DNA of 64,000 bases, from contig CBDCTJ010000007.1 of NCBI GenBank assembly GCA_965222115.1, forward strand, positions 736,001-800,000, given 5' to 3'. The notes beneath the pieces were generated by a model. It did no database searches. It was not told where the DNA came from and saw only the letters and a program-made list of their open reading frames with translations. The stretch is from Planctomycetota bacterium. Its GTDB lineage: Bacteria; Planctomycetota; PLA2; JAEUHO01. Positions within the stretch are counted from its first letter, which is position 1. The number at the start of each line of letters is the position of its first letter. A program made the translations under genes and the position numbers. Positions 1 through 64,000 of the stretch are shown in pieces.

Positions 1-2
1 CC

Positions 3-1715
3 TGGTTCGGCATTGCGCCCCTCATGGTGCACGTACGTGACGAGTTTGGGCTGTCCAAGAAGCAGATTGGCAACACGATCATTGCGTCGGTGTCCATCAC
101 CATCCTCGCACGTTTGTTCATTGGATGGCTCTGCGATCGCATCGGCCCGCGGAAGTCCTACACCTTGCTCCTGACGCTCGGCTCCCTGCCCGTCATGGGT
201 ATTGGCTTGTCTCAAGGATACGAGTCGTTCTTGCTGTTTCGGCTCGGCATTGGAGTGATTGGCGCGTCCTTTGTGATCACGCAGTACCACACCTCGGTGA
301 TGTTCGCGCCCAACTGTGTGGGTACAGCCAATGCGACGTCCGCAGGCTGGGGCAATCTTGGTGGGGGCGTCACCCAAATGGTGATGCCGCTTATCTTCGG
401 GATGTTCGTCTACTTCGGCTTCAGTGATGCGTCGAGTTGGCGACTTTCAATGTTGGTGGCGGGGGGTATTTGCTTCCTCGTGGGCATCGCCTACTGGTTC
501 TTCACCACCGATCTTCCCGACGGCAATTTCAAGGAGCTTCGTGCCAAGGGCGAGTATCGGTCCAAAGCGAAGACCAAGGGTGCCTTCGGCGAGGCCATTC
601 GTGACAAGCGCGTGTGGGCGCTATTTGGCATTTATGCGGCGTGCTTCGGCATTGAACTCACGATCAACAACATGGCTGCGCTCTATTACCACGATCACTT
701 CGGCCTCAATGCGACCACCGCCGGGCTCGTGGCGGGGCTCTTTGGCATCATGAACATCTTTGCCAGGACCCTTGGTGGATTTATCAGTGACCGATTTGTC
801 ATGAAGGGCGGGCTTAGGGGTCGTGTGAAGTGGTTGTTTATCGCGCTGATCATCGAGGGGTTGGCGCTGTTGCTTTTCTCACGCATGAACGTGCTGCATT
901 TCGCCATTCCCGTCATGATCGTCTTTAGCCTGTTTGTGCAGATGTCGGAAGGTGCCACGTTCTCGGTGGTTCCGTTCGTCAATAAGCGTGCCCTCGGCGC
1001 CGTCGCGGGCATTGTTGGCGCGGGCGGAAATATGGGTGCCGTCGCCGCCGGGTTCTTGTTGCGGGCCGAGGGCGTGTCGTATCAACAGGCGCTCTTGATC
1101 CTTGGGTGTTGCGTGTTGGTGCTTTCCCTCCTGACGCTCGTCGTTCGATTCAGTGCCGAACAAGAATCGGCCGCGCGCGAAGAGTTTGAAATGGCATTGG
1201 CGGCCCGTCGCGCCGAAGCCGCTCTGCGACCGGCTCGCGGTCCACTGGTTCCCGCCCTTGCACCAGCGATCGCCAAGATCCGACCCATGGATGCACTACG
1301 CATCTATGTTGGTATTGCCTTGATGATCAAAGGCATCTACTTCGTCACCGACTTCAACGCGCTTGAGGGTCAGTTGGATTCTATCGGGAAGGGTCTGGGT
1401 GCTTGGAAAGAGCTTGCGGCGTGGGGTGCGGCCGCAGCACATCTGGTGGGCGGCGCGGCCTTGGCGCTGGGCTTCTTCACGCGCGTTGCGGCCGGTGCCA
1501 ACGCATTGGTCGCCTTGGGTGCCGTATTTGCCTTCAGTAGTAAGAGTACGATCGGCGATTTGTTCCGAGGCAATGTCGAGTTCCAGCTTGTGGCGCTTGT
1601 CTTCTTCTTGCTGCTGCTACTGATTTGGCGTGGCTCGGGACCCTTCTCCTTGGATCGCGTACTCGGAACCGAACCGGCGCCTCCCGATGACGCGGCACTC
1701 GATTTGGGTGCGTGA
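3..1715 (+). CDS. narK: Nitrate/nitrite MFS transporter (NarK1/NRT2-like) with C-terminal DoxX-like domain; 5' end lies outside the window
   Basis: Frame is open from position 3 (WFGIAPLM...). Nitrate signature AGWGNLGGG, FGIELT and ARTLGG motifs. Residues from nt 1287 read as DoxX (LRIYVG..KG..HLVGG..LGFFTR..GSGPFSLD). Confidence 0.9.
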   Translation, partial: WFGIAPLMVHVRDEFGLSKKQIGNTIIASVSITILARLFIGWLCDRIGPRKSYTLLLTLGSLPVMGIGLSQGYESFLLFRLGIGVIGASFVITQYHTSVMFAPNCVGTANATSAGWGNLGGGVTQMVMPLIFGMFVYFGFSDASSWRLSMLVAGGICFLVGIAYWFFTTDLPDGNFKELRAKGEYRSKAKTKGAFGEAIRDKRVWALFGIYAACFGIELTINNMAALYYHDHFGLNATTAGLVAGLFGIMNIFARTLGGFISDRFVMKGGLRGRVKWLFIALIIEGLALLLFSRMNVLHFAIPVMIVFSLFVQMSEGATFSVVPFVNKRALGAVAGIVGAGGNMGAVAAGFLLRAEGVSYQQALLILGCCVLVLSLLTLVVRFSAEQESAAREEFEMALAARRAEAALRPARGPLVPALAPAIAKIRPMDALRIYVGIALMIKGIYFVTDFNALEGQLDSIGKGLGAWKELAAWGAAAAHLVGGAALALGFFTRVAAGANALVALGAVFAFSSKSTIGDLFRGNVEFQLVALVFFLLLLLIWRGSGPFSLDRVLGTEPAPPDDAALDLGA

Positions 1716-1827
1716 CGGACAAGGCACCTATCGAGAGTCGCTGCATACCGATGTAGGCGCCTACGAGATCGCAGCGAATGGCGCCTCCGTAAGTAAGCCA
1801 CTAAATGCACTGCATGACGCCGTATGC

Positions 1828-1843
1828 GGTTGACGAATCAACC
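1828..1843. promoter_or_regulatory. Perfect palindrome GGTTGA-CGAA-TCAACC, candidate transcription-factor site upstream of the nar/act operon
   Basis: Direct sequence, 6-bp perfect arms in the 216-bp intergenic gap. Function is inferred. Confidence 0.35.
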
Positions 1844-1874
1844 AGCAATCGCGTAGCCAATACTTCACGTTTCA

Positions 1875-1891
1875 AAGGCACGCGTTTGGCA
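1875..1891 (+). promoter_or_regulatory. Candidate sigma54 (-24/-12) promoter AAGGCACGCGTTTGGCA
   Basis: GG(1877-78)-N10-GC(1889-90) with a GGCACG core, ~40 nt upstream of the narC-like start. Confidence 0.4.
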
Positions 1892-1931
1892 CGACATTTC
1901 CTTAGAAGCCCGTGGCTAGGAGGTCCTCACG

Positions 1932-2825
1932 GTGTCAACTCGTCCGGTGCAACTACTGAAGCTTACGTTTTTGTGCGTGGCGTGGACCGTTGCCGCAACC
2001 GACGCGCACGCGGTCGATCCCGCCACCGACTACAAACAGGTGTGCTCTAGCTGTCACACCATTGGCGGGGGGGCACGTACGGGCCCCGATTTGAAAGACG
2101 TGTCGAAGCGCAAAGACCGCGATTGGCTCGTGCGATTCATCGTTGACCCTACGGCCGTGCTCGACTCAGGCGACGAATATGCCGCCCAGTTGTTGACCGA
2201 ATCCCGCGGGGCGCGCATGCCCAACATCTCAGGCATGACCAAGAAGCGCGCGGAACTCCTGCTCGATCTCATCAACACCGAGTCGCAGCTTGAGAAGTCG
2301 CAATTTGCGGGCGTGCAGATTCCGGTGCGCCCCTTTACGAAGGAAGACGTTGAGCTGGGCCGCAAGTACTTCACCGGCGAAGAACGTCTCAAGAATGGCG
2401 GCGCCGCGTGTATCTCCTGCCATCACGTGGGCGGACTCGGCGGCTTTGGCGGCGGGCGTCTCGGTCCGGACCTCACCAAAGTGTCAGAGCGTCTCGGGGG
2501 TCGCGCGGCCTTTGCACCTTGGTTGAGCGCGCCCGCAACACCCACCATGTTGCCCACGTATCGCGACCATCCGATGGAGATGGACGAGATTTTGCCGCTG
2601 GTGGCGTTCTTCGAACACGCTGCGAAGACGCAACAAGAGGAGCCTGGGGCATCGTTGTTCTTGGTGCTCCTGATCGCGGCCATCGGTTGCGGCGCACTCC
2701 TCGCGCTCGCCGGTCGTCTTTGGAACTTCCGCTTCCGCGCCGTGCGGCGCCCGCTTGTTGAATCCAGCGCGTGGAAACACGCCAGCGCGCCCACCGCTGA
2801 ATCCGGGGAAGGAACCTCGTCATGA
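1932..2825 (+). CDS. narC: Membrane-anchored dihaem cytochrome c (NarC-like)
   Basis: Signal peptide, two CxxCH motifs (CSSCH, CISCH), C-terminal TM helix; overlaps the narG start (ATGA). Confidence 0.8.
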
Positions 2826-5800
2826 GCAAGAAAAAGGACCTGCCCTGGGTCAATGATGTCGTCAGCGCCAAGTCGCGCGGCTGGGAAGAGTTCTATCGCA
2901 ACCGTTGGCAGCACGACAAAGTCGTTCGCTCCACGCATGGCGTGAACTGCACCGGCGGCTGCACATGGATGATCCATGTGAAGGACGGCATTGTGACGTG
3001 GGAAATGCAGGGGCTTGATTATCCCAAGTTCTCTAGCGAGCTTCCGCCCTACGAGCCGCGTGGATGCCAGAGAGGCATTTCCTATTCCTGGTATCTCTAC
3101 AGCCCGCTGCGCGTGAAGTATCCCTACGTTCGTGGCGCACTGTTGGATCTTTGGAGAGAAGCCAAGGGCCATCACACCGACCCCGTGGATGCGTGGTCGT
3201 GGCTGGTAAGCGATCCGGAGCGGCGCAAGCGTTGGCAGCGTGCGCGCGGCAAGGGCGGCTTCCGTCGTGCCAAATGGGATGTGGCCTACGAGATCATGGC
3301 GGCGGCCAATGTGCACACGACCAAGACACACGGTCCCGATCGCATTGCCGGGTTCTCGCCGATCCCCGCCATGTCGATGATCAGTTACGCCTCGGGCGCG
3401 CGCATGTTGCAGTTGATGGGTGGCATTTCGTTGTCGTTCTACGACTGGTATTGCGACCTGCCCAACGCCTCACCCGAAACGTGGGGTGAGCAGACCGACG
3501 TCAATGAGAGTGCCGACTGGTTTAACGCCAAGTTGCTCGCCGTCATGGGCTCCAACCTCAATATGACGCGCACGCCCGACTGCCACTTCGCGGCCGAAGC
3601 GCGCCACAACGGCACCAAGATGTGGGTGTTCTCACCCGACTTTAGCCAGGTCTCCAAGTACGCCGACACCTGGATTGCGATCAACGCCGGTCAGGATGGC
3701 GCGTGGTGGATGGCGGTCAACCACGTGCTGCTCAAGGAGTTTCACCACGACCGGCAGGTGCCCTATTTCATTGACTACACCAAGCGCTATACCGACTCGC
3801 CCTTCTTGGTCGAACTCACGGAGAAGGACGGCGTGTGGGAAGCAGGTCAACTGCTGCGCGCCGGTCGCTTGTCCCGCTACGCCGACGAAGAGAACGGCGA
3901 GTGGAAGTTCCTTATGTGGGATGAGGACAAGGGCGATGTGCGCATGCCTAAGGGCACCATGGGCCACCGTTGGCAGTCCAAGAAGGGGCAGTGGAACCTC
4001 GAACTCAAGGACACGTTGACCGACGAAGAAATCGACCCCACGCTCACGTTCCTGGCAACCGGTGATGAAGTGTCCGTGCGCTTTGATGACTTTGCCGAGG
4101 GCGGGAGCGTTGAACGTGGTGTTCCCATCCGCCGCATTGAGCTCGCCGACGGCTCCACTGCCACCGTCACCACCGTCTACGACATCATGATGGCCCAGTA
4201 CGGCGTGTCGCGCGGTCTCGGCGGTGCGTATCCGACCGGCTACGACGATGCAGGCGCGGCCTACACCCCGGCGTGGAGCGAACGCTTTACGGGCATGGAC
4301 CGCAAGGACCTCATCAACTTTGCGCGCGAATGGGGCAGCACGGCGGAACACACAAACGGCAAGTGCACGATCATCATCGGCGCGGGGATCAACCACTGGT
4401 ACCACGCCAACTTGATGTACCGCGCGGGCATTCACGCGTTGTTGTTCTGCGGATGCGTGGGCGTGAACGGCGGTGGCTTGGCGCACTACGTGGGGCAGGA
4501 GAAGCTCGCGCCCATGGAGCCGTGGAGCGCCATGGCGTTTGGCAAGGACTGGTACCCCGGCGTGCGTTTGCAAAACGCGCCATCGTGGCACTACGTACAC
4601 ACCGATCAATGGCGCTACGAAAAGGAGTTTGCCGACTACCACACGGTGCCGGCCAATCAGCCCGAGAAGAGCCTCGCCAGGGGGCATACGATGGACGCGC
4701 AAGTGCGCGCTGTTCGTAATGGGTGGCTGCCCTTCTTCCCGCAGTTTGATAAGAGCCCGCTCAAGGTGGCGGAAAACGCCGTTGAGGCGGGCGCATCCAG
4801 CGATCAAGAAATCGTGGAACACGTCGTCCAGGAATTGAAATCAAAGAAGCTGAGCTTCGCCGTGGAAGATCCCGATGCAGAGGCCAACTGGCCGCGCGTG
4901 TGGTACATCTGGCGTGGCAATGCGCTCATGGCGTCGAGCAAGGGCCATGAGTATTTCCTCAATCACTACCTCGGCACCCACCACAACGACATCGCCAAGG
5001 ATCTTGCCAAAGACCACGTCAACGAGGTCAAGTGGCATGAGCACGCGCCCACCGGCAAGATGGATCTTGTCGTTGACCTTAACTTCCGCATGGATACCTC
5101 GGCGCTCTACTCCGACATCGTGTTGCCGGCCGCTACGTGGTACGAAAAGTCCGACCTCAACTCCACCGACATGCACAGCTTCATTCACCCCTTGTCGGCG
5201 GCGGTGCCCCCCGCATGGGAGTCCAAGAGCGACTGGGCCATCTTCCGCGGTCTCGCCAAGCGCTTTTCCGAAATGGCGGAGAAGCATTTCCCCGAGCCGG
5301 TGAAAGACGTCATGGCGTCGCCGTTGCTGCACGACACGCCCGCCGAGATTGCGCAACCTGACATCAAGGATTGGATCGACGGCGATATTGAGGCCATTCC
5401 TGGCAAGACCATGCCGGGGCTCAAAGTTGTTACGCGCGATTACAAGAATCTCTACAACCAGTTCATTTCGTTGGGACCGTTGGTTCGCGAGAACGGGCTT
5501 GGCGCGCACGGCACCCACTACAACTGCGAAGACTTCTACGACGAGATGGTGGCCACCTGGCCGGTCGAGCACTGGAATGGCAAGACCTACCCATCCCTCA
5601 AGGATGATCTGCAGGCGTGCAACGCTGTGCTCAACTTGGCGACGGTCACCAACGGTGAGCTTGCCTATCGCTCCTACAAAGACCTTGAAGTGAAGACCGG
5701 CTTGGATCTCATCGAGCTTGCTGCGCCCACGCGCGCGCTACGCACCGACTTTGAAGCCATTCAGGCCCGGCCGCAGCGACTAATCAACAGCCCCATGTGG

Positions 5801-6460
5801 TCGGGGGTTACGTCGGGCGGGCGTGCCTACGCACCGTTCACGTTCCAAAAGGAATACAACGTGCCGTGGCGCACGCTCACGGGTCGTCAACATCTGTACC
5901 TGGACCATCCCGGCTACATCCAGTTTGGCGAGCACGTGCCCACCTACAAGCCCAAGCCGTTGCCCACGCAGTATGCCGACCTCGTGGTGAGCGAAGAAGT
6001 GGGTCCCACGTTGCAGCTCAACTACCTGACGCCACACGGCAAATGGCACATTCACTCGACCTACGGTGACAACGAACGCATGACCACGCTGTCGCGCGGC
6101 TGTGAACCGTTCTGGATGAACGACAAAGACGCACAGACGCTCGACATCAACGACAACGACTGGGTGGAAGTGCATAACGACCACGGCGTGGTGGTTACGC
6201 GCGCGGCGGTGTCGGCGCGTATTCCACGCGGCATTTGCATTATCTACCACTCGCCCGAGCGAACGACCGTGCCGCGGTCACCGCTGCGGGGCAACCGACG
6301 TGCCGGCGGGCATAACAGCCTCACGCGCACACGACTCAAACCCAACTTGATGGTGGGCGGCTATGCCCAGTTCACCTACCACTTCAACTACTGGGGTCCC
6401 ACCGGCTGTAACCGCGACACGCACATCTACGTGCGCAAGTTGCCCAAGTTGATGTGGTAA
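2822..6460 (+). CDS. narG: Respiratory nitrate reductase alpha subunit
   Basis: 1212 aa; [14 protein letters not shown]0 motif, [17 protein letters not shown] and [11 protein letters not shown] motifs; no Tat signal. Confidence 0.97.
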
Positions 6461-6470
6461 GGAGCACGCC

Positions 6471-7961
6471 ATGGACGTTCGTTCCCAAATCTCGATGGTA
6501 TTCCACCTCGACAAGTGCATCGGATGCCATACGTGCAGCATTGCCTGCAAAAACGTATGGACCGACCGCAAGGGCACCGAGTACATGTGGTGGAATAACG
6601 TAGAAACCAAGCCCGGTACCGGCTTCCCGACCAAGTGGGAAGACCAAGAGCAGTACCGCGGCGGTTGGCACATGGTCAACGGTCGGCTTGAGTTGCGCTC
6701 CACCAGCAAAAAGAAGATTGTTGGCAATATCTTCCACAACCCGTCGATGCCCAGCATTGACGACTACTACGAGCCGTGGACCTACGACTTTCAGAATCTT
6801 TTTACGGCGGAAGAGGGCGACGACCAGCCCACCGCGCGTCCGATCTCGAAGATCACCGGCAATCCCATGGACATCGAAGCCGGTCCCAACTGGGACGACG
6901 ACCTCGGCGGGTCCCAGGTCTACGCCGCCAACGACCCCAATCTGGAGGGGCTCACCCCCGAAGAGAAGCAACAGCTTTTTGGCATTGAGCGTTTGGTGTT
7001 CTTCTACTTCCCGCGCATTTGCAATCACTGTTTGAATCCGTCTTGCGTTGCGTCCTGCCCGTCCGGGGCACTCTACAAGCGCGGGGAAGATGGCATTGTG
7101 CTCATTGACCAGAAGGTGTGTCGCGCGTGGCGTTCGTGCGTGGCCGCGTGTCCCTACAAGAAGACCTACTTCAACTGGCAAACCGGTAAGTCCGAAAAGT
7201 GCATTCTGTGTTTCCCGCGACTTGAAACCGGTCAAGCGCCGGCATGTTTCCACTCGTGTGTGGGGCGCATTCGCTACTTGGGTGTCATGCTCTACGATGC
7301 CGAGCGCATTGAAGAAGTGGCCAAGATGGACCCGGCCGACATGGTAGAAGCGCAGCGTGAGATGTTGCTCGATCCCCACGATCCGGCGGTCATTAAGGCG
7401 GCGCGCGAGAATGGGGTGCACGACAGCGTGATTGAATCGGCGCAGCGTTCGCCGGTGTATGAGTTTGTGAAGAAGTGGAAGATTGCGTTGCCGCCGCACG
7501 TGGAGTGGCGCACGCTGCCCATGTTGTTTTACGTGCCGCCGCTCTTGCCCGTTATGTCGAAGAAGGAAGGCGACACGGTGGCCCAGTCCTCCGACGCACT
7601 CTTCCACGAGATCGAGGAATCGCGTGCGCCTATGTCGTTCCTCGGCAATCTCTTCGGCGGGGGAAGTACAGCTCCCGTTACCTATGCGCTGCGCAAACAG
7701 ATGGCGGTACGGCTTTATCGGCGATCGGTCACGGTGGGCGATGTGGACGAGGCGGTATTGGAACGCAGCCTGCGCGACGCCGACACCACGCGTGAGGAGT
7801 GTGAAGCCATTTATAAGCTCACGGCGCTTTGCACATTTGAGGAGCGCTTCGTGATTCCGCCCATGCATCGCGAAGAAGCCATTGAAATGATGAAGGATCC
7901 GCACGAACACAAGCAAGAAGCGGGCTTTGGCTTCCTCTCCGGGCCGAGGAGAGGTTCATGA
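6471..7961 (+). CDS. narH: Respiratory nitrate reductase beta subunit
   Basis: LDKCIGCHTCSIACKNVW, RICNHCLNPSCVASCP and CILCFPR Fe-S motifs. Confidence 0.97.
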   Translation: MDVRSQISMVFHLDKCIGCHTCSIACKNVWTDRKGTEYMWWNNVETKPGTGFPTKWEDQEQYRGGWHMVNGRLELRSTSKKKIVGNIFHNPSMPSIDDYYEPWTYDFQNLFTAEEGDDQPTARPISKITGNPMDIEAGPNWDDDLGGSQVYAANDPNLEGLTPEEKQQLFGIERLVFFYFPRICNHCLNPSCVASCPSGALYKRGEDGIVLIDQKVCRAWRSCVAACPYKKTYFNWQTGKSEKCILCFPRLETGQAPACFHSCVGRIRYLGVMLYDAERIEEVAKMDPADMVEAQREMLLDPHDPAVIKAARENGVHDSVIESAQRSPVYEFVKKWKIALPPHVEWRTLPMLFYVPPLLPVMSKKEGDTVAQSSDALFHEIEESRAPMSFLGNLFGGGSTAPVTYALRKQMAVRLYRRSVTVGDVDEAVLERSLRDADTTREECEAIYKLTALCTFEERFVIPPMHREEAIEMMKDPHEHKQEAGFGFLSGPRRGS

Positions 7962-8575
7962 ACGCGCCCACTCCCAGCCGAACCAAGCCCATGCAAGCGC
8001 TTCACGACGCCCTGTCCACACTCTTGCTCTACCCCGATGCCGATGCTACCAGCGATCTTGTTACCGCCAGTCGCGTAGTGGAGCAGGAAGCAACGGCGTT
8101 TCCGGACCTCCAACAGGCCGCCGCATCCTTTCGCGCGTTTCTGGAATCGACGGACGATACGAAGCGCGAAGAGTTGTTCACGGGCGTCTTCGACATCAAT
8201 CCCACGTGCACCATGGAACTTGGGTGGCATCTCTACGGAGAAGACTACAAACGCGGGTCGTTCCTCGTAGACATGCGCAAGACCATGCACATGGTGGGGG
8301 TGGAAGAGAGCGCCGAACTACCTGACCACTTGACCCATGCCCTGCGCGTGCTTGGACGTTTGCCAACGCCCAAAGACGTGCAGTTCTCAACCGACTACGT
8401 GCAGCCCGCCATCGCCAAGATGCTTGAGGGCTACACCGATGCGTCGAGTCCCTGGCAACCCCTGCTCACCGCCGTGCTGGGGATGCTCGTGTCGCACTAC
8501 GGCGAAACCAACGAAATCGTGGGCAATCCCAGCGCCGAGTCGCAGGGGCCCTATGAACCCGTGTCGCCTGCGTAA
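7958..8575 (+). CDS. narJ: Nitrate reductase molybdenum cofactor assembly chaperone
   Basis: LLYP, LYGEDYKRG and ELPDHL motifs; lies between narH and narI. Confidence 0.9.
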   Translation: MNAPTPSRTKPMQALHDALSTLLLYPDADATSDLVTASRVVEQEATAFPDLQQAAASFRAFLESTDDTKREELFTGVFDINPTCTMELGWHLYGEDYKRGSFLVDMRKTMHMVGVEESAELPDHLTHALRVLGRLPTPKDVQFSTDYVQPAIAKMLEGYTDASSPWQPLLTAVLGMLVSHYGETNEIVGNPSAESQGPYEPVSPA

Positions 8576-8586
8576 GGAGCCGCGCC

Positions 8587-9333
8587 ATGCCGGGCAGCGA
8601 TCAATCCCACCATCTTGACGTCCTCCTGTATGGCGTCTTTCCCTTTGTCGCGATGATTGTGTTTTTCATTGGCACGATCTACCGCTACCGCAGCCAGAAG
8701 TTCACTTACTCAAGTCTGTCATCGCAGTTCTTGGAGAACGATCGCCACTTCTGGGCCACGGTACCGTTTCACTACGGGATCTTGTTTGTGATCCTTGGCC
8801 ACGTCGTGGCATTCCTCGTTCCTCGCGCCATCCTCGCGTGGAACGGTCATCCCGTGCGGCTGTTGATCCTCGAAATCTCGGCCATGATTGCTGCGCTGTT
8901 GGCGCTGGTGGGTCTCATCAACCTCATTGTGCGGCGATTTCGAAATACACGTGTGCGCATGGTGACCAGCGTGGCCGACTGGGTGCTCTACGCCATGTTG
9001 CTCTTCCAAATCGTGACGGGCCTCATGATTGCAGGACACCACACGTGGGGCTCTTCATGGTTTGCGTCCACCATGGCGCCCTATCTCTGGTCGCTGGTCA
9101 AACTCAATCCCGACATCTCCTATATCACGCCGATGCCACTGGTCGTGAAGTTGCACGTCATTGGCAACTTCGCCCTGATCTTCGTGTTTCCCTTCACCCG
9201 CTTGGTGCACGTCCTGGTGATTCCCAATACGTACTTTTTCCGTAAGACGCAAGTGGTGCGCTGGAACTATGACCGTCGTGCCTATCGAGACCCCGCCGCC
9301 TCGGCGCCCAAGCCCCCTGAGGCCACATCATGA
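8587..9333 (+). CDS. narI: Respiratory nitrate reductase gamma subunit (dihaem cytochrome b)
   Basis: SSLSSQFLE, FHYGIL..GH and KLH..FPFTRLVH give four haem-ligating His; five TM segments. Confidence 0.95.
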   Translation: MPGSDQSHHLDVLLYGVFPFVAMIVFFIGTIYRYRSQKFTYSSLSSQFLENDRHFWATVPFHYGILFVILGHVVAFLVPRAILAWNGHPVRLLILEISAMIAALLALVGLINLIVRRFRNTRVRMVTSVADWVLYAMLLFQIVTGLMIAGHHTWGSSWFASTMAPYLWSLVKLNPDISYITPMPLVVKLHVIGNFALIFVFPFTRLVHVLVIPNTYFFRKTQVVRWNYDRRAYRDPAASAPKPPEATS

Positions 9334-10958
9334 GCCGCACGCCACAGCGCTGGGACGTCGAAGACGACGCATTTTGGGCGTCAACGGGCAAGCGCATCGC
9401 CAACCGCAACCTCTGGATCTCCATTCCCAATCTGCTGTGCGGATTTGCCGTATGGCTCTATTGGGGCATGTTGGCCAAGTTCATTCAGAAGATCCACTTC
9501 GCCAATCCCACGCTCTTTGACTTTACCTTCATGAACGACGGGAAAAGCTACGGTACGGGCGACGAGTACCGCGCGCTCATGTTCACGCTGCCCGCGGTGG
9601 CCGGCCTCGCCGGTGCCACCTTGCGCATTCCCAACTCGTTCATGATCGCCATTTGCGGCGGTCGCAACGTCAAGTTCATGACCACCATCATGCTCATGCT
9701 CCCTGCCATTGGTGCGGGCATTGCGTTGCAAAATCCCGACGTGTCGTTCTTTACACTCATCGTCTTGGCGGCGCTCTCCGGCGTGGGGGGTGGCGCCTTC
9801 GCTTCGTCCATGTCCAACATCAGCTTCTTCTTTCCCAAGCGCGTGCAGGGGCTTTCGCTGGGCTTGAATGCGGGCCTGGGCAATCTGGGCGTAAGCGTCA
9901 TGCAGTTCTTGCTGCCCTGGATCATTACCTTTGGTGCGTTTGGCGCCCTGGGTGGGGACCCGTACGCGGTCGGCGAATCGAGCATGTGGGTGCAGAACGC
10001 GGCGCTTGTGTGGATCCCCGTTTTGGCACTGCTTGCGGTGCTCGCCTTCTTTGGCATGAACAACCTTCCCCAGCACAAGTGCGGCCCCACGTTGGTTGCC
10101 ATTGGCAAATACCTGTGGCTCACGATGCTTGGATTTGTCGGGGCGGCCGTCGGCATAGCTCTCTTGATCATGCCGTGGCCCGGCGTACCGTCACTCCTTA
10201 AGACGTTCATTGTGTTGGTGATCGCCGTCTGCGTAACGCTCTTGGTCATGCGGTTTGGGACGCCGAAAGACACCAAAGAAAACCTCGTCGATCAGTTCGC
10301 GATTTTCAAGAACAAGCACAACTGGATCATGACGTGGCTCTACACGATGACATTTGGCTCGTTCATCGGTTACGCCAACGCGTTTCCAAAGTTGATTGAC
10401 GACGTCTTTGGCGTGGTGCGCGTAGGGGCGGACGGCGCCCCGTTGGCCGAGACCATTGCCAACACCAACGCCCCCATCGCGTCCAACTACATCTGGATTG
10501 GCGCCGGCGTCGGCGCGCTGATTCGTCCGCTCGGCGGCTGGTTGAGCGACAAATGGGGCGGCGCGCGCGTGACCCATTGGGACACGATCGTGATGATTGC
10601 GGCCACCATTGGCGCGGGCTACTTCGTGGCACAGGCAAGCCAATCACCAACTCCCGAGACGTACTTCGTACCGTTCTTGTTGCTCTTTGTCCTGCTGTTT
10701 GCAACGACCGGCATCGGCAACGGCTCCACGTTTCGGATGATTCCGATCATCTTCTCCAAGAAACATGCGGGCCCCGTCTTGGGGTGGACATCGGCCATCG
10801 CGGCGTATGGCGCCTACCTGATTCCGAAGATCTTTGCCACACAGATCAAAAATGGAACGCCGGAAGTGGCGCTGTATGGCTTTGCGGGCTACTACGCCAC
10901 CTGCTTGGCCGTGAACTGGTGGTTCTACGCACGGAAGGGCGCGGAGGTGCCCTGCTAA
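9330..10958 (+). CDS. narK: Nitrate/nitrite antiporter (NarK2-type MFS)
   Basis: WDVED..FW...RNLWISIP, NAGLGNLG, TFGSFIG and GIGNGSTFRMIP motifs. Confidence 0.93.
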   Translation: MSRTPQRWDVEDDAFWASTGKRIANRNLWISIPNLLCGFAVWLYWGMLAKFIQKIHFANPTLFDFTFMNDGKSYGTGDEYRALMFTLPAVAGLAGATLRIPNSFMIAICGGRNVKFMTTIMLMLPAIGAGIALQNPDVSFFTLIVLAALSGVGGGAFASSMSNISFFFPKRVQGLSLGLNAGLGNLGVSVMQFLLPWIITFGAFGALGGDPYAVGESSMWVQNAALVWIPVLALLAVLAFFGMNNLPQHKCGPTLVAIGKYLWLTMLGFVGAAVGIALLIMPWPGVPSLLKTFIVLVIAVCVTLLVMRFGTPKDTKENLVDQFAIFKNKHNWIMTWLYTMTFGSFIGYANAFPKLIDDVFGVVRVGADGAPLAETIANTNAPIASNYIWIGAGVGALIRPLGGWLSDKWGGARVTHWDTIVMIAATIGAGYFVAQASQSPTPETYFVPFLLLFVLLFATTGIGNGSTFRMIPIIFSKKHAGPVLGWTSAIAAYGAYLIPKIFATQIKNGTPEVALYGFAGYYATCLAVNWWFYARKGAEVPC

Positions 10959-11620
10959 TGCCGCGTTCCACACGGATCACCCTGCTGACGATTGCGGCCG
11001 TGGCCATCTTTGCGGCGCTGATTCCTCGATTGGCTGAGTCACGACTCCCGGGCGACAACCAGGGGTATTCCCCGGAGCAACCCATTGACTATTCTCACAG
11101 GTTGCACGCGGGCACACTCGGCATTGACTGTCTCTACTGTCATAGTGCTGCCGAACACGGTCGTCATGCCGGCATTCCTTCCGCCGACGTGTGCATGAAC
11201 TGCCATTCCTTCGTAACCGCGGCCTGGGACACCATTCAAAACGAGTCTGTGGTGGCCAAGAAAGAAGGACGCAAGCCTGAGGCCATCGTGTCGCCCGAGC
11301 TTGAGAAGCTCTACCGCGCCCTTGGGCTCAACCGTGACCGTGTGCGCGACGAATCACTGGAGCCTACGGCCATTGAATGGATGCAAGTCCACCGCTTGCC
11401 CGATTTTACCTACTTCGATCACAGCGTACATGTGCGTGCGGGCGTGAAGTGTCAAGATTGCCATGGCCCCGTCGAGAGCATGGAGCGCATGCGGCAACAT
11501 GAATCGCTCAGCATGGGGTGGTGTGTGGACTGCCATCGCGAAAACAACAAGGCGATAGAGGCGGACGGCAAGGATGAAAACCGCAAAGCATCTACGTCGT
11601 GTGCCGCGTGTCACTACTAG
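10958..11620 (+). CDS. actA: Alternative complex III pentahaem cytochrome c subunit ActA
   Basis: Start ATG overlaps the narK TAA (TAATG). N-terminal TM, PEQPIDYSHRLHAG, five CxxCH, LPDFTYFDHSVH and LSMGWCVDCH. Confidence 0.9.
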   Translation: MPRSTRITLLTIAAVAIFAALIPRLAESRLPGDNQGYSPEQPIDYSHRLHAGTLGIDCLYCHSAAEHGRHAGIPSADVCMNCHSFVTAAWDTIQNESVVAKKEGRKPEAIVSPELEKLYRALGLNRDRVRDESLEPTAIEWMQVHRLPDFTYFDHSVHVRAGVKCQDCHGPVESMERMRQHESLSMGWCVDCHRENNKAIEADGKDENRKASTSCAACHY

Positions 11621-11638
11621 GGAGCAAAGAGGTACCAC

Positions 11639-14600
11639 ATGTCGCTTCATGATCACGGATCCGACGCGCAGGAGCATGGGGCACTTGAGCGTGTTTCGTT
11701 GTCGGCGTCGCGACGCGATTTTCTAAAAGTCGCCGGATTTTCCGTTGCCACCGCGATGGTGTCGGGGTGTGGGCGCGGTGAAACGCATCGCGCGGTTCCC
11801 TTTCTCAAGAAGCCCGAAACCGTTACACCCGGTCAGTCGAGTTATTACGCCACGGGGTGTCGCGGGTGCGATGCCGGTTGCGGGCTCTTGGTCAAAGTGC
11901 GCGACGGACGTCCTATCAAGATCGAAGGCAACGATCTTCATCCGCTAAATGGCGGGCGCACGTGCGCCGTGGGCCAGGCGTCGATTCTTGGGCTCTACGA
12001 TTCGCACCGTTTGACAGCGCCGCACATGGAGAAGAAACCGTCCAACTGGAAGAACGTGGACGCCGCGATTCGCAGTGCGCTGGCCACCGCCAAGAGTTCG
12101 TCCGGTGCGGTACGTCTGGTTACGGGGTCGGTACAAAGTCCGTCACTGCAAGCCGCCATCGACGGCTTCCTCGCAACCACGGGTAACGGAAAGCACATTC
12201 AGGTTGACGGCTTGTCAAACGCGGCGATTGCCGATGCGCACGAAGCGCTCTACGGCACGCGTACGATTCCGCGCTATCACTTCGAACGGGCAACCGCCCT
12301 CGTTTCGCTCGATGCCGATTTCCTGGGGACCTGGCTCTCGCCGGTTGAATTTGCGCGTGGCTATCACGCGGCGCGCTCGCTTGAGCCGGGCACGTCGTTC
12401 TGCCACCACACACAATTTGAATCGCATATGTCGCTTACGGGTGGAAATGCCGATCGTCGTTTTCGCGTAACGCCGTCGGAGTTGCCGCTGGTGGCTGCTG
12501 CATTGGCGGAAGCCGTGGCCAAGGCCCGCGGGCAACGTGTGCCATGGGGCAAGGCGCCGAAATCGTCGCTCGCCGATGCCGATCTCGAAGCGGTTGCCAA
12601 GCGACTGTTGGACGCGCCGGCGGGCCGCGCGCTGGTCGTTTGTGGTTCGCAGGACGTGACGACGCAGAAGATCACGGCTTACCTCAATTACACGTTGGGT
12701 GCTACGGCCCCTGCCCATCGCGAGCGCACCATTGATCTGTCGGCACCGTCGCGTCAAGCGCTGGGTGATGATCGCGCATTTGATGAACTGCTTGGCGAAC
12801 TGCGCGACGGACGTGTTCGCGTGCTGATTTTCGCCGGCGCCAATCCGGTTTATACGCATCCAAAGGGAGACGAACTCGCGTCCTTGATGGAAAGGGTGCC
12901 CACCATCGTTTCCATGTCGGAGCGCATGGACGAAACCGCTACCCACGCCCACATCGTTTGTCCGCCGCCGCACTTTCTCTCCGCATGGTTCGATGCCGAA
13001 CCGGTGGCGGGACTGTTTACGCTGTCGCAACCCACGTTGGCATCGCTCGGTGATACGCGCCAAGTCATGGAGAGCCTGCTGGCATGGTCGGGGAGGACAG
13101 TGTCGGGGAAGGCAGTGTCGGCTTACGACCATGTACGTACGGTGTGGCGTGATCAAATTCATGCGCGTGCGAAGACGAGCGATTCGTTTGATGCGTGGTG
13201 GCACCAGGCACTTCACGATGGCTTTGCGACCGTCAAAGCAGGCGAGACAGGCACGCCAACATTCGCGCAAGATGCGCCCATCGCACTGAGCACGGCGGAA
13301 ACGGGTGACGGGCTCGCACTCGTGACCTACGAAAAGATTGCGATTCGAGACGGGCGTCACGCGCACAATCCATGGCTACAAGAGTTGCCCGATCCCATCA
13401 ATAAGACGTCGTGGCAAAACACAGCCGACGTTTCTCCGAGTACGGCCGCCAAGCTCGGTATCGCTGACGGCGACGTGGTTCGGTTGACATCCGGTGAACA
13501 CAACGTGTCGCTGCCTGCGCTTGTGCAACCCGGCATGGCGGATGACACGGTGGCCGTCGCGCTTGGGTACGGCGTGCTAGGCACTCACCGTTTTCATGAT
13601 GCAGGCCCCGACTGGATTCAAGCCACGCCCACGGTTGAAGACGGTGGCACGGTGGGCACGCGAATTGTATCGCTTCGCGGACCTGTTCGCGTGGAGCGTA
13701 CCGGCAACACTGTGCCGCTCGCGCGCACCCAGATCTACGATCGGCTTGAGGTCCCCAAGCACTTGGCGCCCAAGGGTGGCGAGACGCGACCGGTATATCA
13801 ATCAACGACCTACGACGAGTTCAAGGTCGATCCACACGCGGGCGCCCACCACGAGCACCCAATTGTCGATTTGTGGGATGAGGACCATCCCTACAAGGGA
13901 CATCATTGGGAGTTGGCGATTGATCTCACGTCGTGTACCGGCTGCTCGGCATGTGTGGTGGCGTGCCAGTCGGAGAACAACATTCCGGTCGTTGGGAAAG
14001 ACGAGATGATTCGTCAGCGCGAAATGCACTGGCTACGCATCGATCGCTACTTCCAAGGCGAAGATGACGACATGCGCATAGCGCATCAACCGATGATGTG
14101 CCAGCAATGCGATCACGCGCCGTGCGAAACCGTGTGTCCGGTACTCGCAACCGTACACGGTGAGGAAGGGCTCAACCAGCAGGCCTACAACCGCTGTGTC
14201 GGCACGCGGTATTGCTCCAACAACTGCCCCTACAAGGTGCGGCGCTTCAACTGGTTTGACTACGCGCACGACGACCAGCTTGAGAACATGTCGCTCAACC
14301 CCGACGTGACCGTCCGCTCGCGGGGCGTGATGGAAAAATGCACGTTCTGTGTGCAGCGCATTCAGGAACAAAAGGCCGTGGCGGCACGCGAAGGCGGGCG
14401 CCCGCTTCAGCGCGACGAGATTCAGACGGCGTGTATGCAAGTATGCCCCGTGGACGCCATCATCTTTGGCGATAGCAATGACAAGCAGAGCGCGGTTTCG
14501 AAACAAGCCGCCTCACCACGCGCCTACCGCGCGCTGGCCGAGCTCAATGTGCAGCCGTCGGTGTCGTACTTGCGCGATGTGAGAGACCGGGAGCCCGATG

Positions 14601-14644
14601 CCAAGCACGGTCACGCCGCGGAAGGAGGGACGCACCATGACTAG
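11639..14644 (+). CDS. actB: Alternative complex III subunit ActB (Tat-exported molybdopterin-oxidoreductase-like plus 4Fe-4S domain)
   Basis: Tat motif SRRDFLK then lipobox-like VSGC; [10 protein letters not shown]; C-terminal [37 protein letters not shown] and [10 protein letters not shown]. Confidence 0.93.
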
Positions 14645-16016
14645 TCATGACTCTCCGCTGCGCGAACCGTTGGTGGATGGCAACAAGACGATCAGCGATG
14701 TGACGCGCGATATCTGCCGTCCGCTAGAAGGCAAGCCGACCAAGCTTTGGTACATCGGCATGGCGATTTCGCTCTCGGCGCTCGTCATCGGGTTGCTCTC
14801 CATCGGCTATCTCTTTGTGAAGGGCATTGGCACCTGGGGACTCAACCCCACGGTCGGCTGGGCCTTTGACATCACCAACTTCGTGTTCTGGGTGGGTATT
14901 GGCCACGCGGGCACGTTGATTTCGGCTGTCCTCTTGCTCTTCCGCCAACGCTGGCGCACGGGCGTAAACCGTTCGGCCGAGGCCATGACGATCTTTGCCG
15001 TCATGTGTGCCGGATTGTTCCCGTTGATTCACATGGGTCGCCCGTGGCTCGCGCATTGGGTATTTCCCTACGCCAACGATCGCGGTTCGTTGTGGGTGAA
15101 CTGGCGATCCCCGCTCCTGTGGGACGTATTCGCCATTGGCACCTACTTCATCATCTCGCTGGTGTTCTGGTACCTCGGACTCCTGCCCGACATCGCCACC
15201 TTGCGCGACCGGGCCAAGAGCGGAATGCGCAAGGTTTTATTGAAGATTGGAAGCCTTGGCTGGAACGGCTCCTCGCGCACCTGGCATCGATACGAGATCG
15301 TCGCGCTCTTGTTGGCCGGACTGGCCACACCGCTTGTGTTCTCCGTTCACACCATCGTGAGCTTTGATTTTGCGACGTCCGTGATTCCGGGGTGGCACAC
15401 AACCATTTTCCCGCCCTACTTTGTGGCGGGCGCCATCTTCTCCGGCCTCGCGATGGTGCTTACGCTGATGCTGGTGGCGCGCAAGGTGATGCGGCTTGAG
15501 AACTACATCACCAAGGTTCACGTGGGCGCCATGTGCAAGCTGATCGTGGGCACCGGCGGCATAGTGGCCATGGCGTATGCCACCGAGTTCTTCATTTCGT
15601 GGTATTCGGGCAACCCCTACGAGCAGTTCGTGTTTCTCAACCGCGCGCGCGGCCCCATGGCGTGGGCCTACTGGACCATGGTGATCTGCAACGTGGTCAC
15701 GCCGCAGCTCTTCTGGTTCAAGAAGGTGCGCGAAAATTTCGCGATTGTGTTCATTTGCTCCATCGCCATCAACATTGGCATGTGGTTTGAGCGCTTCGTC
15801 ATCATTACGACCTCGCTGCATCGCGATTTCCTGCCGTCCTCGTGGTCCTCCTACACACCCACGCTGATTGAGATCGCTACGTTTGTCGGAAGCTTCGGCC
15901 TGTTCTTTACGTGCTTCCTCCTGTTCTGTCGCTTCTTGCCCGTGGTCGCAATTGCGGAAGTCAAGAGCGTCCTGCATTACGGGCAACGGAAGAAGCCCGC
16001 GGAGGAAGAGGCATGA
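14637..16016 (+). CDS. actC: Alternative complex III subunit ActC (NrfD/PsrC family)
   Basis: [29 protein letters not shown] and [19 protein letters not shown]; start ATG 14637 follows GGAGG. Confidence 0.95.
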
Positions 16017-16537
16017 GTCGTCGCGTTTGGGGCACCTTCGAATCCGAAGACAACGTCATCCGCGCCACGCGCGCGCTGCGTGAGGAAGGCTACAAGATCG
16101 CGGATGTCTATTCGCCGTTTCCCATTCACGGCATCGATGAAGCGATGGGCATCAAGCGTTCCAAGCTCACGTGGGTGTGTTTCTTGGCCGGGTTGATCGG
16201 CGCCACGCTGGCCATCTACTTCCAATTTTGGACCTCGGCGGTGGACTGGCCCCTCAACGTGGGCGGCAAACCCTACAACTCCTTGCCCGCGTTCATTCCG
16301 ATTGCCTTTGAGATCACGATTCTGTTCGCGGGGTTGGGTGTGGTGGCCGCGTTGCTTATTCGTTGCGGCCTTTTACCGGGCAAACGCGCCGACCTCCCGC
16401 CCGCGGCGGTTACGGATGATGAAATCGTGATTTCCCTACGCCTAAAGTCGGCCCGTCACACGGTCGATGACGCGCGCGCATTGTTGATCAAGCACGGCGC
16501 AACCGATGTCAACGACGACGTGGAGGACGCGGCATGA
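16013..16537 (+). CDS. actD: Alternative complex III subunit ActD (DUF3341)
   Basis: [14 protein letters not shown] and [25 protein letters not shown]; ATGA overlap with actC. Confidence 0.93.
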
Positions 16538-17163
16538 ATCGCCCGCATCCTGTCGAGTTCTTGTTGGGTCTCTTGATTCTGGTCGGGATTGGCCTCCACG
16601 TGTTGGTGGGGTCGGACTACAGCAAGCGCAACTACGAGTTCATGCCCAACATGGTAGAGAACCCGGGATACGAGGCCCAGGACCCCAATCCCAACTTCAC
16701 CGACGGGCGAACCTTGCGACCGCCGGTGAAAGGAACGGTTGCGCGTGGGCATAAGCCGTTGATGCATGAGGGCGTCATGCTTGACGTCACCACCACCAAC
16801 TGGAAGAAGCTCAGCCCGGAGCAGCAGTCCGCCTGGGACGCACTGACGCCACACTACGCGTTTGATTCAATGTCGGCCAAGGATCAGGCACGCGCGCTAA
16901 AACGAGGGAAGGTCATCTTTGAATCCATCTGCGCCGCGTGCCACGGCGTGAGTGGCGACGGTCAAACGCCAGTGACGAAGCGCGGCATGCCGCCGCCGCC
17001 CACACTGATGAGTGACGACATGCGAGCACGAAGTGACGGTCGCATGTTTCGCACCATCACGGTGGGCGAAGGAAACATGGCGTCGCATGCGAATCAGGTA
17101 CGGAGAGACGAGCGATGGTTAGTCATTCACTACCTACGCAGCTTGCAACAGGCCAAGCAGTAG
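16534..17163 (+). CDS. actE: Alternative complex III monohaem cytochrome c subunit ActE
   Basis: PNM...YEAQ, RPPVKGTVARG, CAACH and ERWLVIHYLRSLQ. Confidence 0.9.
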   Translation: MNRPHPVEFLLGLLILVGIGLHVLVGSDYSKRNYEFMPNMVENPGYEAQDPNPNFTDGRTLRPPVKGTVARGHKPLMHEGVMLDVTTTNWKKLSPEQQSAWDALTPHYAFDSMSAKDQARALKRGKVIFESICAACHGVSGDGQTPVTKRGMPPPPTLMSDDMRARSDGRMFRTITVGEGNMASHANQVRRDERWLVIHYLRSLQQAKQ

Positions 17164-18323
17164 CGTCCACGTCCTCCGCCCCGCGCCTCGATCGCGGGCT
17201 GTTGGTGGTGGGCGTCATTGGACTTGCCATTGCGGCTCTGGGTTGGTTGCTCGACCGCGAGGCGGCGGCGGGTGCGTGGCTGGTTGCGGCCAACTACGGG
17301 TTGGGCCTTGGTATCGGCGCCCTGGCGTTTCTCGCGATCAGCCGCGTCATGGGCGCGGGTTGGCACGTGGCGTTTCGCCGTATACCGGAGGCGATGGCAG
17401 GCTCGCTGCCCTTGGCGGCCATCCTCATGTTCCTCGCCATTTTGCTGGCGCTGCCCGTATACGAGTGGAACCACAGTGACGTCGTGGCCAAGGACTCGCT
17501 GCTGCAGCACAAGTCGGCGTGGCTCAACGTCCCCGGCATTCTCATTCGCGCGGTCATTTGTTTAGCGGCGTGGTGCGTATTTGCCGCCCTTATGCGCCGT
17601 ACCTCACGCGAACAGGACAAAGGGGACGGCGAGGCGAAATCGTCATGCTTGCTCGTGCTCTCGGCGTCGTTCCTGGCGGTATTCGCGATTACATGGGCGG
17701 TGGCCAGTTTCGATTGGATCATGTCGCTGGAGCCGCATTGGTTCAGCACCGTCTACGCCATCTATACCTTTTCCAGTGCGTTGGTGTCGGCGATCGCCGT
17801 CATGATCATCGCCGCCATTTTGTTGGAGCGATGGGCGCCCATGCGCGGTGTCGTGCGTACGGAGCATCTTCACGACTTGGGCAAGCTACTCAAGGGCATG
17901 TGCACCTTCTGGGCCTACATCTGGTTCTGCCAATACATGTTGATCTGGTACAGCAACATTCCCGAGGAGACGACCTACTTTCTTCGCCGCACGACGCATG
18001 GCTGGACGGGCTTTGTACTGGCTTCGCTCGTGCTTATGTGGGTGGTGCCGTTCTTGGGTCTCTTGCCGCGACCCGCAAAACGAAATCGAACTCATCTTAT
18101 GCGCATTGCTTTGGCGGTGCTTGTTGGGCGCTGGATTGATCTCCACGTGTTGGTGATACCGGGCATCGCCCCCAAGTCGCCGTGGTCCTTGGGTTGGGAG
18201 ATTCCCGCAGTAATTGGCGTGGTGTCGCTGGTGTTGTGGGCGTCGGTGCGTGCTTTTGGATCAGCGCCAGCGGTGCCGACGGGCGATCCCTACCTCATGG
18301 AAAGCCAGGGATACAACGCGTAA
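17115..18323 (+). CDS. actF: Alternative complex III subunit ActF (start uncertain)
   Basis: DWIMSLEPHWFST, HLHDLGKL and QYMLIWYSNIPEE; multi-TM. Confidence 0.92.
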   Translation: MVSHSLPTQLATGQAVASTSSAPRLDRGLLVVGVIGLAIAALGWLLDREAAAGAWLVAANYGLGLGIGALAFLAISRVMGAGWHVAFRRIPEAMAGSLPLAAILMFLAILLALPVYEWNHSDVVAKDSLLQHKSAWLNVPGILIRAVICLAAWCVFAALMRRTSREQDKGDGEAKSSCLLVLSASFLAVFAITWAVASFDWIMSLEPHWFSTVYAIYTFSSALVSAIAVMIIAAILLERWAPMRGVVRTEHLHDLGKLLKGMCTFWAYIWFCQYMLIWYSNIPEETTYFLRRTTHGWTGFVLASLVLMWVVPFLGLLPRPAKRNRTHLMRIALAVLVGRWIDLHVLVIPGIAPKSPWSLGWEIPAVIGVVSLVLWASVRAFGSAPAVPTGDPYLMESQGYNA

Positions 18324-18326
18324 GCG

Positions 18327-18854
18327 ATGGATGTGGATCCGTTCTCAGAACTGGAACTCGATCACCGCCTGATCGAAGTCGTGCTCACCGCGTTGGAAGC
18401 GGCGCGTCCCGATACGGTGGATGCAGCCTTCTTTGTTGACGTTGTCGCGTTCGTGCGCGATTTCGCTGATGACGTACACCATCGTCACGAAGAGCGTTTG
18501 GCCTTCCCCGCCCTTGAAGCCGCAGGCGTATTGCGCCACATGGGCCCCATCGGCGTCATGCTTGCCGAACATGACGATGCGCGCGAGTTGATCTTACGAC
18601 TTGAGGGACTCTCGACCGCGGGCGAACTCGCTGCTGCTTGTGAAGCGGGGCGCGCGTACGCCGCGCTGATGCGCGATCACATCCGCAAAGAGGAGCAAGC
18701 GTTGTTCGTCATTGGACGTTCGGTACTTGGGGATGATGCCGCCGCCGAACTCAGCGACCGGATTGCCGTCGTAGGCAAGGCGCGCGTACTCCGGGCGTCC
18801 TTTCAGCGACAGGCCGATGCGATCGCCGCGCGGGTTGCGTCGTCCTCGGCATAG
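18327..18854 (+). CDS. Hemerythrin/HHE di-iron domain protein
   Basis: DHRLIE, HHRHEE..FP, GPIGVMLAEH and HIRKEE..LF motifs; 3 nt after actF. Confidence 0.85.
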   Translation: MDVDPFSELELDHRLIEVVLTALEAARPDTVDAAFFVDVVAFVRDFADDVHHRHEERLAFPALEAAGVLRHMGPIGVMLAEHDDARELILRLEGLSTAGELAAACEAGRAYAALMRDHIRKEEQALFVIGRSVLGDDAAAELSDRIAVVGKARVLRASFQRQADAIAARVASSSA

Positions 18855-18912
18855 CGAAAACCGCTCAAGCGCGTCGTGCGCGAATGAGGTCAACCGCGTA
18901 TCCTTTGGGTGA

Positions 18913-21900
18913 ATGAACACCCGTGTCGGCAACTATGAGCTGGGCGATGAACTGGGCGCTGGCGGTATGGGGTCCGTATTCCGCGCGACGCGCGTGGGAA
19001 CGGGTGACGAGGTGGCGATCAAGTTGCTTCGCGTTCCCTCGTCAAGTCGCGACGAGGCCATTGCCCGGTTTCAGCGCGAGATCGATGTAGGTCGGCAGGT
19101 ACAGCATGCCGGCGTCGTGTGGACGATCGATGCGGGCGAAGCCACGGTGGGCGGCGAGACGATGCATTACTTAGTAATGCCCTTCGTTCCCGGCAAGACA
19201 TTGCGCGCGGTATTGGATGCGTCGGGCGCACTTTCCGAGGGCATCTATCGCCACATGGCGCTCCACTTGGCCGACGCTCTTGCGGCCCTGCACAGCGCCG
19301 GCATCGTTCATCGCGATGTCAAACCCGAGAACATCATGGTCACACCCGACGATCGCGTGGTGTTGACCGATCTTGGTATTGCGCGCAGCATAAACGCACC
19401 GAGTGAGATGTCGCGCACAGGACAGTTCGTAGGATCACTAGCTTACGCCCCACCGGAAGCCTTCGAAGAGGACGCCACGCCAACTCCGGTGTTTGATGTT
19501 TGGGCGTTGGGCGTCGTGCTGTATGAAATGGCAACCGGCGCGCATCCCTTTTCGCGCGAAAGTATGGAAGGCACCTTACGGGCAGTCCTGCATGAGCAGT
19601 CCGCTCCGTTATCGACCCATGGCGTAGACGAGGCGCCATTCATCGAGGCACTCATGCGCCGGTGCCTGGACAAAAATGCCGCTCGACGTCCCCAGGACGG
19701 CCGCGCGGTGTTTGAGTTGCTTCGAAGCGGCGAAGGCTCCGCGTGGTGGCGACGTATGGCACGCGACGTGAAGATGTTGCAGCCATGGCAATCTACTTTA
19801 GATGTCGAACTGCCCTTTGTGGGTCGCGACGATGAACGTGCATTGATTCGAAGCGCAGCACATGATCGTCGAGGTCAAATCGTACTTGTTCGCGGTGAAG
19901 AAGGCGTTGGGCGCACCCGTCTTGTGCACGAGGCGCTCCGCGATATATCGAGCGTTGTCATCGGATACGTACGCGCCACGTCGAGGGATGCGTCGTCATG
20001 GTTGTCGCGTGTGCTTAGGGCGCACCGAGGCGATGACGAGATGGAAACGCTTGTTGCGCAGCACCTTGGTACCGGTCCCGTGGCGGACGCTTGCCGTGAC
20101 GCCCTCATTCATGCCGATGCGACGCACTGGCACGCCGCCGATCGCGGCAGTCTTATGAGCGTGTTGCTGACGGGGTTGAGGGAGCTGGCGCGTACCAAGC
20201 GACTCGTGCTCTGGATGGACGACCTGGACGGACTTGCGCCATCGGCGGGCGGCGAACTTGTTGAGCTGGCGCGCGCGGTCGAGACCCTTCCGGCACTGCT
20301 CATCCTTACAGGATCGCGAACCAAGGACGATGCCCTCGCGGCCATTGTGGACATCGACTATATGCGCGTCGTCGATCTGCTGCCACTAACCGAGCGCGGT
20401 GTGTGGTCCCTGCTGCGAACGCGATTCGGCCATGATCATATCGCCGATGACTTGGCGAACGTTGTGCATGCCCGCACCGGCGGTATGCCGGCCATGATCG
20501 CCAGCATGGTTGAGCGTCTAGAGAGCGACGGCTACGTGCGTAAGGATCGCAAGGGAGCGTGGTCCATCACGCGGTCGCGTCATGACATTGGGCGACTTCC
20601 TATTCCCACCTCGGCGCGTGATGTATGGAAGAACCGCGTGCGCCGGCTGTCGTCCGACGATCGTGAAGTGCTCGATGTTGCGGCGTGTATGAGTGATCCC
20701 ATTCGCCCGAAGATTGTCTCGGCCGTATTGGGTCAGCGAACGCTTGAAACGCTTCGGCGCCTTACGCGTCTCGAACGCGACCATCGATTGATTCACCACG
20801 AAGGCGCGAACTTCGTGTTTATTGGTCCGCTGGCCAAGGAGATTGTACGCGACGATATGCCTGAATCCCTGCGCGTCGCGTATCACGCCGCATTGGCGCA
20901 AGCGCTGGAGTCCGAAGACACCGAAGAGGCTGGCATCGGCGGAAAGCGTGCGCTTGAGCGTTGCGAGCAGTGGATGCAGGCGGGACGCCTGGACAAGGCA
21001 TTGCGTTATGCGCTGTCTGGCACCCGGTACCTCTTTGGGTGCGGCGAGCCTGAGCGCACCGCCGACCTTCGACGCGCGTTTCTCGAAAGCGACGACGCAT
21101 TGGATTTAGCCACGATTAGCGCGTTGGCGCTCCCGTGGTCGCACCAGTGCCTCGAAGCAGGCATTGAGCCCGATGTATCGCTGCTCGTGCCGTGGCTCGC
21201 GCGCGCGAACGAAGCCGGGAATGACCGAGCCCTTGGATTTCTTCACTGCGCCATGGGCGTGGCACTCTCCCGCTCCAAGAGAATGAGCGAGGCCGCACAA
21301 CACTTTCGAATCGCGCGCGAAATCGCCGCTCAATTGGACGACGATGAACTTGCGGCTCGCAGTGTTAGCACACACGCTCAGATGTGTGTTCATACCAACG
21401 AGTTCGATCTTGGGCTCTCGCTACTTCGTGAACATGAGCGCATCATGGAACGCTTCCCGCCTGAGAGGGACGGGCGCGCCATCAATCTTATCTCTCAGTC
21501 GGCGCTCTTGTCGTCGCGTGGACGTTTTGAGGAGAGTCTTCCGCTCGCTGAGGCGGCGCTCGAAAGTGCCCGTGAATATGGACTAGTCAAGATCGAGGCC
21601 GAGGCGCTGCGAGTGCTTGGGGCGATCTATGATCGTCACGCGCGCTGGGATGAGGCGGTGATTGTGACGAAACGAGCACTGGCGTTGGCGCGTCGCGGAC
21701 GGGCGCGCCACAACATCATGACGTCACATGCCAACCTCTCCGAGTTCCTGCTGTCCCTCGGGCAGTACGGTGCTGCCTGGACGCATATGCGGTCGGCACT
21801 GGATGTGCAGCGCGATGTAGGTGATCCACGTCCGGCGCTTCTATTCCATGTTATGGCGCTTCGGTTGGCAACAAGCATGGGCAACCGAGCGGAGTCGAGG

Positions 21901-22485
21901 CGATTGCGACAGCGTGTCCAATCGCTGGCCGCGTCGTCCTCGGTAGTCATGCTTGCCGTGGGTGCGCAACTTGAGTGCGCAGTGGCATACGCCAATGACG
22001 AGGAGTGGGACAATGTGGGAGAGCGAAGTGACCACGCAGCGCAGTTACTCCCAGAAGGTGCGCCGCCGTTTTGGCGTTGTCGCGTAGCGATGTTTCAAGG
22101 GCGCGCGGCGTTTCATACGGGCGATACGACGCTCGCACGTTCCCATTTGCAAAGCGCTTGGGCAATTGGCCGAGACGTCACGACGCAAGTGGGTGTTGGC
22201 ATGATGGCCGGTGCCTATCTCGCCCTCCTGGAACCCGCGTGTGTCGAGGCCGTTGAGGCGCGCCACGTGGAGTGGGAGTCGCTACTCGATGTTCCGCGTC
22301 AGATCGAAGTTTTTTGGTTGCGCGCGTCCCGGACCGGCAACGAGAGACACTGGCGTGCATGTGAGGACCTACGCGCAGCCATCCGACGTTCGCTTTCAGA
22401 CCAAGAACGAAGCGCGTTGGACGAAGGTAACTGGCTCCACCGTCGCATTGCATCGCGCACGGCGGCGCGCGCGTTAGGGAAGTAG
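18913..22485 (+). CDS. Ser/Thr protein kinase with AAA-type ATPase and TPR-like domains
   Basis: LGAGGMGSV, VAIK, HRDVKPEN and DLG; FVGRDDE plus degenerate P-loop GEEGVGRT; WMDDLD; helical-repeat C-terminus. Confidence 0.9.
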   Translation: MNTRVGNYELGDELGAGGMGSVFRATRVGTGDEVAIKLLRVPSSSRDEAIARFQREIDVGRQVQHAGVVWTIDAGEATVGGETMHYLVMPFVPGKTLRAVLDASGALSEGIYRHMALHLADALAALHSAGIVHRDVKPENIMVTPDDRVVLTDLGIARSINAPSEMSRTGQFVGSLAYAPPEAFEEDATPTPVFDVWALGVVLYEMATGAHPFSRESMEGTLRAVLHEQSAPLSTHGVDEAPFIEALMRRCLDKNAARRPQDGRAVFELLRSGEGSAWWRRMARDVKMLQPWQSTLDVELPFVGRDDERALIRSAAHDRRGQIVLVRGEEGVGRTRLVHEALRDISSVVIGYVRATSRDASSWLSRVLRAHRGDDEMETLVAQHLGTGPVADACRDALIHADATHWHAADRGSLMSVLLTGLRELARTKRLVLWMDDLDGLAPSAGGELVELARAVETLPALLILTGSRTKDDALAAIVDIDYMRVVDLLPLTERGVWSLLRTRFGHDHIADDLANVVHARTGGMPAMIASMVERLESDGYVRKDRKGAWSITRSRHDIGRLPIPTSARDVWKNRVRRLSSDDREVLDVAACMSDPIRPKIVSAVLGQRTLETLRRLTRLERDHRLIHHEGANFVFIGPLAKEIVRDDMPESLRVAYHAALAQALESEDTEEAGIGGKRALERCEQWMQAGRLDKALRYALSGTRYLFGCGEPERTADLRRAFLESDDALDLATISALALPWSHQCLEAGIEPDVSLLVPWLARANEAGNDRALGFLHCAMGVALSRSKRMSEAAQHFRIAREIAAQLDDDELAARSVSTHAQMCVHTNEFDLGLSLLREHERIMERFPPERDGRAINLISQSALLSSRGRFEESLPLAEAALESAREYGLVKIEAEALRVLGAIYDRHARWDEAVIVTKRALALARRGRARHNIMTSHANLSEFLLSLGQYGAAWTHMRSALDVQRDVGDPRPALLFHVMALRLATSMGNRAESRRLRQRVQSLAASSSVVMLAVGAQLECAVAYANDEEWDNVGERSDHAAQLLPEGAPPFWRCRVAMFQGRAAFHTGDTTLARSHLQSAWAIGRDVTTQVGVGMMAGAYLALLEPACVEAVEARHVEWESLLDVPRQIEVFWLRASRTGNERHWRACEDLRAAIRRSLSDQERSALDEGNWLHRRIASRTAARALGK

Positions 22486-23187
22486 CGGCCCGAGTTCTTG
22501 AACGAGTTCTGCAAATTCCGTTTCGCTTCGAACCAAGCCTTTTAGCTCCTCGGCCAAGTGCACCGAAAAGGCGCGACGGGCGCGAAATCGAAGTACGGCC
22601 ATCTGCGACTCGGCCCGACCGAGTCGTGCGGCGATGTCGGGACTGCCTTCGCCTCGGGTACGAATGAGATCGCGCACAATCTCGGCGTATTCGGCCCTTT
22701 GTTGTTGGAGCAGTTCCAACGCACGTTCGATGGCGATGCCAACGACGGTGTCGTCAAATGCCGCGTTGGCCGGATCCATGGCGCGCCCACGAATGCCTCG
22801 CAACACTTCAGGGCTCTCCAGTCCGGGCGGTTTGCGTCTCTTGGCGGTGGCCTGATCCACGTAGTCACACGCGCGCCGAAAGAGCTGCGCCTTGAGGTAC
22901 CGGCGAAACGAACGAATCTCACCTGCGTTTCTGCTGAGCCACTCTTTGTCCAAGCACTGCGTCAAGTAATCGTGTACCAGATCCGCCGCTTCGTTTTCGG
23001 CCACATGGCGTCCCAGCATGCCGCGCAGCAGGGCATGAGCATAGCGCCGCATGGCGGGCTCATAGGTTTCGTAGAGATAGCGCCAGCGTTCCTCGTACTC
23101 GGGGTGATCCGGCGACGGGGGCGGCGGCAGCATGGTCCAGCGCGTCTCGATCGTCAGCAGATTCGTTGCGCTACAGACCTGACCCAT
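22474..23187 (-). CDS. ECF-type sigma-70 factor (kinase-associated type)
   Basis: TRWT N-terminal motif, LYETYEP, EAADLVHDYL, SFRRYL and a C-terminal HTH (IAARLG....VLRFRARR). Confidence 0.75.
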   Translation of the reverse strand: MGQVCSATNLLTIETRWTMLPPPPSPDHPEYEERWRYLYETYEPAMRRYAHALLRGMLGRHVAENEAADLVHDYLTQCLDKEWLSRNAGEIRSFRRYLKAQLFRRACDYVDQATAKRRKPPGLESPEVLRGIRGRAMDPANAAFDDTVVGIAIERALELLQQQRAEYAEIVRDLIRTRGEGSPDIAARLGRAESQMAVLRFRARRAFSVHLAEELKGLVRSETEFAELVQELGPLLP

Positions 23188-23295
23188 GGCGCCATCGTAG
23201 GCAATTTTGGATTTCTCGGAAACAGTCGCGGTTTTTCGAAATCGAGCGTGCTCGTTGCCTACCTAGCAGGGTGAACCCCCACAGGAGTCCCCCGA

Positions 23296-23931
23296 ATGTT
23301 TGCTACATGCCGCACCCTACTCGTCGTCTCGATCGTCTCGCTGTCTCTCGCCGCTTGCGGTGGCGGAGGCGGAGGTGGCGGCGATGACGGTAACACCGCC
23401 CCCACGCTGCTCAGCCGCACCCTCACGGCGAACCCCACACTGACCGGATGGGTCAACGAGTCGCTGGCCGTGCCCGTGGCATCGCTTGCCGCACCCTACG
23501 TTGAAACGGGCTTCTTCGGTACCTCAGTCATCAAGTCGATCATCACCTTCAATCTTCCAAGCGACATCGATCCCGCCACAATTCAATCGGCGTCACTCTT
23601 TGTCAATCAGATCCCACCCACGGGTATGCCGTATGCGAAGTACGGACCCATGAGATGGCAGTTGGTAGACGTCGGTGCGGCGCTCGACCTGGCGGACCAT
23701 TCTTCGGGTGCGCTCGTTTCACCCATTCCATCGTTCATCGATGACGAGATGCCGGGTATTCATGAAGTGCCCATGACGGGTGTTGTCGTCAGCCGCATGA
23801 ACGCCAGTGCCACCACGTTTTCCGTAAGAACCTACTTTACGGGCGCGGGCACCAATGGCCAGATCGACACGGCCAAGCTTGATTGGAATGGCGGGCTGGC
23901 GTTTGAGCTGCGTATTGACTACATGCCGTAG
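23296..23931 (+). CDS. Lipoprotein with Gly linker and beta-rich (DNRLRE-like) domain
   Basis: Lipobox LAAC, Gly8 linker, SIITFNLP..IQSASL pattern. Confidence 0.65.
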   Translation: MFATCRTLLVVSIVSLSLAACGGGGGGGGDDGNTAPTLLSRTLTANPTLTGWVNESLAVPVASLAAPYVETGFFGTSVIKSIITFNLPSDIDPATIQSASLFVNQIPPTGMPYAKYGPMRWQLVDVGAALDLADHSSGALVSPIPSFIDDEMPGIHEVPMTGVVVSRMNASATTFSVRTYFTGAGTNGQIDTAKLDWNGGLAFELRIDYMP

Positions 23932-24127
23932 TGGTGGGGCGTTGAGGCATTCGTACTCGGACTCCACCGTACTATGTCCGGTCGGCGCGTTTTCTGTTTG
24001 GGCAGAAACGATGAAAACCGTTGCCGATGAAGACGTACTAAGCGCATTTGCCCATTTGGCGGTTCACATGCGTCCGTGGTCGGCGCGCCACTACGTCCGT
24101 GCGCACCGCAGTGGCGCGGGCCTGCGG

Positions 24128-25474
24128 CTATGCCGTCTTGGGATCGAGCGCGTCACGCAGGGCGTCACCGACGAGGTTGATGCATACAACCGCCAGCACG
24201 ATCAAGAGGCCGGGGATTGTGCAAATCCACCATGCCTGTTCGAGGTAGTCTTTACCGTCGCTAATGATGTTGCCCCAAGACGCATCGGGCGGTTGTACGC
24301 CGAAGCCCAGGAACGACAGCGCGGCTTCTACGAGGATCGTATTACCGACGAGCAGCGTTGCATTGACGATAACAGGCGCGAGTGAGTTCGGTAACAGGTG
24401 GCGAAACATGATGCGGTTACGCCCATAGCCAAATGCTCTGGCTGCATGGGAATAATCCAGTTCCTTGATGCGCAGGAACTCAGCGCGTACCAGTCGTGAC
24501 ACGCCCATCCAACCGGTAGCGCCCAAGATGGCAATCACGGTGAAGATGCCGGCACCTTCGTAGATCGACACGATCAGCAGCAGCAACAGCAGTCGAGGAA
24601 ACGCCAACAGAATGTCGACAAGCCGCATGATGACCGTGTCTACCCAGCCGCCCATGTAGCCCGCGAGGCTGCCAAAGATGACTCCCAGTGTGATTGCCAC
24701 AAACATGGCAACGAAGCCAATAAATAGCGAGATACGCGCGCCATAGAGTAGGCGCGACAAGAGATCGCGCCCACGCGCATCTGTGCCCAGAACGTAGCGC
24801 TCAAACCGTGCTGGCACCTCATGCGTGCCGAGCGCAATCGTTGTGGCCGTGTCTGCGCGTCGATCCCATCCCCTAGGCGGCACACCGAGACGGCGAATCT
24901 CGTAGGCGTCGGGTGTACTTACCTTTTCACCGCGATCCAGTAGCACGTAGTCGCCAACCACGGTCAGATCGCGCGCCGACTCTTCACCCTTTCCTTCTAC
25001 GCCGATAAGGACGACACGCTCTCCGGGAGGGAGCAGCTTGTGGACGATCTCAGGACCCGCGCCCGGCACGCTTTGGCTGTAGGGAGCCAAAACGGGAGCC
25101 AAGATCGCGGCGCTGTACAGCAATCCCAACACCGAAGCTCCCCAAACCGCACGTGGATTTCTTTTGAGCTCACGAAAGGCCAGTTGCCACGTGCCCAATC
25201 CTTCACGTGGTGTCGGGTGTTCGAGTTCGCGAAGGCTCCGGTGGGCGAGCCAAAGCAAGACAAACGGCAACGCGAATAGGAACACGACGCTAGCGACATC
25301 GAGAAACGATCCCTCAGTCACCAATCGACCGAGTCGATTCCATCGGTAGACACACGTGGCCAGCCACAAGAGAAAGAACACGAAGAATCGAATGCCGGGC
25401 ACCACGTGACCGCGGCGAAGGTGCCCGAACCCCGGAGGAATTGACTCGACCCATGACACCGCGGGCTTGTTCAC
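24128..25474 (-). CDS. oppC: Oligopeptide/dipeptide ABC permease (OppC/DppC)
   Basis: LGTDARGRDLLSRLLYGARISL, RHLLPN, EAALSFLG and GDALRDALDP. Confidence 0.93.
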   Translation of the reverse strand: MNKPAVSWVESIPPGFGHLRRGHVVPGIRFFVFFLLWLATCVYRWNRLGRLVTEGSFLDVASVVFLFALPFVLLWLAHRSLRELEHPTPREGLGTWQLAFRELKRNPRAVWGASVLGLLYSAAILAPVLAPYSQSVPGAGPEIVHKLLPPGERVVLIGVEGKGEESARDLTVVGDYVLLDRGEKVSTPDAYEIRRLGVPPRGWDRRADTATTIALGTHEVPARFERYVLGTDARGRDLLSRLLYGARISLFIGFVAMFVAITLGVIFGSLAGYMGGWVDTVIMRLVDILLAFPRLLLLLLIVSIYEGAGIFTVIAILGATGWMGVSRLVRAEFLRIKELDYSHAARAFGYGRNRIMFRHLLPNSLAPVIVNATLLVGNTILVEAALSFLGFGVQPPDASWGNIISDGKDYLEQAWWICTIPGLLIVLAVVCINLVGDALRDALDPKTA

Positions 25475-26928
25475 TTGAGCCTCACGCGTGGATCGGCGAC
25501 GGCATAGAGCACATCAGCAATGAGATTACCAAGCACAACCATGATGGTTGCAAGCAGTGTAATTGCCGTCACTACGGCAACGTCTCGGCCCGTAATGGCA
25601 TCAATTGCCGCGGATCCAATGCCGGGCCACGAGAAGATCTGTTCGGTAATTACTGCGCCTGAAACCAGAAACGGCAGGCTAAGCCCAAAGAGGGTAATGA
25701 TTGGCAACAGCGAGTTTCGCATGACGTGCTTGCGGACCACGGTCTTCTCATCAAGTCCCTTGGCGCGTGCGGTGCGCACATAGTCTTCACCAAGCACTTC
25801 AAGTACCGCGGATCGCTGATAGCGCGCCGTGCCCGCCGCGCCCGCGACGCCCAAGACGAATACCGGCATTGCATAGTGCTTGATAATTGTCAAGAGGGAT
25901 GAACCGTCGGGTGCAAGACCACCGATTGGAAGTATCTGCAGCGAGACCGCAAAGATCAATTGCAGCATGATTGCGAGCCAGAAACCCGGCATGCTGTAGA
26001 GAAAGAACGCGTTGACCATGATCGACGTGTCTAGCACCGTGTCTTTTTTGAGTGCCGAGATCACCCCAAGACCAATACCTATGAGGTAGTTGATTAGTAG
26101 GGCCCAGAATCCAAGTTTGAGTGTGTTCTTTAGTCGAGGCCATAGAAACTCGACGACGGGCTTCTTGTGCATAATCGACGTACCCAGATCGAACGTGGGC
26201 CCACCCAGATCTAGGGTGCCTTCCGGAACGAGAAGGTCGGCGCCGCCCGCTGTGGTGTATCGACCATGGTCGATGGGCATTGGGCCAAACGTGCCTCCAG
26301 CGTTCCGTTTCAACGTAATCGATCCTGCGTTACCGGAGGCGGCCTTCAATTCAATGGCATCGGGTGGCTTGGAAAGCAGTGTCTCTGCGGTAACCGTACC
26401 GTCCCGCGAGTATTGAATGCGCACGCCTGCCGTTTCAAGCGTTACGTCGGCTGCGTACGCAGACAAGCTTCGATAGCCAATCATGTACTTACCGTTCTTG
26501 AGCGGCTTTGTGTCGTATGTGCCGTCCGGTTGTCGTGTCAGGGTGACGGTCGTGGCGCCCTCTTCTTTCCGGGCCGATTCATTGGGTTCAAGCACGAGCG
26601 TGTCCGGTGGCTGCTGCACGGACGCCACGATCTCATTGCCCTGTTTGGTACCGTGCACATCGAACTGGATGCCTCCGCCCTCATAGTCAAGCGCTTTCGG
26701 ATCTGCCCAAAACATCATGCGCATGTGCTTGAAGTAGCGCGCGATGGGATGGAGGTCATACCCCCAGCGTTTCCGTAAGCGCTGAAGGTCGGCCTCCGTA
26801 GTCTTGGCGTTTTCTCCGCCGGTGAATGGGTCGCCCGGCGCGAGGTTGACCGCGATAAACGTAAGCGTGTAGACGCCCCACACAATCAGGATGCCGATCA
26901 AGAGGCGGCGAAGAATGTAGCTCCACAT
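25471..26928 (-). CDS. oppB: Oligopeptide/dipeptide ABC permease (OppB/DppB) with large periplasmic insertion
   Basis: YILRRLL, PGDP, DYVRTARAKGL, EQIFSWPGIG and DPRVR. Confidence 0.93.
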   Translation of the reverse strand: MWSYILRRLLIGILIVWGVYTLTFIAVNLAPGDPFTGGENAKTTEADLQRLRKRWGYDLHPIARYFKHMRMMFWADPKALDYEGGGIQFDVHGTKQGNEIVASVQQPPDTLVLEPNESARKEEGATTVTLTRQPDGTYDTKPLKNGKYMIGYRSLSAYAADVTLETAGVRIQYSRDGTVTAETLLSKPPDAIELKAASGNAGSITLKRNAGGTFGPMPIDHGRYTTAGGADLLVPEGTLDLGGPTFDLGTSIMHKKPVVEFLWPRLKNTLKLGFWALLINYLIGIGLGVISALKKDTVLDTSIMVNAFFLYSMPGFWLAIMLQLIFAVSLQILPIGGLAPDGSSLLTIIKHYAMPVFVLGVAGAAGTARYQRSAVLEVLGEDYVRTARAKGLDEKTVVRKHVMRNSLLPIITLFGLSLPFLVSGAVITEQIFSWPGIGSAAIDAITGRDVAVVTAITLLATIMVVLGNLIADVLYAVADPRVRLK

Positions 26929-26937
26929 GCCAGTCTC

Positions 26938-28776
26938 CTACTTGATCCACCACTCGTGAACGTTGTCGAGGTACTTCAGCGATGTTGCGCGAACGTTGAT
27001 AAATCGTTTGTTGATACCCACCAATCCCCGGGGCTCGTAGATCATCGTGTATGGTTGATTCTCGTGAAGCACGTGCTGAAACGCACGCCAGACACCGCGA
27101 GCTTCTTCCCGAATGGCCGGATTAGAAATGTTCATAGTGCGTCCTCGGTCGATGAGGTCGTCGATATATGGGTCGGTAAAGTTCACATAGTTGTAACGAC
27201 CGTCTACCGATATCGAATGAAACGTTGGCTTGGGATCGATCTTGGTGGCAATATACCAACCGCCCACGTAGGCCTGAAACTCGTGCTTCTTGAGCTTCTG
27301 CGACATCATATTGAAGTCGATGAGCTTGATTTCGACGTCTACGTCGATACGACTTAGATCCGACTGAATACGCTCACAAATTGCTTTTCGGACGTCGTTT
27401 CCACTGTTGGTGTTGAGCACAAACGCGAGCTTGCGATCTTCCGCGTCATACCAGCCGTCACCCTTCTTGTGTGTGAATCCTGCGTCCGCGAGCAGCGCTT
27501 CGGATTTTGACGGGTCGTACGCAAGCGGCTTGACGTCTCGTGCAGACGCCCACATGCTGCGAATAATGAACGGCGCCGCGACTTCGGCGTAACCGTAGAA
27601 CTGTGATTTAACGATGTCCTCGCGATTGATGGCGTGTGTCATTGCGCGTCGCACGCGCGCATCCTTGAACGGAAAGCGCTTGCAGTTCCATCCCGCGTAC
27701 CCGTAGGAACGCGCAACATAAGTCATGAGCCAGAGGTCTTTGTTGTCCAATACTTGGTATGCGAGGTGGGGCTGGACGCCATTCATGACATCGATTTGCC
27801 CCGCACGAAGTGACTTGAGTATCGAACTCTGATTTTGGAATATCTTGAATGTCAACTTGTCGAGATAGGGCTTACCTTTGTCCCAATAGGTCGGATTGGG
27901 TTTGAGCGCAATGACTTCGTCCGCGAGGTGTTTGTCGAGCAGCCATGGGCCACCGCAGGCCTTGGTCGCCAACTCGGCCCAGTTTGCGTAGCCTTGCCAT
28001 TTTCCAAACGGCACCGTGCCAAAGGTGTGTTTCGGGATAATCTGAACATCGTTGATATCCATGATGTTGTAGGGCGAGGACTTGGTGTATTTGACCGTAA
28101 ACTCACGCGGCGAGTGAATCTCAATGTCTTGAATAAAGTCGACGATCGAGGCTCCTACCCACGCGACATCGGGGCTCTTGCCCGCTTGCCAAGAGAACTC
28201 AACATCGCCCGAAGAAATGGGCGTTCCGTCACTCCACGTGCATTCGCGCAACATGAACCGAATCGAGAGGTTGTCTTCGGCAATGGACCAGGACTCGGCG
28301 ATTGCGGGTACGAACGTGGGGACGCCATCAAAGTAGTTGGGTTGCTCCGACATGAGACGAGGAAAGATGAGTTCTTGAATCTCAGATGCGGACGCTGAAC
28401 TTGATAGAAATGGATTGAAATTGTCGATGTCACGCAGAAGTGCCGCGCGAAGTTCACCGCCACGCTTCGGCGCTTCGCCTGCGGGCGCAGGCAAAAATGC
28501 GTATGTTTGCTGCCCGACAATCTTGTCGCCTTCAATCGGACTCGGGTCCCAGAGCCCCGGCATTTGCTCCTCCTCGTCGACACCAAGTTTCAGCGTAGGT
28601 AGTGTGACGTCTTTGGCGTCTACGACACGGATCTCAATCGGATCGCCGCAACCGCCTAGGATGAGAAGAGCGATGCACGCGACTCCGCGCGCGACGCCTG
28701 GAAACAGAGTGGAACCCATAGACGGCCTCCCGATGCCGGGGGCCAAGGGTACCCGCGTGCGCGCGTGGCGCGTCAA
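26938..28776 (-). CDS. oppA: Peptide ABC substrate-binding lipoprotein (family 5, OppA/DppA); start uncertain
   Basis: Lipobox LGGC, AESWS, WSDG.PI...DV.FS and DARVRRAM.HAINR. Confidence 0.9.
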   Translation of the reverse strand: MTRHARTRVPLAPGIGRPSMGSTLFPGVARGVACIALLILGGCGDPIEIRVVDAKDVTLPTLKLGVDEEEQMPGLWDPSPIEGDKIVGQQTYAFLPAPAGEAPKRGGELRAALLRDIDNFNPFLSSSASASEIQELIFPRLMSEQPNYFDGVPTFVPAIAESWSIAEDNLSIRFMLRECTWSDGTPISSGDVEFSWQAGKSPDVAWVGASIVDFIQDIEIHSPREFTVKYTKSSPYNIMDINDVQIIPKHTFGTVPFGKWQGYANWAELATKACGGPWLLDKHLADEVIALKPNPTYWDKGKPYLDKLTFKIFQNQSSILKSLRAGQIDVMNGVQPHLAYQVLDNKDLWLMTYVARSYGYAGWNCKRFPFKDARVRRAMTHAINREDIVKSQFYGYAEVAAPFIIRSMWASARDVKPLAYDPSKSEALLADAGFTHKKGDGWYDAEDRKLAFVLNTNSGNDVRKAICERIQSDLSRIDVDVEIKLIDFNMMSQKLKKHEFQAYVGGWYIATKIDPKPTFHSISVDGRYNYVNFTDPYIDDLIDRGRTMNISNPAIREEARGVWRAFQHVLHENQPYTMIYEPRGLVGINKRFINVRATSLKYLDNVHEWWIK

Positions 28777-28805
28777 ACGGCAAGCGTGTTTGCAGTGTTG
28801 ATTTG

Positions 28806-29243
28806 CTAGGAACTGCGAATGGCGCGCACCGCCGCGTTCACATCTTTGCCGTCTACGGTTGCGCCGGTGCTCTTTAGGCGCTTCATCGCAATGCCCATGG
28901 CCATGCCATCGTTGCCGGCCGCGCGGATCGCCTCGTGATGTTCACGCAGTGCGTCTTGAATCTGCTCGACGCTCAATGTCTGCGGAAGGAAGCGCTCGAG
29001 TACAGCAATCTCTTGCCCGAGGCGTGTCTTCTCTTCGCCGTCCGCTGCGGCGTCGTGCGACTCACCAATGGACTTGACCAACTTGCGAAGGATCTTGATG
29101 ACGGCGTCGTCGCCGAGCGTATCGCCGCCGCGTGCCTCGGCGGTTTGCACTTCGCCCAAGGCAACGCGTAAGATGTTCTTCTCAAGCGCGTTCTTAGCCT
29201 TCATGGCCTGCATCATGTCGGTCTTTAGTTGATCTCGAAGCAT
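28806..29243 (-). CDS. GatB/YqeY domain protein
   Basis: L..DM..AMKA, EIAVLERFLP.TLS and MG.AMK motifs. Confidence 0.9.
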   Translation of the reverse strand: MLRDQLKTDMMQAMKAKNALEKNILRVALGEVQTAEARGGDTLGDDAVIKILRKLVKSIGESHDAAADGEEKTRLGQEIAVLERFLPQTLSVEQIQDALREHHEAIRAAGNDGMAMGIAMKRLKSTGATVDGKDVNAAVRAIRSS

Positions 29244-29264
29244 GGATCGAATCTCTCGTCGCGC

Positions 29265-29819
29265 CTACTTACGGTTCACACCAATGTAGTTGAGCGCGCG
29301 GGATGCATACCCTTGTGACTTGAGACCTACGCGTTTGGCCTCCTCCATGGCTTCATTGGCCTGCAGCCCGCCATCGAGTGCGCGCCAAATCATCCATAGT
29401 GCGCCCACGCGATTGGCAGAACCACAGTGAATGAGCGTGGGCGTGTCGACGTCGGAGAATGCCTTGCGCGTCTCTTCAATGAGCGCGTCGGTCATTTCCT
29501 CCGGCGCACTCCACGGAATCGAGACGTAGTCCATGCCCAGCGACTTCACCAGCTTCGGTTCCCCGAGGTCTTTGATCTCTTGCTCATGGCGCATGTTGAT
29601 GACGCGCTTAATGCCCTGCTCCTTGGCGAGCTTAAAGTCTTCAGCTGAGGGCTGGCCAGCGAGCAGGTACTTCCCGAAGCGATGCACATTGGGCGTTTGT
29701 CCCAACGACGCGTCTTCTAGCTTAAGTCCGCTCGTGTTCAGCGCGGGCGTGGCATCGTCAGCACAAGCCGTCAACATGAGGCCAAGTGCGGCGAGCGAAA
29801 TGAGGGTGGTAGCGGTCAT
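29265..29819 (-). CDS. DUF442/BLH-like phosphatase/sulfur-transferase-fold lipoprotein
   Basis: Lipobox LTAC, AGQPS, VINMR and HCGSANR active-site loop. Confidence 0.8.
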   Translation of the reverse strand: MTATTLISLAALGLMLTACADDATPALNTSGLKLEDASLGQTPNVHRFGKYLLAGQPSAEDFKLAKEQGIKRVINMRHEQEIKDLGEPKLVKSLGMDYVSIPWSAPEEMTDALIEETRKAFSDVDTPTLIHCGSANRVGALWMIWRALDGGLQANEAMEEAKRVGLKSQGYASRALNYIGVNRK

Positions 29820-29827
29820 GGAGATTC

Positions 29828-32710
29828 CTACTTCGTTTTGGATGGCAGTATGTATAGACGCTTGAGCAGGGGGTGACGTTCTGCATTCTTCGTCTTGTTT
29901 AGTTCCTCTTCAAACATCTGATAGGTCAAGTGCCAATCTATCGTGCTCGGCCTGCGTGAGGAACTCTGCCGAGGCTTCTTCTTGGGCTCCTCGGCTGTGT
30001 TTAGGAGTTGTTGCGATTCTTGCATGGCCGTTAAGCGAATCAAGTGATGCTTGTCTTGGAGACCACGGAGCAGGCCAAAGCATGCAAGGAGCTGTTTGCT
30101 GCCACCAAGGACGCGGAGTGCGTTGCGGCGTACTATGATTGAAGCCTGCCCCTGCTTGATGACATCAAAGACCGGCGAGCCCGGCTCTTCGACAATCTTC
30201 GAGAGCCAGTGAATGGCTGCGGTGCGCGCAAGGTAGGGCGTGTCATGATCGAGCGCGGCGATAAGTGCTGCGACATTCTCTTTGCTAGGAGCGGATGCTA
30301 GGCACCCCGCAGCAGCGACACCCACAAGTTCGTCCTTGGATTTGAGCATCTCCCGCACCTCGGGTGGACAGTGCTTGAGTGCGGTGAGGGCCAGCAACAC
30401 GTTTCTTCGCGTCGTTGGATCTTCGGTAAGCAAAGCCTCAAGTCGAGGAATGAACGACCTGTGTTTCAGATGCTCCATGGCGGCAATCACGCGTTTACGC
30501 ACCTTGATGTCGTCCGACGTGGATCGTTCCAACAAGCGTGGCGCGACATTCGAAATGTCGAAGTGCTTAAGCGTGGCCTTGACGGCCAAGAATTCCAGCG
30601 AGCTGTCAGTAGCGATCCGCTCAAACGCGCGATCAAGCGCCGATTGCCTCAATGCAAAGAGTTGCTCGCGCGCCAATGGCATAATTATTCGGTTGTCACC
30701 CACTTCCCATTCCGAACAGATAGACCATAGTTTATCGAGATCCCACACGCGCGTGCCGTCGCGTTCCACCTGCCCCTTTGCGTGTACCTGCTTCGTGGCG
30801 TCTTCCTTGGAGATCGAACTCGTGCGCCCGTCGTTGCCCTTCTTTGCCGCTTTGTCACTGTGAATGGCATCGATGCCCGCGCCGTAGGATCCATCGAGCC
30901 ACAACCTGTCGTCACGCGCCGTTTCGGAGTAGATGTCTTTGCCGCCGCCATCGAGCAAAAGGCCAATGCCGCCTGCGTGTCGTGCGGGGCGGGAGGAGCC
31001 TCGTGCGTAGGTGCGCTTGGCCGTGTAGGCGTCGTTGCCTCCCGAGTCAATCAACATGGCGACGGAGTTGGTGAGCGCGCCGCCTTGCGAGCCGCCGGAA
31101 CCGGAATAGTGATCATCGCCTGCGCGATCAACTAAGAACCCCACCGCGAAGTCGTGCGCGCCGCCAACACCTACGCCATTGATGCAGTGGTAGTGATCGT
31201 TCCCCGCACGATCGAGCAACATACCCGCCGACAGGTGGATGCCCGTGCCTTGGCAGTAGTGGGTGCCCACGTAGCTGTCGTGACCGTCGTTGTCGATCAA
31301 GAGACCCAGCGAATACCAGTAAGAGGAACCCTGCCCGTAGATGTCTGTGACATACGTGTCGTTGCCCTTGGCGTCCACCAAAACGCCAATGCCCCCTGAA
31401 GCGAGCGGGCGCATGCCAATGGCGAACCCTTGCGATAGGGCTTGATAGCGATCGCGGTAAAGTGGCGCGTGCACGTGTTTCTTGCCTGCGCTGTATTGAT
31501 CGTTGCCCGCAAGATCCACCAGCACGCCGCAGCCCCAGGTGGAGGCGCAGCCCTGGCCCATAAAGTCGGCGTGGGAGGTATCGTTACCTTCGCGATCGAT
31601 GAAAAAGCCCATACCGAACGCGCCAGCACCCAAACAGAAGTCGCCTCCTTGGTACACATCGTTCCCCGCATCATCAATTAGCGCGGCAACCCCTACGACG
31701 CTCGCCCCCAATGAACAGTTGCGCGCGCGATACACGTCGTCGCCCGCCATATCCCATTGCACGGCGATGCCGCCCAATGCTCCTGCCATGCTCACGTCCG
31801 CTTTGCTGGCGTAGGTATCGTCGCCCGCGAAGTCAATGGCAACGCTCACATGGTCCCCGAGGAGGCCGTTGGCAGCCGCGCCATAGTCGTAGCGGTCGTC
31901 GCCGCCAAAGTCGATCACAACATCGGCGCGCGCGTCGTGGTGATCGTAGCCCGTGCCCCCAATGCGAATCGTGAGTCCATGTTCTTCAAACGCCTGCGAC
32001 GTAGTTGGGAACGCTTCCGGCGGTAGCGCGCGCAGCGCTTTCACCATGTCGTGCGTGGCCTGAGCAATGGCTTGACCGTGCCCCGCGATACGCAATCGTT
32101 TCACCGATTCAATGCGCTTTAGAAAATCGAGGCTTGAAAGCGCACCTTCTTGCTCGTCACTTCCATGACGTTGAAGACTGAGCGCCTTCTTGAGGAGTTG
32201 CTTGTGCGACCCACGGTCTCCTAGGAGTTCGTTGTCGCGAAAGGAGCGCTTGGCCCAGTGGACAGCTTCAAGCAGGTTCTGCCAGGCGACACCCAGTGCC
32301 TTGGGCATGGCCTCGCGTGCTTTGGGGAATTCGACGTCGACGGCCGTCGAAAAATACGTTTTTCGAAGGAGCTGCACGGTGCTCAGCAACATGAGGTCGT
32401 CGAGACTGCCGGTTCGTGCAGTTTCGTCCCACTGCTTGGCCGCTTTGCCAACTGACAAGGGCTTGGAAAGGGCACGCGCTACGACCGGCAATCGAAATCG
32501 GTCGTCGATGGGTTGCTTCTCAAAGCACAAATCCTCACGCGTAGCATTGACCAACGCGAGGCCTTCATCGATTAGCGATTGTTCGTGTTCCGTCCAAAAC
32601 GCCGAGGCGGTCTTGGGCGCGCCATCGTCTTTCGCGACAACCGAACTTGGTATGCCAATCGACGCTACTAGTGCAATGGTAAGCGCCCACGAATGCCGTA
32701 ACGTTCTCAT
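29828..32710 (-). CDS. Secreted protein with tandem (I/V)DxxGxDxY repeats and C-terminal HEAT repeats
   Basis: Signal peptide; more than 10 DxxGxDxY-type repeats in the middle third; helical HEAT-like C-terminus. Confidence 0.75.
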   Translation of the reverse strand: MRTLRHSWALTIALVASIGIPSSVVAKDDGAPKTASAFWTEHEQSLIDEGLALVNATREDLCFEKQPIDDRFRLPVVARALSKPLSVGKAAKQWDETARTGSLDDLMLLSTVQLLRKTYFSTAVDVEFPKAREAMPKALGVAWQNLLEAVHWAKRSFRDNELLGDRGSHKQLLKKALSLQRHGSDEQEGALSSLDFLKRIESVKRLRIAGHGQAIAQATHDMVKALRALPPEAFPTTSQAFEEHGLTIRIGGTGYDHHDARADVVIDFGGDDRYDYGAAANGLLGDHVSVAIDFAGDDTYASKADVSMAGALGGIAVQWDMAGDDVYRARNCSLGASVVGVAALIDDAGNDVYQGGDFCLGAGAFGMGFFIDREGNDTSHADFMGQGCASTWGCGVLVDLAGNDQYSAGKKHVHAPLYRDRYQALSQGFAIGMRPLASGGIGVLVDAKGNDTYVTDIYGQGSSYWYSLGLLIDNDGHDSYVGTHYCQGTGIHLSAGMLLDRAGNDHYHCINGVGVGGAHDFAVGFLVDRAGDDHYSGSGGSQGGALTNSVAMLIDSGGNDAYTAKRTYARGSSRPARHAGGIGLLLDGGGKDIYSETARDDRLWLDGSYGAGIDAIHSDKAAKKGNDGRTSSISKEDATKQVHAKGQVERDGTRVWDLDKLWSICSEWEVGDNRIIMPLAREQLFALRQSALDRAFERIATDSSLEFLAVKATLKHFDISNVAPRLLERSTSDDIKVRKRVIAAMEHLKHRSFIPRLEALLTEDPTTRRNVLLALTALKHCPPEVREMLKSKDELVGVAAAGCLASAPSKENVAALIAALDHDTPYLARTAAIHWLSKIVEEPGSPVFDVIKQGQASIIVRRNALRVLGGSKQLLACFGLLRGLQDKHHLIRLTAMQESQQLLNTAEEPKKKPRQSSSRRPSTIDWHLTYQMFEEELNKTKNAERHPLLKRLYILPSKTK

Positions 32711-32723
32711 GGACGCAGGGTAC

Positions 32724-32754
32724 GCGAAGGACGTGAGGAGGGCACATCCTTCGC
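32724..32754 (-). terminator. Stem-loop downstream of the His-rich lipoprotein gene
   Basis: GCGAAGGACGTG ... CACATCCTTCGC arms with one wobble; no clear U tract. Confidence 0.35.
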
Positions 32755-32770
32755 ACGGTCCTTGCGCGCG

Positions 32771-33277
32771 TTAGTTGTTCTTCGGTAGCGGGAACGAGAC
32801 GGTTTGTTTGGTGCCGTCTTCGCTCTCAATCTCAAGCCACACCTTACTGCCTTCGGGTAGCTTCTCAGCAACTTCAATGTGGCCGTGATAGTTGCCTTTC
32901 TCCATCCCAAGTTTGGCCTTCATGGCACCCTTGGCCGACTTGTCGCCGACCCAGGTACGCACGGCATGTATGTCACCGCCTTTGATGGCGTACTCAAACA
33001 CCGCTTCTTTGCCTGCTTCGATGTGTCCGAGCACGGCGGCCACGATCGACAGTTTCCCTGTCATGGCCTCACCGAGCACGACCCTTTCGCCGTGTTCATG
33101 GTCTTCGCCGTCTTCGTGATCGTGGTCGTCGTGATCGTGCCCATCATGATCGTGATCGCCGTGTTCGTGTTTGTGATCGCCATCGCCGTGGTCGTGATCG
33201 TCATGCTTGTCATTGCCACAGGCCACGAAAGCGACCATGGCAAATGTCATCAAGAGAAACGAAAAGAAGTGTCTCAT
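32771..33277 (-). CDS. His/Asp-rich metal-binding lipoprotein
   Basis: Lipobox FVAC followed by a HDDHDHGDGDHKHEHGDHDH... tract; overlaps the czcA stop. Confidence 0.8.
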   Translation of the reverse strand: MRHFFSFLLMTFAMVAFVACGNDKHDDHDHGDGDHKHEHGDHDHDGHDHDDHDHEDGEDHEHGERVVLGEAMTGKLSIVAAVLGHIEAGKEAVFEYAIKGGDIHAVRTWVGDKSAKGAMKAKLGMEKGNYHGHIEVAEKLPEGSKVWLEIESEDGTKQTVSFPLPKNN

Positions 33278-36200
33278 GCGTCAAAGTCCTCTGCTAGTTG
33301 CCCCGTCGGTGGATCGTTCGGCTCGTATTCGGAGACTCGGGGCAACCGAGAGCTTCCGCGAAACACCAGCGAGTACCCCGCTGGCACGACGATCAAGTTT
33401 AGAAACGTAGATGAAGTCAATCCGCCCAAGACCACGATGGCCAAGGGCGCCAAAAGTTCGCTGCCCGGTTCACCTGCCGCCATGGCGAGTGGCACAAGGC
33501 CAAGTGCCGCCGTAAGCGCGGTCATAAGAATCGGAACCAGCCTTTGCATGGAGCCCAGCAGAATCGCTTCGTCCAGCGACTTGCCCTCTTTATCCATCAA
33601 GTGGCGGTAGTGATTGACGAGCAAAATGCCGTTACGTACCGCGATCCCAAACAGCGTGACGAATCCCACCATGCTGGCAATCGATATGACAGGCGCCTGA
33701 TAGCGACCTGCGCCCGCCATGCCGAATAGCGCTTTGAGGTTCATGAGGGCCGAGTCGGACTCGCTGATGTAGATCGCTGCAATGCCACCGATCAACGCGA
33801 GAGGCAAGTTGATCATCACCAGGATCGCGGCGCGCCCTGACTTGAGCGCCATGCTCAAGAGCAACAACATGAGTACGGCCACGCCCGCGCCCATGACGTA
33901 AATGGTTCGCGACGCGGACTGTTGTGCTTCAAACTGGCCACCATACTCCACGGTGTAGCCGTGGCGCTCCACGATGGGGCTGACTTCCTTTTGAATCGCC
34001 TGTACTAAGTGGCCAAGGTTGTACCCTTCCGCAACATTTGTTGAGATCACCGCTTTGCGTTGCGCGTTTTGACGAGCAATGAGATTGGACGAGCGTTCCA
34101 AGCCAATGTCGGCCACCTCGTGGAGACGCACAAGCGCGCCGCCCGCGCCGCGCAGCAAGATGTTCTTCACGTGTGCCACGGACTCACGCTGCGATGGGTC
34201 GAGTCGAACCACAATATCGAAGATGCGCACGCCTTCGTTGACTACGGCGACTGATTCGCCGTAGACCGCCGCCTTGACCTGCTCGGCAGCATCAACCGGC
34301 GTAATGCCCCAACGCGCGAGGTCCTCTGGACGATAACGAACTGGAAGCGTGTTGATCATGACTTCACGCTGCGCATTGACGTCGCGCGTGCCGGGAATGG
34401 CCTTGAGCTTGCTCTCAATCTCTTTGGCGATGACGCGCAACGTCGCCAAGTCGTTTCCGAATACGTTGATGGCGACGGCCGCGGGCGTGCCCGACATGAC
34501 GTGTGACAAGCGATGCTCAATCGGCTGCCCCACCATGGTGGTAATACCGGGAATGGCGCTCAGCACCTTGTCGATCTCACGCCGCACGTCGTGGCGATCG
34601 TGCCCGGGTTCCACCGTGACCTCAATTTCGCTGCTGCTAACCGGTTCAGCATGTTCATCGCGTTCGGCACGCCCCGTGCGGCGTACTACCGCGCGCACCC
34701 CCGGAATCTCCTTGAGGCGCACATCCACGCCGCACGCCAGCCGATCACTCTCTTCCAGGGACGTCCCGGGCGGCGCCATCAAAAACACGGTGAACGTGCC
34801 TTCGTTGAACTCAGGCAAGAAACTCGTGCCAAAGGTTCCGGCGAATGCCAGGAACGCGCCGGCGATGCCGAGTGCAAGCACCAGCACCAACACGCGAACA
34901 CGCACCGCAACGCGGAGTATCGGTTCATAGATCGCTTTGAGGAAGCGCACCAAGAAACCGTCGCGGTGACCCCTGAGTGCGAGCTTGCCGCGAAAGAGCT
35001 GTTTGCAGAGCGCGGGCGTTACGGTGAGCGCAACGAGCAGCGACGCGAGGATCGACGTGATGTACATGGATCCCAGCGGCCGGAAGAATCGCCCCTCAAG
35101 CCCCTCCAAGAACAACAACGGGATAAAAACCATCACAATAATGATGGTCGCGAACACGACCGAGCTGCGAATCTCATTGCTGGACTCAAACACCACGTCA
35201 TCAAACGCCTCGCGTCTGGTGAGCGGCAATCGGAGGTTCTGTCTGAGTCTTCGGAAAAAGTTCTCCACGTCGATGATGCTGTCGTCCACGATTTCGCCAA
35301 TGGCAATCGCAAGTCCACCGAGCGTCATCACATTGATGGTGCCACCGCGGCCATGAAGTGCGAGTAACGCGACCGCAATGGAGAGGGGAATCGTAATCAG
35401 TGTGATGATCGTCGCTCGGATGTTGAGCAAGAACATGGCGAGGATGATGGCCACAATGATTGCGGCGTCACGACACACCTCAATCACCTTGTCGAGGCTG
35501 CGGTTGATGAAGTCGGACTGGCGCATCACATGCCGGTTGAGTCGCATGTGTTTAGGCAATCCGCTTTCGACTTGGTCGAGTTTGTTGTCGATTGCGCGCG
35601 TCACAGCGAGCGTGTTGGTGCCGGGTGCTTTCTGAATGCCGAGCACCACGGCGGGTTGACCGCCTTGGGCACCCGTGCCGCGTTTGGGGGCACCCGCGCG
35701 GCGCACATCGGCAACCTGTCCAATTGTGACTGGCGCGCCTTCGTGGTACTTGATGACCGTGTTTGCAATGTCGTGTTTGTTGCGCACGCGTCCGGTCTGC
35801 CGAAGCGGGACTTCAAGCCCTTCGACGTTTCGCAAATAGCCCGCGCCTGCCGTGCTGTGTGTTTTTCGGGCGGCTGTAACCACGTCTTCAATTGCAAGCT
35901 CAAAGAGTTGGAGCTTGGTTTGATCTACGTTGATTTGGTACTCGGGCAGATCGCCACCGATGGGCATGACCTGCGAGACGCCCGGTACCGACAGGAGGTG
36001 GTTGCGAAGGTCAAACTCGCCGTAGGCGCGTAAGTCCATGGGACTGATGTGGGGCGTGCCGCTCTCGTCCACGTCGGAACTGAGCGACATGAGCATGATC
36101 TCGCCCGTAATGCTGCCGACGGGCGTGATGATGGCGTGGACGCCTTCCGGCAAGTTCTCGCTGGCAACGGCCAGTCGCTCGGAGACGAGATAACGCGCCG

Positions 36201-36513
36201 TATAGATTTCGGAGTCCCAATCAAACTCCACCCATACCAGCGAAAGGCCGATGGCGCTGCTGCTCCGCACGCGACGAACACCCGGTAGTCCATTGACGCT
36301 GCTTTCAATCGGAAACGTTACAAACTGTTCGACTTCGTCGGCGGCATAGCCCGGGGCTTCCGTCAAGACAACGACCGTGGGGGCGTTGAGTTCGGGAAAC
36401 ACGTCCACCGGCATGGACTTCACTTGATAGATCGCCGCACCCAAAACGAGCGCCGCCACAACGAGCACCAAGCCCGCGTTGTCAATCGAAAAGCGTAGGA
36501 GTTTGGCTAGCAC
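33274..36513 (-). CDS. czcA: Heavy-metal efflux RND permease (CzcA/CusA family)
   Basis: 1079 aa; VDVFPEL, TLGGLAIAIGEIVDDSIIDVEN, GRAERDEHAEP and RLVPILMTAL. Confidence 0.92.
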   Translation of the reverse strand: MLAKLLRFSIDNAGLVLVVAALVLGAAIYQVKSMPVDVFPELNAPTVVVLTEAPGYAADEVEQFVTFPIESSVNGLPGVRRVRSSSAIGLSLVWVEFDWDSEIYTARYLVSERLAVASENLPEGVHAIITPVGSITGEIMLMSLSSDVDESGTPHISPMDLRAYGEFDLRNHLLSVPGVSQVMPIGGDLPEYQINVDQTKLQLFELAIEDVVTAARKTHSTAGAGYLRNVEGLEVPLRQTGRVRNKHDIANTVIKYHEGAPVTIGQVADVRRAGAPKRGTGAQGGQPAVVLGIQKAPGTNTLAVTRAIDNKLDQVESGLPKHMRLNRHVMRQSDFINRSLDKVIEVCRDAAIIVAIILAMFLLNIRATIITLITIPLSIAVALLALHGRGGTINVMTLGGLAIAIGEIVDDSIIDVENFFRRLRQNLRLPLTRREAFDDVVFESSNEIRSSVVFATIIIVMVFIPLLFLEGLEGRFFRPLGSMYITSILASLLVALTVTPALCKQLFRGKLALRGHRDGFLVRFLKAIYEPILRVAVRVRVLVLVLALGIAGAFLAFAGTFGTSFLPEFNEGTFTVFLMAPPGTSLEESDRLACGVDVRLKEIPGVRAVVRRTGRAERDEHAEPVSSSEIEVTVEPGHDRHDVRREIDKVLSAIPGITTMVGQPIEHRLSHVMSGTPAAVAINVFGNDLATLRVIAKEIESKLKAIPGTRDVNAQREVMINTLPVRYRPEDLARWGITPVDAAEQVKAAVYGESVAVVNEGVRIFDIVVRLDPSQRESVAHVKNILLRGAGGALVRLHEVADIGLERSSNLIARQNAQRKAVISTNVAEGYNLGHLVQAIQKEVSPIVERHGYTVEYGGQFEAQQSASRTIYVMGAGVAVLMLLLLSMALKSGRAAILVMINLPLALIGGIAAIYISESDSALMNLKALFGMAGAGRYQAPVISIASMVGFVTLFGIAVRNGILLVNHYRHLMDKEGKSLDEAILLGSMQRLVPILMTALTAALGLVPLAMAAGEPGSELLAPLAIVVLGGLTSSTFLNLIVVPAGYSLVFRGSSRLPRVSEYEPNDPPTGQLAEDFDA

Positions 36514-36530
36514 AGGGAATTCCTACACAG

Positions 36531-38066
36531 TTACTCGTGATCGTCGGCATGCCACGTGCCGTCGGCGTGGAAATGGCCACCGGTTTGTTTTGCGCTTCCG
36601 CTGGCGAGCATGAGTTCGTAGACGCCGTGATGAACGATGTCATCGCCCTCCATGACGCCGCTCTCCACGGTCACCCACTTGCCGTCCGACTGACCGAGAT
36701 CGGCCACCACACGAATCACTTTGTCTTTGTCCTTGGGATCGCGACGGAAGAAGATGCGTTCCAATCCATCACGAATCACGCACGCCGTTGGTATTGCGAG
36801 CGATTCACTGGACGTTCCGCCCAGCACCAATTCCATTTCGGTAGAAACACCAGGCCGCGCCCACGTCGGAAGGTCTCCGGTTGGCACGAGCAGCAAATCG
36901 ATCTTGCGCGTGTGTGGATCGGCATCTAGCGAGATGGTGATGGTTCCCTTCAAGCTCGCTTTCGGCGCGATTGCATTGCCACCGGGCGGTAGGACGCGTG
37001 CCGCTAACCCGTCGGAAATGTCCGCAAGGTCGGCTTGCAAGCTACTGCCTCGAAATCGAAGCTTCGTGCGATTGACCGTCTCAATCACGATGTCGCCCAC
37101 ATCTACCCACGCGCCGTCGGTTGCGCCCAAAGACTCAATCACGCCCGAACGCGTGGCACGCACTTCCGCATCGGTGATCATGCGCCACGTTCGCTGGCCG
37201 TCTTGGGTGCGTGCTTGCAGCGTTGCCACATCAACGCCTAGGAGTGAGGCCGCGCGTTGTAACGCGAGATCGGGCGCCCCTTGTTTGGGCGCCGGCAATG
37301 TGACGTTTTCGTGCGTATGCCCGTCGTGGGATTTGATCGAGATCGCTTTCGCCAGTGCAATGCCGTCGGCATAGAGCAGTGGCGTTGTGGAGCGATAGCC
37401 CTCAAGTTCGGCTTGCAGCGCCAACCGTTCTGTGCTGACTTCGGCGCGTTCCTCATGCACTTTGGCCATCGCCGTGAGTACGGCCGCCAACTGGGCGCGC
37501 GCTTCCGTGCGCGCCGTACTCACGCCGCCTCCCGCCGTAGATAGCGACTTGAGTTGTTTGAGTCGATCCTTCCAGACCTTTTCCTCTTCGAGCAAGCGCG
37601 TGCCATGCTCTTCCACCGCATGCGCGCGTATATCCAGGGCGCGAAGTTTCACCGCGTCGGTTCGAATCCGCTGCACCGTATCGGACAGCGATCGTTGCAC
37701 CTCCCGCCATGTGGGTGAGCGAACCACGAAGAGCACGTCACCCGCCTTCACGGATTGGTACTGCTTCACGTGCAGATCAATGTGGCCCGCCAACCTCGTG
37801 TGATAGGCCCGCCGCGCTTCGGGACGCAACTCAAAACGCCCGGGCACGCGCCGCGTACGTTCAATGTGACGCGAGGTGACCTTGGCGAATGTAACGCCCA
37901 GATTGCGGCGTACCGCTGCGGGTACGTCCACGCGATTCGTAATGGGTTTCTCGGGCTCACTATTCGTGTCTTTGGACGTGCGCGGCGGTGGTGACACATC
38001 TGAACCACATGCGGCGAGCATGAGTACACCTAGAAACATGACACCCAATCGAATAACTGGTTTCAT
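36531..38066 (-). CDS. RND membrane fusion protein (CzcB-like)
   Basis: Lipobox LAAC, barrel-sandwich plus long alpha hairpin, C-terminal GHFHADGTWH. Confidence 0.85.
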   Translation of the reverse strand: MKPVIRLGVMFLGVLMLAACGSDVSPPPRTSKDTNSEPEKPITNRVDVPAAVRRNLGVTFAKVTSRHIERTRRVPGRFELRPEARRAYHTRLAGHIDLHVKQYQSVKAGDVLFVVRSPTWREVQRSLSDTVQRIRTDAVKLRALDIRAHAVEEHGTRLLEEEKVWKDRLKQLKSLSTAGGGVSTARTEARAQLAAVLTAMAKVHEERAEVSTERLALQAELEGYRSTTPLLYADGIALAKAISIKSHDGHTHENVTLPAPKQGAPDLALQRAASLLGVDVATLQARTQDGQRTWRMITDAEVRATRSGVIESLGATDGAWVDVGDIVIETVNRTKLRFRGSSLQADLADISDGLAARVLPPGGNAIAPKASLKGTITISLDADPHTRKIDLLLVPTGDLPTWARPGVSTEMELVLGGTSSESLAIPTACVIRDGLERIFFRRDPKDKDKVIRVVADLGQSDGKWVTVESGVMEGDDIVHHGVYELMLASGSAKQTGGHFHADGTWHADDHE

Positions 38067-38070
38067 TGCA

Positions 38071-39495
38071 TTACCTCGATCTCAACGTGGCGTACGTGGG
38101 CCGTAGGGGTTCGGTCAATGCGCGACGTCTGAGATCGGCTGCTACGTGATCTGCACGTGCGTCCAAGAGTTGTAGTTTCGTATCGAGCACTTTGGCGAGC
38201 GCGTCCGTGAGAATGAGCACATCCATGTCGCCGATCTCTCCGAGCTTCTTCAGTTGCTTGAGCTGTTGATCGGCCAGAGGCGCCACTTCGTTCGAAATCC
38301 ACGTGGCACGTACCGCAGCGGTTTGTGCGTCGGCGTGGGCTTCCGCCAAATCGTGTACAGCTTGTTGATAGCGCGCTTGATAGATCGCGCGAGCGGCGGC
38401 GCGCGTTGCGCACGCCTCCGCAATCGCGCGCTTGTTCTTATTCCAGATTGGTAGGTCAATACCCATGCCGAGGCCCAAGCGGCCAATGCCCTCTTCCGAC
38501 CCCAGCATCGGGCCGAGTTCCAGATCGGGAAAGCGTTTGCTGACTTCGTGTCGAAGCGCGCGATCGGCTTCTACGAACTCGGCCTTGGCCAACAGCACAT
38601 CCACGCTCACGTGTTCGATTTGCGTGCGTTCGGTGGTGGCGTCGCACGTTGCGGGTCGAATCCCCAAATCGGGAACAGCCTGGATAGGCGCTTGGGGCGT
38701 GAGCCCCATCAATCGTTTGAGTCGTAGAAGCTGCCCGCCGGCCTTATGGCGCAGCGCCAAAATTTCGCCTTGACGCGTTTTGGCCTCGAGCTCCAACACG
38801 CGCACTTCGGGAGCGCCGATTTGTTCTGCATCGCGTTGAACCGTGGCGAACTTAACTATCTTGTTCACGCTTTCGCGGTGCGCTTCGATCAAGGCCACGC
38901 GTTCAATGGTCTTACTCCATGCCGCCCACGCCTCGCGCAGCTTCAGCAGCAATTTGCGTTCGGCGACATGAACTTCTCGGATTGCGGTGTTGGCCTTCGC
39001 GAGCGCCTCGAATCGTTCGCCTTCCAGGCGTCCGGCGAGCGGGTAGGTGTAGCTGAGGCCGCCCGCGAGAATCCATGGCGTGTTGATGCCTTCCAAAATC
39101 TGTAGAAGATCAAACTCAAAGCGCGGGTCATCAGGCAGCCCTGCATGACGCGCGCCTGCTTCGGGAATGCGCGCCTTCATACGCGCCGCGCGTAGATCGG
39201 CATTGAGGAACAGGGCAATCGCCTCGGCTTCATCAATGGAAACGCCGTCGGCTACAAGAAATGCAGGAACGCCGATGTGTCCCTGCCCATTCAGTGTGCG
39301 GGCATACTGCAGCGCGCTACCACCGTGAAGTGCCTGTTGGCTCGTTGACTGCCAGCCCGCATCATCGGGCGCTATGTTGGCATCCGGTGCACGATGGATC
39401 GCCGCCGTTTGCCGTGCTGCTTGGCACCCGGTACTTGGCACGATGAATAAAACGAGGCCGCTTATGACCAGAAATCGAACTTGCATGAATGTCAT
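38071..39495 (-). CDS. TolC/CzcC-family outer membrane factor
   Basis: ALFLNADLRAAR, PDLELGP and DLPIWNKN motifs; first of the CBA trio. Confidence 0.85.
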   Translation of the reverse strand: MTFMQVRFLVISGLVLFIVPSTGCQAARQTAAIHRAPDANIAPDDAGWQSTSQQALHGGSALQYARTLNGQGHIGVPAFLVADGVSIDEAEAIALFLNADLRAARMKARIPEAGARHAGLPDDPRFEFDLLQILEGINTPWILAGGLSYTYPLAGRLEGERFEALAKANTAIREVHVAERKLLLKLREAWAAWSKTIERVALIEAHRESVNKIVKFATVQRDAEQIGAPEVRVLELEAKTRQGEILALRHKAGGQLLRLKRLMGLTPQAPIQAVPDLGIRPATCDATTERTQIEHVSVDVLLAKAEFVEADRALRHEVSKRFPDLELGPMLGSEEGIGRLGLGMGIDLPIWNKNKRAIAEACATRAAARAIYQARYQQAVHDLAEAHADAQTAAVRATWISNEVAPLADQQLKQLKKLGEIGDMDVLILTDALAKVLDTKLQLLDARADHVAADLRRRALTEPLRPTYATLRSR

Positions 39496-39552
39496 CCGAC
39501 GCAGAAGAACCCAAGAACCAACCGTGTCCCCATCAAGGGGTTCTTGGATGCG

Positions 39553-40029
39553 TTAGACGATCAATAAATCAAAACGAGCGAGCGGACCCTCGCGCGCAGG
39601 CGGATCACCGCGGCACGACGGAAACGTCGTGCGGCTCTCCTCCCCCATCAGGTCCTTGGCGTTGGGGACCACGATGGATGCAATCGTGAGTGGAAGGATC
39701 AGAGCGGTAACCGTGCCGATCGTGGAAGACTCCACATCGATCAATGTGTGCTCACCCTCGCCGTGAGGATTTGAATGGTCGTGAGGGTTTGAGTGATCGT
39801 CTTCGTGATGGTGCGTGTGACTGTGCACGTCATGTGTGTACGAATGCGCACCTTCGCACTCATGCTCCGCAAACTGAAGCACGGAGAATCGTTCACTCCC
39901 GTGCGACGTGGTACAGGCCACTGCAGGCAATTGCATCATGGCCCACGAGAGGCACAGGAATAGGGTCGCGGCGCGGTTCATCGGAGCCGCGACTATGACA
40001 CAGAGCGTCGGGCAAGGCAAGAACGTCAA
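39553..40029 (-). CDS. His-rich exported protein upstream of czcCBA (CzcI-like position)
   Basis: Hydrophobic N-terminus, HSHTHHHEDDHSNPHDHSNPH tract, RGDPP near the C-terminus. Confidence 0.55.
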   Translation of the reverse strand: MTFLPCPTLCVIVAAPMNRAATLFLCLSWAMMQLPAVACTTSHGSERFSVLQFAEHECEGAHSYTHDVHSHTHHHEDDHSNPHDHSNPHGEGEHTLIDVESSTIGTVTALILPLTIASIVVPNAKDLMGEESRTTFPSCRGDPPAREGPLARFDLLIV

Positions 40030-40048
40030 TCGGGAAGCTGACGGCGGA

Positions 40049-41380
40049 CTACCGAACCTTCAGGTCTACAAAGGCTGAATACGCCGCGGCGTCGCCCCGC
40101 CGCCATGCGGTTTCCAAGGCACGCTCGGCGTCGGGTTTTAGCGACTTGAGCGTCTTCGTTTTGTCATTTAACGTGACCTTGAGGGGCTTGTCGAAGTCGA
40201 GCATGGCCGAGTTCAAGTGGAGCGAAAGCGATGTGCATCCGGTGGCCTCAACGGTGATGTGTTGGTTCTTGATGGATGCGTGGATGCGACAGGGCGCCCC
40301 CCAAGGATTGAACTCTTTAGCGCGAATGCCTTCGACGCCCACCCAGTGACACCAGGGACGCTCGCCGCTGACGAAGTGATGTTCAACCGTCTCGGGCGAA
40401 GGGTTGCGCCGTTGCTTCATGACTTCCGGCCAGATCTCTTTGAAACGAACAAAGACGCCCTTCATGTGCGTGCCGCCCTGGGTTGGACGAAAGTCCACCG
40501 GTGCGCCCATGTTCTCTAGGCTTTCCGCCGCCTGCTTGGCCTGCGCGAACGGACAGGTGGGATCGTTCGTCCCGTGCAGAATAAAGGTCGGCGTTTGCTT
40601 GAGATTGATCAACAACTTGCGCACGTGCCATGCCACCGCGCCCACGGGTGCGATCGCCGCAAAACGATCGGGCGCGTGCTGGCCCAACCACCACGTCCAA
40701 AATCCCGTTTGCGAAATGCCCTGCACATAAATGCGATTGGAATCGACGGGGTATCGCAGGCACGCGTCGCGTACGCAGTCGAGCAGCAGCGTGGACAGCG
40801 TGTCCATCGTGGGTCCTTGGCTAGCTTTTCCGGATTTTCTCGGCGGCGTCGTGTAAGCCTTGTAACGACCCTCATCTTCCAGGCGGTCCAGTACGCGCGT
40901 TCGAATGTAGATCACGTCTTTCGTAGCGCCCGCAATTCGAAGCCAGTTTTCCATGCCCGAGGCGATCTTCTTGTTGTCGTTCTTGCGCCATGACGAATGG
41001 CCCACATCGAGCACCAATGGAACAAGCCCTTTAGATGGCCGTTTCTTTGGCATCCACACGGAGTAGGTCCACGACTCGCCGCCCGAGGTATACGACACGT
41101 CGTGTGTGAAACCACCTTTCCATCGATCGCCCGGCAACGCACGTGCGATGGTGGTCTCCAACGCTTCAGCGCTCAGGCCTTCGGCCGCCTGTTTGTGTTT
41201 CTTGTAGATCGTGGCGCGTTTCTTCTCATTGGGTTCGCGCAAGTACGCTGCGAACGCCTTTACAAGTGCCGGGGACGCCTGACTTGTGCCTTCGCTGTCC
41301 TTCGCGTAGAGCCGCGTTTGGATCGCGCAGAGGGCGACGAGCGCCAGTGAAACAGTCAATCGGTGGTGTCGGGGCATCAT
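40049..41380 (-). CDS. Secreted alpha/beta hydrolase (esterase/peptidase-like)
   Basis: Signal peptide, RIYVQGISQTG nucleophile elbow, PDRFAAIAP, HGTND and GGTH. Confidence 0.8.
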   Translation of the reverse strand: MMPRHHRLTVSLALVALCAIQTRLYAKDSEGTSQASPALVKAFAAYLREPNEKKRATIYKKHKQAAEGLSAEALETTIARALPGDRWKGGFTHDVSYTSGGESWTYSVWMPKKRPSKGLVPLVLDVGHSSWRKNDNKKIASGMENWLRIAGATKDVIYIRTRVLDRLEDEGRYKAYTTPPRKSGKASQGPTMDTLSTLLLDCVRDACLRYPVDSNRIYVQGISQTGFWTWWLGQHAPDRFAAIAPVGAVAWHVRKLLINLKQTPTFILHGTNDPTCPFAQAKQAAESLENMGAPVDFRPTQGGTHMKGVFVRFKEIWPEVMKQRRNPSPETVEHHFVSGERPWCHWVGVEGIRAKEFNPWGAPCRIHASIKNQHITVEATGCTSLSLHLNSAMLDFDKPLKVTLNDKTKTLKSLKPDAERALETAWRRGDAAAYSAFVDLKVR

Positions 41381-41435
41381 TCCTCCAGTTTAGACCGAGG
41401 CTTCTTGGACCTCTCCGCGTGCGCAACCGATCCCC

Positions 41436-42707
41436 ATGGATAGGTCTAACACCTCCGCGGAGACCGCGTCCAAACCCATGGTTCGCCATCTACCATTGCT
41501 CGTGTTGCTAGCGCTTGTGCCCTCGGGCTGTGTCAACTACGTCGGTCGGCGTGCGACGGTGGAACAAGCCGTGGCCACGATGCCCGGTACGTCACGCGGC
41601 GCACTTACGTTTGAGCAGGCGGTCGCAAGGCTCGTGCGTGATCATCCGGAATTGCATGTTCTCAGAGCCGAGGCTGCGGCCATCCATCGCACGCCGGGTC
41701 CCGGTTCACTTGAAACGCAGGCCATGGTGGCAGATGGCAATCTGACGGAGACCCTTGTTCGCACCGACATCCTGGCGCTGCTTGGGTTGGGTCCCATTCG
41801 TGGCAAGCGGGCGTTGGCACGTGCCCTCGTTCACGAACGCGTGATGAAGCATCACGAGCGCGCACGTGCGCTTGTCGGTGATTTGGCCACGGCCTACTTG
41901 ACACACCAGTTGTTGCGGACGCTGCCAACGCTTTCGATTGACAGCGATGTGAGTGCCTACAAAGAAGCGGGTTTGCTTCCCGAGGCCACCGCGAAGGCTG
42001 CCCGTGCCATTGCAGAAGAAGCCGCGGCAGAATCCACCGTACTTGAAAGCGAGCTGCGCGAGTTGCGACGGCAGATTGCCGAACTCGTGGGTGCTACGCC
42101 CGACTCCGAGATTACGCCTTCACTCGCAGAAGGTACAAGCGGCGGTGCGTGGCCACCTCTGCCGCAGCCATCGGAAGAACGGCTGGTGTATGGACGCGGC
42201 GACTTGCAGCGTTTGGTTGCGGCCTACCGAGTTGCCGATCGGCGTTTTCGGCTTGCGGTGCAAGAGCAAACGCCCACCGTGCGCCTCGGTGCAGGCGCGA
42301 ATGTCGACCTGAGCTTCCCCATGCAGATGTTGTCGGCGTCGGTGCCACTTGATGGCGCTGAGAAAGCATGTGCGATGGGGCGAGCACGCTTTGCGGCGTG
42401 GCGTAAACTACAGGCCGGCGTGCATGCAGCACGTCATGATGTCAAACAGGCGCGCATTGCACTTGATGCTGCGCGTGCACGTGTCACGGCCGCGCGAAAG
42501 CGAATGGATGCGGCGAAAGCCCTTGCAGAAGCCGAAGCTGGCCGTTTGGAGACCGACCCCGCGGCACTAACACCGTTGGTCCTTGTTTGGGGCCGCGAGA
42601 TTGCCGCGTGGCGTGCCTTGCGTCAGGCTACAAAGGAGTGGGCCATGGCACGCGCACGTGCGGCTGTTGCCTCCGGTTGGCCCTCCGCGGTGGGGGGCAC
42701 TGAGTAA
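41436..42707 (+). CDS. TolC-like outer membrane factor lipoprotein (start possibly 41478)
   Basis: Lipobox PSGC, helical OMF-like repeats; heads an MFP/ABC operon. Confidence 0.7.
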   Translation: MDRSNTSAETASKPMVRHLPLLVLLALVPSGCVNYVGRRATVEQAVATMPGTSRGALTFEQAVARLVRDHPELHVLRAEAAAIHRTPGPGSLETQAMVADGNLTETLVRTDILALLGLGPIRGKRALARALVHERVMKHHERARALVGDLATAYLTHQLLRTLPTLSIDSDVSAYKEAGLLPEATAKAARAIAEEAAAESTVLESELRELRRQIAELVGATPDSEITPSLAEGTSGGAWPPLPQPSEERLVYGRGDLQRLVAAYRVADRRFRLAVQEQTPTVRLGAGANVDLSFPMQMLSASVPLDGAEKACAMGRARFAAWRKLQAGVHAARHDVKQARIALDAARARVTAARKRMDAAKALAEAEAGRLETDPAALTPLVLVWGREIAAWRALRQATKEWAMARARAAVASGWPSAVGGTE

Positions 42708-42726
42708 TCCCGGTCGGGAGTCTTCG

Positions 42727-44313
42727 ATGAACGCCAAGTCAACCGAGTCATCGCATGTCGATCTCGGGGCGTTGCAACGAAGTGCATCTACGCCACCGGC
42801 GAAACGACGTCGTGGGATGTCGGGGCTCATGGTGTGGCTGCTTGTGCTCGGACTCTTGGGCGCGGCGTATGTCGTGTTGCGTCCATTGCTCTTTCCACCC
42901 AAGGATGTCCGTGTCACGCGCGCTGAACGCCTGGACGGTAACGAGGCGTCGCAGGTTTCTCGCGCGACCTATGTCGATGCGCCCGGGTGGATGGAGGCCG
43001 ATCCCTATCCTGTTTCCGTACGCCCGTTTGTGTCGGGCGTGGTGGAAACACTGCATGTACTCGAAGGCACAGCGGTAGAAGTCGGCAATACTGTGCTCGC
43101 CACGCTTCGCAATCCCGACATCGAGAATGCGGTAGACACAGCGAAGGCCCGTGTAGCAACCGCGCGCGAACGCGTGCAATCCGCCGCCGTCGATCTCAAG
43201 GTTGCGACATCGATTCTCGAACAGCGTCTCCCCTTGCGCGAGCGCTTGGCGTCCTTGGAGGGTGATCTCAAGGCCGCCGAAGCGGAGCTTGAGGCCGCGA
43301 AAGCCAAACAGCGCGAGAAGGAACGTGCCATTGAAACGGCCAAAGTGGATGTGCGCGCACAACGCACGCTCACCGCGCGCGGCAAGGGTGCACCGGTTGC
43401 ATTGGCACGCGCAGAGGCGGCCCTTCGAGAAGTTGAAGAGCACGCGCTTGAGATGGAACATCAAACCGAGCGTGCGCAAGCTGCCGCCCATCGCATTCGC
43501 GACCTCATGAAGCTTGCTCAAGAGGGCATCAACGATCCACGCGCGTTGCAAGGCGAAGTAAACAGTCGTCGAGCCGTCTTGGGACTGCGCCGTGCCGAGT
43601 TGCATCAGGCCGAAGTGGATCTTTCCGTAGCACAGAAGAATGCGAGTTATCTAAGCGTAAAGGCGCCCATGACTGGCGTGGTCCTTCGTTTGGAGTGTGC
43701 ACCGGGCGCCACCGTAGGTCCTATGGGTGAGTTCAAGGGAGAAGCGGAAGCCGGATCGTCGGGCGGTCTCAATCGTATGACGGGGTCGATTTGTAGTGTG
43801 TACGACGCCAATTCCATGCAAGCGCGTGTAGATGTGCCGCTGGCTGAGGTCGGTGCAATCGATGTGGGCACGAAAGCCAAGATTACCGTGCGCGCGGTTG
43901 CAGGTCGCACCTTCGATGGCATTGTTACACGACGCGTTCACGAGGCAGACATCAACAAGAATACGTTGCAGGTCAAAGTGCGCGTTGAGAAGCCCGACGG
44001 CCTCTTGCGCCCCGAGATGTTGTGTAGTGCTCGTTTCCTGATTCCGCCGTCTGCGCGCAAGGGAACAACGAAGCCTACGAAGCACGTCACCACAGACGGT
44101 GCCGTGTTTCGCATTCCCAAAGAGGCTGTGCGTGACGGTGCGGTGTACGTGTATGATCCGCGTCACGGCGGTCGTGCGCGCAAGGTCGGCATTGAACTCG
44201 TGCATGAACATGATGGCATGGCCCATGTGCGCGGTGCGCTCACGCGCTCCAGTCAGATTATTCTCGATGCGGTGGCCGACGGTGACGCCGTACGAACTGC
44301 AGGTGCCAATTGA
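42727..44313 (+). CDS. Efflux membrane fusion protein (HlyD/MacA-like)
   Basis: N-terminal TM, long coiled coil, VKAPMTGVV, NTLQVKV..LRPEM. Confidence 0.88.
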   Translation: MNAKSTESSHVDLGALQRSASTPPAKRRRGMSGLMVWLLVLGLLGAAYVVLRPLLFPPKDVRVTRAERLDGNEASQVSRATYVDAPGWMEADPYPVSVRPFVSGVVETLHVLEGTAVEVGNTVLATLRNPDIENAVDTAKARVATARERVQSAAVDLKVATSILEQRLPLRERLASLEGDLKAAEAELEAAKAKQREKERAIETAKVDVRAQRTLTARGKGAPVALARAEAALREVEEHALEMEHQTERAQAAAHRIRDLMKLAQEGINDPRALQGEVNSRRAVLGLRRAELHQAEVDLSVAQKNASYLSVKAPMTGVVLRLECAPGATVGPMGEFKGEAEAGSSGGLNRMTGSICSVYDANSMQARVDVPLAEVGAIDVGTKAKITVRAVAGRTFDGIVTRRVHEADINKNTLQVKVRVEKPDGLLRPEMLCSARFLIPPSARKGTTKPTKHVTTDGAVFRIPKEAVRDGAVYVYDPRHGGRARKVGIELVHEHDGMAHVRGALTRSSQIILDAVADGDAVRTAGAN

Positions 44314-45047
44314 CGACCGACCGCAAAAGAGCTACAGCCGAACCTTTGATTCGCATGCGCGGGATTACCAAAATCTATCCCGGTCGCGGTGGCGACGTGG
44401 TGCCGCTGCGTGAACTCGATCTCGACATTGAGCGCGGTGCCTTTGTCGCGCTCATGGGTCCCAGTGGCAGTGGTAAGACAACGCTGTTGCATATTTTGGC
44501 GGGCATTGACCGCACAACCCACGGCACGATTCAGGTGGGCGGCGCCGACATTACCCGCATGGGAGCGCGTGCGCTCGCCAAATGGCGCAATCAACACGTG
44601 GGGTTCATTTTTCAGCAGTACAACTTGGTGCCCGTGCTAAACGCGTGGGAAAACGTCGAGTTGCCGCTCCTGCTCATGCCGCTGGGCAAGCGGGAACGCG
44701 CCACGAAAGTGAACGTCGCGCTGGAAGCCGTTGGGCTTGCCGATCGCGCCGATCACTTGCCGCGTGAATTGAGCGGTGGTCAACAGCAGCGCGTGGCGAT
44801 TGCGCGCGCTATTGTGGGTGGCCCCGAACTGATCTTGGCCGATGAGCCCACCGGTAACCTCGATGAGACTTCCGCCGATGCGGTGTTGGCGCTCTTGTCC
44901 GAACTTCATGAGCGCTTTGGTCAAACGTTAATGATGGTGACCCACGATCCGCGTGCCGCCGCGGCAGCCGAGCGCGTGATTCGCCTGCGCCGAGGACAGA
45001 TTGAACACTCGACGGCGCCCAAGGTCGTGCGGGAAGAGCGCGCATGA
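44310..45047 (+). CDS. ABC transporter ATP-binding protein (LolD/MacB type)
   Basis: [30 protein letters not shown] and VTHD. Confidence 0.95.
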
Positions 45048-46183
45048 AATCCTTTTGGCGACTGATGACCTATGTGCGGCGCACGATTGTTCGCGCGCGG
45101 CTGCGCTCGCTTCTGACCGTATTGGGCGCGGCGTTGGCGCTGGGGCTGTTTGCATTCGTATTCATGCTTGAGCGGGGCGTCAATCGCATGCACGAACAGG
45201 CCGATCAACCGGTCCTGGTCGTGTTCCAGTCGAGCCGATTTTGCCCGCTCACCTCACTTTTGCCCATGCGCTACCTCGATGAAATCAAATCCGTAGACGG
45301 CGTGGACCACGTCTTACCCACGTTGATGTACATCAATTCGTGCCGCGCCAATCTCGATCTCGTAACGCTGCACGGAGTCGATGGCGACGTCCTTCCTCAA
45401 GTCCATGATCTTGATGTGTTCGATGGCGATCTTTCCGCGTGGCAGGCGCTAGACGACGGCGCCTTGGTGGGTCAACGCTTGGCCGAACGTCGCGGCCTCA
45501 AGGTGGGGGATCGCGTTCGGCTGACCAATGTTGATGTGAAGGTGGCCGGCATCTACAAGTCGCCAGGCGCGGGGCTCGACAACATTGCGTTCGTGCAACT
45601 GGATCAGCTTCAGCTTGCTCGCAAGCAACAGGGCATTGCCACCGAGTTCTTTGTGCGCGTGAAAGAGGGCACGGACCCACAACGCGTGGCCGAGATCATC
45701 GACACGAAGTTCGCCAAGGCTGAACAGCCGACCGACACCAAGACCATGCAGGCGTTTGTGCAGGGCGCGGTGGGCGAAGTGGCTGAAGTTGTGGACTTTG
45801 CACGCTTGCTTGGCTACGTCGCCGTGGCGATAGTGATTTTGCTTGTTGGTAATACGGTGTACATCAGCGCGCAAACGCGTCGCCGCGAACTAGGTGTGAT
45901 GGAGACGATTGGGGTTACGAAGCCCATGCTTGGCGGCCTCGTGGCTATGGAGAGCGTGTTCCTAAGTCTTCTCGGTGGAGTCATCGGCGTGGGTGTGGTC
46001 GCGCTCGTTGCCACGCTGTCGCCGATCACGTTGGGGATTGAGGGCTGGGGCATCGACATCAAGCCAGACACGGCACTGTTTGTCGTGGGTGGCGCGTTGG
46101 CACTTGCGGTGGGCGTGATTGCGGCGATTGGCCCCGCGCTCCTTGCCTGTACCCAGTCACTTGGCGCGGCCGTGAAGGCGTAG
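45044..46183 (+). CDS. ABC permease (MacB/FtsX family)
   Basis: RSLLTVLG, periplasmic domain, RRRELGVMETIG, three C-terminal TMs. Confidence 0.9.
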   Translation: MKSFWRLMTYVRRTIVRARLRSLLTVLGAALALGLFAFVFMLERGVNRMHEQADQPVLVVFQSSRFCPLTSLLPMRYLDEIKSVDGVDHVLPTLMYINSCRANLDLVTLHGVDGDVLPQVHDLDVFDGDLSAWQALDDGALVGQRLAERRGLKVGDRVRLTNVDVKVAGIYKSPGAGLDNIAFVQLDQLQLARKQQGIATEFFVRVKEGTDPQRVAEIIDTKFAKAEQPTDTKTMQAFVQGAVGEVAEVVDFARLLGYVAVAIVILLVGNTVYISAQTRRRELGVMETIGVTKPMLGGLVAMESVFLSLLGGVIGVGVVALVATLSPITLGIEGWGIDIKPDTALFVVGGALALAVGVIAAIGPALLACTQSLGAAVKA

Positions 46184-46202
46184 AACTCAAGGGTCATTTT
46201 TC

Positions 46203-47345
46203 TTGTTACCGCTTGCGTACACATTCCGAAATCTCTGGCGACGCCGCACGCGAACGGTGTTGACGTTGATTGGTATTGCGTTGATCACCGTACAAGTGAT
46301 TTTGGTTGCTGGTTTTGCGCGTGCATTGGCCAAGAGTGCATCGGCGACAGCATCGCCGAACGTGGGCATCTTGGTGGGCACCACTGGCGAACATGATTTG
46401 GTGCGCTCCGTTATCTCGCGGGGCAATGCAGAAGCTGTCGCGGCCGGTCTCCCAGGCGTTGCAACCGTAGGCGACCAGCGCGCCGTGAGTGTTGAGCTTC
46501 ATTCGGCGAGTCGTCGCGGCAATGCCGTGGCGTTGATGCGCGGTGTTACGCCGTCTGCGTATCTCGTCCATGAACGTCTTACGGTAGTTGACGGCCGTGA
46601 ACCCGATGCGCCCTATGAACTTTTGGCGGGCCGCTTGGCGGCCTCGCGCATGGGCGTAGACGACGCCGACATGTCCATCGGCAAACAGGTAGAGCTCGAA
46701 GGTCGCAAGTGGACAGTGGTGGGTCACTTTGCTGCGCCCGGTACTGTGCTTGAAGCGGAACTGTGGGTGCGTCTCGATGACCTTGTGCAGAGCGTGGGGC
46801 GCCAAGATGTTTCCTGCGTTGCCGCACGTTGGCCCGATGCGCGATCCATGAAACGTGGGCGCGTATGGACCGCGCGAAACGCAGTGAGCTATGAGGTGTC
46901 GTTCGTTGAAGAAACAGCGCTGTACGAGACCTTACAACAGCAGTTGGATCCCATCGTTGCGCTCAGTTGGCTGATGGCATTGCTTGTGTTAATCGCCGGC
47001 ATCTTTGCATGCACCAACACCATGTTTGCCGCAGTGCTCGCGCGCACGCGAGAGATGGGTGCGCTGCGCGCGATCGGTTTCCGGCCGTCATCGATCGGTA
47101 TAAGCCTCGTATTGGAATCGTTAATCTTGGGCCTCGTTGGCGGCCTGATCGGATTCTGGGTGGCGGGGTTCTTCCAAGAGATCCCCATGAAATTCCCCAT
47201 GGGCGCGTTTTCCATTGACCTGTCCCCGGGAATGCGTCTGTTTGGATTGGGAACGGCCCTTGTCGCCGGCTTGATTGGTGGTTTGATACCTGCGTGGCGC
47301 ACGATGCGCATGCCGCTGGTTGATGCCCTCGGAGGTCGACTGTAA
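46203..47345 (+). CDS. ABC permease (MacB/FtsX family)
   Basis: RNLWRRRTRTVLT and NTMFAAVLARTREMGALRAIGF. Confidence 0.9.
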   Translation: MLPLAYTFRNLWRRRTRTVLTLIGIALITVQVILVAGFARALAKSASATASPNVGILVGTTGEHDLVRSVISRGNAEAVAAGLPGVATVGDQRAVSVELHSASRRGNAVALMRGVTPSAYLVHERLTVVDGREPDAPYELLAGRLAASRMGVDDADMSIGKQVELEGRKWTVVGHFAAPGTVLEAELWVRLDDLVQSVGRQDVSCVAARWPDARSMKRGRVWTARNAVSYEVSFVEETALYETLQQQLDPIVALSWLMALLVLIAGIFACTNTMFAAVLARTREMGALRAIGFRPSSIGISLVLESLILGLVGGLIGFWVAGFFQEIPMKFPMGAFSIDLSPGMRLFGLGTALVAGLIGGLIPAWRTMRMPLVDALGGRL

Positions 47346-47905
47346 TGAGCTCTACTCGACGTGTGGTTTCGCTTGCGCTCAGTCTGGGTTGCTTGGTTCT
47401 TGTCGCATGTGGTGATTCGACCACAGCGAGCGAGGCAACGAAGCCTGGCGCCGCTACAACAACCGTTTCGTTCGAACGCGGTAGCGACATCAAGGATGCC
47501 GAATCCGTTATGGACATAACCGCCTTGAAAGAAGGCGACACGGTTGCGTTGCATGGCCGTGTAAAGCAAATCACCAAGGGATTCGCATCATTTGTCATGA
47601 TCGACGACGAGCTTGAATGGTGCGGGCGCGATCCCGGCGAAGACTGCGGATGTCCCACACCCTGGGACTACTGTTGCGCCGACCCCAAGGCCGTAAAGTT
47701 GGGTTCGATCGCCGTGGAGTACCACGACAACGCAGGCGAAATTGTGGAATCGAAGGATCTCGGCCTGCGCGTGCTCGATTGGGTGGCCGTCAAAGGCACG
47801 CTCGCCAAGAACGAAGCGGGCGGGCTCTACCTTGTCACGAAGGACGGTTGGCATCGACGTGAACGACCGACGATCGACGGCATCGATTGGACCAAGGCCA
47901 AGTAG
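47345..47905 (+). CDS. Cys-rich lipoprotein with probable OB-fold
   Basis: Lipobox LVAC; WCGRDPGEDCGCPTPWDYCC; TAATG coupling to the upstream permease. Confidence 0.75.
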   Translation: MSSTRRVVSLALSLGCLVLVACGDSTTASEATKPGAATTTVSFERGSDIKDAESVMDITALKEGDTVALHGRVKQITKGFASFVMIDDELEWCGRDPGEDCGCPTPWDYCCADPKAVKLGSIAVEYHDNAGEIVESKDLGLRVLDWVAVKGTLAKNEAGGLYLVTKDGWHRRERPTIDGIDWTKAK

Positions 47906-48084
47906 GCCACGCGCTTGCGTCCTTCAAGCCAATAACCAATCATATTACGAACGCCCGCTCGGGCCTTTCGATGCTCCCCCATCGCTCATTCGTTAGGGTG
48001 GATTTGGCCGCGGCGTCGTTGCCGCGGCTCTTCGTCATCCGTACAAACCGCGCTTGAACGAATCGGGCGCACAGGAGTGTAGTA

Positions 48085-48702
48085 ATGAAACATCGCTACG
48101 TTTTGCTGGCGCTGGTTGGCGCGCTTTCCATTGGTGTGTTTGCGGGCACAGGTCTCTCCGAAGAGAGTGCGCCAAGTCCGGAAGACATGATGAAAGAGCA
48201 CTTCAAGGTCCATACACCAGGACCGTTTCAGAAGTTGATCGCGGGCTTCGCGGGCACATGGGATACAGAGACGAGTATGTGGTGGGGCCCGGGTGAGCCG
48301 TCCAAGTCCACAGGTAAGTCGGTGAACACGATGACCTGCGGAGGGCGATTTTTAAAACAGGCCTATTCCGGATCCATGATGAACATGCCCCTCAAAGGCG
48401 AAGCGCTACTTGGCCACGACAACTATGGCAAGCGCTTCCAAATGACATGGCATGACCAAATGACGACGTCCATTAGCGTGTATGAGGGTCCATCAACGGC
48501 TGACGCGAAGGCGATAGTGGTTCGTGGAGTCATGAACTCGCCACAAGGCAAGATGACGGATCAGTGGACCTACACCTTTGAAGGCGCGGACAAAGTGGTT
48601 GCCGTTCGTCACATGGGTGCCGAAGGAGCGACCGGCGACAAGCTGAAGAAAAACATGCAAATCGTTTACACCCGCGCCAAGAAAGAGGGCGCCACGAAAT
48701 AG
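48085..48702 (+). CDS. DUF1579-family exported protein
   Basis: Signal peptide, TPGPFQKL..FAGTW, GGRFL, GHDN..KRFQMTW.D.M.T and MQIVYTR. Confidence 0.8.
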   Translation: MKHRYVLLALVGALSIGVFAGTGLSEESAPSPEDMMKEHFKVHTPGPFQKLIAGFAGTWDTETSMWWGPGEPSKSTGKSVNTMTCGGRFLKQAYSGSMMNMPLKGEALLGHDNYGKRFQMTWHDQMTTSISVYEGPSTADAKAIVVRGVMNSPQGKMTDQWTYTFEGADKVVAVRHMGAEGATGDKLKKNMQIVYTRAKKEGATK

Positions 48703-48728
48703 CATTCGTACCGTTTCGCTTCGACTTG

Positions 48729-48760
48729 CGCCGCGGCTGTTCAAATGGCCGCGGCGTTTT
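48729..48760 (+). terminator. Rho-independent terminator
   Basis: CGCCGCGGC-loop-GCCGCGGCG followed by TTTT, downstream of the DUF1579 stop. Confidence 0.65.
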
Positions 48761-48791
48761 CGTACCCTCTATTTGATGTCAGGTAGGTCGA

Positions 48792-49907
48792 ATGAAGTTC
48801 ACAGTAGGTGTTGTCGCCGTTGGTCTTGCGGCCATCACCACGTGCATGAGTGCCCCGCGTGCCGAATCGGGTCCAAAGGAAATAGCCACTATGGATCTAA
48901 CGGTCGAGCACGTAACCGCATTTGCGACGTTGGCGCTCAATGGCATTCATCGCGAGTATCCCAACAAGCCGTCCAACGTGATGATCGATGCTAAGTCCGT
49001 TCGATCGCCTCGCGAAATGCACCCCGCGTTCTACGGATGTTTTGACTGGCACTCCTCGGTGCACGGGCACTTTTTGCTTGTGCGTGTGTTGCGCATGTTT
49101 CCGAAGGCACCCATCGCCGAGACCATTGAGCGTGCGCTCGATACAAGCCTCACGAAGGCGAATCTAGAAGCCGAGGCAGCCTACTTTCGGGAGCCTCACA
49201 ATGCGTCCTTCGAACGCATGTACGGCTGGGCATGGGCGCTCAAGCTCGCACAAGAGCTACGCACGTGGAACGACGCGCGCGCGACGCGTTGGGCGGAGCA
49301 TCTGAAGCCGCTTGAGACGATCATCGTGTCGAGAACCATGGCGTTCTTGCCCAAGTTGCGCGGACCGATTCGATCGGGACTGCATATCGATTCGGCCTTT
49401 GGGTTGGCGTGGATCCTCGACTATGCCCGGGCCGTAGCCAACAAACCGCTGGAAGCACTCATCGTGAAGGCCGCCAAACGGCTCTACGAGAAGGACGTTC
49501 GCTATCCCGTGGCCTATGAACCCTCTGCCTTTGACTTTTTTTCGGCGGGGCTCAACGAGGCCGATCTCATGCGGCGCGTATTGGATGCGAAGGCATTCGC
49601 AACGTGGCTCGACGCGTTCCTGCCCGACATGCAGGGTAAAGGGCTGGGTCCCTTGGCAACACCCGCGGTGGTTGACCATCCCGAGGACGGCCACCTCGTA
49701 CACCAGGCGGGTCTCAACCTCGCGCGGGCGTGGACCATGAGGGGCATTGCGTCGGGACTCCCCAATGATGATGCCCGACGCGCGACGTTGCATACGTTGG
49801 CGACGAATCATATTCGCGAAGGACTCAAGTACGTAACCAGCGGGCATTACGAAGGCGAACACTGGCTCGCGACGTTCGCGTTGGTCGCCTTGACCAATGA
49901 GGGCTAG
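48792..49907 (+). CDS. DUF2891-family protein
   Basis: REYPNKP, HPAFYGCFDWHSSVHGH, FERMYGWAW and YEGEHWLATFA. Confidence 0.9.
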   Translation: MKFTVGVVAVGLAAITTCMSAPRAESGPKEIATMDLTVEHVTAFATLALNGIHREYPNKPSNVMIDAKSVRSPREMHPAFYGCFDWHSSVHGHFLLVRVLRMFPKAPIAETIERALDTSLTKANLEAEAAYFREPHNASFERMYGWAWALKLAQELRTWNDARATRWAEHLKPLETIIVSRTMAFLPKLRGPIRSGLHIDSAFGLAWILDYARAVANKPLEALIVKAAKRLYEKDVRYPVAYEPSAFDFFSAGLNEADLMRRVLDAKAFATWLDAFLPDMQGKGLGPLATPAVVDHPEDGHLVHQAGLNLARAWTMRGIASGLPNDDARRATLHTLATNHIREGLKYVTSGHYEGEHWLATFALVALTNEG

Positions 49908-49937
49908 CCCGGGTTATTCATGAAGGGGATTATATAC

Positions 49938-49966
49938 TTGACTCAAGGCCCTGTCCACCCTAGAAT
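49938..49966 (+). promoter_or_regulatory. Sigma70 promoter overlapping IRL, pointing inward
   Basis: TTGACT-17 nt-TAGAAT. Confidence 0.7.
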
Positions 49967-49980
49967 CAGCCATCATGAGC

Positions 49981-50115
49981 CTACTTCTTCTTGCTCTTGG
50001 GTTTCTCGGCCTCGATAGCGTCACGGACTTTCTTAGGGAAGACGCGACGGAAGGCTTGTTTGTCCGTGAGCAGGATGGCGGGTTTCCTACGTTTGGCCTT
50101 TTTCTTCTTAGGCAT
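49981..50115 (-). CDS. Small basic 44-aa peptide divergent from the transposase (not in ORF track)
   Basis: Manual translation MPKKKKAKRRKPAILLTDKQAFRRVFPKKVRDAIEAEKPKSKKK*. Confidence 0.45.
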   Translation of the reverse strand: MPKKKKAKRRKPAILLTDKQAFRRVFPKKVRDAIEAEKPKSKKK

Positions 50116-50126
50116 GGGGGTTCCTG

Positions 50127-51038
50127 ATGGTGTCGAATATGGATCTTGGGAAGTTGATCGAGCAGTTCAGGTGTGACGATGAGTGCAGGCAGTATCTAGA
50201 GGACCTTCGGTGGCCTGACGGCCCACAGTGCCCGGATTGCGGGTCTATGTCGGTGTCAAACGTGGAGAAGCGTCCGGTTTATGACTGCAACCATTGTCGC
50301 TACCAGTTCTCAGTCACAGTGCAAACCGTGATGGAGAATACGAAGCTGCCACTTTGGAAGTGGTTCCTCGCAGCATACCTCATGTGCGAGTCGAAGAAGG
50401 GAATCAGTGCCAACCAGTTGAAGCGGATGCTCAGGATCTCCTACAAGACCGCTTGGCACCTGTGCCACCGGATCAGGGCGGCCATGGGATCTATCGCTGA
50501 GAATCCATTGTCGGGCGTTGTAGAGGTGGATGAGACCTACATGGGTGGCAGCACCGATGGGCGCCGTGGCAAGAGGTCAAAGGGGAAGAAGAGGCGGGGG
50601 CGCGGTACGGACAAGACCATGGTGGTGGGTGCTGTTCAGCGTGAGGGGCAGATCCGGTTGAAGGTGACGCCCGGTAGGGCGACCAAGAAGACCCTCCACA
50701 AGTTCGTGGAGGACCACGCTGGAGAGGCTGAGAGGGTCATCACCGATGGGTACAGGGGCTACCGTGGCATCCCTGGACATGAGTGGATCGATAAGGACAA
50801 GGATGGCTATGTTTCGGCTGGTGGGGTGAACACACAGGCCATTGAGAGCGTTTGGAGCCTGTTCAAGCGGTCTGTGGTGGGGACGTACCACAACATGAGC
50901 ACGAAGCACCTACCTGCCTACCTGGACGAAATGGAGTGGCGGTTCAACAACCGTGGAAACGAGTACATGTTCCGTGACACGATGCTGGCGATGCTTGGGT
51001 GTGGGCCGGTGCCGTATCAGGAGTTGATTGGGAACTAA
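50127..51038 (+). CDS. IS1595-family DDE transposase (alternative start 50139)
   Basis: RWPDG-CPDC..CNHC zinc ribbon, KGISANQL..SYKTAW HTH, VEVDETY, ITDG, NTQAIESVWSLFKR and YLDE..WRFNNR. Confidence 0.96.
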   Translation: MVSNMDLGKLIEQFRCDDECRQYLEDLRWPDGPQCPDCGSMSVSNVEKRPVYDCNHCRYQFSVTVQTVMENTKLPLWKWFLAAYLMCESKKGISANQLKRMLRISYKTAWHLCHRIRAAMGSIAENPLSGVVEVDETYMGGSTDGRRGKRSKGKKRRGRGTDKTMVVGAVQREGQIRLKVTPGRATKKTLHKFVEDHAGEAERVITDGYRGYRGIPGHEWIDKDKDGYVSAGGVNTQAIESVWSLFKRSVVGTYHNMSTKHLPAYLDEMEWRFNNRGNEYMFRDTMLAMLGCGPVPYQELIGN

Positions 51039-51048
51039 CAGGTTTTCG

Positions 51049-51471
51049 CTAGCCAGCTTGCTCTGTATCCGATGATTCAATCAACTCCTGGGTCACTAGC
51101 ACACCTAGCACTTCTGGAGGGGTGTGAGGAGAACGGGCGAACCCATTCGCAATCCTACGCATTAGACCCGTTGAAATAGGAGACTGACGGAAGAGTTTGT
51201 TGTCGCTCTCAAGAGAATACAATGTACCGATCGGGACGACCTTGGCCATTGCGTAATATACTATCGTGCTGTGGGTAACCCACGGATGCTCATTTGATTC
51301 GATCTGACAAGTCGCATCTAGCCCCGCCCTGCTTGTCGTCAGATTGACAATGGCGACTCGATCAGGATCGCTTCCGGGGTGTGAGCACACAATCCACAAG
51401 TGTGAGTCAATATCCGGTCTACTCGGCAACAGAAAAGTGTCACCGTAGCGCAGTGAACTAGCTTGGCTCAT
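51049..51471 (-). CDS. Putative PemK/MazF-like toxin paired with the Panacea antitoxin
   Basis: GDTFLL..HLWIV..VAIVNLTT..EHPWVTHST pattern; ATGA overlap with the antitoxin stop. Confidence 0.6.
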   Translation of the reverse strand: MSQASSLRYGDTFLLPSRPDIDSHLWIVCSHPGSDPDRVAIVNLTTSRAGLDATCQIESNEHPWVTHSTIVYYAMAKVVPIGTLYSLESDNKLFRQSPISTGLMRRIANGFARSPHTPPEVLGVLVTQELIESSDTEQAG

Positions 51472-52091
51472 CCAAGCAACTGGTCATAGTGGTCATGCGC
51501 TTCACGTTCGCGAGCAAGAGCCGCAATTTCATCATTATTCTTTCCTGCCACCCTCAGAATCCGAATAACTGGTATCGCGATGCTTGATTTGCCGGGGTCT
51601 TCCCACTCTGGCAAATCGTGGCTCTTGTTGCGAACATCCCAATCTGAGAGTTGGCAGTTCTCCTCATGGATCGAGTCCAGTATTCTCTTGTCCGCCCTTG
51701 TTAGCCGTCGTTCCGCAGGATGCTGTGAAATCTCGATGTTTCGTTCACCTGCGCCTTTCAGATGTGTGGACCAATAGCTTCCTGTTTCGATGAAGCAATC
51801 TTCCTTGATGCAGTTGTAGGCTTCGCTCAGAACGGGGCCGTGCTCCATCGAAACATACGTCCCGCCGCAAATTGGATGTCCATAAGTCAGAATTGAGGCA
51901 CGATCAGCGAAGTAGAGCAGCTTGAGTAGTCGCATTCGAGTAATCGAAGTGCCATGTTTTTGAATTAGGTACGCCGCCGCCTCAGTTGCGCGTTCTTCGT
52001 TGAATGGAAAGCTGCTCAGGTGCATGGTCTCTCTACTGATCCTATTATCGGCTCTCCATCGGGTAACACCGCGCGCGACTCTGCTCCACAC
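51468..52091 (-). CDS. Panacea (DUF4065/SocA-like) antitoxin (alternative start 52025)
   Basis: RLLKLLYFADR..YGHPI.G..Y.SMEHGPV and SHDLPEW motifs. Confidence 0.88.
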   Translation of the reverse strand: MWSRVARGVTRWRADNRISRETMHLSSFPFNEERATEAAAYLIQKHGTSITRMRLLKLLYFADRASILTYGHPICGGTYVSMEHGPVLSEAYNCIKEDCFIETGSYWSTHLKGAGERNIEISQHPAERRLTRADKRILDSIHEENCQLSDWDVRNKSHDLPEWEDPGKSSIAIPVIRILRVAGKNNDEIAALAREREAHDHYDQLLG

Positions 52092-52098
52092 TTACTGA

Positions 52099-52126
52099 AT
52101 ACTAACACAATGGACGGGCCCGTCAA
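52099..52126 (-). promoter_or_regulatory. Sigma70 promoter of the Panacea TA pair
   Basis: Minus strand TTGACG-16 nt-TAGTAT with extended TGn; overlaps the palindrome GACGGGCCCGTC. Confidence 0.5.
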
Positions 52127-52175
52127 TCGATCAATTGTGAACTCGCCCAAAGGCCTACTAGTGAATAAATAGGCA

Positions 52176-52370
52176 CTACTTTCCTCTCCTTAACGCCTCC
52201 AGAACCGCTCTCCGGGCCCAGGTCGCCGTGGGGATCCCCTCCATCTCGGCGGCCTCTTCGAGCCGAGCGTGCTCCTCTGGGCGTAGGCGGATAGGGACGA
52301 TCTCCGAGCGAACCTTGTCCTCCGGCAGCCGTGGGCGGCCCTGCTGACGCTGTTTCTTCTTGCCGCTCAT
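52176..52370 (-). CDS. Small ribbon-helix-helix DNA-binding protein
   Basis: GRPRL..RSEIVPIRLRPEEHARLEEAA..G...ATWARRAVL. Confidence 0.75.
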   Translation of the reverse strand: MSGKKKQRQQGRPRLPEDKVRSEIVPIRLRPEEHARLEEAAEMEGIPTATWARRAVLEALRRGK

Positions 52371-52412
52371 ACTTGCCCCTAAGGCTATGAGCGATGTTTG
52401 TCGTTAGTTATT

Positions 52413-52429
52413 GTGCATTATGAATGCAC
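52413..52429. promoter_or_regulatory. Palindrome GTGCATT-ATG-AATGCAC between divergent cargo genes; candidate RHH operator
   Basis: Perfect 7-bp arms in the intergenic region. Confidence 0.45.
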
Positions 52430-52460
52430 GTAAAGTAGGCTGTGCGCCAGGAGGGTGCTC

Positions 52461-52928
52461 ATGCCGAAAGTCAAGCCTATCGACCCGAAGACCATTGATT
52501 GGCGTAGAGAGCGACGGGAAGCGCGGAACCGGCCTGAGTCATGGTGGTCGAGGGTGAATCCAACCGCTGTTGTCATTGCGGCCCTTGCGTGCGTGACCAT
52601 CATTGCTCTGGCCTTGATCCTCACCAGGAGCAAGTATTCAGAGAGTGAGGCCCGATCTCTATTCAGGCTTGGCTTGGTCACGGCTTATGCCTCATACGAT
52701 TCGAACATCCAATCAGTAGCGAAGGACGGTAGCAAGGTAGGTCTCCTGGGGGCCATGATGCTGTCCAGGTCCATGGCCGCACAAATCACGAAGGATCTGG
52801 ATCCATCCGAAGGGGCCATCGCCCTATGCGTTGATGAGGTGAGAAACATGACGACGATCACGAAGGAGGCCTCGGCTAGGCTGAAGGAGAACCCCAGAGA
52901 GTTCATCCAAAGCGTGCTACGGGACTAG
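52461..52928 (+). CDS. Hypothetical single-TM membrane protein (IS cargo)
   Basis: AGGAGG RBS before ATG 52461; one hydrophobic helix. Confidence 0.6.
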   Translation: MPKVKPIDPKTIDWRRERREARNRPESWWSRVNPTAVVIAALACVTIIALALILTRSKYSESEARSLFRLGLVTAYASYDSNIQSVAKDGSKVGLLGAMMLSRSMAAQITKDLDPSEGAIALCVDEVRNMTTITKEASARLKENPREFIQSVLRD

Positions 52929-53798
52929 ACCTCCTTTGACAGCGTTCCAGTCCTTGTGAACCTGCTCCTTGATCTCTGATAGTTGTCTCAGCCACTCAGT
53001 CATCTTGATCTTGAGATCCTGAAAGTCCTGGCACAGCAGTGCTTGGCATACATGTCCCTGAGCCGGGTGCGGATCCGACAGGATCTGAGAATAGTCCGGG
53101 CCGAGCACGTTGTGGACCTCCTGGAACCACAGTGACGCCTCCCTCGTAGCGTCAATGATGCCATATGCCGTGTTTGGGATTTTGCGAACAATGTCCCCAC
53201 CCCTCTCACTGAGCTTGTTGATCGAACCAAGAAGCGCCGCTAGATCCATCTCCTCTTGAGTCCTACGCTTTTCAAGGGCAGCCTTGAGTCGATCGATCTC
53301 CTCCTTCAGCTTTACGCTCTCACCATGAAGACGGCTGGACGTTGCCTCGGCATTTCGCAACTGGGCACGAAGGATCTCTTGGTCCTTCTTGCCCTGCTCA
53401 TGTTCTGACTCCAAAGACTTCACGCGACGATTTAGGTACTCAATGATCTTGTTCGCCTGCTCTCCCTTTTCACGAAGTGTTTCTACTTCTTTGTGCAAAC
53501 GTTCTTCACGCGCCCGATCTTCGTCCCGATAACGCTTCGCCAACACTAAAGGCGCTTCAACTAAGGCCCTGATATATATAAATGCCCACCAAGCAGCAGC
53601 GCCAACAACAGCCGCAACGAGATAAATAAAGTCCGGGGTCGCGTCCGATTTCGACGCCCAACAAATGAAAACCATCACCGCTGATCCAAAAATAGGTGCC
53701 AACCACGCCTTTCGAACTCGCTTCGCAGCATGGGCACGAGCCCACCTCCAACATTCCTTTCGCTCACCAGAAGTGAGGGCATACTTGTCCTGCGGCAT
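52917..53798 (-). CDS. Hypothetical two-TM plus coiled-coil protein (IS cargo)
   Basis: Two hydrophobic helices, then a long heptad-rich region. Confidence 0.7.
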   Translation of the reverse strand: MPQDKYALTSGERKECWRWARAHAAKRVRKAWLAPIFGSAVMVFICWASKSDATPDFIYLVAAVVGAAAWWAFIYIRALVEAPLVLAKRYRDEDRAREERLHKEVETLREKGEQANKIIEYLNRRVKSLESEHEQGKKDQEILRAQLRNAEATSSRLHGESVKLKEEIDRLKAALEKRRTQEEMDLAALLGSINKLSERGGDIVRKIPNTAYGIIDATREASLWFQEVHNVLGPDYSQILSDPHPAQGHVCQALLCQDFQDLKIKMTEWLRQLSEIKEQVHKDWNAVKGGLVP

Positions 53799-53804
53799 CC
53801 CATT

Positions 53805-53833
53805 AGACTACCACCCTTGAAACAGGTATACAA
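53805..53833 (-). promoter_or_regulatory. Sigma70 promoter overlapping IRR, pointing inward
   Basis: Minus strand TTGTAT-17 nt-TAGTCT; ATG 53798 lies 6 nt downstream (leaderless pattern). Confidence 0.55.
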
Positions 53834-53855
53834 TACCCTTCATGAATAATCCGGG

Positions 53856-55094
53856 CTAACGCCGTCGATGGCGTTTGGATATGCTTGTGACGGCGTTTTG
53901 AATCGCCATCGAGACCCACTTGGGCAAGTCCGGTGTGGCCAGTGTATTTTGAAGCGGGCCCACGTGATGGATGGCGCCGTGACGGCTAATGGTCTTTACA
54001 GCCCATGACCACGTGCGTCGATCCTTGAGCGTCGGGAGCCGTTCCACGAGCCGGTCCGCGAGCCGTGACTCCAATGCGCCCCGAATGCCAAGCGTCAATG
54101 CGTCGCGCGCGGATGTGCAGTCGGGATCGTCCTTGGCGAGCGCAATGTCAATCAGCATGTCCACCATGGGCCACGTCTTTGGGTCTGCACGACCGAGTCC
54201 CAATTTGACCGCCGCCGCGCGAACGTCGGGGTGGTCGTTCGACATCGCCAGCTTCATGACGCGCGCTTCGATCTCATTGCTCAATTGGTGGATGCGCGCC
54301 ATGGCGTTTAGCGTCTCGAGATGGGCCTCGGCATCGTTTGTGTTGAGGTATGTGAGTAGGGGAATGCCCAACTCGCCGCGCAGATCGCCCTTCGCCTGCG
54401 CCACGAGATACTGCGGCACGCGATAGAGTGGCGACGCCGTGAGCCGACGGGCCAGGCGAAGTAGTGCCGACGCATCGGCATCGTCTAGCTGTTGTTCATC
54501 GGAAAGGGCAAGTAGTCCTTGAATGGCACTGGCGGCGAGTTCGAAGTCATCCGATCCCAAATTGCTGCGCAAGACCCGCCTAAATGCTCCGCGCTCCTCG
54601 TCGGTAAGCTGAGCGCGATACGTCTGTAGTAGCTTATTGCCATCAAGACTTGTGGTGCGATCCATCGAAGACACGTGTGCCATGAGGCTTTTGACGGCAT
54701 GCTCCCGAGCATTTGCATCCATGGGCGCGTTGATGCGCGCGCGTAGTTCGTCCAGCGACAATTGATCTGTTGCGAGCGGTTGAGCAACACCACCCGTGGC
54801 AGGAGTGTCACCGGGTTGCGCGTTCTTGGGGTCCGGAATGGCTGTATCGGGATCTGCGGATGCATCGTTTGTATGTGCATCGCTCGTCGTCTCAGAGCCA
54901 TTCTTATCCTCGGCCGCAACGGGTGTTGCCGTTGACCCGCCCCGCGTATGCTTCGGTGCCTGAGGCAGCGCTTCATGACGTTGATCAAACGCCTCGTCGA
55001 AACGTGCATCGTCGTCGTCCGTCATGGCATACATTGCCCACGCGATGACAGCCGTAAGCAACAAGCCAACGATGATCCAAAGTGCGCGCGACAT
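53856..55094 (-). CDS. Membrane-anchored HEAT/ARM-repeat-like protein
   Basis: N-terminal TM, low-complexity linker, helical repeats (PDVRAAAV). Confidence 0.7.
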   Translation of the reverse strand: MSRALWIIVGLLLTAVIAWAMYAMTDDDDARFDEAFDQRHEALPQAPKHTRGGSTATPVAAEDKNGSETTSDAHTNDASADPDTAIPDPKNAQPGDTPATGGVAQPLATDQLSLDELRARINAPMDANAREHAVKSLMAHVSSMDRTTSLDGNKLLQTYRAQLTDEERGAFRRVLRSNLGSDDFELAASAIQGLLALSDEQQLDDADASALLRLARRLTASPLYRVPQYLVAQAKGDLRGELGIPLLTYLNTNDAEAHLETLNAMARIHQLSNEIEARVMKLAMSNDHPDVRAAAVKLGLGRADPKTWPMVDMLIDIALAKDDPDCTSARDALTLGIRGALESRLADRLVERLPTLKDRRTWSWAVKTISRHGAIHHVGPLQNTLATPDLPKWVSMAIQNAVTSISKRHRRR

Positions 55095-55180
55095 GGCGTT
55101 GTTTGGGAACTCCTACCTACGGCGCACCATCGTAGTGTGCGTCGGGCGTCGTCCGCTGATTTCTATGCGAACGCCGGACG

Positions 55181-56689
55181 CTACCAATGCGTACTGCGGG
55201 CATAGGTGGCGATGTAGTCCTCGGTGGGGATCTTTCGCCGCGTGCTCTTGCTGGTCATGTAACGCACCTTGCCAAAAATAGGCCGCTCCGGCCCCCACGC
55301 GCGATCATGACGACCCAAGACCCAGAAGATTCCCGAATACGAGTTGGGATCGCGACCGTCCAACGCGTACTTGTCGTTGAGATGAATCATGGTTTCGAGC
55401 GCGCGCTCGGGCGATGGCGACCACGCCACAATGTTCTTTCCCCAAAGCATGCGCAGGTAGCTCGGGATACGTCCCTCACGTACGAGCTGTCGTTGCATGG
55501 CATTCCACAATTCGTCGTGGGTTTCGCCGCGCTCAAGCGTATTGAGATCATAGACAGGATCGCGACGGTCACCCCGGTGATCGTTCAGCGTCTTGCGTGC
55601 CCAGTCCGGCAAGCTTGCGTAGAGCATGTAGTTGTCGCGGAAGAAACAGGTGTTGAACCCCAATTCCCGCCAGGTAACCAGTTGATCGAGAAACGCCTCG
55701 GAGCCGGACGGAAGTCCCCACCAGCCCTGGCGCGCACCGCGTCCACCGGGCGTAAGTGTGGTGACGTCCCAATCAAGCGCGGCTGCAATGGCTGCTAGTA
55801 CCTCATGAGGCGAGATCATGCCGAAGTGCAAGTAGGCACTCAACTGACTCGTAACGGGTTCGCTCGGATGACGCCCCTCTTCCACGTAGGCGTCCAGGCG
55901 ACTACCCACGAAAGCTTCAAGGCGCGCGCGGGCTTCGTCCATACCGCCAACCGCACTTCCATGTCCAATGACGTCCACGGGCGTTACGTCATGATCAATC
56001 GGTAGCGTTTCGAGTTGGTCGCTCCCGGTCGATGTAAGGAGATCCCCACTTGCCGGTTGCCAGGTGGATAGAAGCGATGCATCCACGTACTGTTCAAGTG
56101 CGTCATGCGCGTGCGTCCGCAAATCGTCAACCGGTGAAACGAGCGGTGTGTGGTCAAGATGCGCAGGGAGTTCTTGTTGCAAGAAGCGGCGAAATCCATG
56201 TGCCGTTGGAAAACAGCGCGGTGCGGCACGCATGGGTAAGAGTCCGCAACCATCCACGGCCTCTATCAAACAACGCGCCTGTTGACCCGCTGAGGCAATC
56301 ATGGTGGGGTAGTGAAAACACGGGTGGTCATCGATCACCATCCGGCACGCGTGCTTCGAAACGGATTGAAGAAAACCCTTGCCTGCGTCCTTCGCCGGTT
56401 CCACATAGGGCCAGTAGAGCACGCCCGAACCTCCCAGCGCGCGCGCATGATTGGCCATACCGTCAATCACAAAGCGATGAAACCGATCCGACGCCCACGG
56501 ATAGTCCACCCGCAGCGGTTCCACGATCAGGAGCGGTTTCTTATGCTCATTCGCCGCCTGAATCGCATGGTCAAGCGCCACATTGTGCCGAACGCGCCGC
56601 TGCGCCACCATCCAATACACCACAAAGTCACCGTCGGCTCGCACCGACAGGCCATTGAGGGTTCGCAGTCGTGACGCTGGAGCTTTCAC
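55181..56689 (-). CDS. phrB: Deoxyribodipyrimidine photolyase (class II CPD type)
   Basis: VVYWM, SQLSAYLHFG, YLRMLWGK, NDKYALDGRDPNSY and ERPIFGKVRYM. Confidence 0.9.
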   Translation of the reverse strand: MKAPASRLRTLNGLSVRADGDFVVYWMVAQRRVRHNVALDHAIQAANEHKKPLLIVEPLRVDYPWASDRFHRFVIDGMANHARALGGSGVLYWPYVEPAKDAGKGFLQSVSKHACRMVIDDHPCFHYPTMIASAGQQARCLIEAVDGCGLLPMRAAPRCFPTAHGFRRFLQQELPAHLDHTPLVSPVDDLRTHAHDALEQYVDASLLSTWQPASGDLLTSTGSDQLETLPIDHDVTPVDVIGHGSAVGGMDEARARLEAFVGSRLDAYVEEGRHPSEPVTSQLSAYLHFGMISPHEVLAAIAAALDWDVTTLTPGGRGARQGWWGLPSGSEAFLDQLVTWRELGFNTCFFRDNYMLYASLPDWARKTLNDHRGDRRDPVYDLNTLERGETHDELWNAMQRQLVREGRIPSYLRMLWGKNIVAWSPSPERALETMIHLNDKYALDGRDPNSYSGIFWVLGRHDRAWGPERPIFGKVRYMTSKSTRRKIPTEDYIATYARSTHW

Positions 56690-56713
56690 CTACCCGTCAT
56701 AACATACACACTG

Positions 56714-56762
56714 GTGCCAGGCACGCCGATGTACCCACTACATACGTCGCTGTGCCTGGCAC
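56714..56762. repeat. REP-like hairpin GTGCCAGGCAC ... GTGCCTGGCAC
   Basis: 11-bp perfect inverted arms, each itself palindromic, between sufT and the photolyase. Confidence 0.6.
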
Positions 56763-56772
56763 GGAAGGGTAT

Positions 56773-57192
56773 CTACAGAAGGCCGAGTTGGAGTTTGGCT
56801 TCTTCGGTGAGTTTGTCGCGGGTCCACGGAGGTTCCCAGACGAGGTCGACGTCGGCGGTGTCGATTTCGTCGAGTTGTTCGACGCGGGAGCGGACTTCGC
56901 CGGGCAAGGTGCCGGCCACCGGGCACGCTGGGGTTGTGAGCGTCATGGTGATCTTGGCGTGTTTCGTGTCGGCGTCGACTTCAACGTTGTAGATCAAGCC
57001 GAGGTCGTAGATGTTCACGGGAATCTCGGGGTCGAACACACTGCGTAGCGCGTCGAGCACCTTTTCGTCCAATGTGCGCGTGTCGGCACTGGCCTTCATG
57101 GTAGGCAGTCCGGTTCCGGGCGGCAACGGTGGCTTCTTCTCGTCGTTTGATGAGGTCGCCGGCGTATCGGGTGTTGAAGGGGAGTTTGTCAT
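56773..57192 (-). CDS. sufT: SUF Fe-S assembly protein, DUF59/SufT
   Basis: VFDPEIPVNIYDLGLIY, MTLTTPACP and LVWEPPW. Confidence 0.92.
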   Translation of the reverse strand: MTNSPSTPDTPATSSNDEKKPPLPPGTGLPTMKASADTRTLDEKVLDALRSVFDPEIPVNIYDLGLIYNVEVDADTKHAKITMTLTTPACPVAGTLPGEVRSRVEQLDEIDTADVDLVWEPPWTRDKLTEEAKLQLGLL

Positions 57193-57196
57193 CGTG

Positions 57197-57646
57197 TTAT
57201 TCCGTCGTCACCGTCTCGCCCGAGTGCTTCAGTGCGGCTTGCACCGTATGCCACGCAAGCGTGGCGCACTTGACGCGAATGGGAAACTCAGAGACGCCTT
57301 CGAACACGGCCAACTTGCCGAGGGCGTCTAGATCCGTGTCCTCCGTTTCGCCCGTCACCATGGCGTGAAAGCGTTCGAAGAGCGCTTCAGCTTCGGCAAT
57401 CGTTTTGCCGGCCAACGTTTCCGTGAGGATCGATGCCGATGCAACGGATATGGCGCAACCGGAACCATCAAAGTGAACGTGCGTAATCCGGTCGCCGTCC
57501 AGGGAAACGAAGAGCGTGAATTTGTCGCCGCACAGTGGGTTGTGCCCCAACGCTTCACAGTCGGATGTGTCGGGCGCGCCGAAGTTTCGAGGATTCTTCC
57601 CATGGTCGAGAATCATCTCTTGATAGAGTTCGCGTAGATCGGCCAT
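57197..57646 (-). CDS. sufU: SUF system NifU-family protein
   Basis: LYQEMILDH, NPLCGD, GCAIS and RVKCATLAWH. Confidence 0.95.
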   Translation of the reverse strand: MADLRELYQEMILDHGKNPRNFGAPDTSDCEALGHNPLCGDKFTLFVSLDGDRITHVHFDGSGCAISVASASILTETLAGKTIAEAEALFERFHAMVTGETEDTDLDALGKLAVFEGVSEFPIRVKCATLAWHTVQAALKHSGETVTTE

Positions 57647-58893
57647 TACCCCAGCACCTCGTGAACGCGCTTCAATCCGTGCGCTAGCGCGTCGATGTCC
57701 TGTTCATTGTTGTAGAGCCCAAGCGACGCGCGCGCCGTGGCCGTAATGCCCAAGCGATCCATCACCGGTTGAGCACAGTGATGACCCGCGCGAATGGCGA
57801 CGTTCTCGGCATCGAGAATGGTGCCGATGTCATGGGGGTGGGCATAGTCGAGGGTGAACGACAATACGCTGGCCTTGTTCTTCGCGCGTCCTACGAGCGT
57901 GAGCCCTGGAATCGCATCGAGCTTCTCGGTGCCGTAACGCAAGAGTCGCGCTTCGTGCGCGGCGATTGCACCGAGCCCGAGACGATCTACATACTCAAGC
58001 GCGCAACCGAGTCCAATGGCGCCCGCAATGTTGGGCGTCCCCGCTTCGAACTTATTCGGTAACTCGTTGTACGTGGTGCCCCGGAATGACACGGAGCGAA
58101 TCATGTCGCCACCGCCTTGATAGGGCGGCAGGTCATTCAGAAGCGCTTCCTTGCCATATAGCACACCAATGCCGGTAGGCCCATAAACCTTGTGGCCACT
58201 CATGGCATAGAAGTCGGCGTCAAGTGCCTTCACATCAACGGCCATGTGCGGCAGGGCCTGCGCCCCATCAACCAATACAACGGCGCCCACATGATGCGCG
58301 CGCTTTATGAGCATTTCGACGGGGTTGATCGTGCCCAGAGCATTGGATATGTGCACCACGGCAACGATCTTTGTGCGATTTGAGATTATTGTGTCTAAGT
58401 CGTCGAGCACCAGCTCGCCTTCGTCGGACATGGGAATCACGCGCAACGTGGCACCGGTCTGTTCGCACACCATTTGCCAAGGGACGATATTGGAATGGTG
58501 TTCCATGGTGCTTACGAGCACTTCGTCGCCTGCCTTGAGACGCGTACGTCCAAAAGTCTGTGCTACAAGATTGATGGCCTCGGTCGTGCCTCGAGTAAAG
58601 ATGACTTCGCGCGTGCTGGCAGCGCCGAGATGCGCTGCAACCGTCTTGCGCGCCCCCTCGTACATCGCGGTGGCCTCTTGGCTCAACCGATGGACGCCAC
58701 GGTGCACATTGCTGTTGAATTGTTCGTAGTAGTTGGTCAGTGATTCGATCACACACGCGGGCTTGTGCGTGGTGGCTGCGCTATCGAGGTACACGATGGG
58801 TTTACCGTTGGCTTCGCGGCGCAAGTTGGGAAACTCGGCGCGCACGGCGTCGATGTCAAAGGCCGTTACGTTAGAAGGTGCGGAGGACGTCAT
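57646..58893 (-). CDS. sufS: Cysteine desulfurase
   Basis: YLDSAAT, SGHKVYGPTG, FEAGTP and RAGHHCAQP. Confidence 0.96.
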   Translation of the reverse strand: MTSSAPSNVTAFDIDAVRAEFPNLRREANGKPIVYLDSAATTHKPACVIESLTNYYEQFNSNVHRGVHRLSQEATAMYEGARKTVAAHLGAASTREVIFTRGTTEAINLVAQTFGRTRLKAGDEVLVSTMEHHSNIVPWQMVCEQTGATLRVIPMSDEGELVLDDLDTIISNRTKIVAVVHISNALGTINPVEMLIKRAHHVGAVVLVDGAQALPHMAVDVKALDADFYAMSGHKVYGPTGIGVLYGKEALLNDLPPYQGGGDMIRSVSFRGTTYNELPNKFEAGTPNIAGAIGLGCALEYVDRLGLGAIAAHEARLLRYGTEKLDAIPGLTLVGRAKNKASVLSFTLDYAHPHDIGTILDAENVAIRAGHHCAQPVMDRLGITATARASLGLYNNEQDIDALAHGLKRVHEVLG

Positions 58894-60179
58894 GCGCGGT
58901 GCTCCTCCTGATCGGCGGCGGCAACACGTGCAATGTGCGCGCGAATGCGTAAACCCATGGCCTCACGCAATCGTTCGTCTTCAACGCCCGCAAGCGCATC
59001 GCGCCCGAAGGCCTCCATCAGAAGAGAGCGCGCATGGACTTTATCGATCCCACGTGCGCGCAGGTAAAAGAGCGCGTCTTCGTCCAGTCGGCCGATGGTG
59101 GCGCCGTGTGTGCAACGCACATCGTCGGCGTAAATCTCAAGTTGGGGGCGTGTGTTGGCCACGGCGTCGTCGGTCAATAAGAGGTTGTGATTGGCCTGTT
59201 CGGCGGCGGTGCGTTGCGCGTCTTGTTTCACCACCACGCGCCCGGTAAACCCACTCGCGCTGGCGTCGCCTAAGATGCCGCGAAACTGCTGCTCGCTTTG
59301 GCACTTTGGTGCGTCGTGATGAATCACAATATGTGTGTCGGCTCGGCGCGATTCATCCAGCAAGGTGAGTCCGCCCAGCGAGGCGGAAGCGTCTTCGCCG
59401 GTGAGTCGAACGGTGATGGTGTCGCGCGAAACCGGGCCACCACTGCGCAGGCTGGCCGATGCAAACTCGCTGGCCGCGTCTTGGTGCACCGTGCGCGTAT
59501 GGACGAGGTAGCTCGATGCCATATCGATGGCTTCCACCGTGCCTGTGAGTCGCGCGTTCTTTGCGAGGGCAACAGATTCGACGGGGCATGCGAGATGCGC
59601 GGTGTCCGCTTCGCCCAAATGCACCGTGTGCATGGTGAGTGAGCTTCCCTTGCCTACGGAAATCTTGATGCGCGGAGCGCTAACGGTGGCGTGCCCCTTG
59701 TTGGTCGTCACGTAGGCAACATAGAGCGGCGCATCGATCGACGCGCCGTCGGCAACCGCCATAGACAACGTTGTAGGTTGCACGGCGTAGTTGAGCAATA
59801 CAAAGGGATCTGTGGCGCCGTCGGACGCCGTTGTGTTCTCGTGACTCGCGATCGAAAGTGGCTTGGGCCAGCCGTTGCAGTTGGAAAGCGTGTCGTCAAT
59901 GCTGCCGTTGACGAGCACAAGCCGCAACGCGTTGGTGTCGTGCACAAGTTCGTCAAGCGACGCACGGATGGCATTGCGAATCGAGTCGCTCGGCGCGTCG
60001 GGTTGAACAAACCGTTCGCGGCGAAGCGCGCGTAGGTCCGAATAGAGCCAGTCCTCATCGCGCGATACGGGAAGGCCGCATGCCAGGAAACGTGACCAAT
60101 GGGATGACGACGTGTCAGTCGCGAGTGCGGCAAACGGCTTGGCGTCGTTGTGGGTCGTGGGGGTGGGAGCAACCGGCAT
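58890..60179 (-). CDS. sufD: Fe-S cluster assembly protein SufD
   Basis: EDWLYS, PQLEIYADDVRCTHGAT and FYLRARGI. Confidence 0.93.
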   Translation of the reverse strand: MPVAPTPTTHNDAKPFAALATDTSSSHWSRFLACGLPVSRDEDWLYSDLRALRRERFVQPDAPSDSIRNAIRASLDELVHDTNALRLVLVNGSIDDTLSNCNGWPKPLSIASHENTTASDGATDPFVLLNYAVQPTTLSMAVADGASIDAPLYVAYVTTNKGHATVSAPRIKISVGKGSSLTMHTVHLGEADTAHLACPVESVALAKNARLTGTVEAIDMASSYLVHTRTVHQDAASEFASASLRSGGPVSRDTITVRLTGEDASASLGGLTLLDESRRADTHIVIHHDAPKCQSEQQFRGILGDASASGFTGRVVVKQDAQRTAAEQANHNLLLTDDAVANTRPQLEIYADDVRCTHGATIGRLDEDALFYLRARGIDKVHARSLLMEAFGRDALAGVEDERLREAMGLRIRAHIARVAAADQEEHRA

Positions 60180-60233
60180 AGTGCGTTCCGTTGGAGGTTT
60201 CTCTGCTGTTCTTATCTGATGTGCCGTTTGTGT

Positions 60234-61007
60234 TTATGCGCCTGCGGGCGAAGGAGCGTCTTCCAGCCACGAATAGCCCTTGGCTTCTAGCTCAAGCGCC
60301 AAACTGCGATCGCCCGAACGGGCAATGCGTCCGTCGGCGAGCACATGGACCACGTCAGGAACAATGTGATCGAGCAGGCGCTGGTAGTGGGTGATGACCA
60401 GGAAGGCGCGCTTGTCGTTACGCAGCGCATTGACACCTTCGGAAACGATGCGCAACGCGTCAATGTCGAGACCCGAATCGGTTTCATCGAGGATCACGAG
60501 TTCGGGTTCAAGCACGAGCATCTGCAGCACTTCATTGCGCTTCTTCTCGCCACCGCTAAAGCCCTCGTTCACCGCGCGGCGCAGCATGGCGTGGTCCATC
60601 TGGAGCATGTCGGCCTTGCTGCGCGCAATCTTCAGGAAATCGATTGCGTCAAGTTCGGATTCGCCGCGGTGCGTGCGCACGGCGTTGAGTCCTTCACGCA
60701 GCAACTGTGAATTGCTCACGCCCGGAATCTCTACGGGATATTGAAACGCAAGAAACACGCCTTCGCGAGCGCGCTCCTCGGGCTCCATGTCGAGCAAGTC
60801 GTTGCCCTTGTAGGACACGCTGCCCTTCGTGACCTCGACGTCGTCACGTCCGGCCAGCACGCGCGCAAGCGTGCTCTTCCCGGAGCCGTTGGGGCCCATA
60901 ATGGCGTGTACCTTGCCCGGTTGGAGGGTGAGGTCGATGCCACGCAGTATCTGTATATCGCCCGCGGAGGCGTGAAGATCTGAAATCGTGAGTACAGGTG
61001 CATTCAT
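60234..61007 (-). CDS. sufC: Fe-S cluster assembly ATPase SufC
   Basis: GPNGSGKST, FQYPVEIPG, GFSGGEKKRNE and DETDSGLD. Confidence 0.97.
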   Translation of the reverse strand: MNAPVLTISDLHASAGDIQILRGIDLTLQPGKVHAIMGPNGSGKSTLARVLAGRDDVEVTKGSVSYKGNDLLDMEPEERAREGVFLAFQYPVEIPGVSNSQLLREGLNAVRTHRGESELDAIDFLKIARSKADMLQMDHAMLRRAVNEGFSGGEKKRNEVLQMLVLEPELVILDETDSGLDIDALRIVSEGVNALRNDKRAFLVITHYQRLLDHIVPDVVHVLADGRIARSGDRSLALELEAKGYSWLEDAPSPAGA

Positions 61008-61012
61008 GGTGA

Positions 61013-62512
61013 CTATCCAACGCTTCCTTCAAGACTCACGCCCAGAAGTTTTTGCGCCTCAACGGCAAACTCCATGGGCAGCTCACGAAACACTTCTTTG
61101 CAAAATCCATTGACGATCATGTTGACGGCGTCCTCGGTAGAAAGGCCGCGTTGACGAAGATAGAAGATCTGATCTTCGCCAATTTTGCTGGTGGACGCCT
61201 CGTGCTCGAGTTGCGCCGTGCTGTTGCGCACATCGATATAGGGAAACGTGTGGGCGCCGCAACGATCGCCAATCAGCAGCGAGTCGCACTGCGAGTAGTT
61301 GCGTGCGTTTTTCGCGCCTTTGAGCATCGAGACCTGACCGCGATACGTGTTTTGACTCACGCCCGCGCTGATGCCCTTGGAGATAATCGTGCTCTTGGTG
61401 TTCTTGCCGATGTGCAACATCTTGGTGCCGGTATCGGCCTGTTGATGGTTGTTGGTGAGTGCGACGGAATAGAACTCACCCACAGAGTCATCGCCTTGAA
61501 GCAAGCAACTCGGGTACTTCCAGGTGATGGCTGAACCGGTTTCCACTTGTGTCCACGAAATCTTGGAACGCGCGCCACGGCATGCGCCGCGTTTGGTGAC
61601 GAAGTTGAAAATGCCGCCTTTGCCGTCTTTATCTCCGGGGTACCAGTTTTGAACCGTGGAGTACTTAATCGTGGCGTCTTCTAACGCGATGAGTTCCACC
61701 ACGGCTGCGTGTAGCTGATTCTCGTCGCGCTTGGGTGCCGTGCAGCCTTCGAGGTAGCTCACGCGACTGCCTTCGTCGGCAATGATCAACGTGCGCTCAA
61801 ACTGACCGGTCTCCGCTGCGTTGATGCGGAAGTAGGTCGAAAGATCCATCGGACAGTCCACGCCCTTGGGAATGTACACAAACGAACCATCAGAAAACAC
61901 AGCCGCGTTGAGGGCCGCGAAGTAGTTGTCTGACGGCGGCACCACAGAACCGAGGTACTTCTCAATCAGATCCGGTCGTTCATGCACCGCTTCGCTGAAC
62001 GAACAAAAGATGACACCCAGTTCTGCGAGCTTGGCCTTATACGTCGTAGCCACCGACACGCTGTCGAACACGGCGTCAATCGCGACACCCTTTGTGACGC
62101 CCGCGAGTACTTCTTGTTCTTTGAGCGGAATGCCGAGCTTTTCATACGTGGCGAGCAACTCTGGATCGACCTCATCGAGGCTCTTGGGGCCGTCATCATC
62201 GGATTTCGGCGCGGCGTAGTAGCGGATCGCTTGGTAGTCGATGGGCGGGTAGCTCACCTTCGGCCATGTAGGCTCAACCATCGTCTGCCATTGGCGAAAC
62301 GCCTTGAGGCGCCATTCAAGCAGGAACGCGGGTTCCTTCTTTTTCGCCGAGATAAAGCGCACGACGTCTTCATTGAGTCCGGCGTCGATAACCTCGGACT
62401 CAATGTCGGTTACGAAGCCCCACTCGTACTCCTTATTGGCCGCGTCGTGGATGGCCTGGTTCTTACCCGGCGCTTCTTTCCGATCATCTGTCTTGGCTAC
62501 GTTCTCAGTCAT
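61013..62512 (-). CDS. sufB: Fe-S cluster assembly protein SufB
   Basis: [22 protein letters not shown] and HEASTS; probable start 62512 overlaps the Rrf2 stop. Confidence 0.97.
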
Positions 62513-63098
62513 TTGATTTGCCCTCGACACGGTTGTTGATGATGTGCGCTGTTGACGTTGATGATGTTGAAGACGATGCCGTTAACGACGGTGCCAGACA
62601 GGCGCACGCGGGCTGACATGGCTTGGGTTCTGGCGCGTGGTTGGCGCCCAGCGACTCGCTGACACGCTTGTGCCATCCACGTCGTGGCGTGGCCATGTCG
62701 TCGAGCGTGATGCCCTCAAGCGCACGCTGGATGACTGCGTTGATGCGCTGCCAATTGGCGCGCGTCGAACAAATCGATTCCATGTCGCACAAGTCGGCGT
62801 CGGGATCCAAGCATTCGGTTAATGCAACCGGTCCCTCAACCGCCGAAATGATGTCGAGTACAGAGATCTGTTCGGCATGGCGCGCAAGCGAGTAGCCGCC
62901 ATTGACACCGCGACGAGACGACAGAAGTCCTGCATGCATCATGGCGTGCGTGATCTTGCTCACTGTGGCGGGAGGCAATCCAATCGAGTCGGCAATCTGT
63001 CGCGTGCTAAATGCAGTTGACTCGCCAGACGTCGCCCGGTGCGCCAACCAGGTCATGGTCAGAATCGCGTAGTCGGCCATTTTGGTGACGCGGATCAT
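62505..63098 (-). CDS. Rrf2-family SUF regulator
   Basis: [17 protein letters not shown] and C-x7-C-x5-C ligands; first gene of the suf operon. Confidence 0.92.
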
Positions 63099-63319
63099 GG
63101 GGAAGGGGGGTCTCGAGAAAATGTTTACCGAAATGGTATTGATTACAGCCTACGAGATGATCGAGGGAGGCAAGGCCGCGTCAACTCGTCCCAGATGCGA
63201 ATTCAATGGGCCATCCTAACCATCTGATGATGTTGAGAAGCAATTGCATAGACTTCATTTTGTATGTAATTTATTCGTATAAATTAGCAAATATTGACAA
63301 AAATGTGTACACTCGACGG

Positions 63320-63802
63320 ATGCCATCTCCTTCAACACGGACCATGAACATTTCGCTCCCGCCCTCGTTACACGACGCCGTTCGGGAGCGCGTGGGATCC
63401 GGAGCCTATGTTTCTGCTAGCGAAGTTGTTCGCGAGGCGCTGCGACTTCTTCAAGCCGTATTGGATTTGCAATTTGGCAGGCGTACGTTTGATGAATGCC
63501 CCGAGTTCTCAAGGGCTGAGTGGAAGGAGCTACGCGCGGCCCTTTTGCGAGGAGAGGCGATGCTTCAGCACGAGCGTGTTCGAGCATTGGATGGACTCTT
63601 TCTATCGGGTCTTCGATTGATGCGTGAGCGATTCAAGCGCGAGATGTGCGGAGCGACTGAGGCTGAGATCGACGCGGCTGTTTCTCAGTGGCTTCGAGAT
63701 CGTGCCGGAGATGACCGCGAGGGTTCGCATGAAGCGTCCGGGCACACGTGGTTCCGTCCGGTTTCTAAGAAGCGATTCGAGCGGATCGTGCGCGGTGCGT
63801 GA
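63320..63802 (+). CDS. Antitoxin: ParD-like RHH domain fused to a MenA1-like C-terminal domain
   Basis: TMNISLP..VRERV.SG.Y.SASEVVREALRLL (ParD type), followed by RVRALDGLF.SG..LMRER..RE...ATEAEIDAAVSQW..R. TACACT -10 box lies 6 nt before ATG 63320. Confidence 0.75.
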   Translation: MPSPSTRTMNISLPPSLHDAVRERVGSGAYVSASEVVREALRLLQAVLDLQFGRRTFDECPEFSRAEWKELRAALLRGEAMLQHERVRALDGLFLSGLRLMRERFKREMCGATEAEIDAAVSQWLRDRAGDDREGSHEASGHTWFRPVSKKRFERIVRGA

Positions 63803-64000
63803 TGCCCACACGCACACACTCGCGCACCTAAAGTCCCACTTTGAAGCACTTCGCATCAGATTCGCGGTGGTTGGCGGCTTTGCCGTAGGTGTGCGTGTTC
63901 GGCCACGAATGACGAAAGACGTGGACCTTGCCGTGGCGGTGTCTGGAGACGAGGAGGCTGAGGCGTTAGTTTACCGCCTCTCGTCTTCCGGCAATTTTCG
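63795..64000 (+). CDS. MenT1-like nucleotidyltransferase toxin, truncated by the window end (not in ORF track)
   Basis: Manual translation from GTG 63795: ...LRIRFAVVGGFAVGVRVRPRMTKDVDLAVAVSGDEEAEALVYRL, with the NTase GG..R.T.DxD signature; overlaps the antitoxin stop. Confidence 0.8.
   Translation, partial: MRDAHTHTLAHLKSHFEALRIRFAVVGGFAVGVRVRPRMTKDVDLAVAVSGDEEAEALVYRLSSSGNF

Follow-up and report, generated by a model that had tools for sequence, protein, structure and literature searches.

A complete alternative complex III encoded within a NarC-type nitrate reductase operon: a candidate module for nitrate respiration

Introduction

Textbook NarGHI nitrate reductases take electrons directly from quinol and conserve energy by the redox loop only. 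Alternative complex III (ACIII), for which proton pumping has been proposed in the literature, is to our knowledge known solely for delivering electrons to oxygen reductases or to photosynthetic carriers. The ACIII genes of Flavobacterium johnsoniae (6BTM), Rhodothermus marinus (6F0K) and Roseiflexus castenholzii (6LOD) precede caa3/aa3 oxidase genes, and the acceptor is an oxidase cytochrome c domain or auracyanin.

In Thermus thermophilus the nitrate reductase operon, narCGHJIKT, opens with narC, followed by narGHJI and narK transporters. NarC binds NarI and forms an electron bridge to periplasmic partners; the operon as reviewed contains no act genes, and NarC is thought to replace complex III (PMC7694296). 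Nar1 of Streptomyces coelicolor, a NarGHI enzyme dependent on complex III in vivo, needs and co-purifies with a bcc-aa3 supercomplex, its partner being the bcc complex and not ACIII; the part of that report used here mentions neither NarC nor operon linkage (PMC7931247).

The gene neighbourhood considered here has been encountered before. A 2023 study in FEMS Microbiol Lett described, in 13 instances from metagenome genomes of Planctomycetota and KSB1, a six-gene 'NrfD-like complex' after nar, consisting of a pentahaem cytochrome, an FeS-molybdopterin fusion, NrfD, actD, 'ccoP' and 'ccoII' (PMC10732223). Its authors found no known complex to which it corresponded and suggested either a new nitrite reductase resembling NrfAH or some respiratory role that they left unspecified. 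They did not recognise the cluster as ACIII, and in the part of the paper on which we draw, the clade, NarC and fusions described below are unreported. Several nar-act loci in our comparison sets bear isolate names (OFTM) of that study.

Gene content and organization of the operon

The window, by which we mean the whole 64-kb stretch of DNA analysed, carries narC-narGHJI-narK2-actABCDEF-hemerythrin on the + strand at 1932-18854, as assigned from open reading frames and from Pfam, NCBIfam and PDB sequence matches. One cluster holds the complete set of six ACIII subunits and NarCGHJI. Its nitrate reductase part and upstream region comprise the following.

24 to 1715, + strand: NarK1-DoxX, a fusion of a NarK-type nitrate/nitrite transporter with DoxX (MFS_1, 3e-35; DoxX, 1.9e-11)
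1887 to 1901, + strand: sigma-54-like -24/-12 motif TGGCAC-N5-TTCC, 31 nt 5′ of the narC start (weak evidence)
1932 to 2825, + strand: NarC, periplasmic dihaem cytochrome c with CSSCH and CISCH (Cytochrom_C, 6.4e-11)
2822 to 6460, + strand: NarG, catalytic subunit, cytoplasmic type (TIGR01580, 1487 bits; cut-off 1084)
6471 to 7961, + strand: NarH, iron-sulfur subunit (TIGR01660, 655 bits; cut-off 524)
7958 to 8575, + strand: NarJ, assembly chaperone (PF02613, 30.2 bits; cut-off 22.2)
8587 to 9333, + strand: NarI, dihaem cytochrome b membrane subunit (TIGR00351, 132 bits; cut-off 106)
9330 to 10958, + strand: NarK2, nitrate/nitrite transporter (TIGR00886, 264 bits, below cut-off)

NarG, NarH and NarI all score above the curated cut-offs of their equivalog models, placing the enzyme among NarGHI reductases of the cytoplasm-facing type; the N-terminus of NarG (MSKKKDLPW...) is free of a twin-arginine (Tat) signal, and its cluster motif reads HGVNCTGGC. 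NarJ falls slightly below the cut-off of TIGR00684 (57.6 against 59.35 bits), and NarK1-DoxX, encoded 216 nt upstream of narC, below that of TIGR00886 (273 against 311.7 bits). When NarI was aligned to 1q16_C / 3egw_C, with residue numbers and haem assignments that we take to be those of E. coli NarI, four of four haem histidines were found to be kept (H62, H72, H190 and H208), and Arg91 lies at the position of E. coli Lys86. All of these residues are invariant across 12 nar-act loci. Because the haem histidines and the basic Arg91 are kept, NarI may oxidise quinol directly, without ACIII. NarC has a signal peptide (hydrophobic N-terminus) and a C-terminal membrane helix, and the placement of this membrane-anchored periplasmic dihaem cytochrome c gene at the head of the operon corresponds to the four-subunit NarC-type layout as outlined in the reviewed material (PMC7694296). 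Likened by described features and gene order only, it resembles Thermus NarC; to the Thermus arrangement the window adds a complete ACIII.

The remaining genes are these.

10958 to 11620, + strand: ActA, pentahaem cytochrome c with five CxxCH motifs (6btm_A, 2.8e-47)
11639 to 14644, + strand: ActB, fusion of molybdopterin-like and iron-sulfur domains (6btm_B, 3.8e-177; 6f0k_B, 2.4e-173)
14637 to 16016, + strand: ActC, NrfD-like quinol-binding membrane subunit (6btm_C, 2e-189)
16013 to 16537, + strand: ActD (PF11821, 188.6 bits; cut-off 25.7), with an ATGA overlap with actC
16534 to 17163, + strand: ActE, monohaem cytochrome c with one CAACH and an N-terminal helix (Cytochrome_CBB3, 9.5e-09)
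17115 or 17202 to 18323, + strand: ActF, second NrfD-like membrane subunit (6f0k_F, 4.6e-57; 6btm_F, 6.6e-54)
18327 to 18854, + strand: hemerythrin-domain protein (PF01814, 58.8 bits)

ActA has an N-terminal membrane helix and matches 8k9e_A, 6f0k_A and 6lod_A as well as, weakly, cytochrome c552. In ActB (1001 aa), Pfam places Molybdop_Fe4S4 at 69-115 and Fer4 domains at 759-872. The actC start (ATG 14637), with GGAAGGAGGG just 5′ of it, overlaps actB by 8 nt, and ActF gave no match in the Pfam search. With ActA, ActB, ActC and ActF, ActD and a monohaem ActE all present, the six act genes are, judged by their sequences, a complete ACIII, and quinol:cytochrome c oxidoreductase activity is predicted for it. 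Subunits and their order are the same as in the Flavobacterium, Rhodothermus and Roseiflexus complexes, but here they lie inside a nitrate reductase operon with no oxidase after them. Qrc, the menaquinone reductase of sulfate reducers (QrcABCD), shares multihaem c, molybdopterin-like, FeS and NrfD-like subunits with this complex, but has four subunits and none of ActD, ActE and ActF, all of which are encoded in the window. Identity with Qrc was rejected on model scores (QrcA 64 against a cut-off of 180 bits, QrcB 144 against 440, QrcC 220 against 400).

The genes form a tight operon. Junction overlaps are 4, 4, 4, 1, 8, 4 and 4 nt and junction gaps 10, 11, 18 and 3 nt, the sole uncertain junction being ActE/ActF, where the two genes overlap by 49 nt if actF starts at ATG 17115 and are separated by about 38 nt if it starts at TTG 17202. 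A preliminary description of this DNA had put every gap at 18 nt or less, which holds throughout except that ActE and ActF may be about 38 nt apart; its statement that the narK2 stop and actA start share TAATG was borne out (10956-10960, 1-nt overlap), as was the absence of a downstream haem-copper oxidase, none being found by Pfam and further searches anywhere in the window. The gene following hemerythrin encodes a Ser/Thr kinase (18913-22485). The region 10322-12600 is bridged without any difference by contigs of two runs (two samples of one study, among which may be the source sample).

No sigma-70-like promoter was found within 1-19500, and terminator-like sites there occur at chance level only. 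The window contains 2 sigma-54-like motifs, where 0.8 would be expected, and a gene for a sigma-54 response regulator lies upstream of the operon. None of the RNA sequencing runs searched contains this stretch; the nar-act operon is presumably co-transcribed.

Conservation and phylogeny of the nar-act module

Conservation was assessed in locus sets that represent the best 80 matches of similarity searches and not a census. NarI or NarK is encoded directly upstream, on the same strand, in 67 of 69 ActA loci (those among the best 80 relatives, in species genomes, with at least 1500 nt of upstream DNA), and NarG, NarH and NarI are all encoded upstream in 39 of the 42 for which 8.5 kb or more is available. 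The linkage that the preliminary description had noticed is therefore not limited to this assembly. Two ActA types occur among 61 related genomes. Of the 19 loci with the type found in the window, 18 have NarK2 directly upstream of ActA; of the 10 with the other type, none does.

A tree of ActC (124 rows) gathers all 56 nar-linked sequences inside one group of 61 (SH-aLRT 99), and with 16 ActF paralogues as root this group remains nested in non-nar ACIII. The window's ACIII thus belongs to a nested clade separate from the known complexes, the separation from oxidase-linked ACIII that had been thought worth looking for. Its ActC group of 55 rows spans ten named phyla, to which further search adds more; record titles name Acidobacteriota, Planctomycetota, Bacteroidota, Calditrichota and others.

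A NarC-like dihaem cytochrome gene stands directly 5′ of narG at 54 of 55 nar-act loci (from the best-80 sets, with at least 900 nt visible upstream of narG). An A-family oxidase follows ActF at 52 of 55 non-nar loci versus 0 of 50 nar-linked loci in these sets; at nar loci this place is taken by NarK-type transporters (7 loci), SLAC1-type channels (4), genes for the molybdenum cofactor (5), regulators of the Rrf2 type (3) and hemerythrins. Hemerythrin is an occasional accessory gene outside the conserved module: of 41 other nar-act loci, five (L012, L013, L171, L193 and L197) have one within the first two open reading frames past ActF. Both ACIII types occur together in relatives; in one of these, G013, CoxA follows the non-nar ACIII, and this second, oxidase-linked ACIII counts toward a nitrate-dedicated role for the first. 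Recurrence of nar-act in many phyla suggests a nitrate-respiring counterpart of the pairing of complex III with an oxidase.

NarI-ActA fusions

NarI and ActA also occur as fusions, in about 95 protein clusters of 426-474 aa. A single reading frame was confirmed on three contigs from two distinct lineages, and on all three a NarC-like gene precedes the fusion while NarGH are absent within 10 kb. Within the fusions, the NarI domain retains Arg91 and the outer haem ligands H72 and H190 (10 of 10) but has lost the inner ligands H62 (10 of 10) and H208 (9 of 10). Retention of the outer haem and Arg91 is compatible with electron flow in either direction between a NarI quinol site and the c haems.

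Discussion

The preliminary description had proposed an ACIII dedicated to nitrate respiration, and module conservation, a distinct clade, NarC, the missing oxidase and the fusions give that proposal strong comparative support. Of its options for the electron route we favour passage from quinol through ACIII and NarC to NarI, where physical contact, direction of flow and energy gain are what we infer from sequence. An exchange of electrons between ACIII and NarC/NarI, in its simplest form from quinol to ACIII, NarC, NarI and then NarGH, is the reading we prefer, at about even odds. On this route the operon would encode one respiratory module, made up of a four-subunit nitrate reductase, with NarC as the fourth subunit, and an ACIII of a nar-specific clade, and the two enzymes would cooperate at the periplasmic membrane face, probably as a supercomplex. 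Menaquinol would be oxidised by ACIII at ActC, and electrons would pass through the iron-sulfur clusters of ActB and the haems of ActA and ActE to NarC, then by way of the outer haem b of NarI across the membrane to NarH and NarG for the reduction of nitrate. NarC, the likely acceptor, would correspond in function to the cytochrome c domain fused to caa3 oxidase in the ACIII-oxidase supercomplex, and nitrate respiration would add ACIII proton translocation, whatever its extent, to the Nar redox loop.

A fuller proposal is more tentative, and we rate its chances somewhat below even: NarCGHI and this ACIII clade would form a dedicated nitrate supercomplex, an anaerobic counterpart of ACIII-caa3, with NarC as docking cytochrome and electrons arriving via ACIII instead of, or besides, the NarI quinol site, raising the proton yield. 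The unit would have spread by horizontal transfer to at least ten phyla, with a derived form in which NarGH were dropped and a one-haem NarI was joined to ActA.

It is unlikely that ACIII is instead a general quinol:cytochrome c oxidoreductase for cbb3 oxidases and that linkage to nar reflects low-oxygen co-regulation only. A genome search found one ACIII, that of the nar operon, and two cbb3-type oxidases (CcoN/FixO) encoded elsewhere, which this ACIII could therefore serve; the oxidase at C7:2407662 has no adjoining complex III gene, and in related locus L150 a CtaA gene follows ActF. The preliminary description had set a sole ACIII serving a distant oxidase against a dedicated role. Sole it is, and it may serve such an oxidase, but the other cbb3 oxidase has its own bc complex genes beside it. 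Further against a general role, nar and act stay together across at least ten phyla, nitrate genes flank act on both sides, none of the 50 nar-linked loci has an oxidase after ActF, NarC accompanies 54 of 55, and NarI-ActA fusions exist.

A more doubtful reading lets electrons cross the interface in reverse, from the NarI quinol site through NarC to the ACIII haems, or share a common cytochrome c pool, so that ACIII and NarC would serve nitrite, NO or N2O reductases; alternatively, the six-gene cluster would itself be a nitrite reductase, the idea raised in PMC10732223. Thermus NarC is required for growth on nitrite and NO, according to the reviewed material (PMC7694296), the nearest relative (L130) has a qNor gene after ActF, ActA matches cytochrome c552 weakly, and both the outer haem and Arg91 are retained when NarI is fused to ActA. 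Yet NirS, NirK and Nor were not found in the genome, which is 90% complete, nor was a NosZ propeller, for which the control also gave no match anywhere; NrfHA is present, and NrfA comes with a NrfH of its own. Supply to periplasmic denitrification, an option of the preliminary description, is left here with no partner. For all six subunits, ACIII chains of solved structure are a far better match than any nitrite reductase, and it is nar, rather than nir, nor or nos, to which act is linked.

Least probable by far is a nitrite oxidoreductase whose NarI/NarC export electrons to cytochrome c while ACIII runs backwards (Qrc-like, from cytochrome c to quinone) for reverse electron transport or periplasmic donor uptake, an earlier option that fits poorly with the presence of NrfHA, a NarG lacking a Tat signal, the failure of genome searches to find a RuBisCO large subunit or an A-family oxidase, Qrc models far below cut-offs, the presence of ActD, ActE and ActF, and carriers that span many lineages, labelled with taxa considered mostly heterotrophic. 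In its favour, the reviewed material notes for Nitrobacter a closely similar gene cluster that includes a homologue of NarC (PMC7694296), and direction of flow cannot be fixed by sequence alone.

If the favoured route through ACIII and NarC is true, the whole ACIII clade would have a named acceptor and NarC a function beyond Thermus. Structural studies would have a ready-made construct in the NarI-ActA fusion, and the nar-act idea is testable in any carrier in culture. A conserved, horizontally mobile module joining ACIII and Nar by an extra cytochrome c would amount to a new design of nitrate respiratory chain, and energy-yield estimates for nitrate reduction in the carrier groups could change.

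Organization of the nar-act operon

Genes were called from the list of open reading frames combined with Pfam, NCBIfam and sequence matches to the solved structures of alternative complex III (ACIII) from Flavobacterium johnsoniae (6btm) and Rhodothermus marinus (6f0k).

Genes of the nar-act operon and its immediate flanks (window coordinates, strand, identity and supporting match)
24–1715, +, NarK-DoxX fusion (MFS_1 and DoxX), followed by a 216-nt gap before NarC
1932–2825, +, NarC, dihaem cytochrome c
2822–6460, +, NarG (TIGR01580, 1487 bits; cut-off 1084)
6471–7961, +, NarH (TIGR01660, 655 bits)
7958–8575, +, NarJ (PF02613)
8587–9333, +, NarI (TIGR00351, 132 bits)
9330–10958, +, NarK2 (TIGR00886, under cut-off)
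10958–11620, +, ActA, five CxxCH motifs
11639–14644, +, ActB (6btm chain B, 3.8e-177)
14637–16016, +, ActC (6btm chain C, 2e-189)
16013–16537, +, ActD (PF11821, 189 bits)
16534–17163, +, ActE, one CAACH motif
17115 or 17202 to 18323, +, ActF (6f0k chain F, 4.6e-57)
18327–18854, +, hemerythrin-domain protein (PF01814)
18913–22485, +, Ser/Thr kinase (Pkinase)

The gene order and tight junctions reported in the preliminary description were reproduced by these calls, except that the spacing of ActE and ActF is uncertain: depending on the ActF start chosen, the two genes overlap by 49 nt or are separated by about 38 nt. As had been described, narK2 ends and actA begins within a shared TAATG (10956–10960), and the remaining junctions are overlaps of 4–8 nt or gaps of 3–18 nt. 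Assembled DNA contigs of sequencing runs bridge the narK2-actA junction, which speaks for DNA contiguity only. No haem-copper oxidase gene was found within the window, in keeping with the earlier observation that none follows act. Between positions 1 and 19500, no sigma-70-like promoter was detected versus 6.0 expected from shuffles (sd 2.2), as judged by the E. coli consensus, from which the organism's promoters may differ; terminator-like sites occurred at chance level (26 versus 19.1 expected, sd 5.1). A weak sigma-54-like motif, TGGCAC-N5-TTCC, precedes narC at 1887–1901 (2 found versus 0.8 expected).

Several neighbouring features were recorded in passing. The 20 kb before the window (L006) encode, upstream of NarK1, a HAMP histidine kinase, a sigma-54-dependent response regulator and an Alginate_exp-family porin (14669–19801), as well as a 1720-aa TIR-nSTAND1-WD40 protein (5558–10720, − strand) whose architecture is that of defence or signalling NTPases. 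Among related loci, L011 has a sigma-54 activator close to act, L156 has an Alginate_exp porin after ActF, and L129 has an MFS-DoxX fusion like that at 24–1715, likewise 3′ of ActF (17746–19533). Elsewhere in the window are an IS1595-family transposase with a SocA/Panacea-domain antitoxin-like gene (50127–52091; G+C 0.54 versus about 0.59) and a SUF operon for iron-sulfur assembly (57646–63098, − strand), in which a gene for an Rrf2-family regulator comes first and SufS, SufD, SufC and SufB are encoded after it.

Conservation of the nar-act linkage

Co-location of nar and act beyond this assembly, which the preliminary description had proposed to look for, was found repeatedly in locus sets that represent the best matches of similarity searches, not a census. 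With ActD as query, nar genes preceded actA in 4 of 80 loci (L011, L012, L013 and L020), which were among the closest matches. An ActA search of 61 related genomes distinguished two ActA types. NarK2 lies directly upstream of the window type (40–61% identity) in 18 of 19 loci, and of the other type (35–39%) in none of 10. A profile built from 15 ActA sequences of the first type recovered at least 554 relatives in species genomes. Among the best 80 of these, NarI or NarK is encoded directly upstream on the same strand in 67 of the 69 loci with at least 1500 nt of upstream sequence; where that sequence reaches 8.5 kb or more (42 loci), NarG, NarH and NarI are all encoded upstream in 39. The three exceptions are L161 and L175, which have no nar genes, and L165, which has only a NarC-like and a NarI-like gene. 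An additional 75 species-genome loci extend the range, by record label, to Gemmatimonadota, Dormiibacterota, Krumholzibacteriota, Methylomirabilota, Zixiibacteriota, KSB1, Eiseniibacteriota and Pseudomonadota.

The comparison with oxidase-linked ACIII, also proposed earlier, placed the nar-linked sequences together. ActC trees, computed by a fast method with SH-aLRT as the sole support measure, comprised 124 rows: the window plus 123 loci out of 160, after 37 with under 75% of ActC had been left out. All 56 nar-linked rows fall in one group of 61 (support 99), together with two rows without nar and three undecidable ones, and rooting with 16 ActF paralogues recovers the same group (support 99) nested within ACIII without nar. 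The window sequence belongs to a subgroup of 55 rows, 53 of them nar-linked (support 95), and its nearest relative is L130, from a genome labelled Planctomycetota (79% identity). Since this subgroup unites Acidobacteriota (18 rows), Planctomycetota (18 rows) and eight other named phyla, the trees imply transfer of the module between phyla.

Genes flanking act in nar-linked loci

Of 55 deduplicated nar-act loci with at least 900 nt visible upstream of narG, 54 have a NarC-like gene directly before it; with a minimum of 300 nt the count is 72 of 73. At the other end, among loci that include ActF, an A-family COX1 gene comes after it in 52 of 55 without nar and in none of 50 that are nar-linked; the CoxA start lies a median of 2.8 kb past ActF in the loci without nar, and at least 3.1 kb are visible in 33 of the 50 nar loci. 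The first two open reading frames 3′ of ActF, scanned in 38 nar-linked loci and pooled with additional loci and the window, encode NarK-type MFS transporters (7 loci), molybdenum cofactor genes (5), SLAC1-type anion channels (4), Rrf2 regulators (3), a quinol-type nitric oxide reductase (qNor; L130), CtaA (L150) and hemerythrins (L171, L193, L197, L012 and L013, plus the window). NarC before narG, nitrate-type genes after ActF and the missing oxidase thus embed ACIII among nitrate-respiration genes, beyond mere adjacency.

The idea that hemerythrin belongs to the conserved module was rejected, as it occurs in 5 of 41 other loci. The qNor gene of L130 (18306–20513; COX1 plus a NorB cytochrome-c-like domain) is separated from ActF by one gene of unknown type and has no counterpart in the window's genome.

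Natural fusions of NarI and ActA

One contig labelled Gemmataceae, covered by both L165 and L204, encodes ActA and a NarI-like domain in a single reading frame (9347–10642 in L165). A NarC-like cytochrome gene precedes this frame, and NarG and NarH are absent within 10 kb. About 95 protein-database clusters (P0006–P0100; at least 97% coverage, two shorter fragments excepted) represent full-length fusions of 426–474 aa that combine Nitrate_red_gam with a multihaem cytochrome c. Two metagenome contigs, L284 (fusion at 10004–11311) and L285, have the same gene order without NarGH; as L285 is nearly identical to L204, two distinct fusion lineages were observed. The order in L204 and L284 is a NarC-like gene, NarI::ActA and actBCDEF. 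When the fusion was used as query, 1 of 75 species-genome loci was fused. Two further candidates were rejected: L160 has a stop codon between the two genes, and a 534-aa frame in L165 (9289–10893) is an off-frame artefact.

Across 10 fusion proteins, Arg91 and the outer-haem ligands H72 and H190 do not vary; H62 is missing from all 10 and H208 from 9. The predicted topology fits, with a cytoplasmic NarI C-terminus leading into the ActA membrane helix and a periplasmic haem domain. The existence of such fusions argues that NarI and ActA are probably adjacent in the membrane and that outer haem b may be the part of NarI that matters to ACIII. The fusion family itself resembles an ACIII variant into which a one-haem cytochrome b has been incorporated.

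A possible electron path from ACIII to nitrate reductase

A signal peptide at the start of NarC, its haem motifs CSSCH and CISCH and a membrane helix at its C-terminus match the architecture reported for Thermus NarC (PMC7694296). NarG contains the cluster motif HGVNCTGGC and has no twin-arginine signal, so the enzyme is predicted to face the cytoplasm, in agreement with the two NarK transporters. NarI residues H62, H72, H190 and H208 align with E. coli H56, H66, H187 and H205, Arg91 occupies the position of Lys86, and all five are invariant across 12 NarI proteins of related loci. From the roles of these residues in E. coli, NarI itself looks able to oxidise quinol, a prediction that counts against a need for ACIII.

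The simplest chain would run from menaquinol through ActC, the ActB clusters and the ActA/ActE haems to the NarC haems, and from there through the outer and inner haems of NarI to NarH, NarG and nitrate; the direction at the interface of NarC/NarI with ACIII, from ACIII to NarC, is a proposal. Such a chain would preserve the charge separation of the Nar loop and could add to it the protons, if any, that ACIII translocates. In ACIII-oxidase supercomplexes the caa3 oxidase has a fused cytochrome c domain, and NarC could play the corresponding role for Nar. Precedents exist: in Thermus, NarC is bound to NarI and relays electrons to enzymes of the periplasm (PMC7694296), the Nar1 enzyme of Streptomyces requires the bcc-aa3 supercomplex and is purified together with it (PMC7931247), and Thermogutta nar adjoins bc1 genes, for which the authors suggested complex III participation (PMC5673643).

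Respiratory inventory of the genome

The assembly comprises 7 contigs and is 90.3% complete. ActD has one match genome-wide, at the window locus, and tblastn found a single copy each of ActA-F and NarCGHI. The second, oxidase-linked ACIII that the preliminary description had suggested seeking is thus missing from this genome, which has only the first ActA type. Relatives do have a second ActA type: G001, G011, G013 and G037 carry both, and in G013 an A-family CoxA follows the second ACIII, the contigs of the other three being too short there. Neither A-family CoxA nor qNor was found in the genome by tblastn. Two COX1-family genes are present, both assigned to cbb3-type oxidases because a FixO gene adjoins each, and there is a weak match to a bd-type oxidase. 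Since ACIII is single in the genome, it might also serve these cbb3 oxidases. The oxidase on contig C1 (L004, 208000–227999) lies directly downstream of genes for a bc-type cytochrome b and for a multihaem cytochrome c of 1279 aa, and its FixO subunit (676 aa) carries fused extra cytochrome c domains.

Genome searches found no NirK, NirS or RuBisCO large subunit; the NosZ propeller was likewise not found, an absence weakly supported for want of a positive control. The genome does encode an nrfH-nrfA pair. From this inventory of oxidase, nir/nos and nrfHA genes, the organism looks like a nitrate-to-ammonium respirer and microaerophile. SufB, taken as a taxonomic marker, gives matches mixed between Acidobacteriota and Planctomycetota (72–80% identity).

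Standing of the nar-linked ACIII

An ACIII-Nar module was absent by name from the open full-text literature searched. The nar-act neighbourhood does appear in PMC10732223, where the cluster is not named ACIII; passages on ACIII in 10.1101/197269, PMC3903129, PMC13608581, PMC6303296 and 10.64898/2026.01.22.701106 treat it solely as a partner of oxidases or as an all-purpose complex III. The nar-coupled ACIII clade with NarC has one partial, unrecognised precedent in print. The ACIII dedicated to nitrate respiration that was first proposed from the window alone is well supported by comparative genomics, through linkage, clade, NarC and the absence of an oxidase, and its function is putative.
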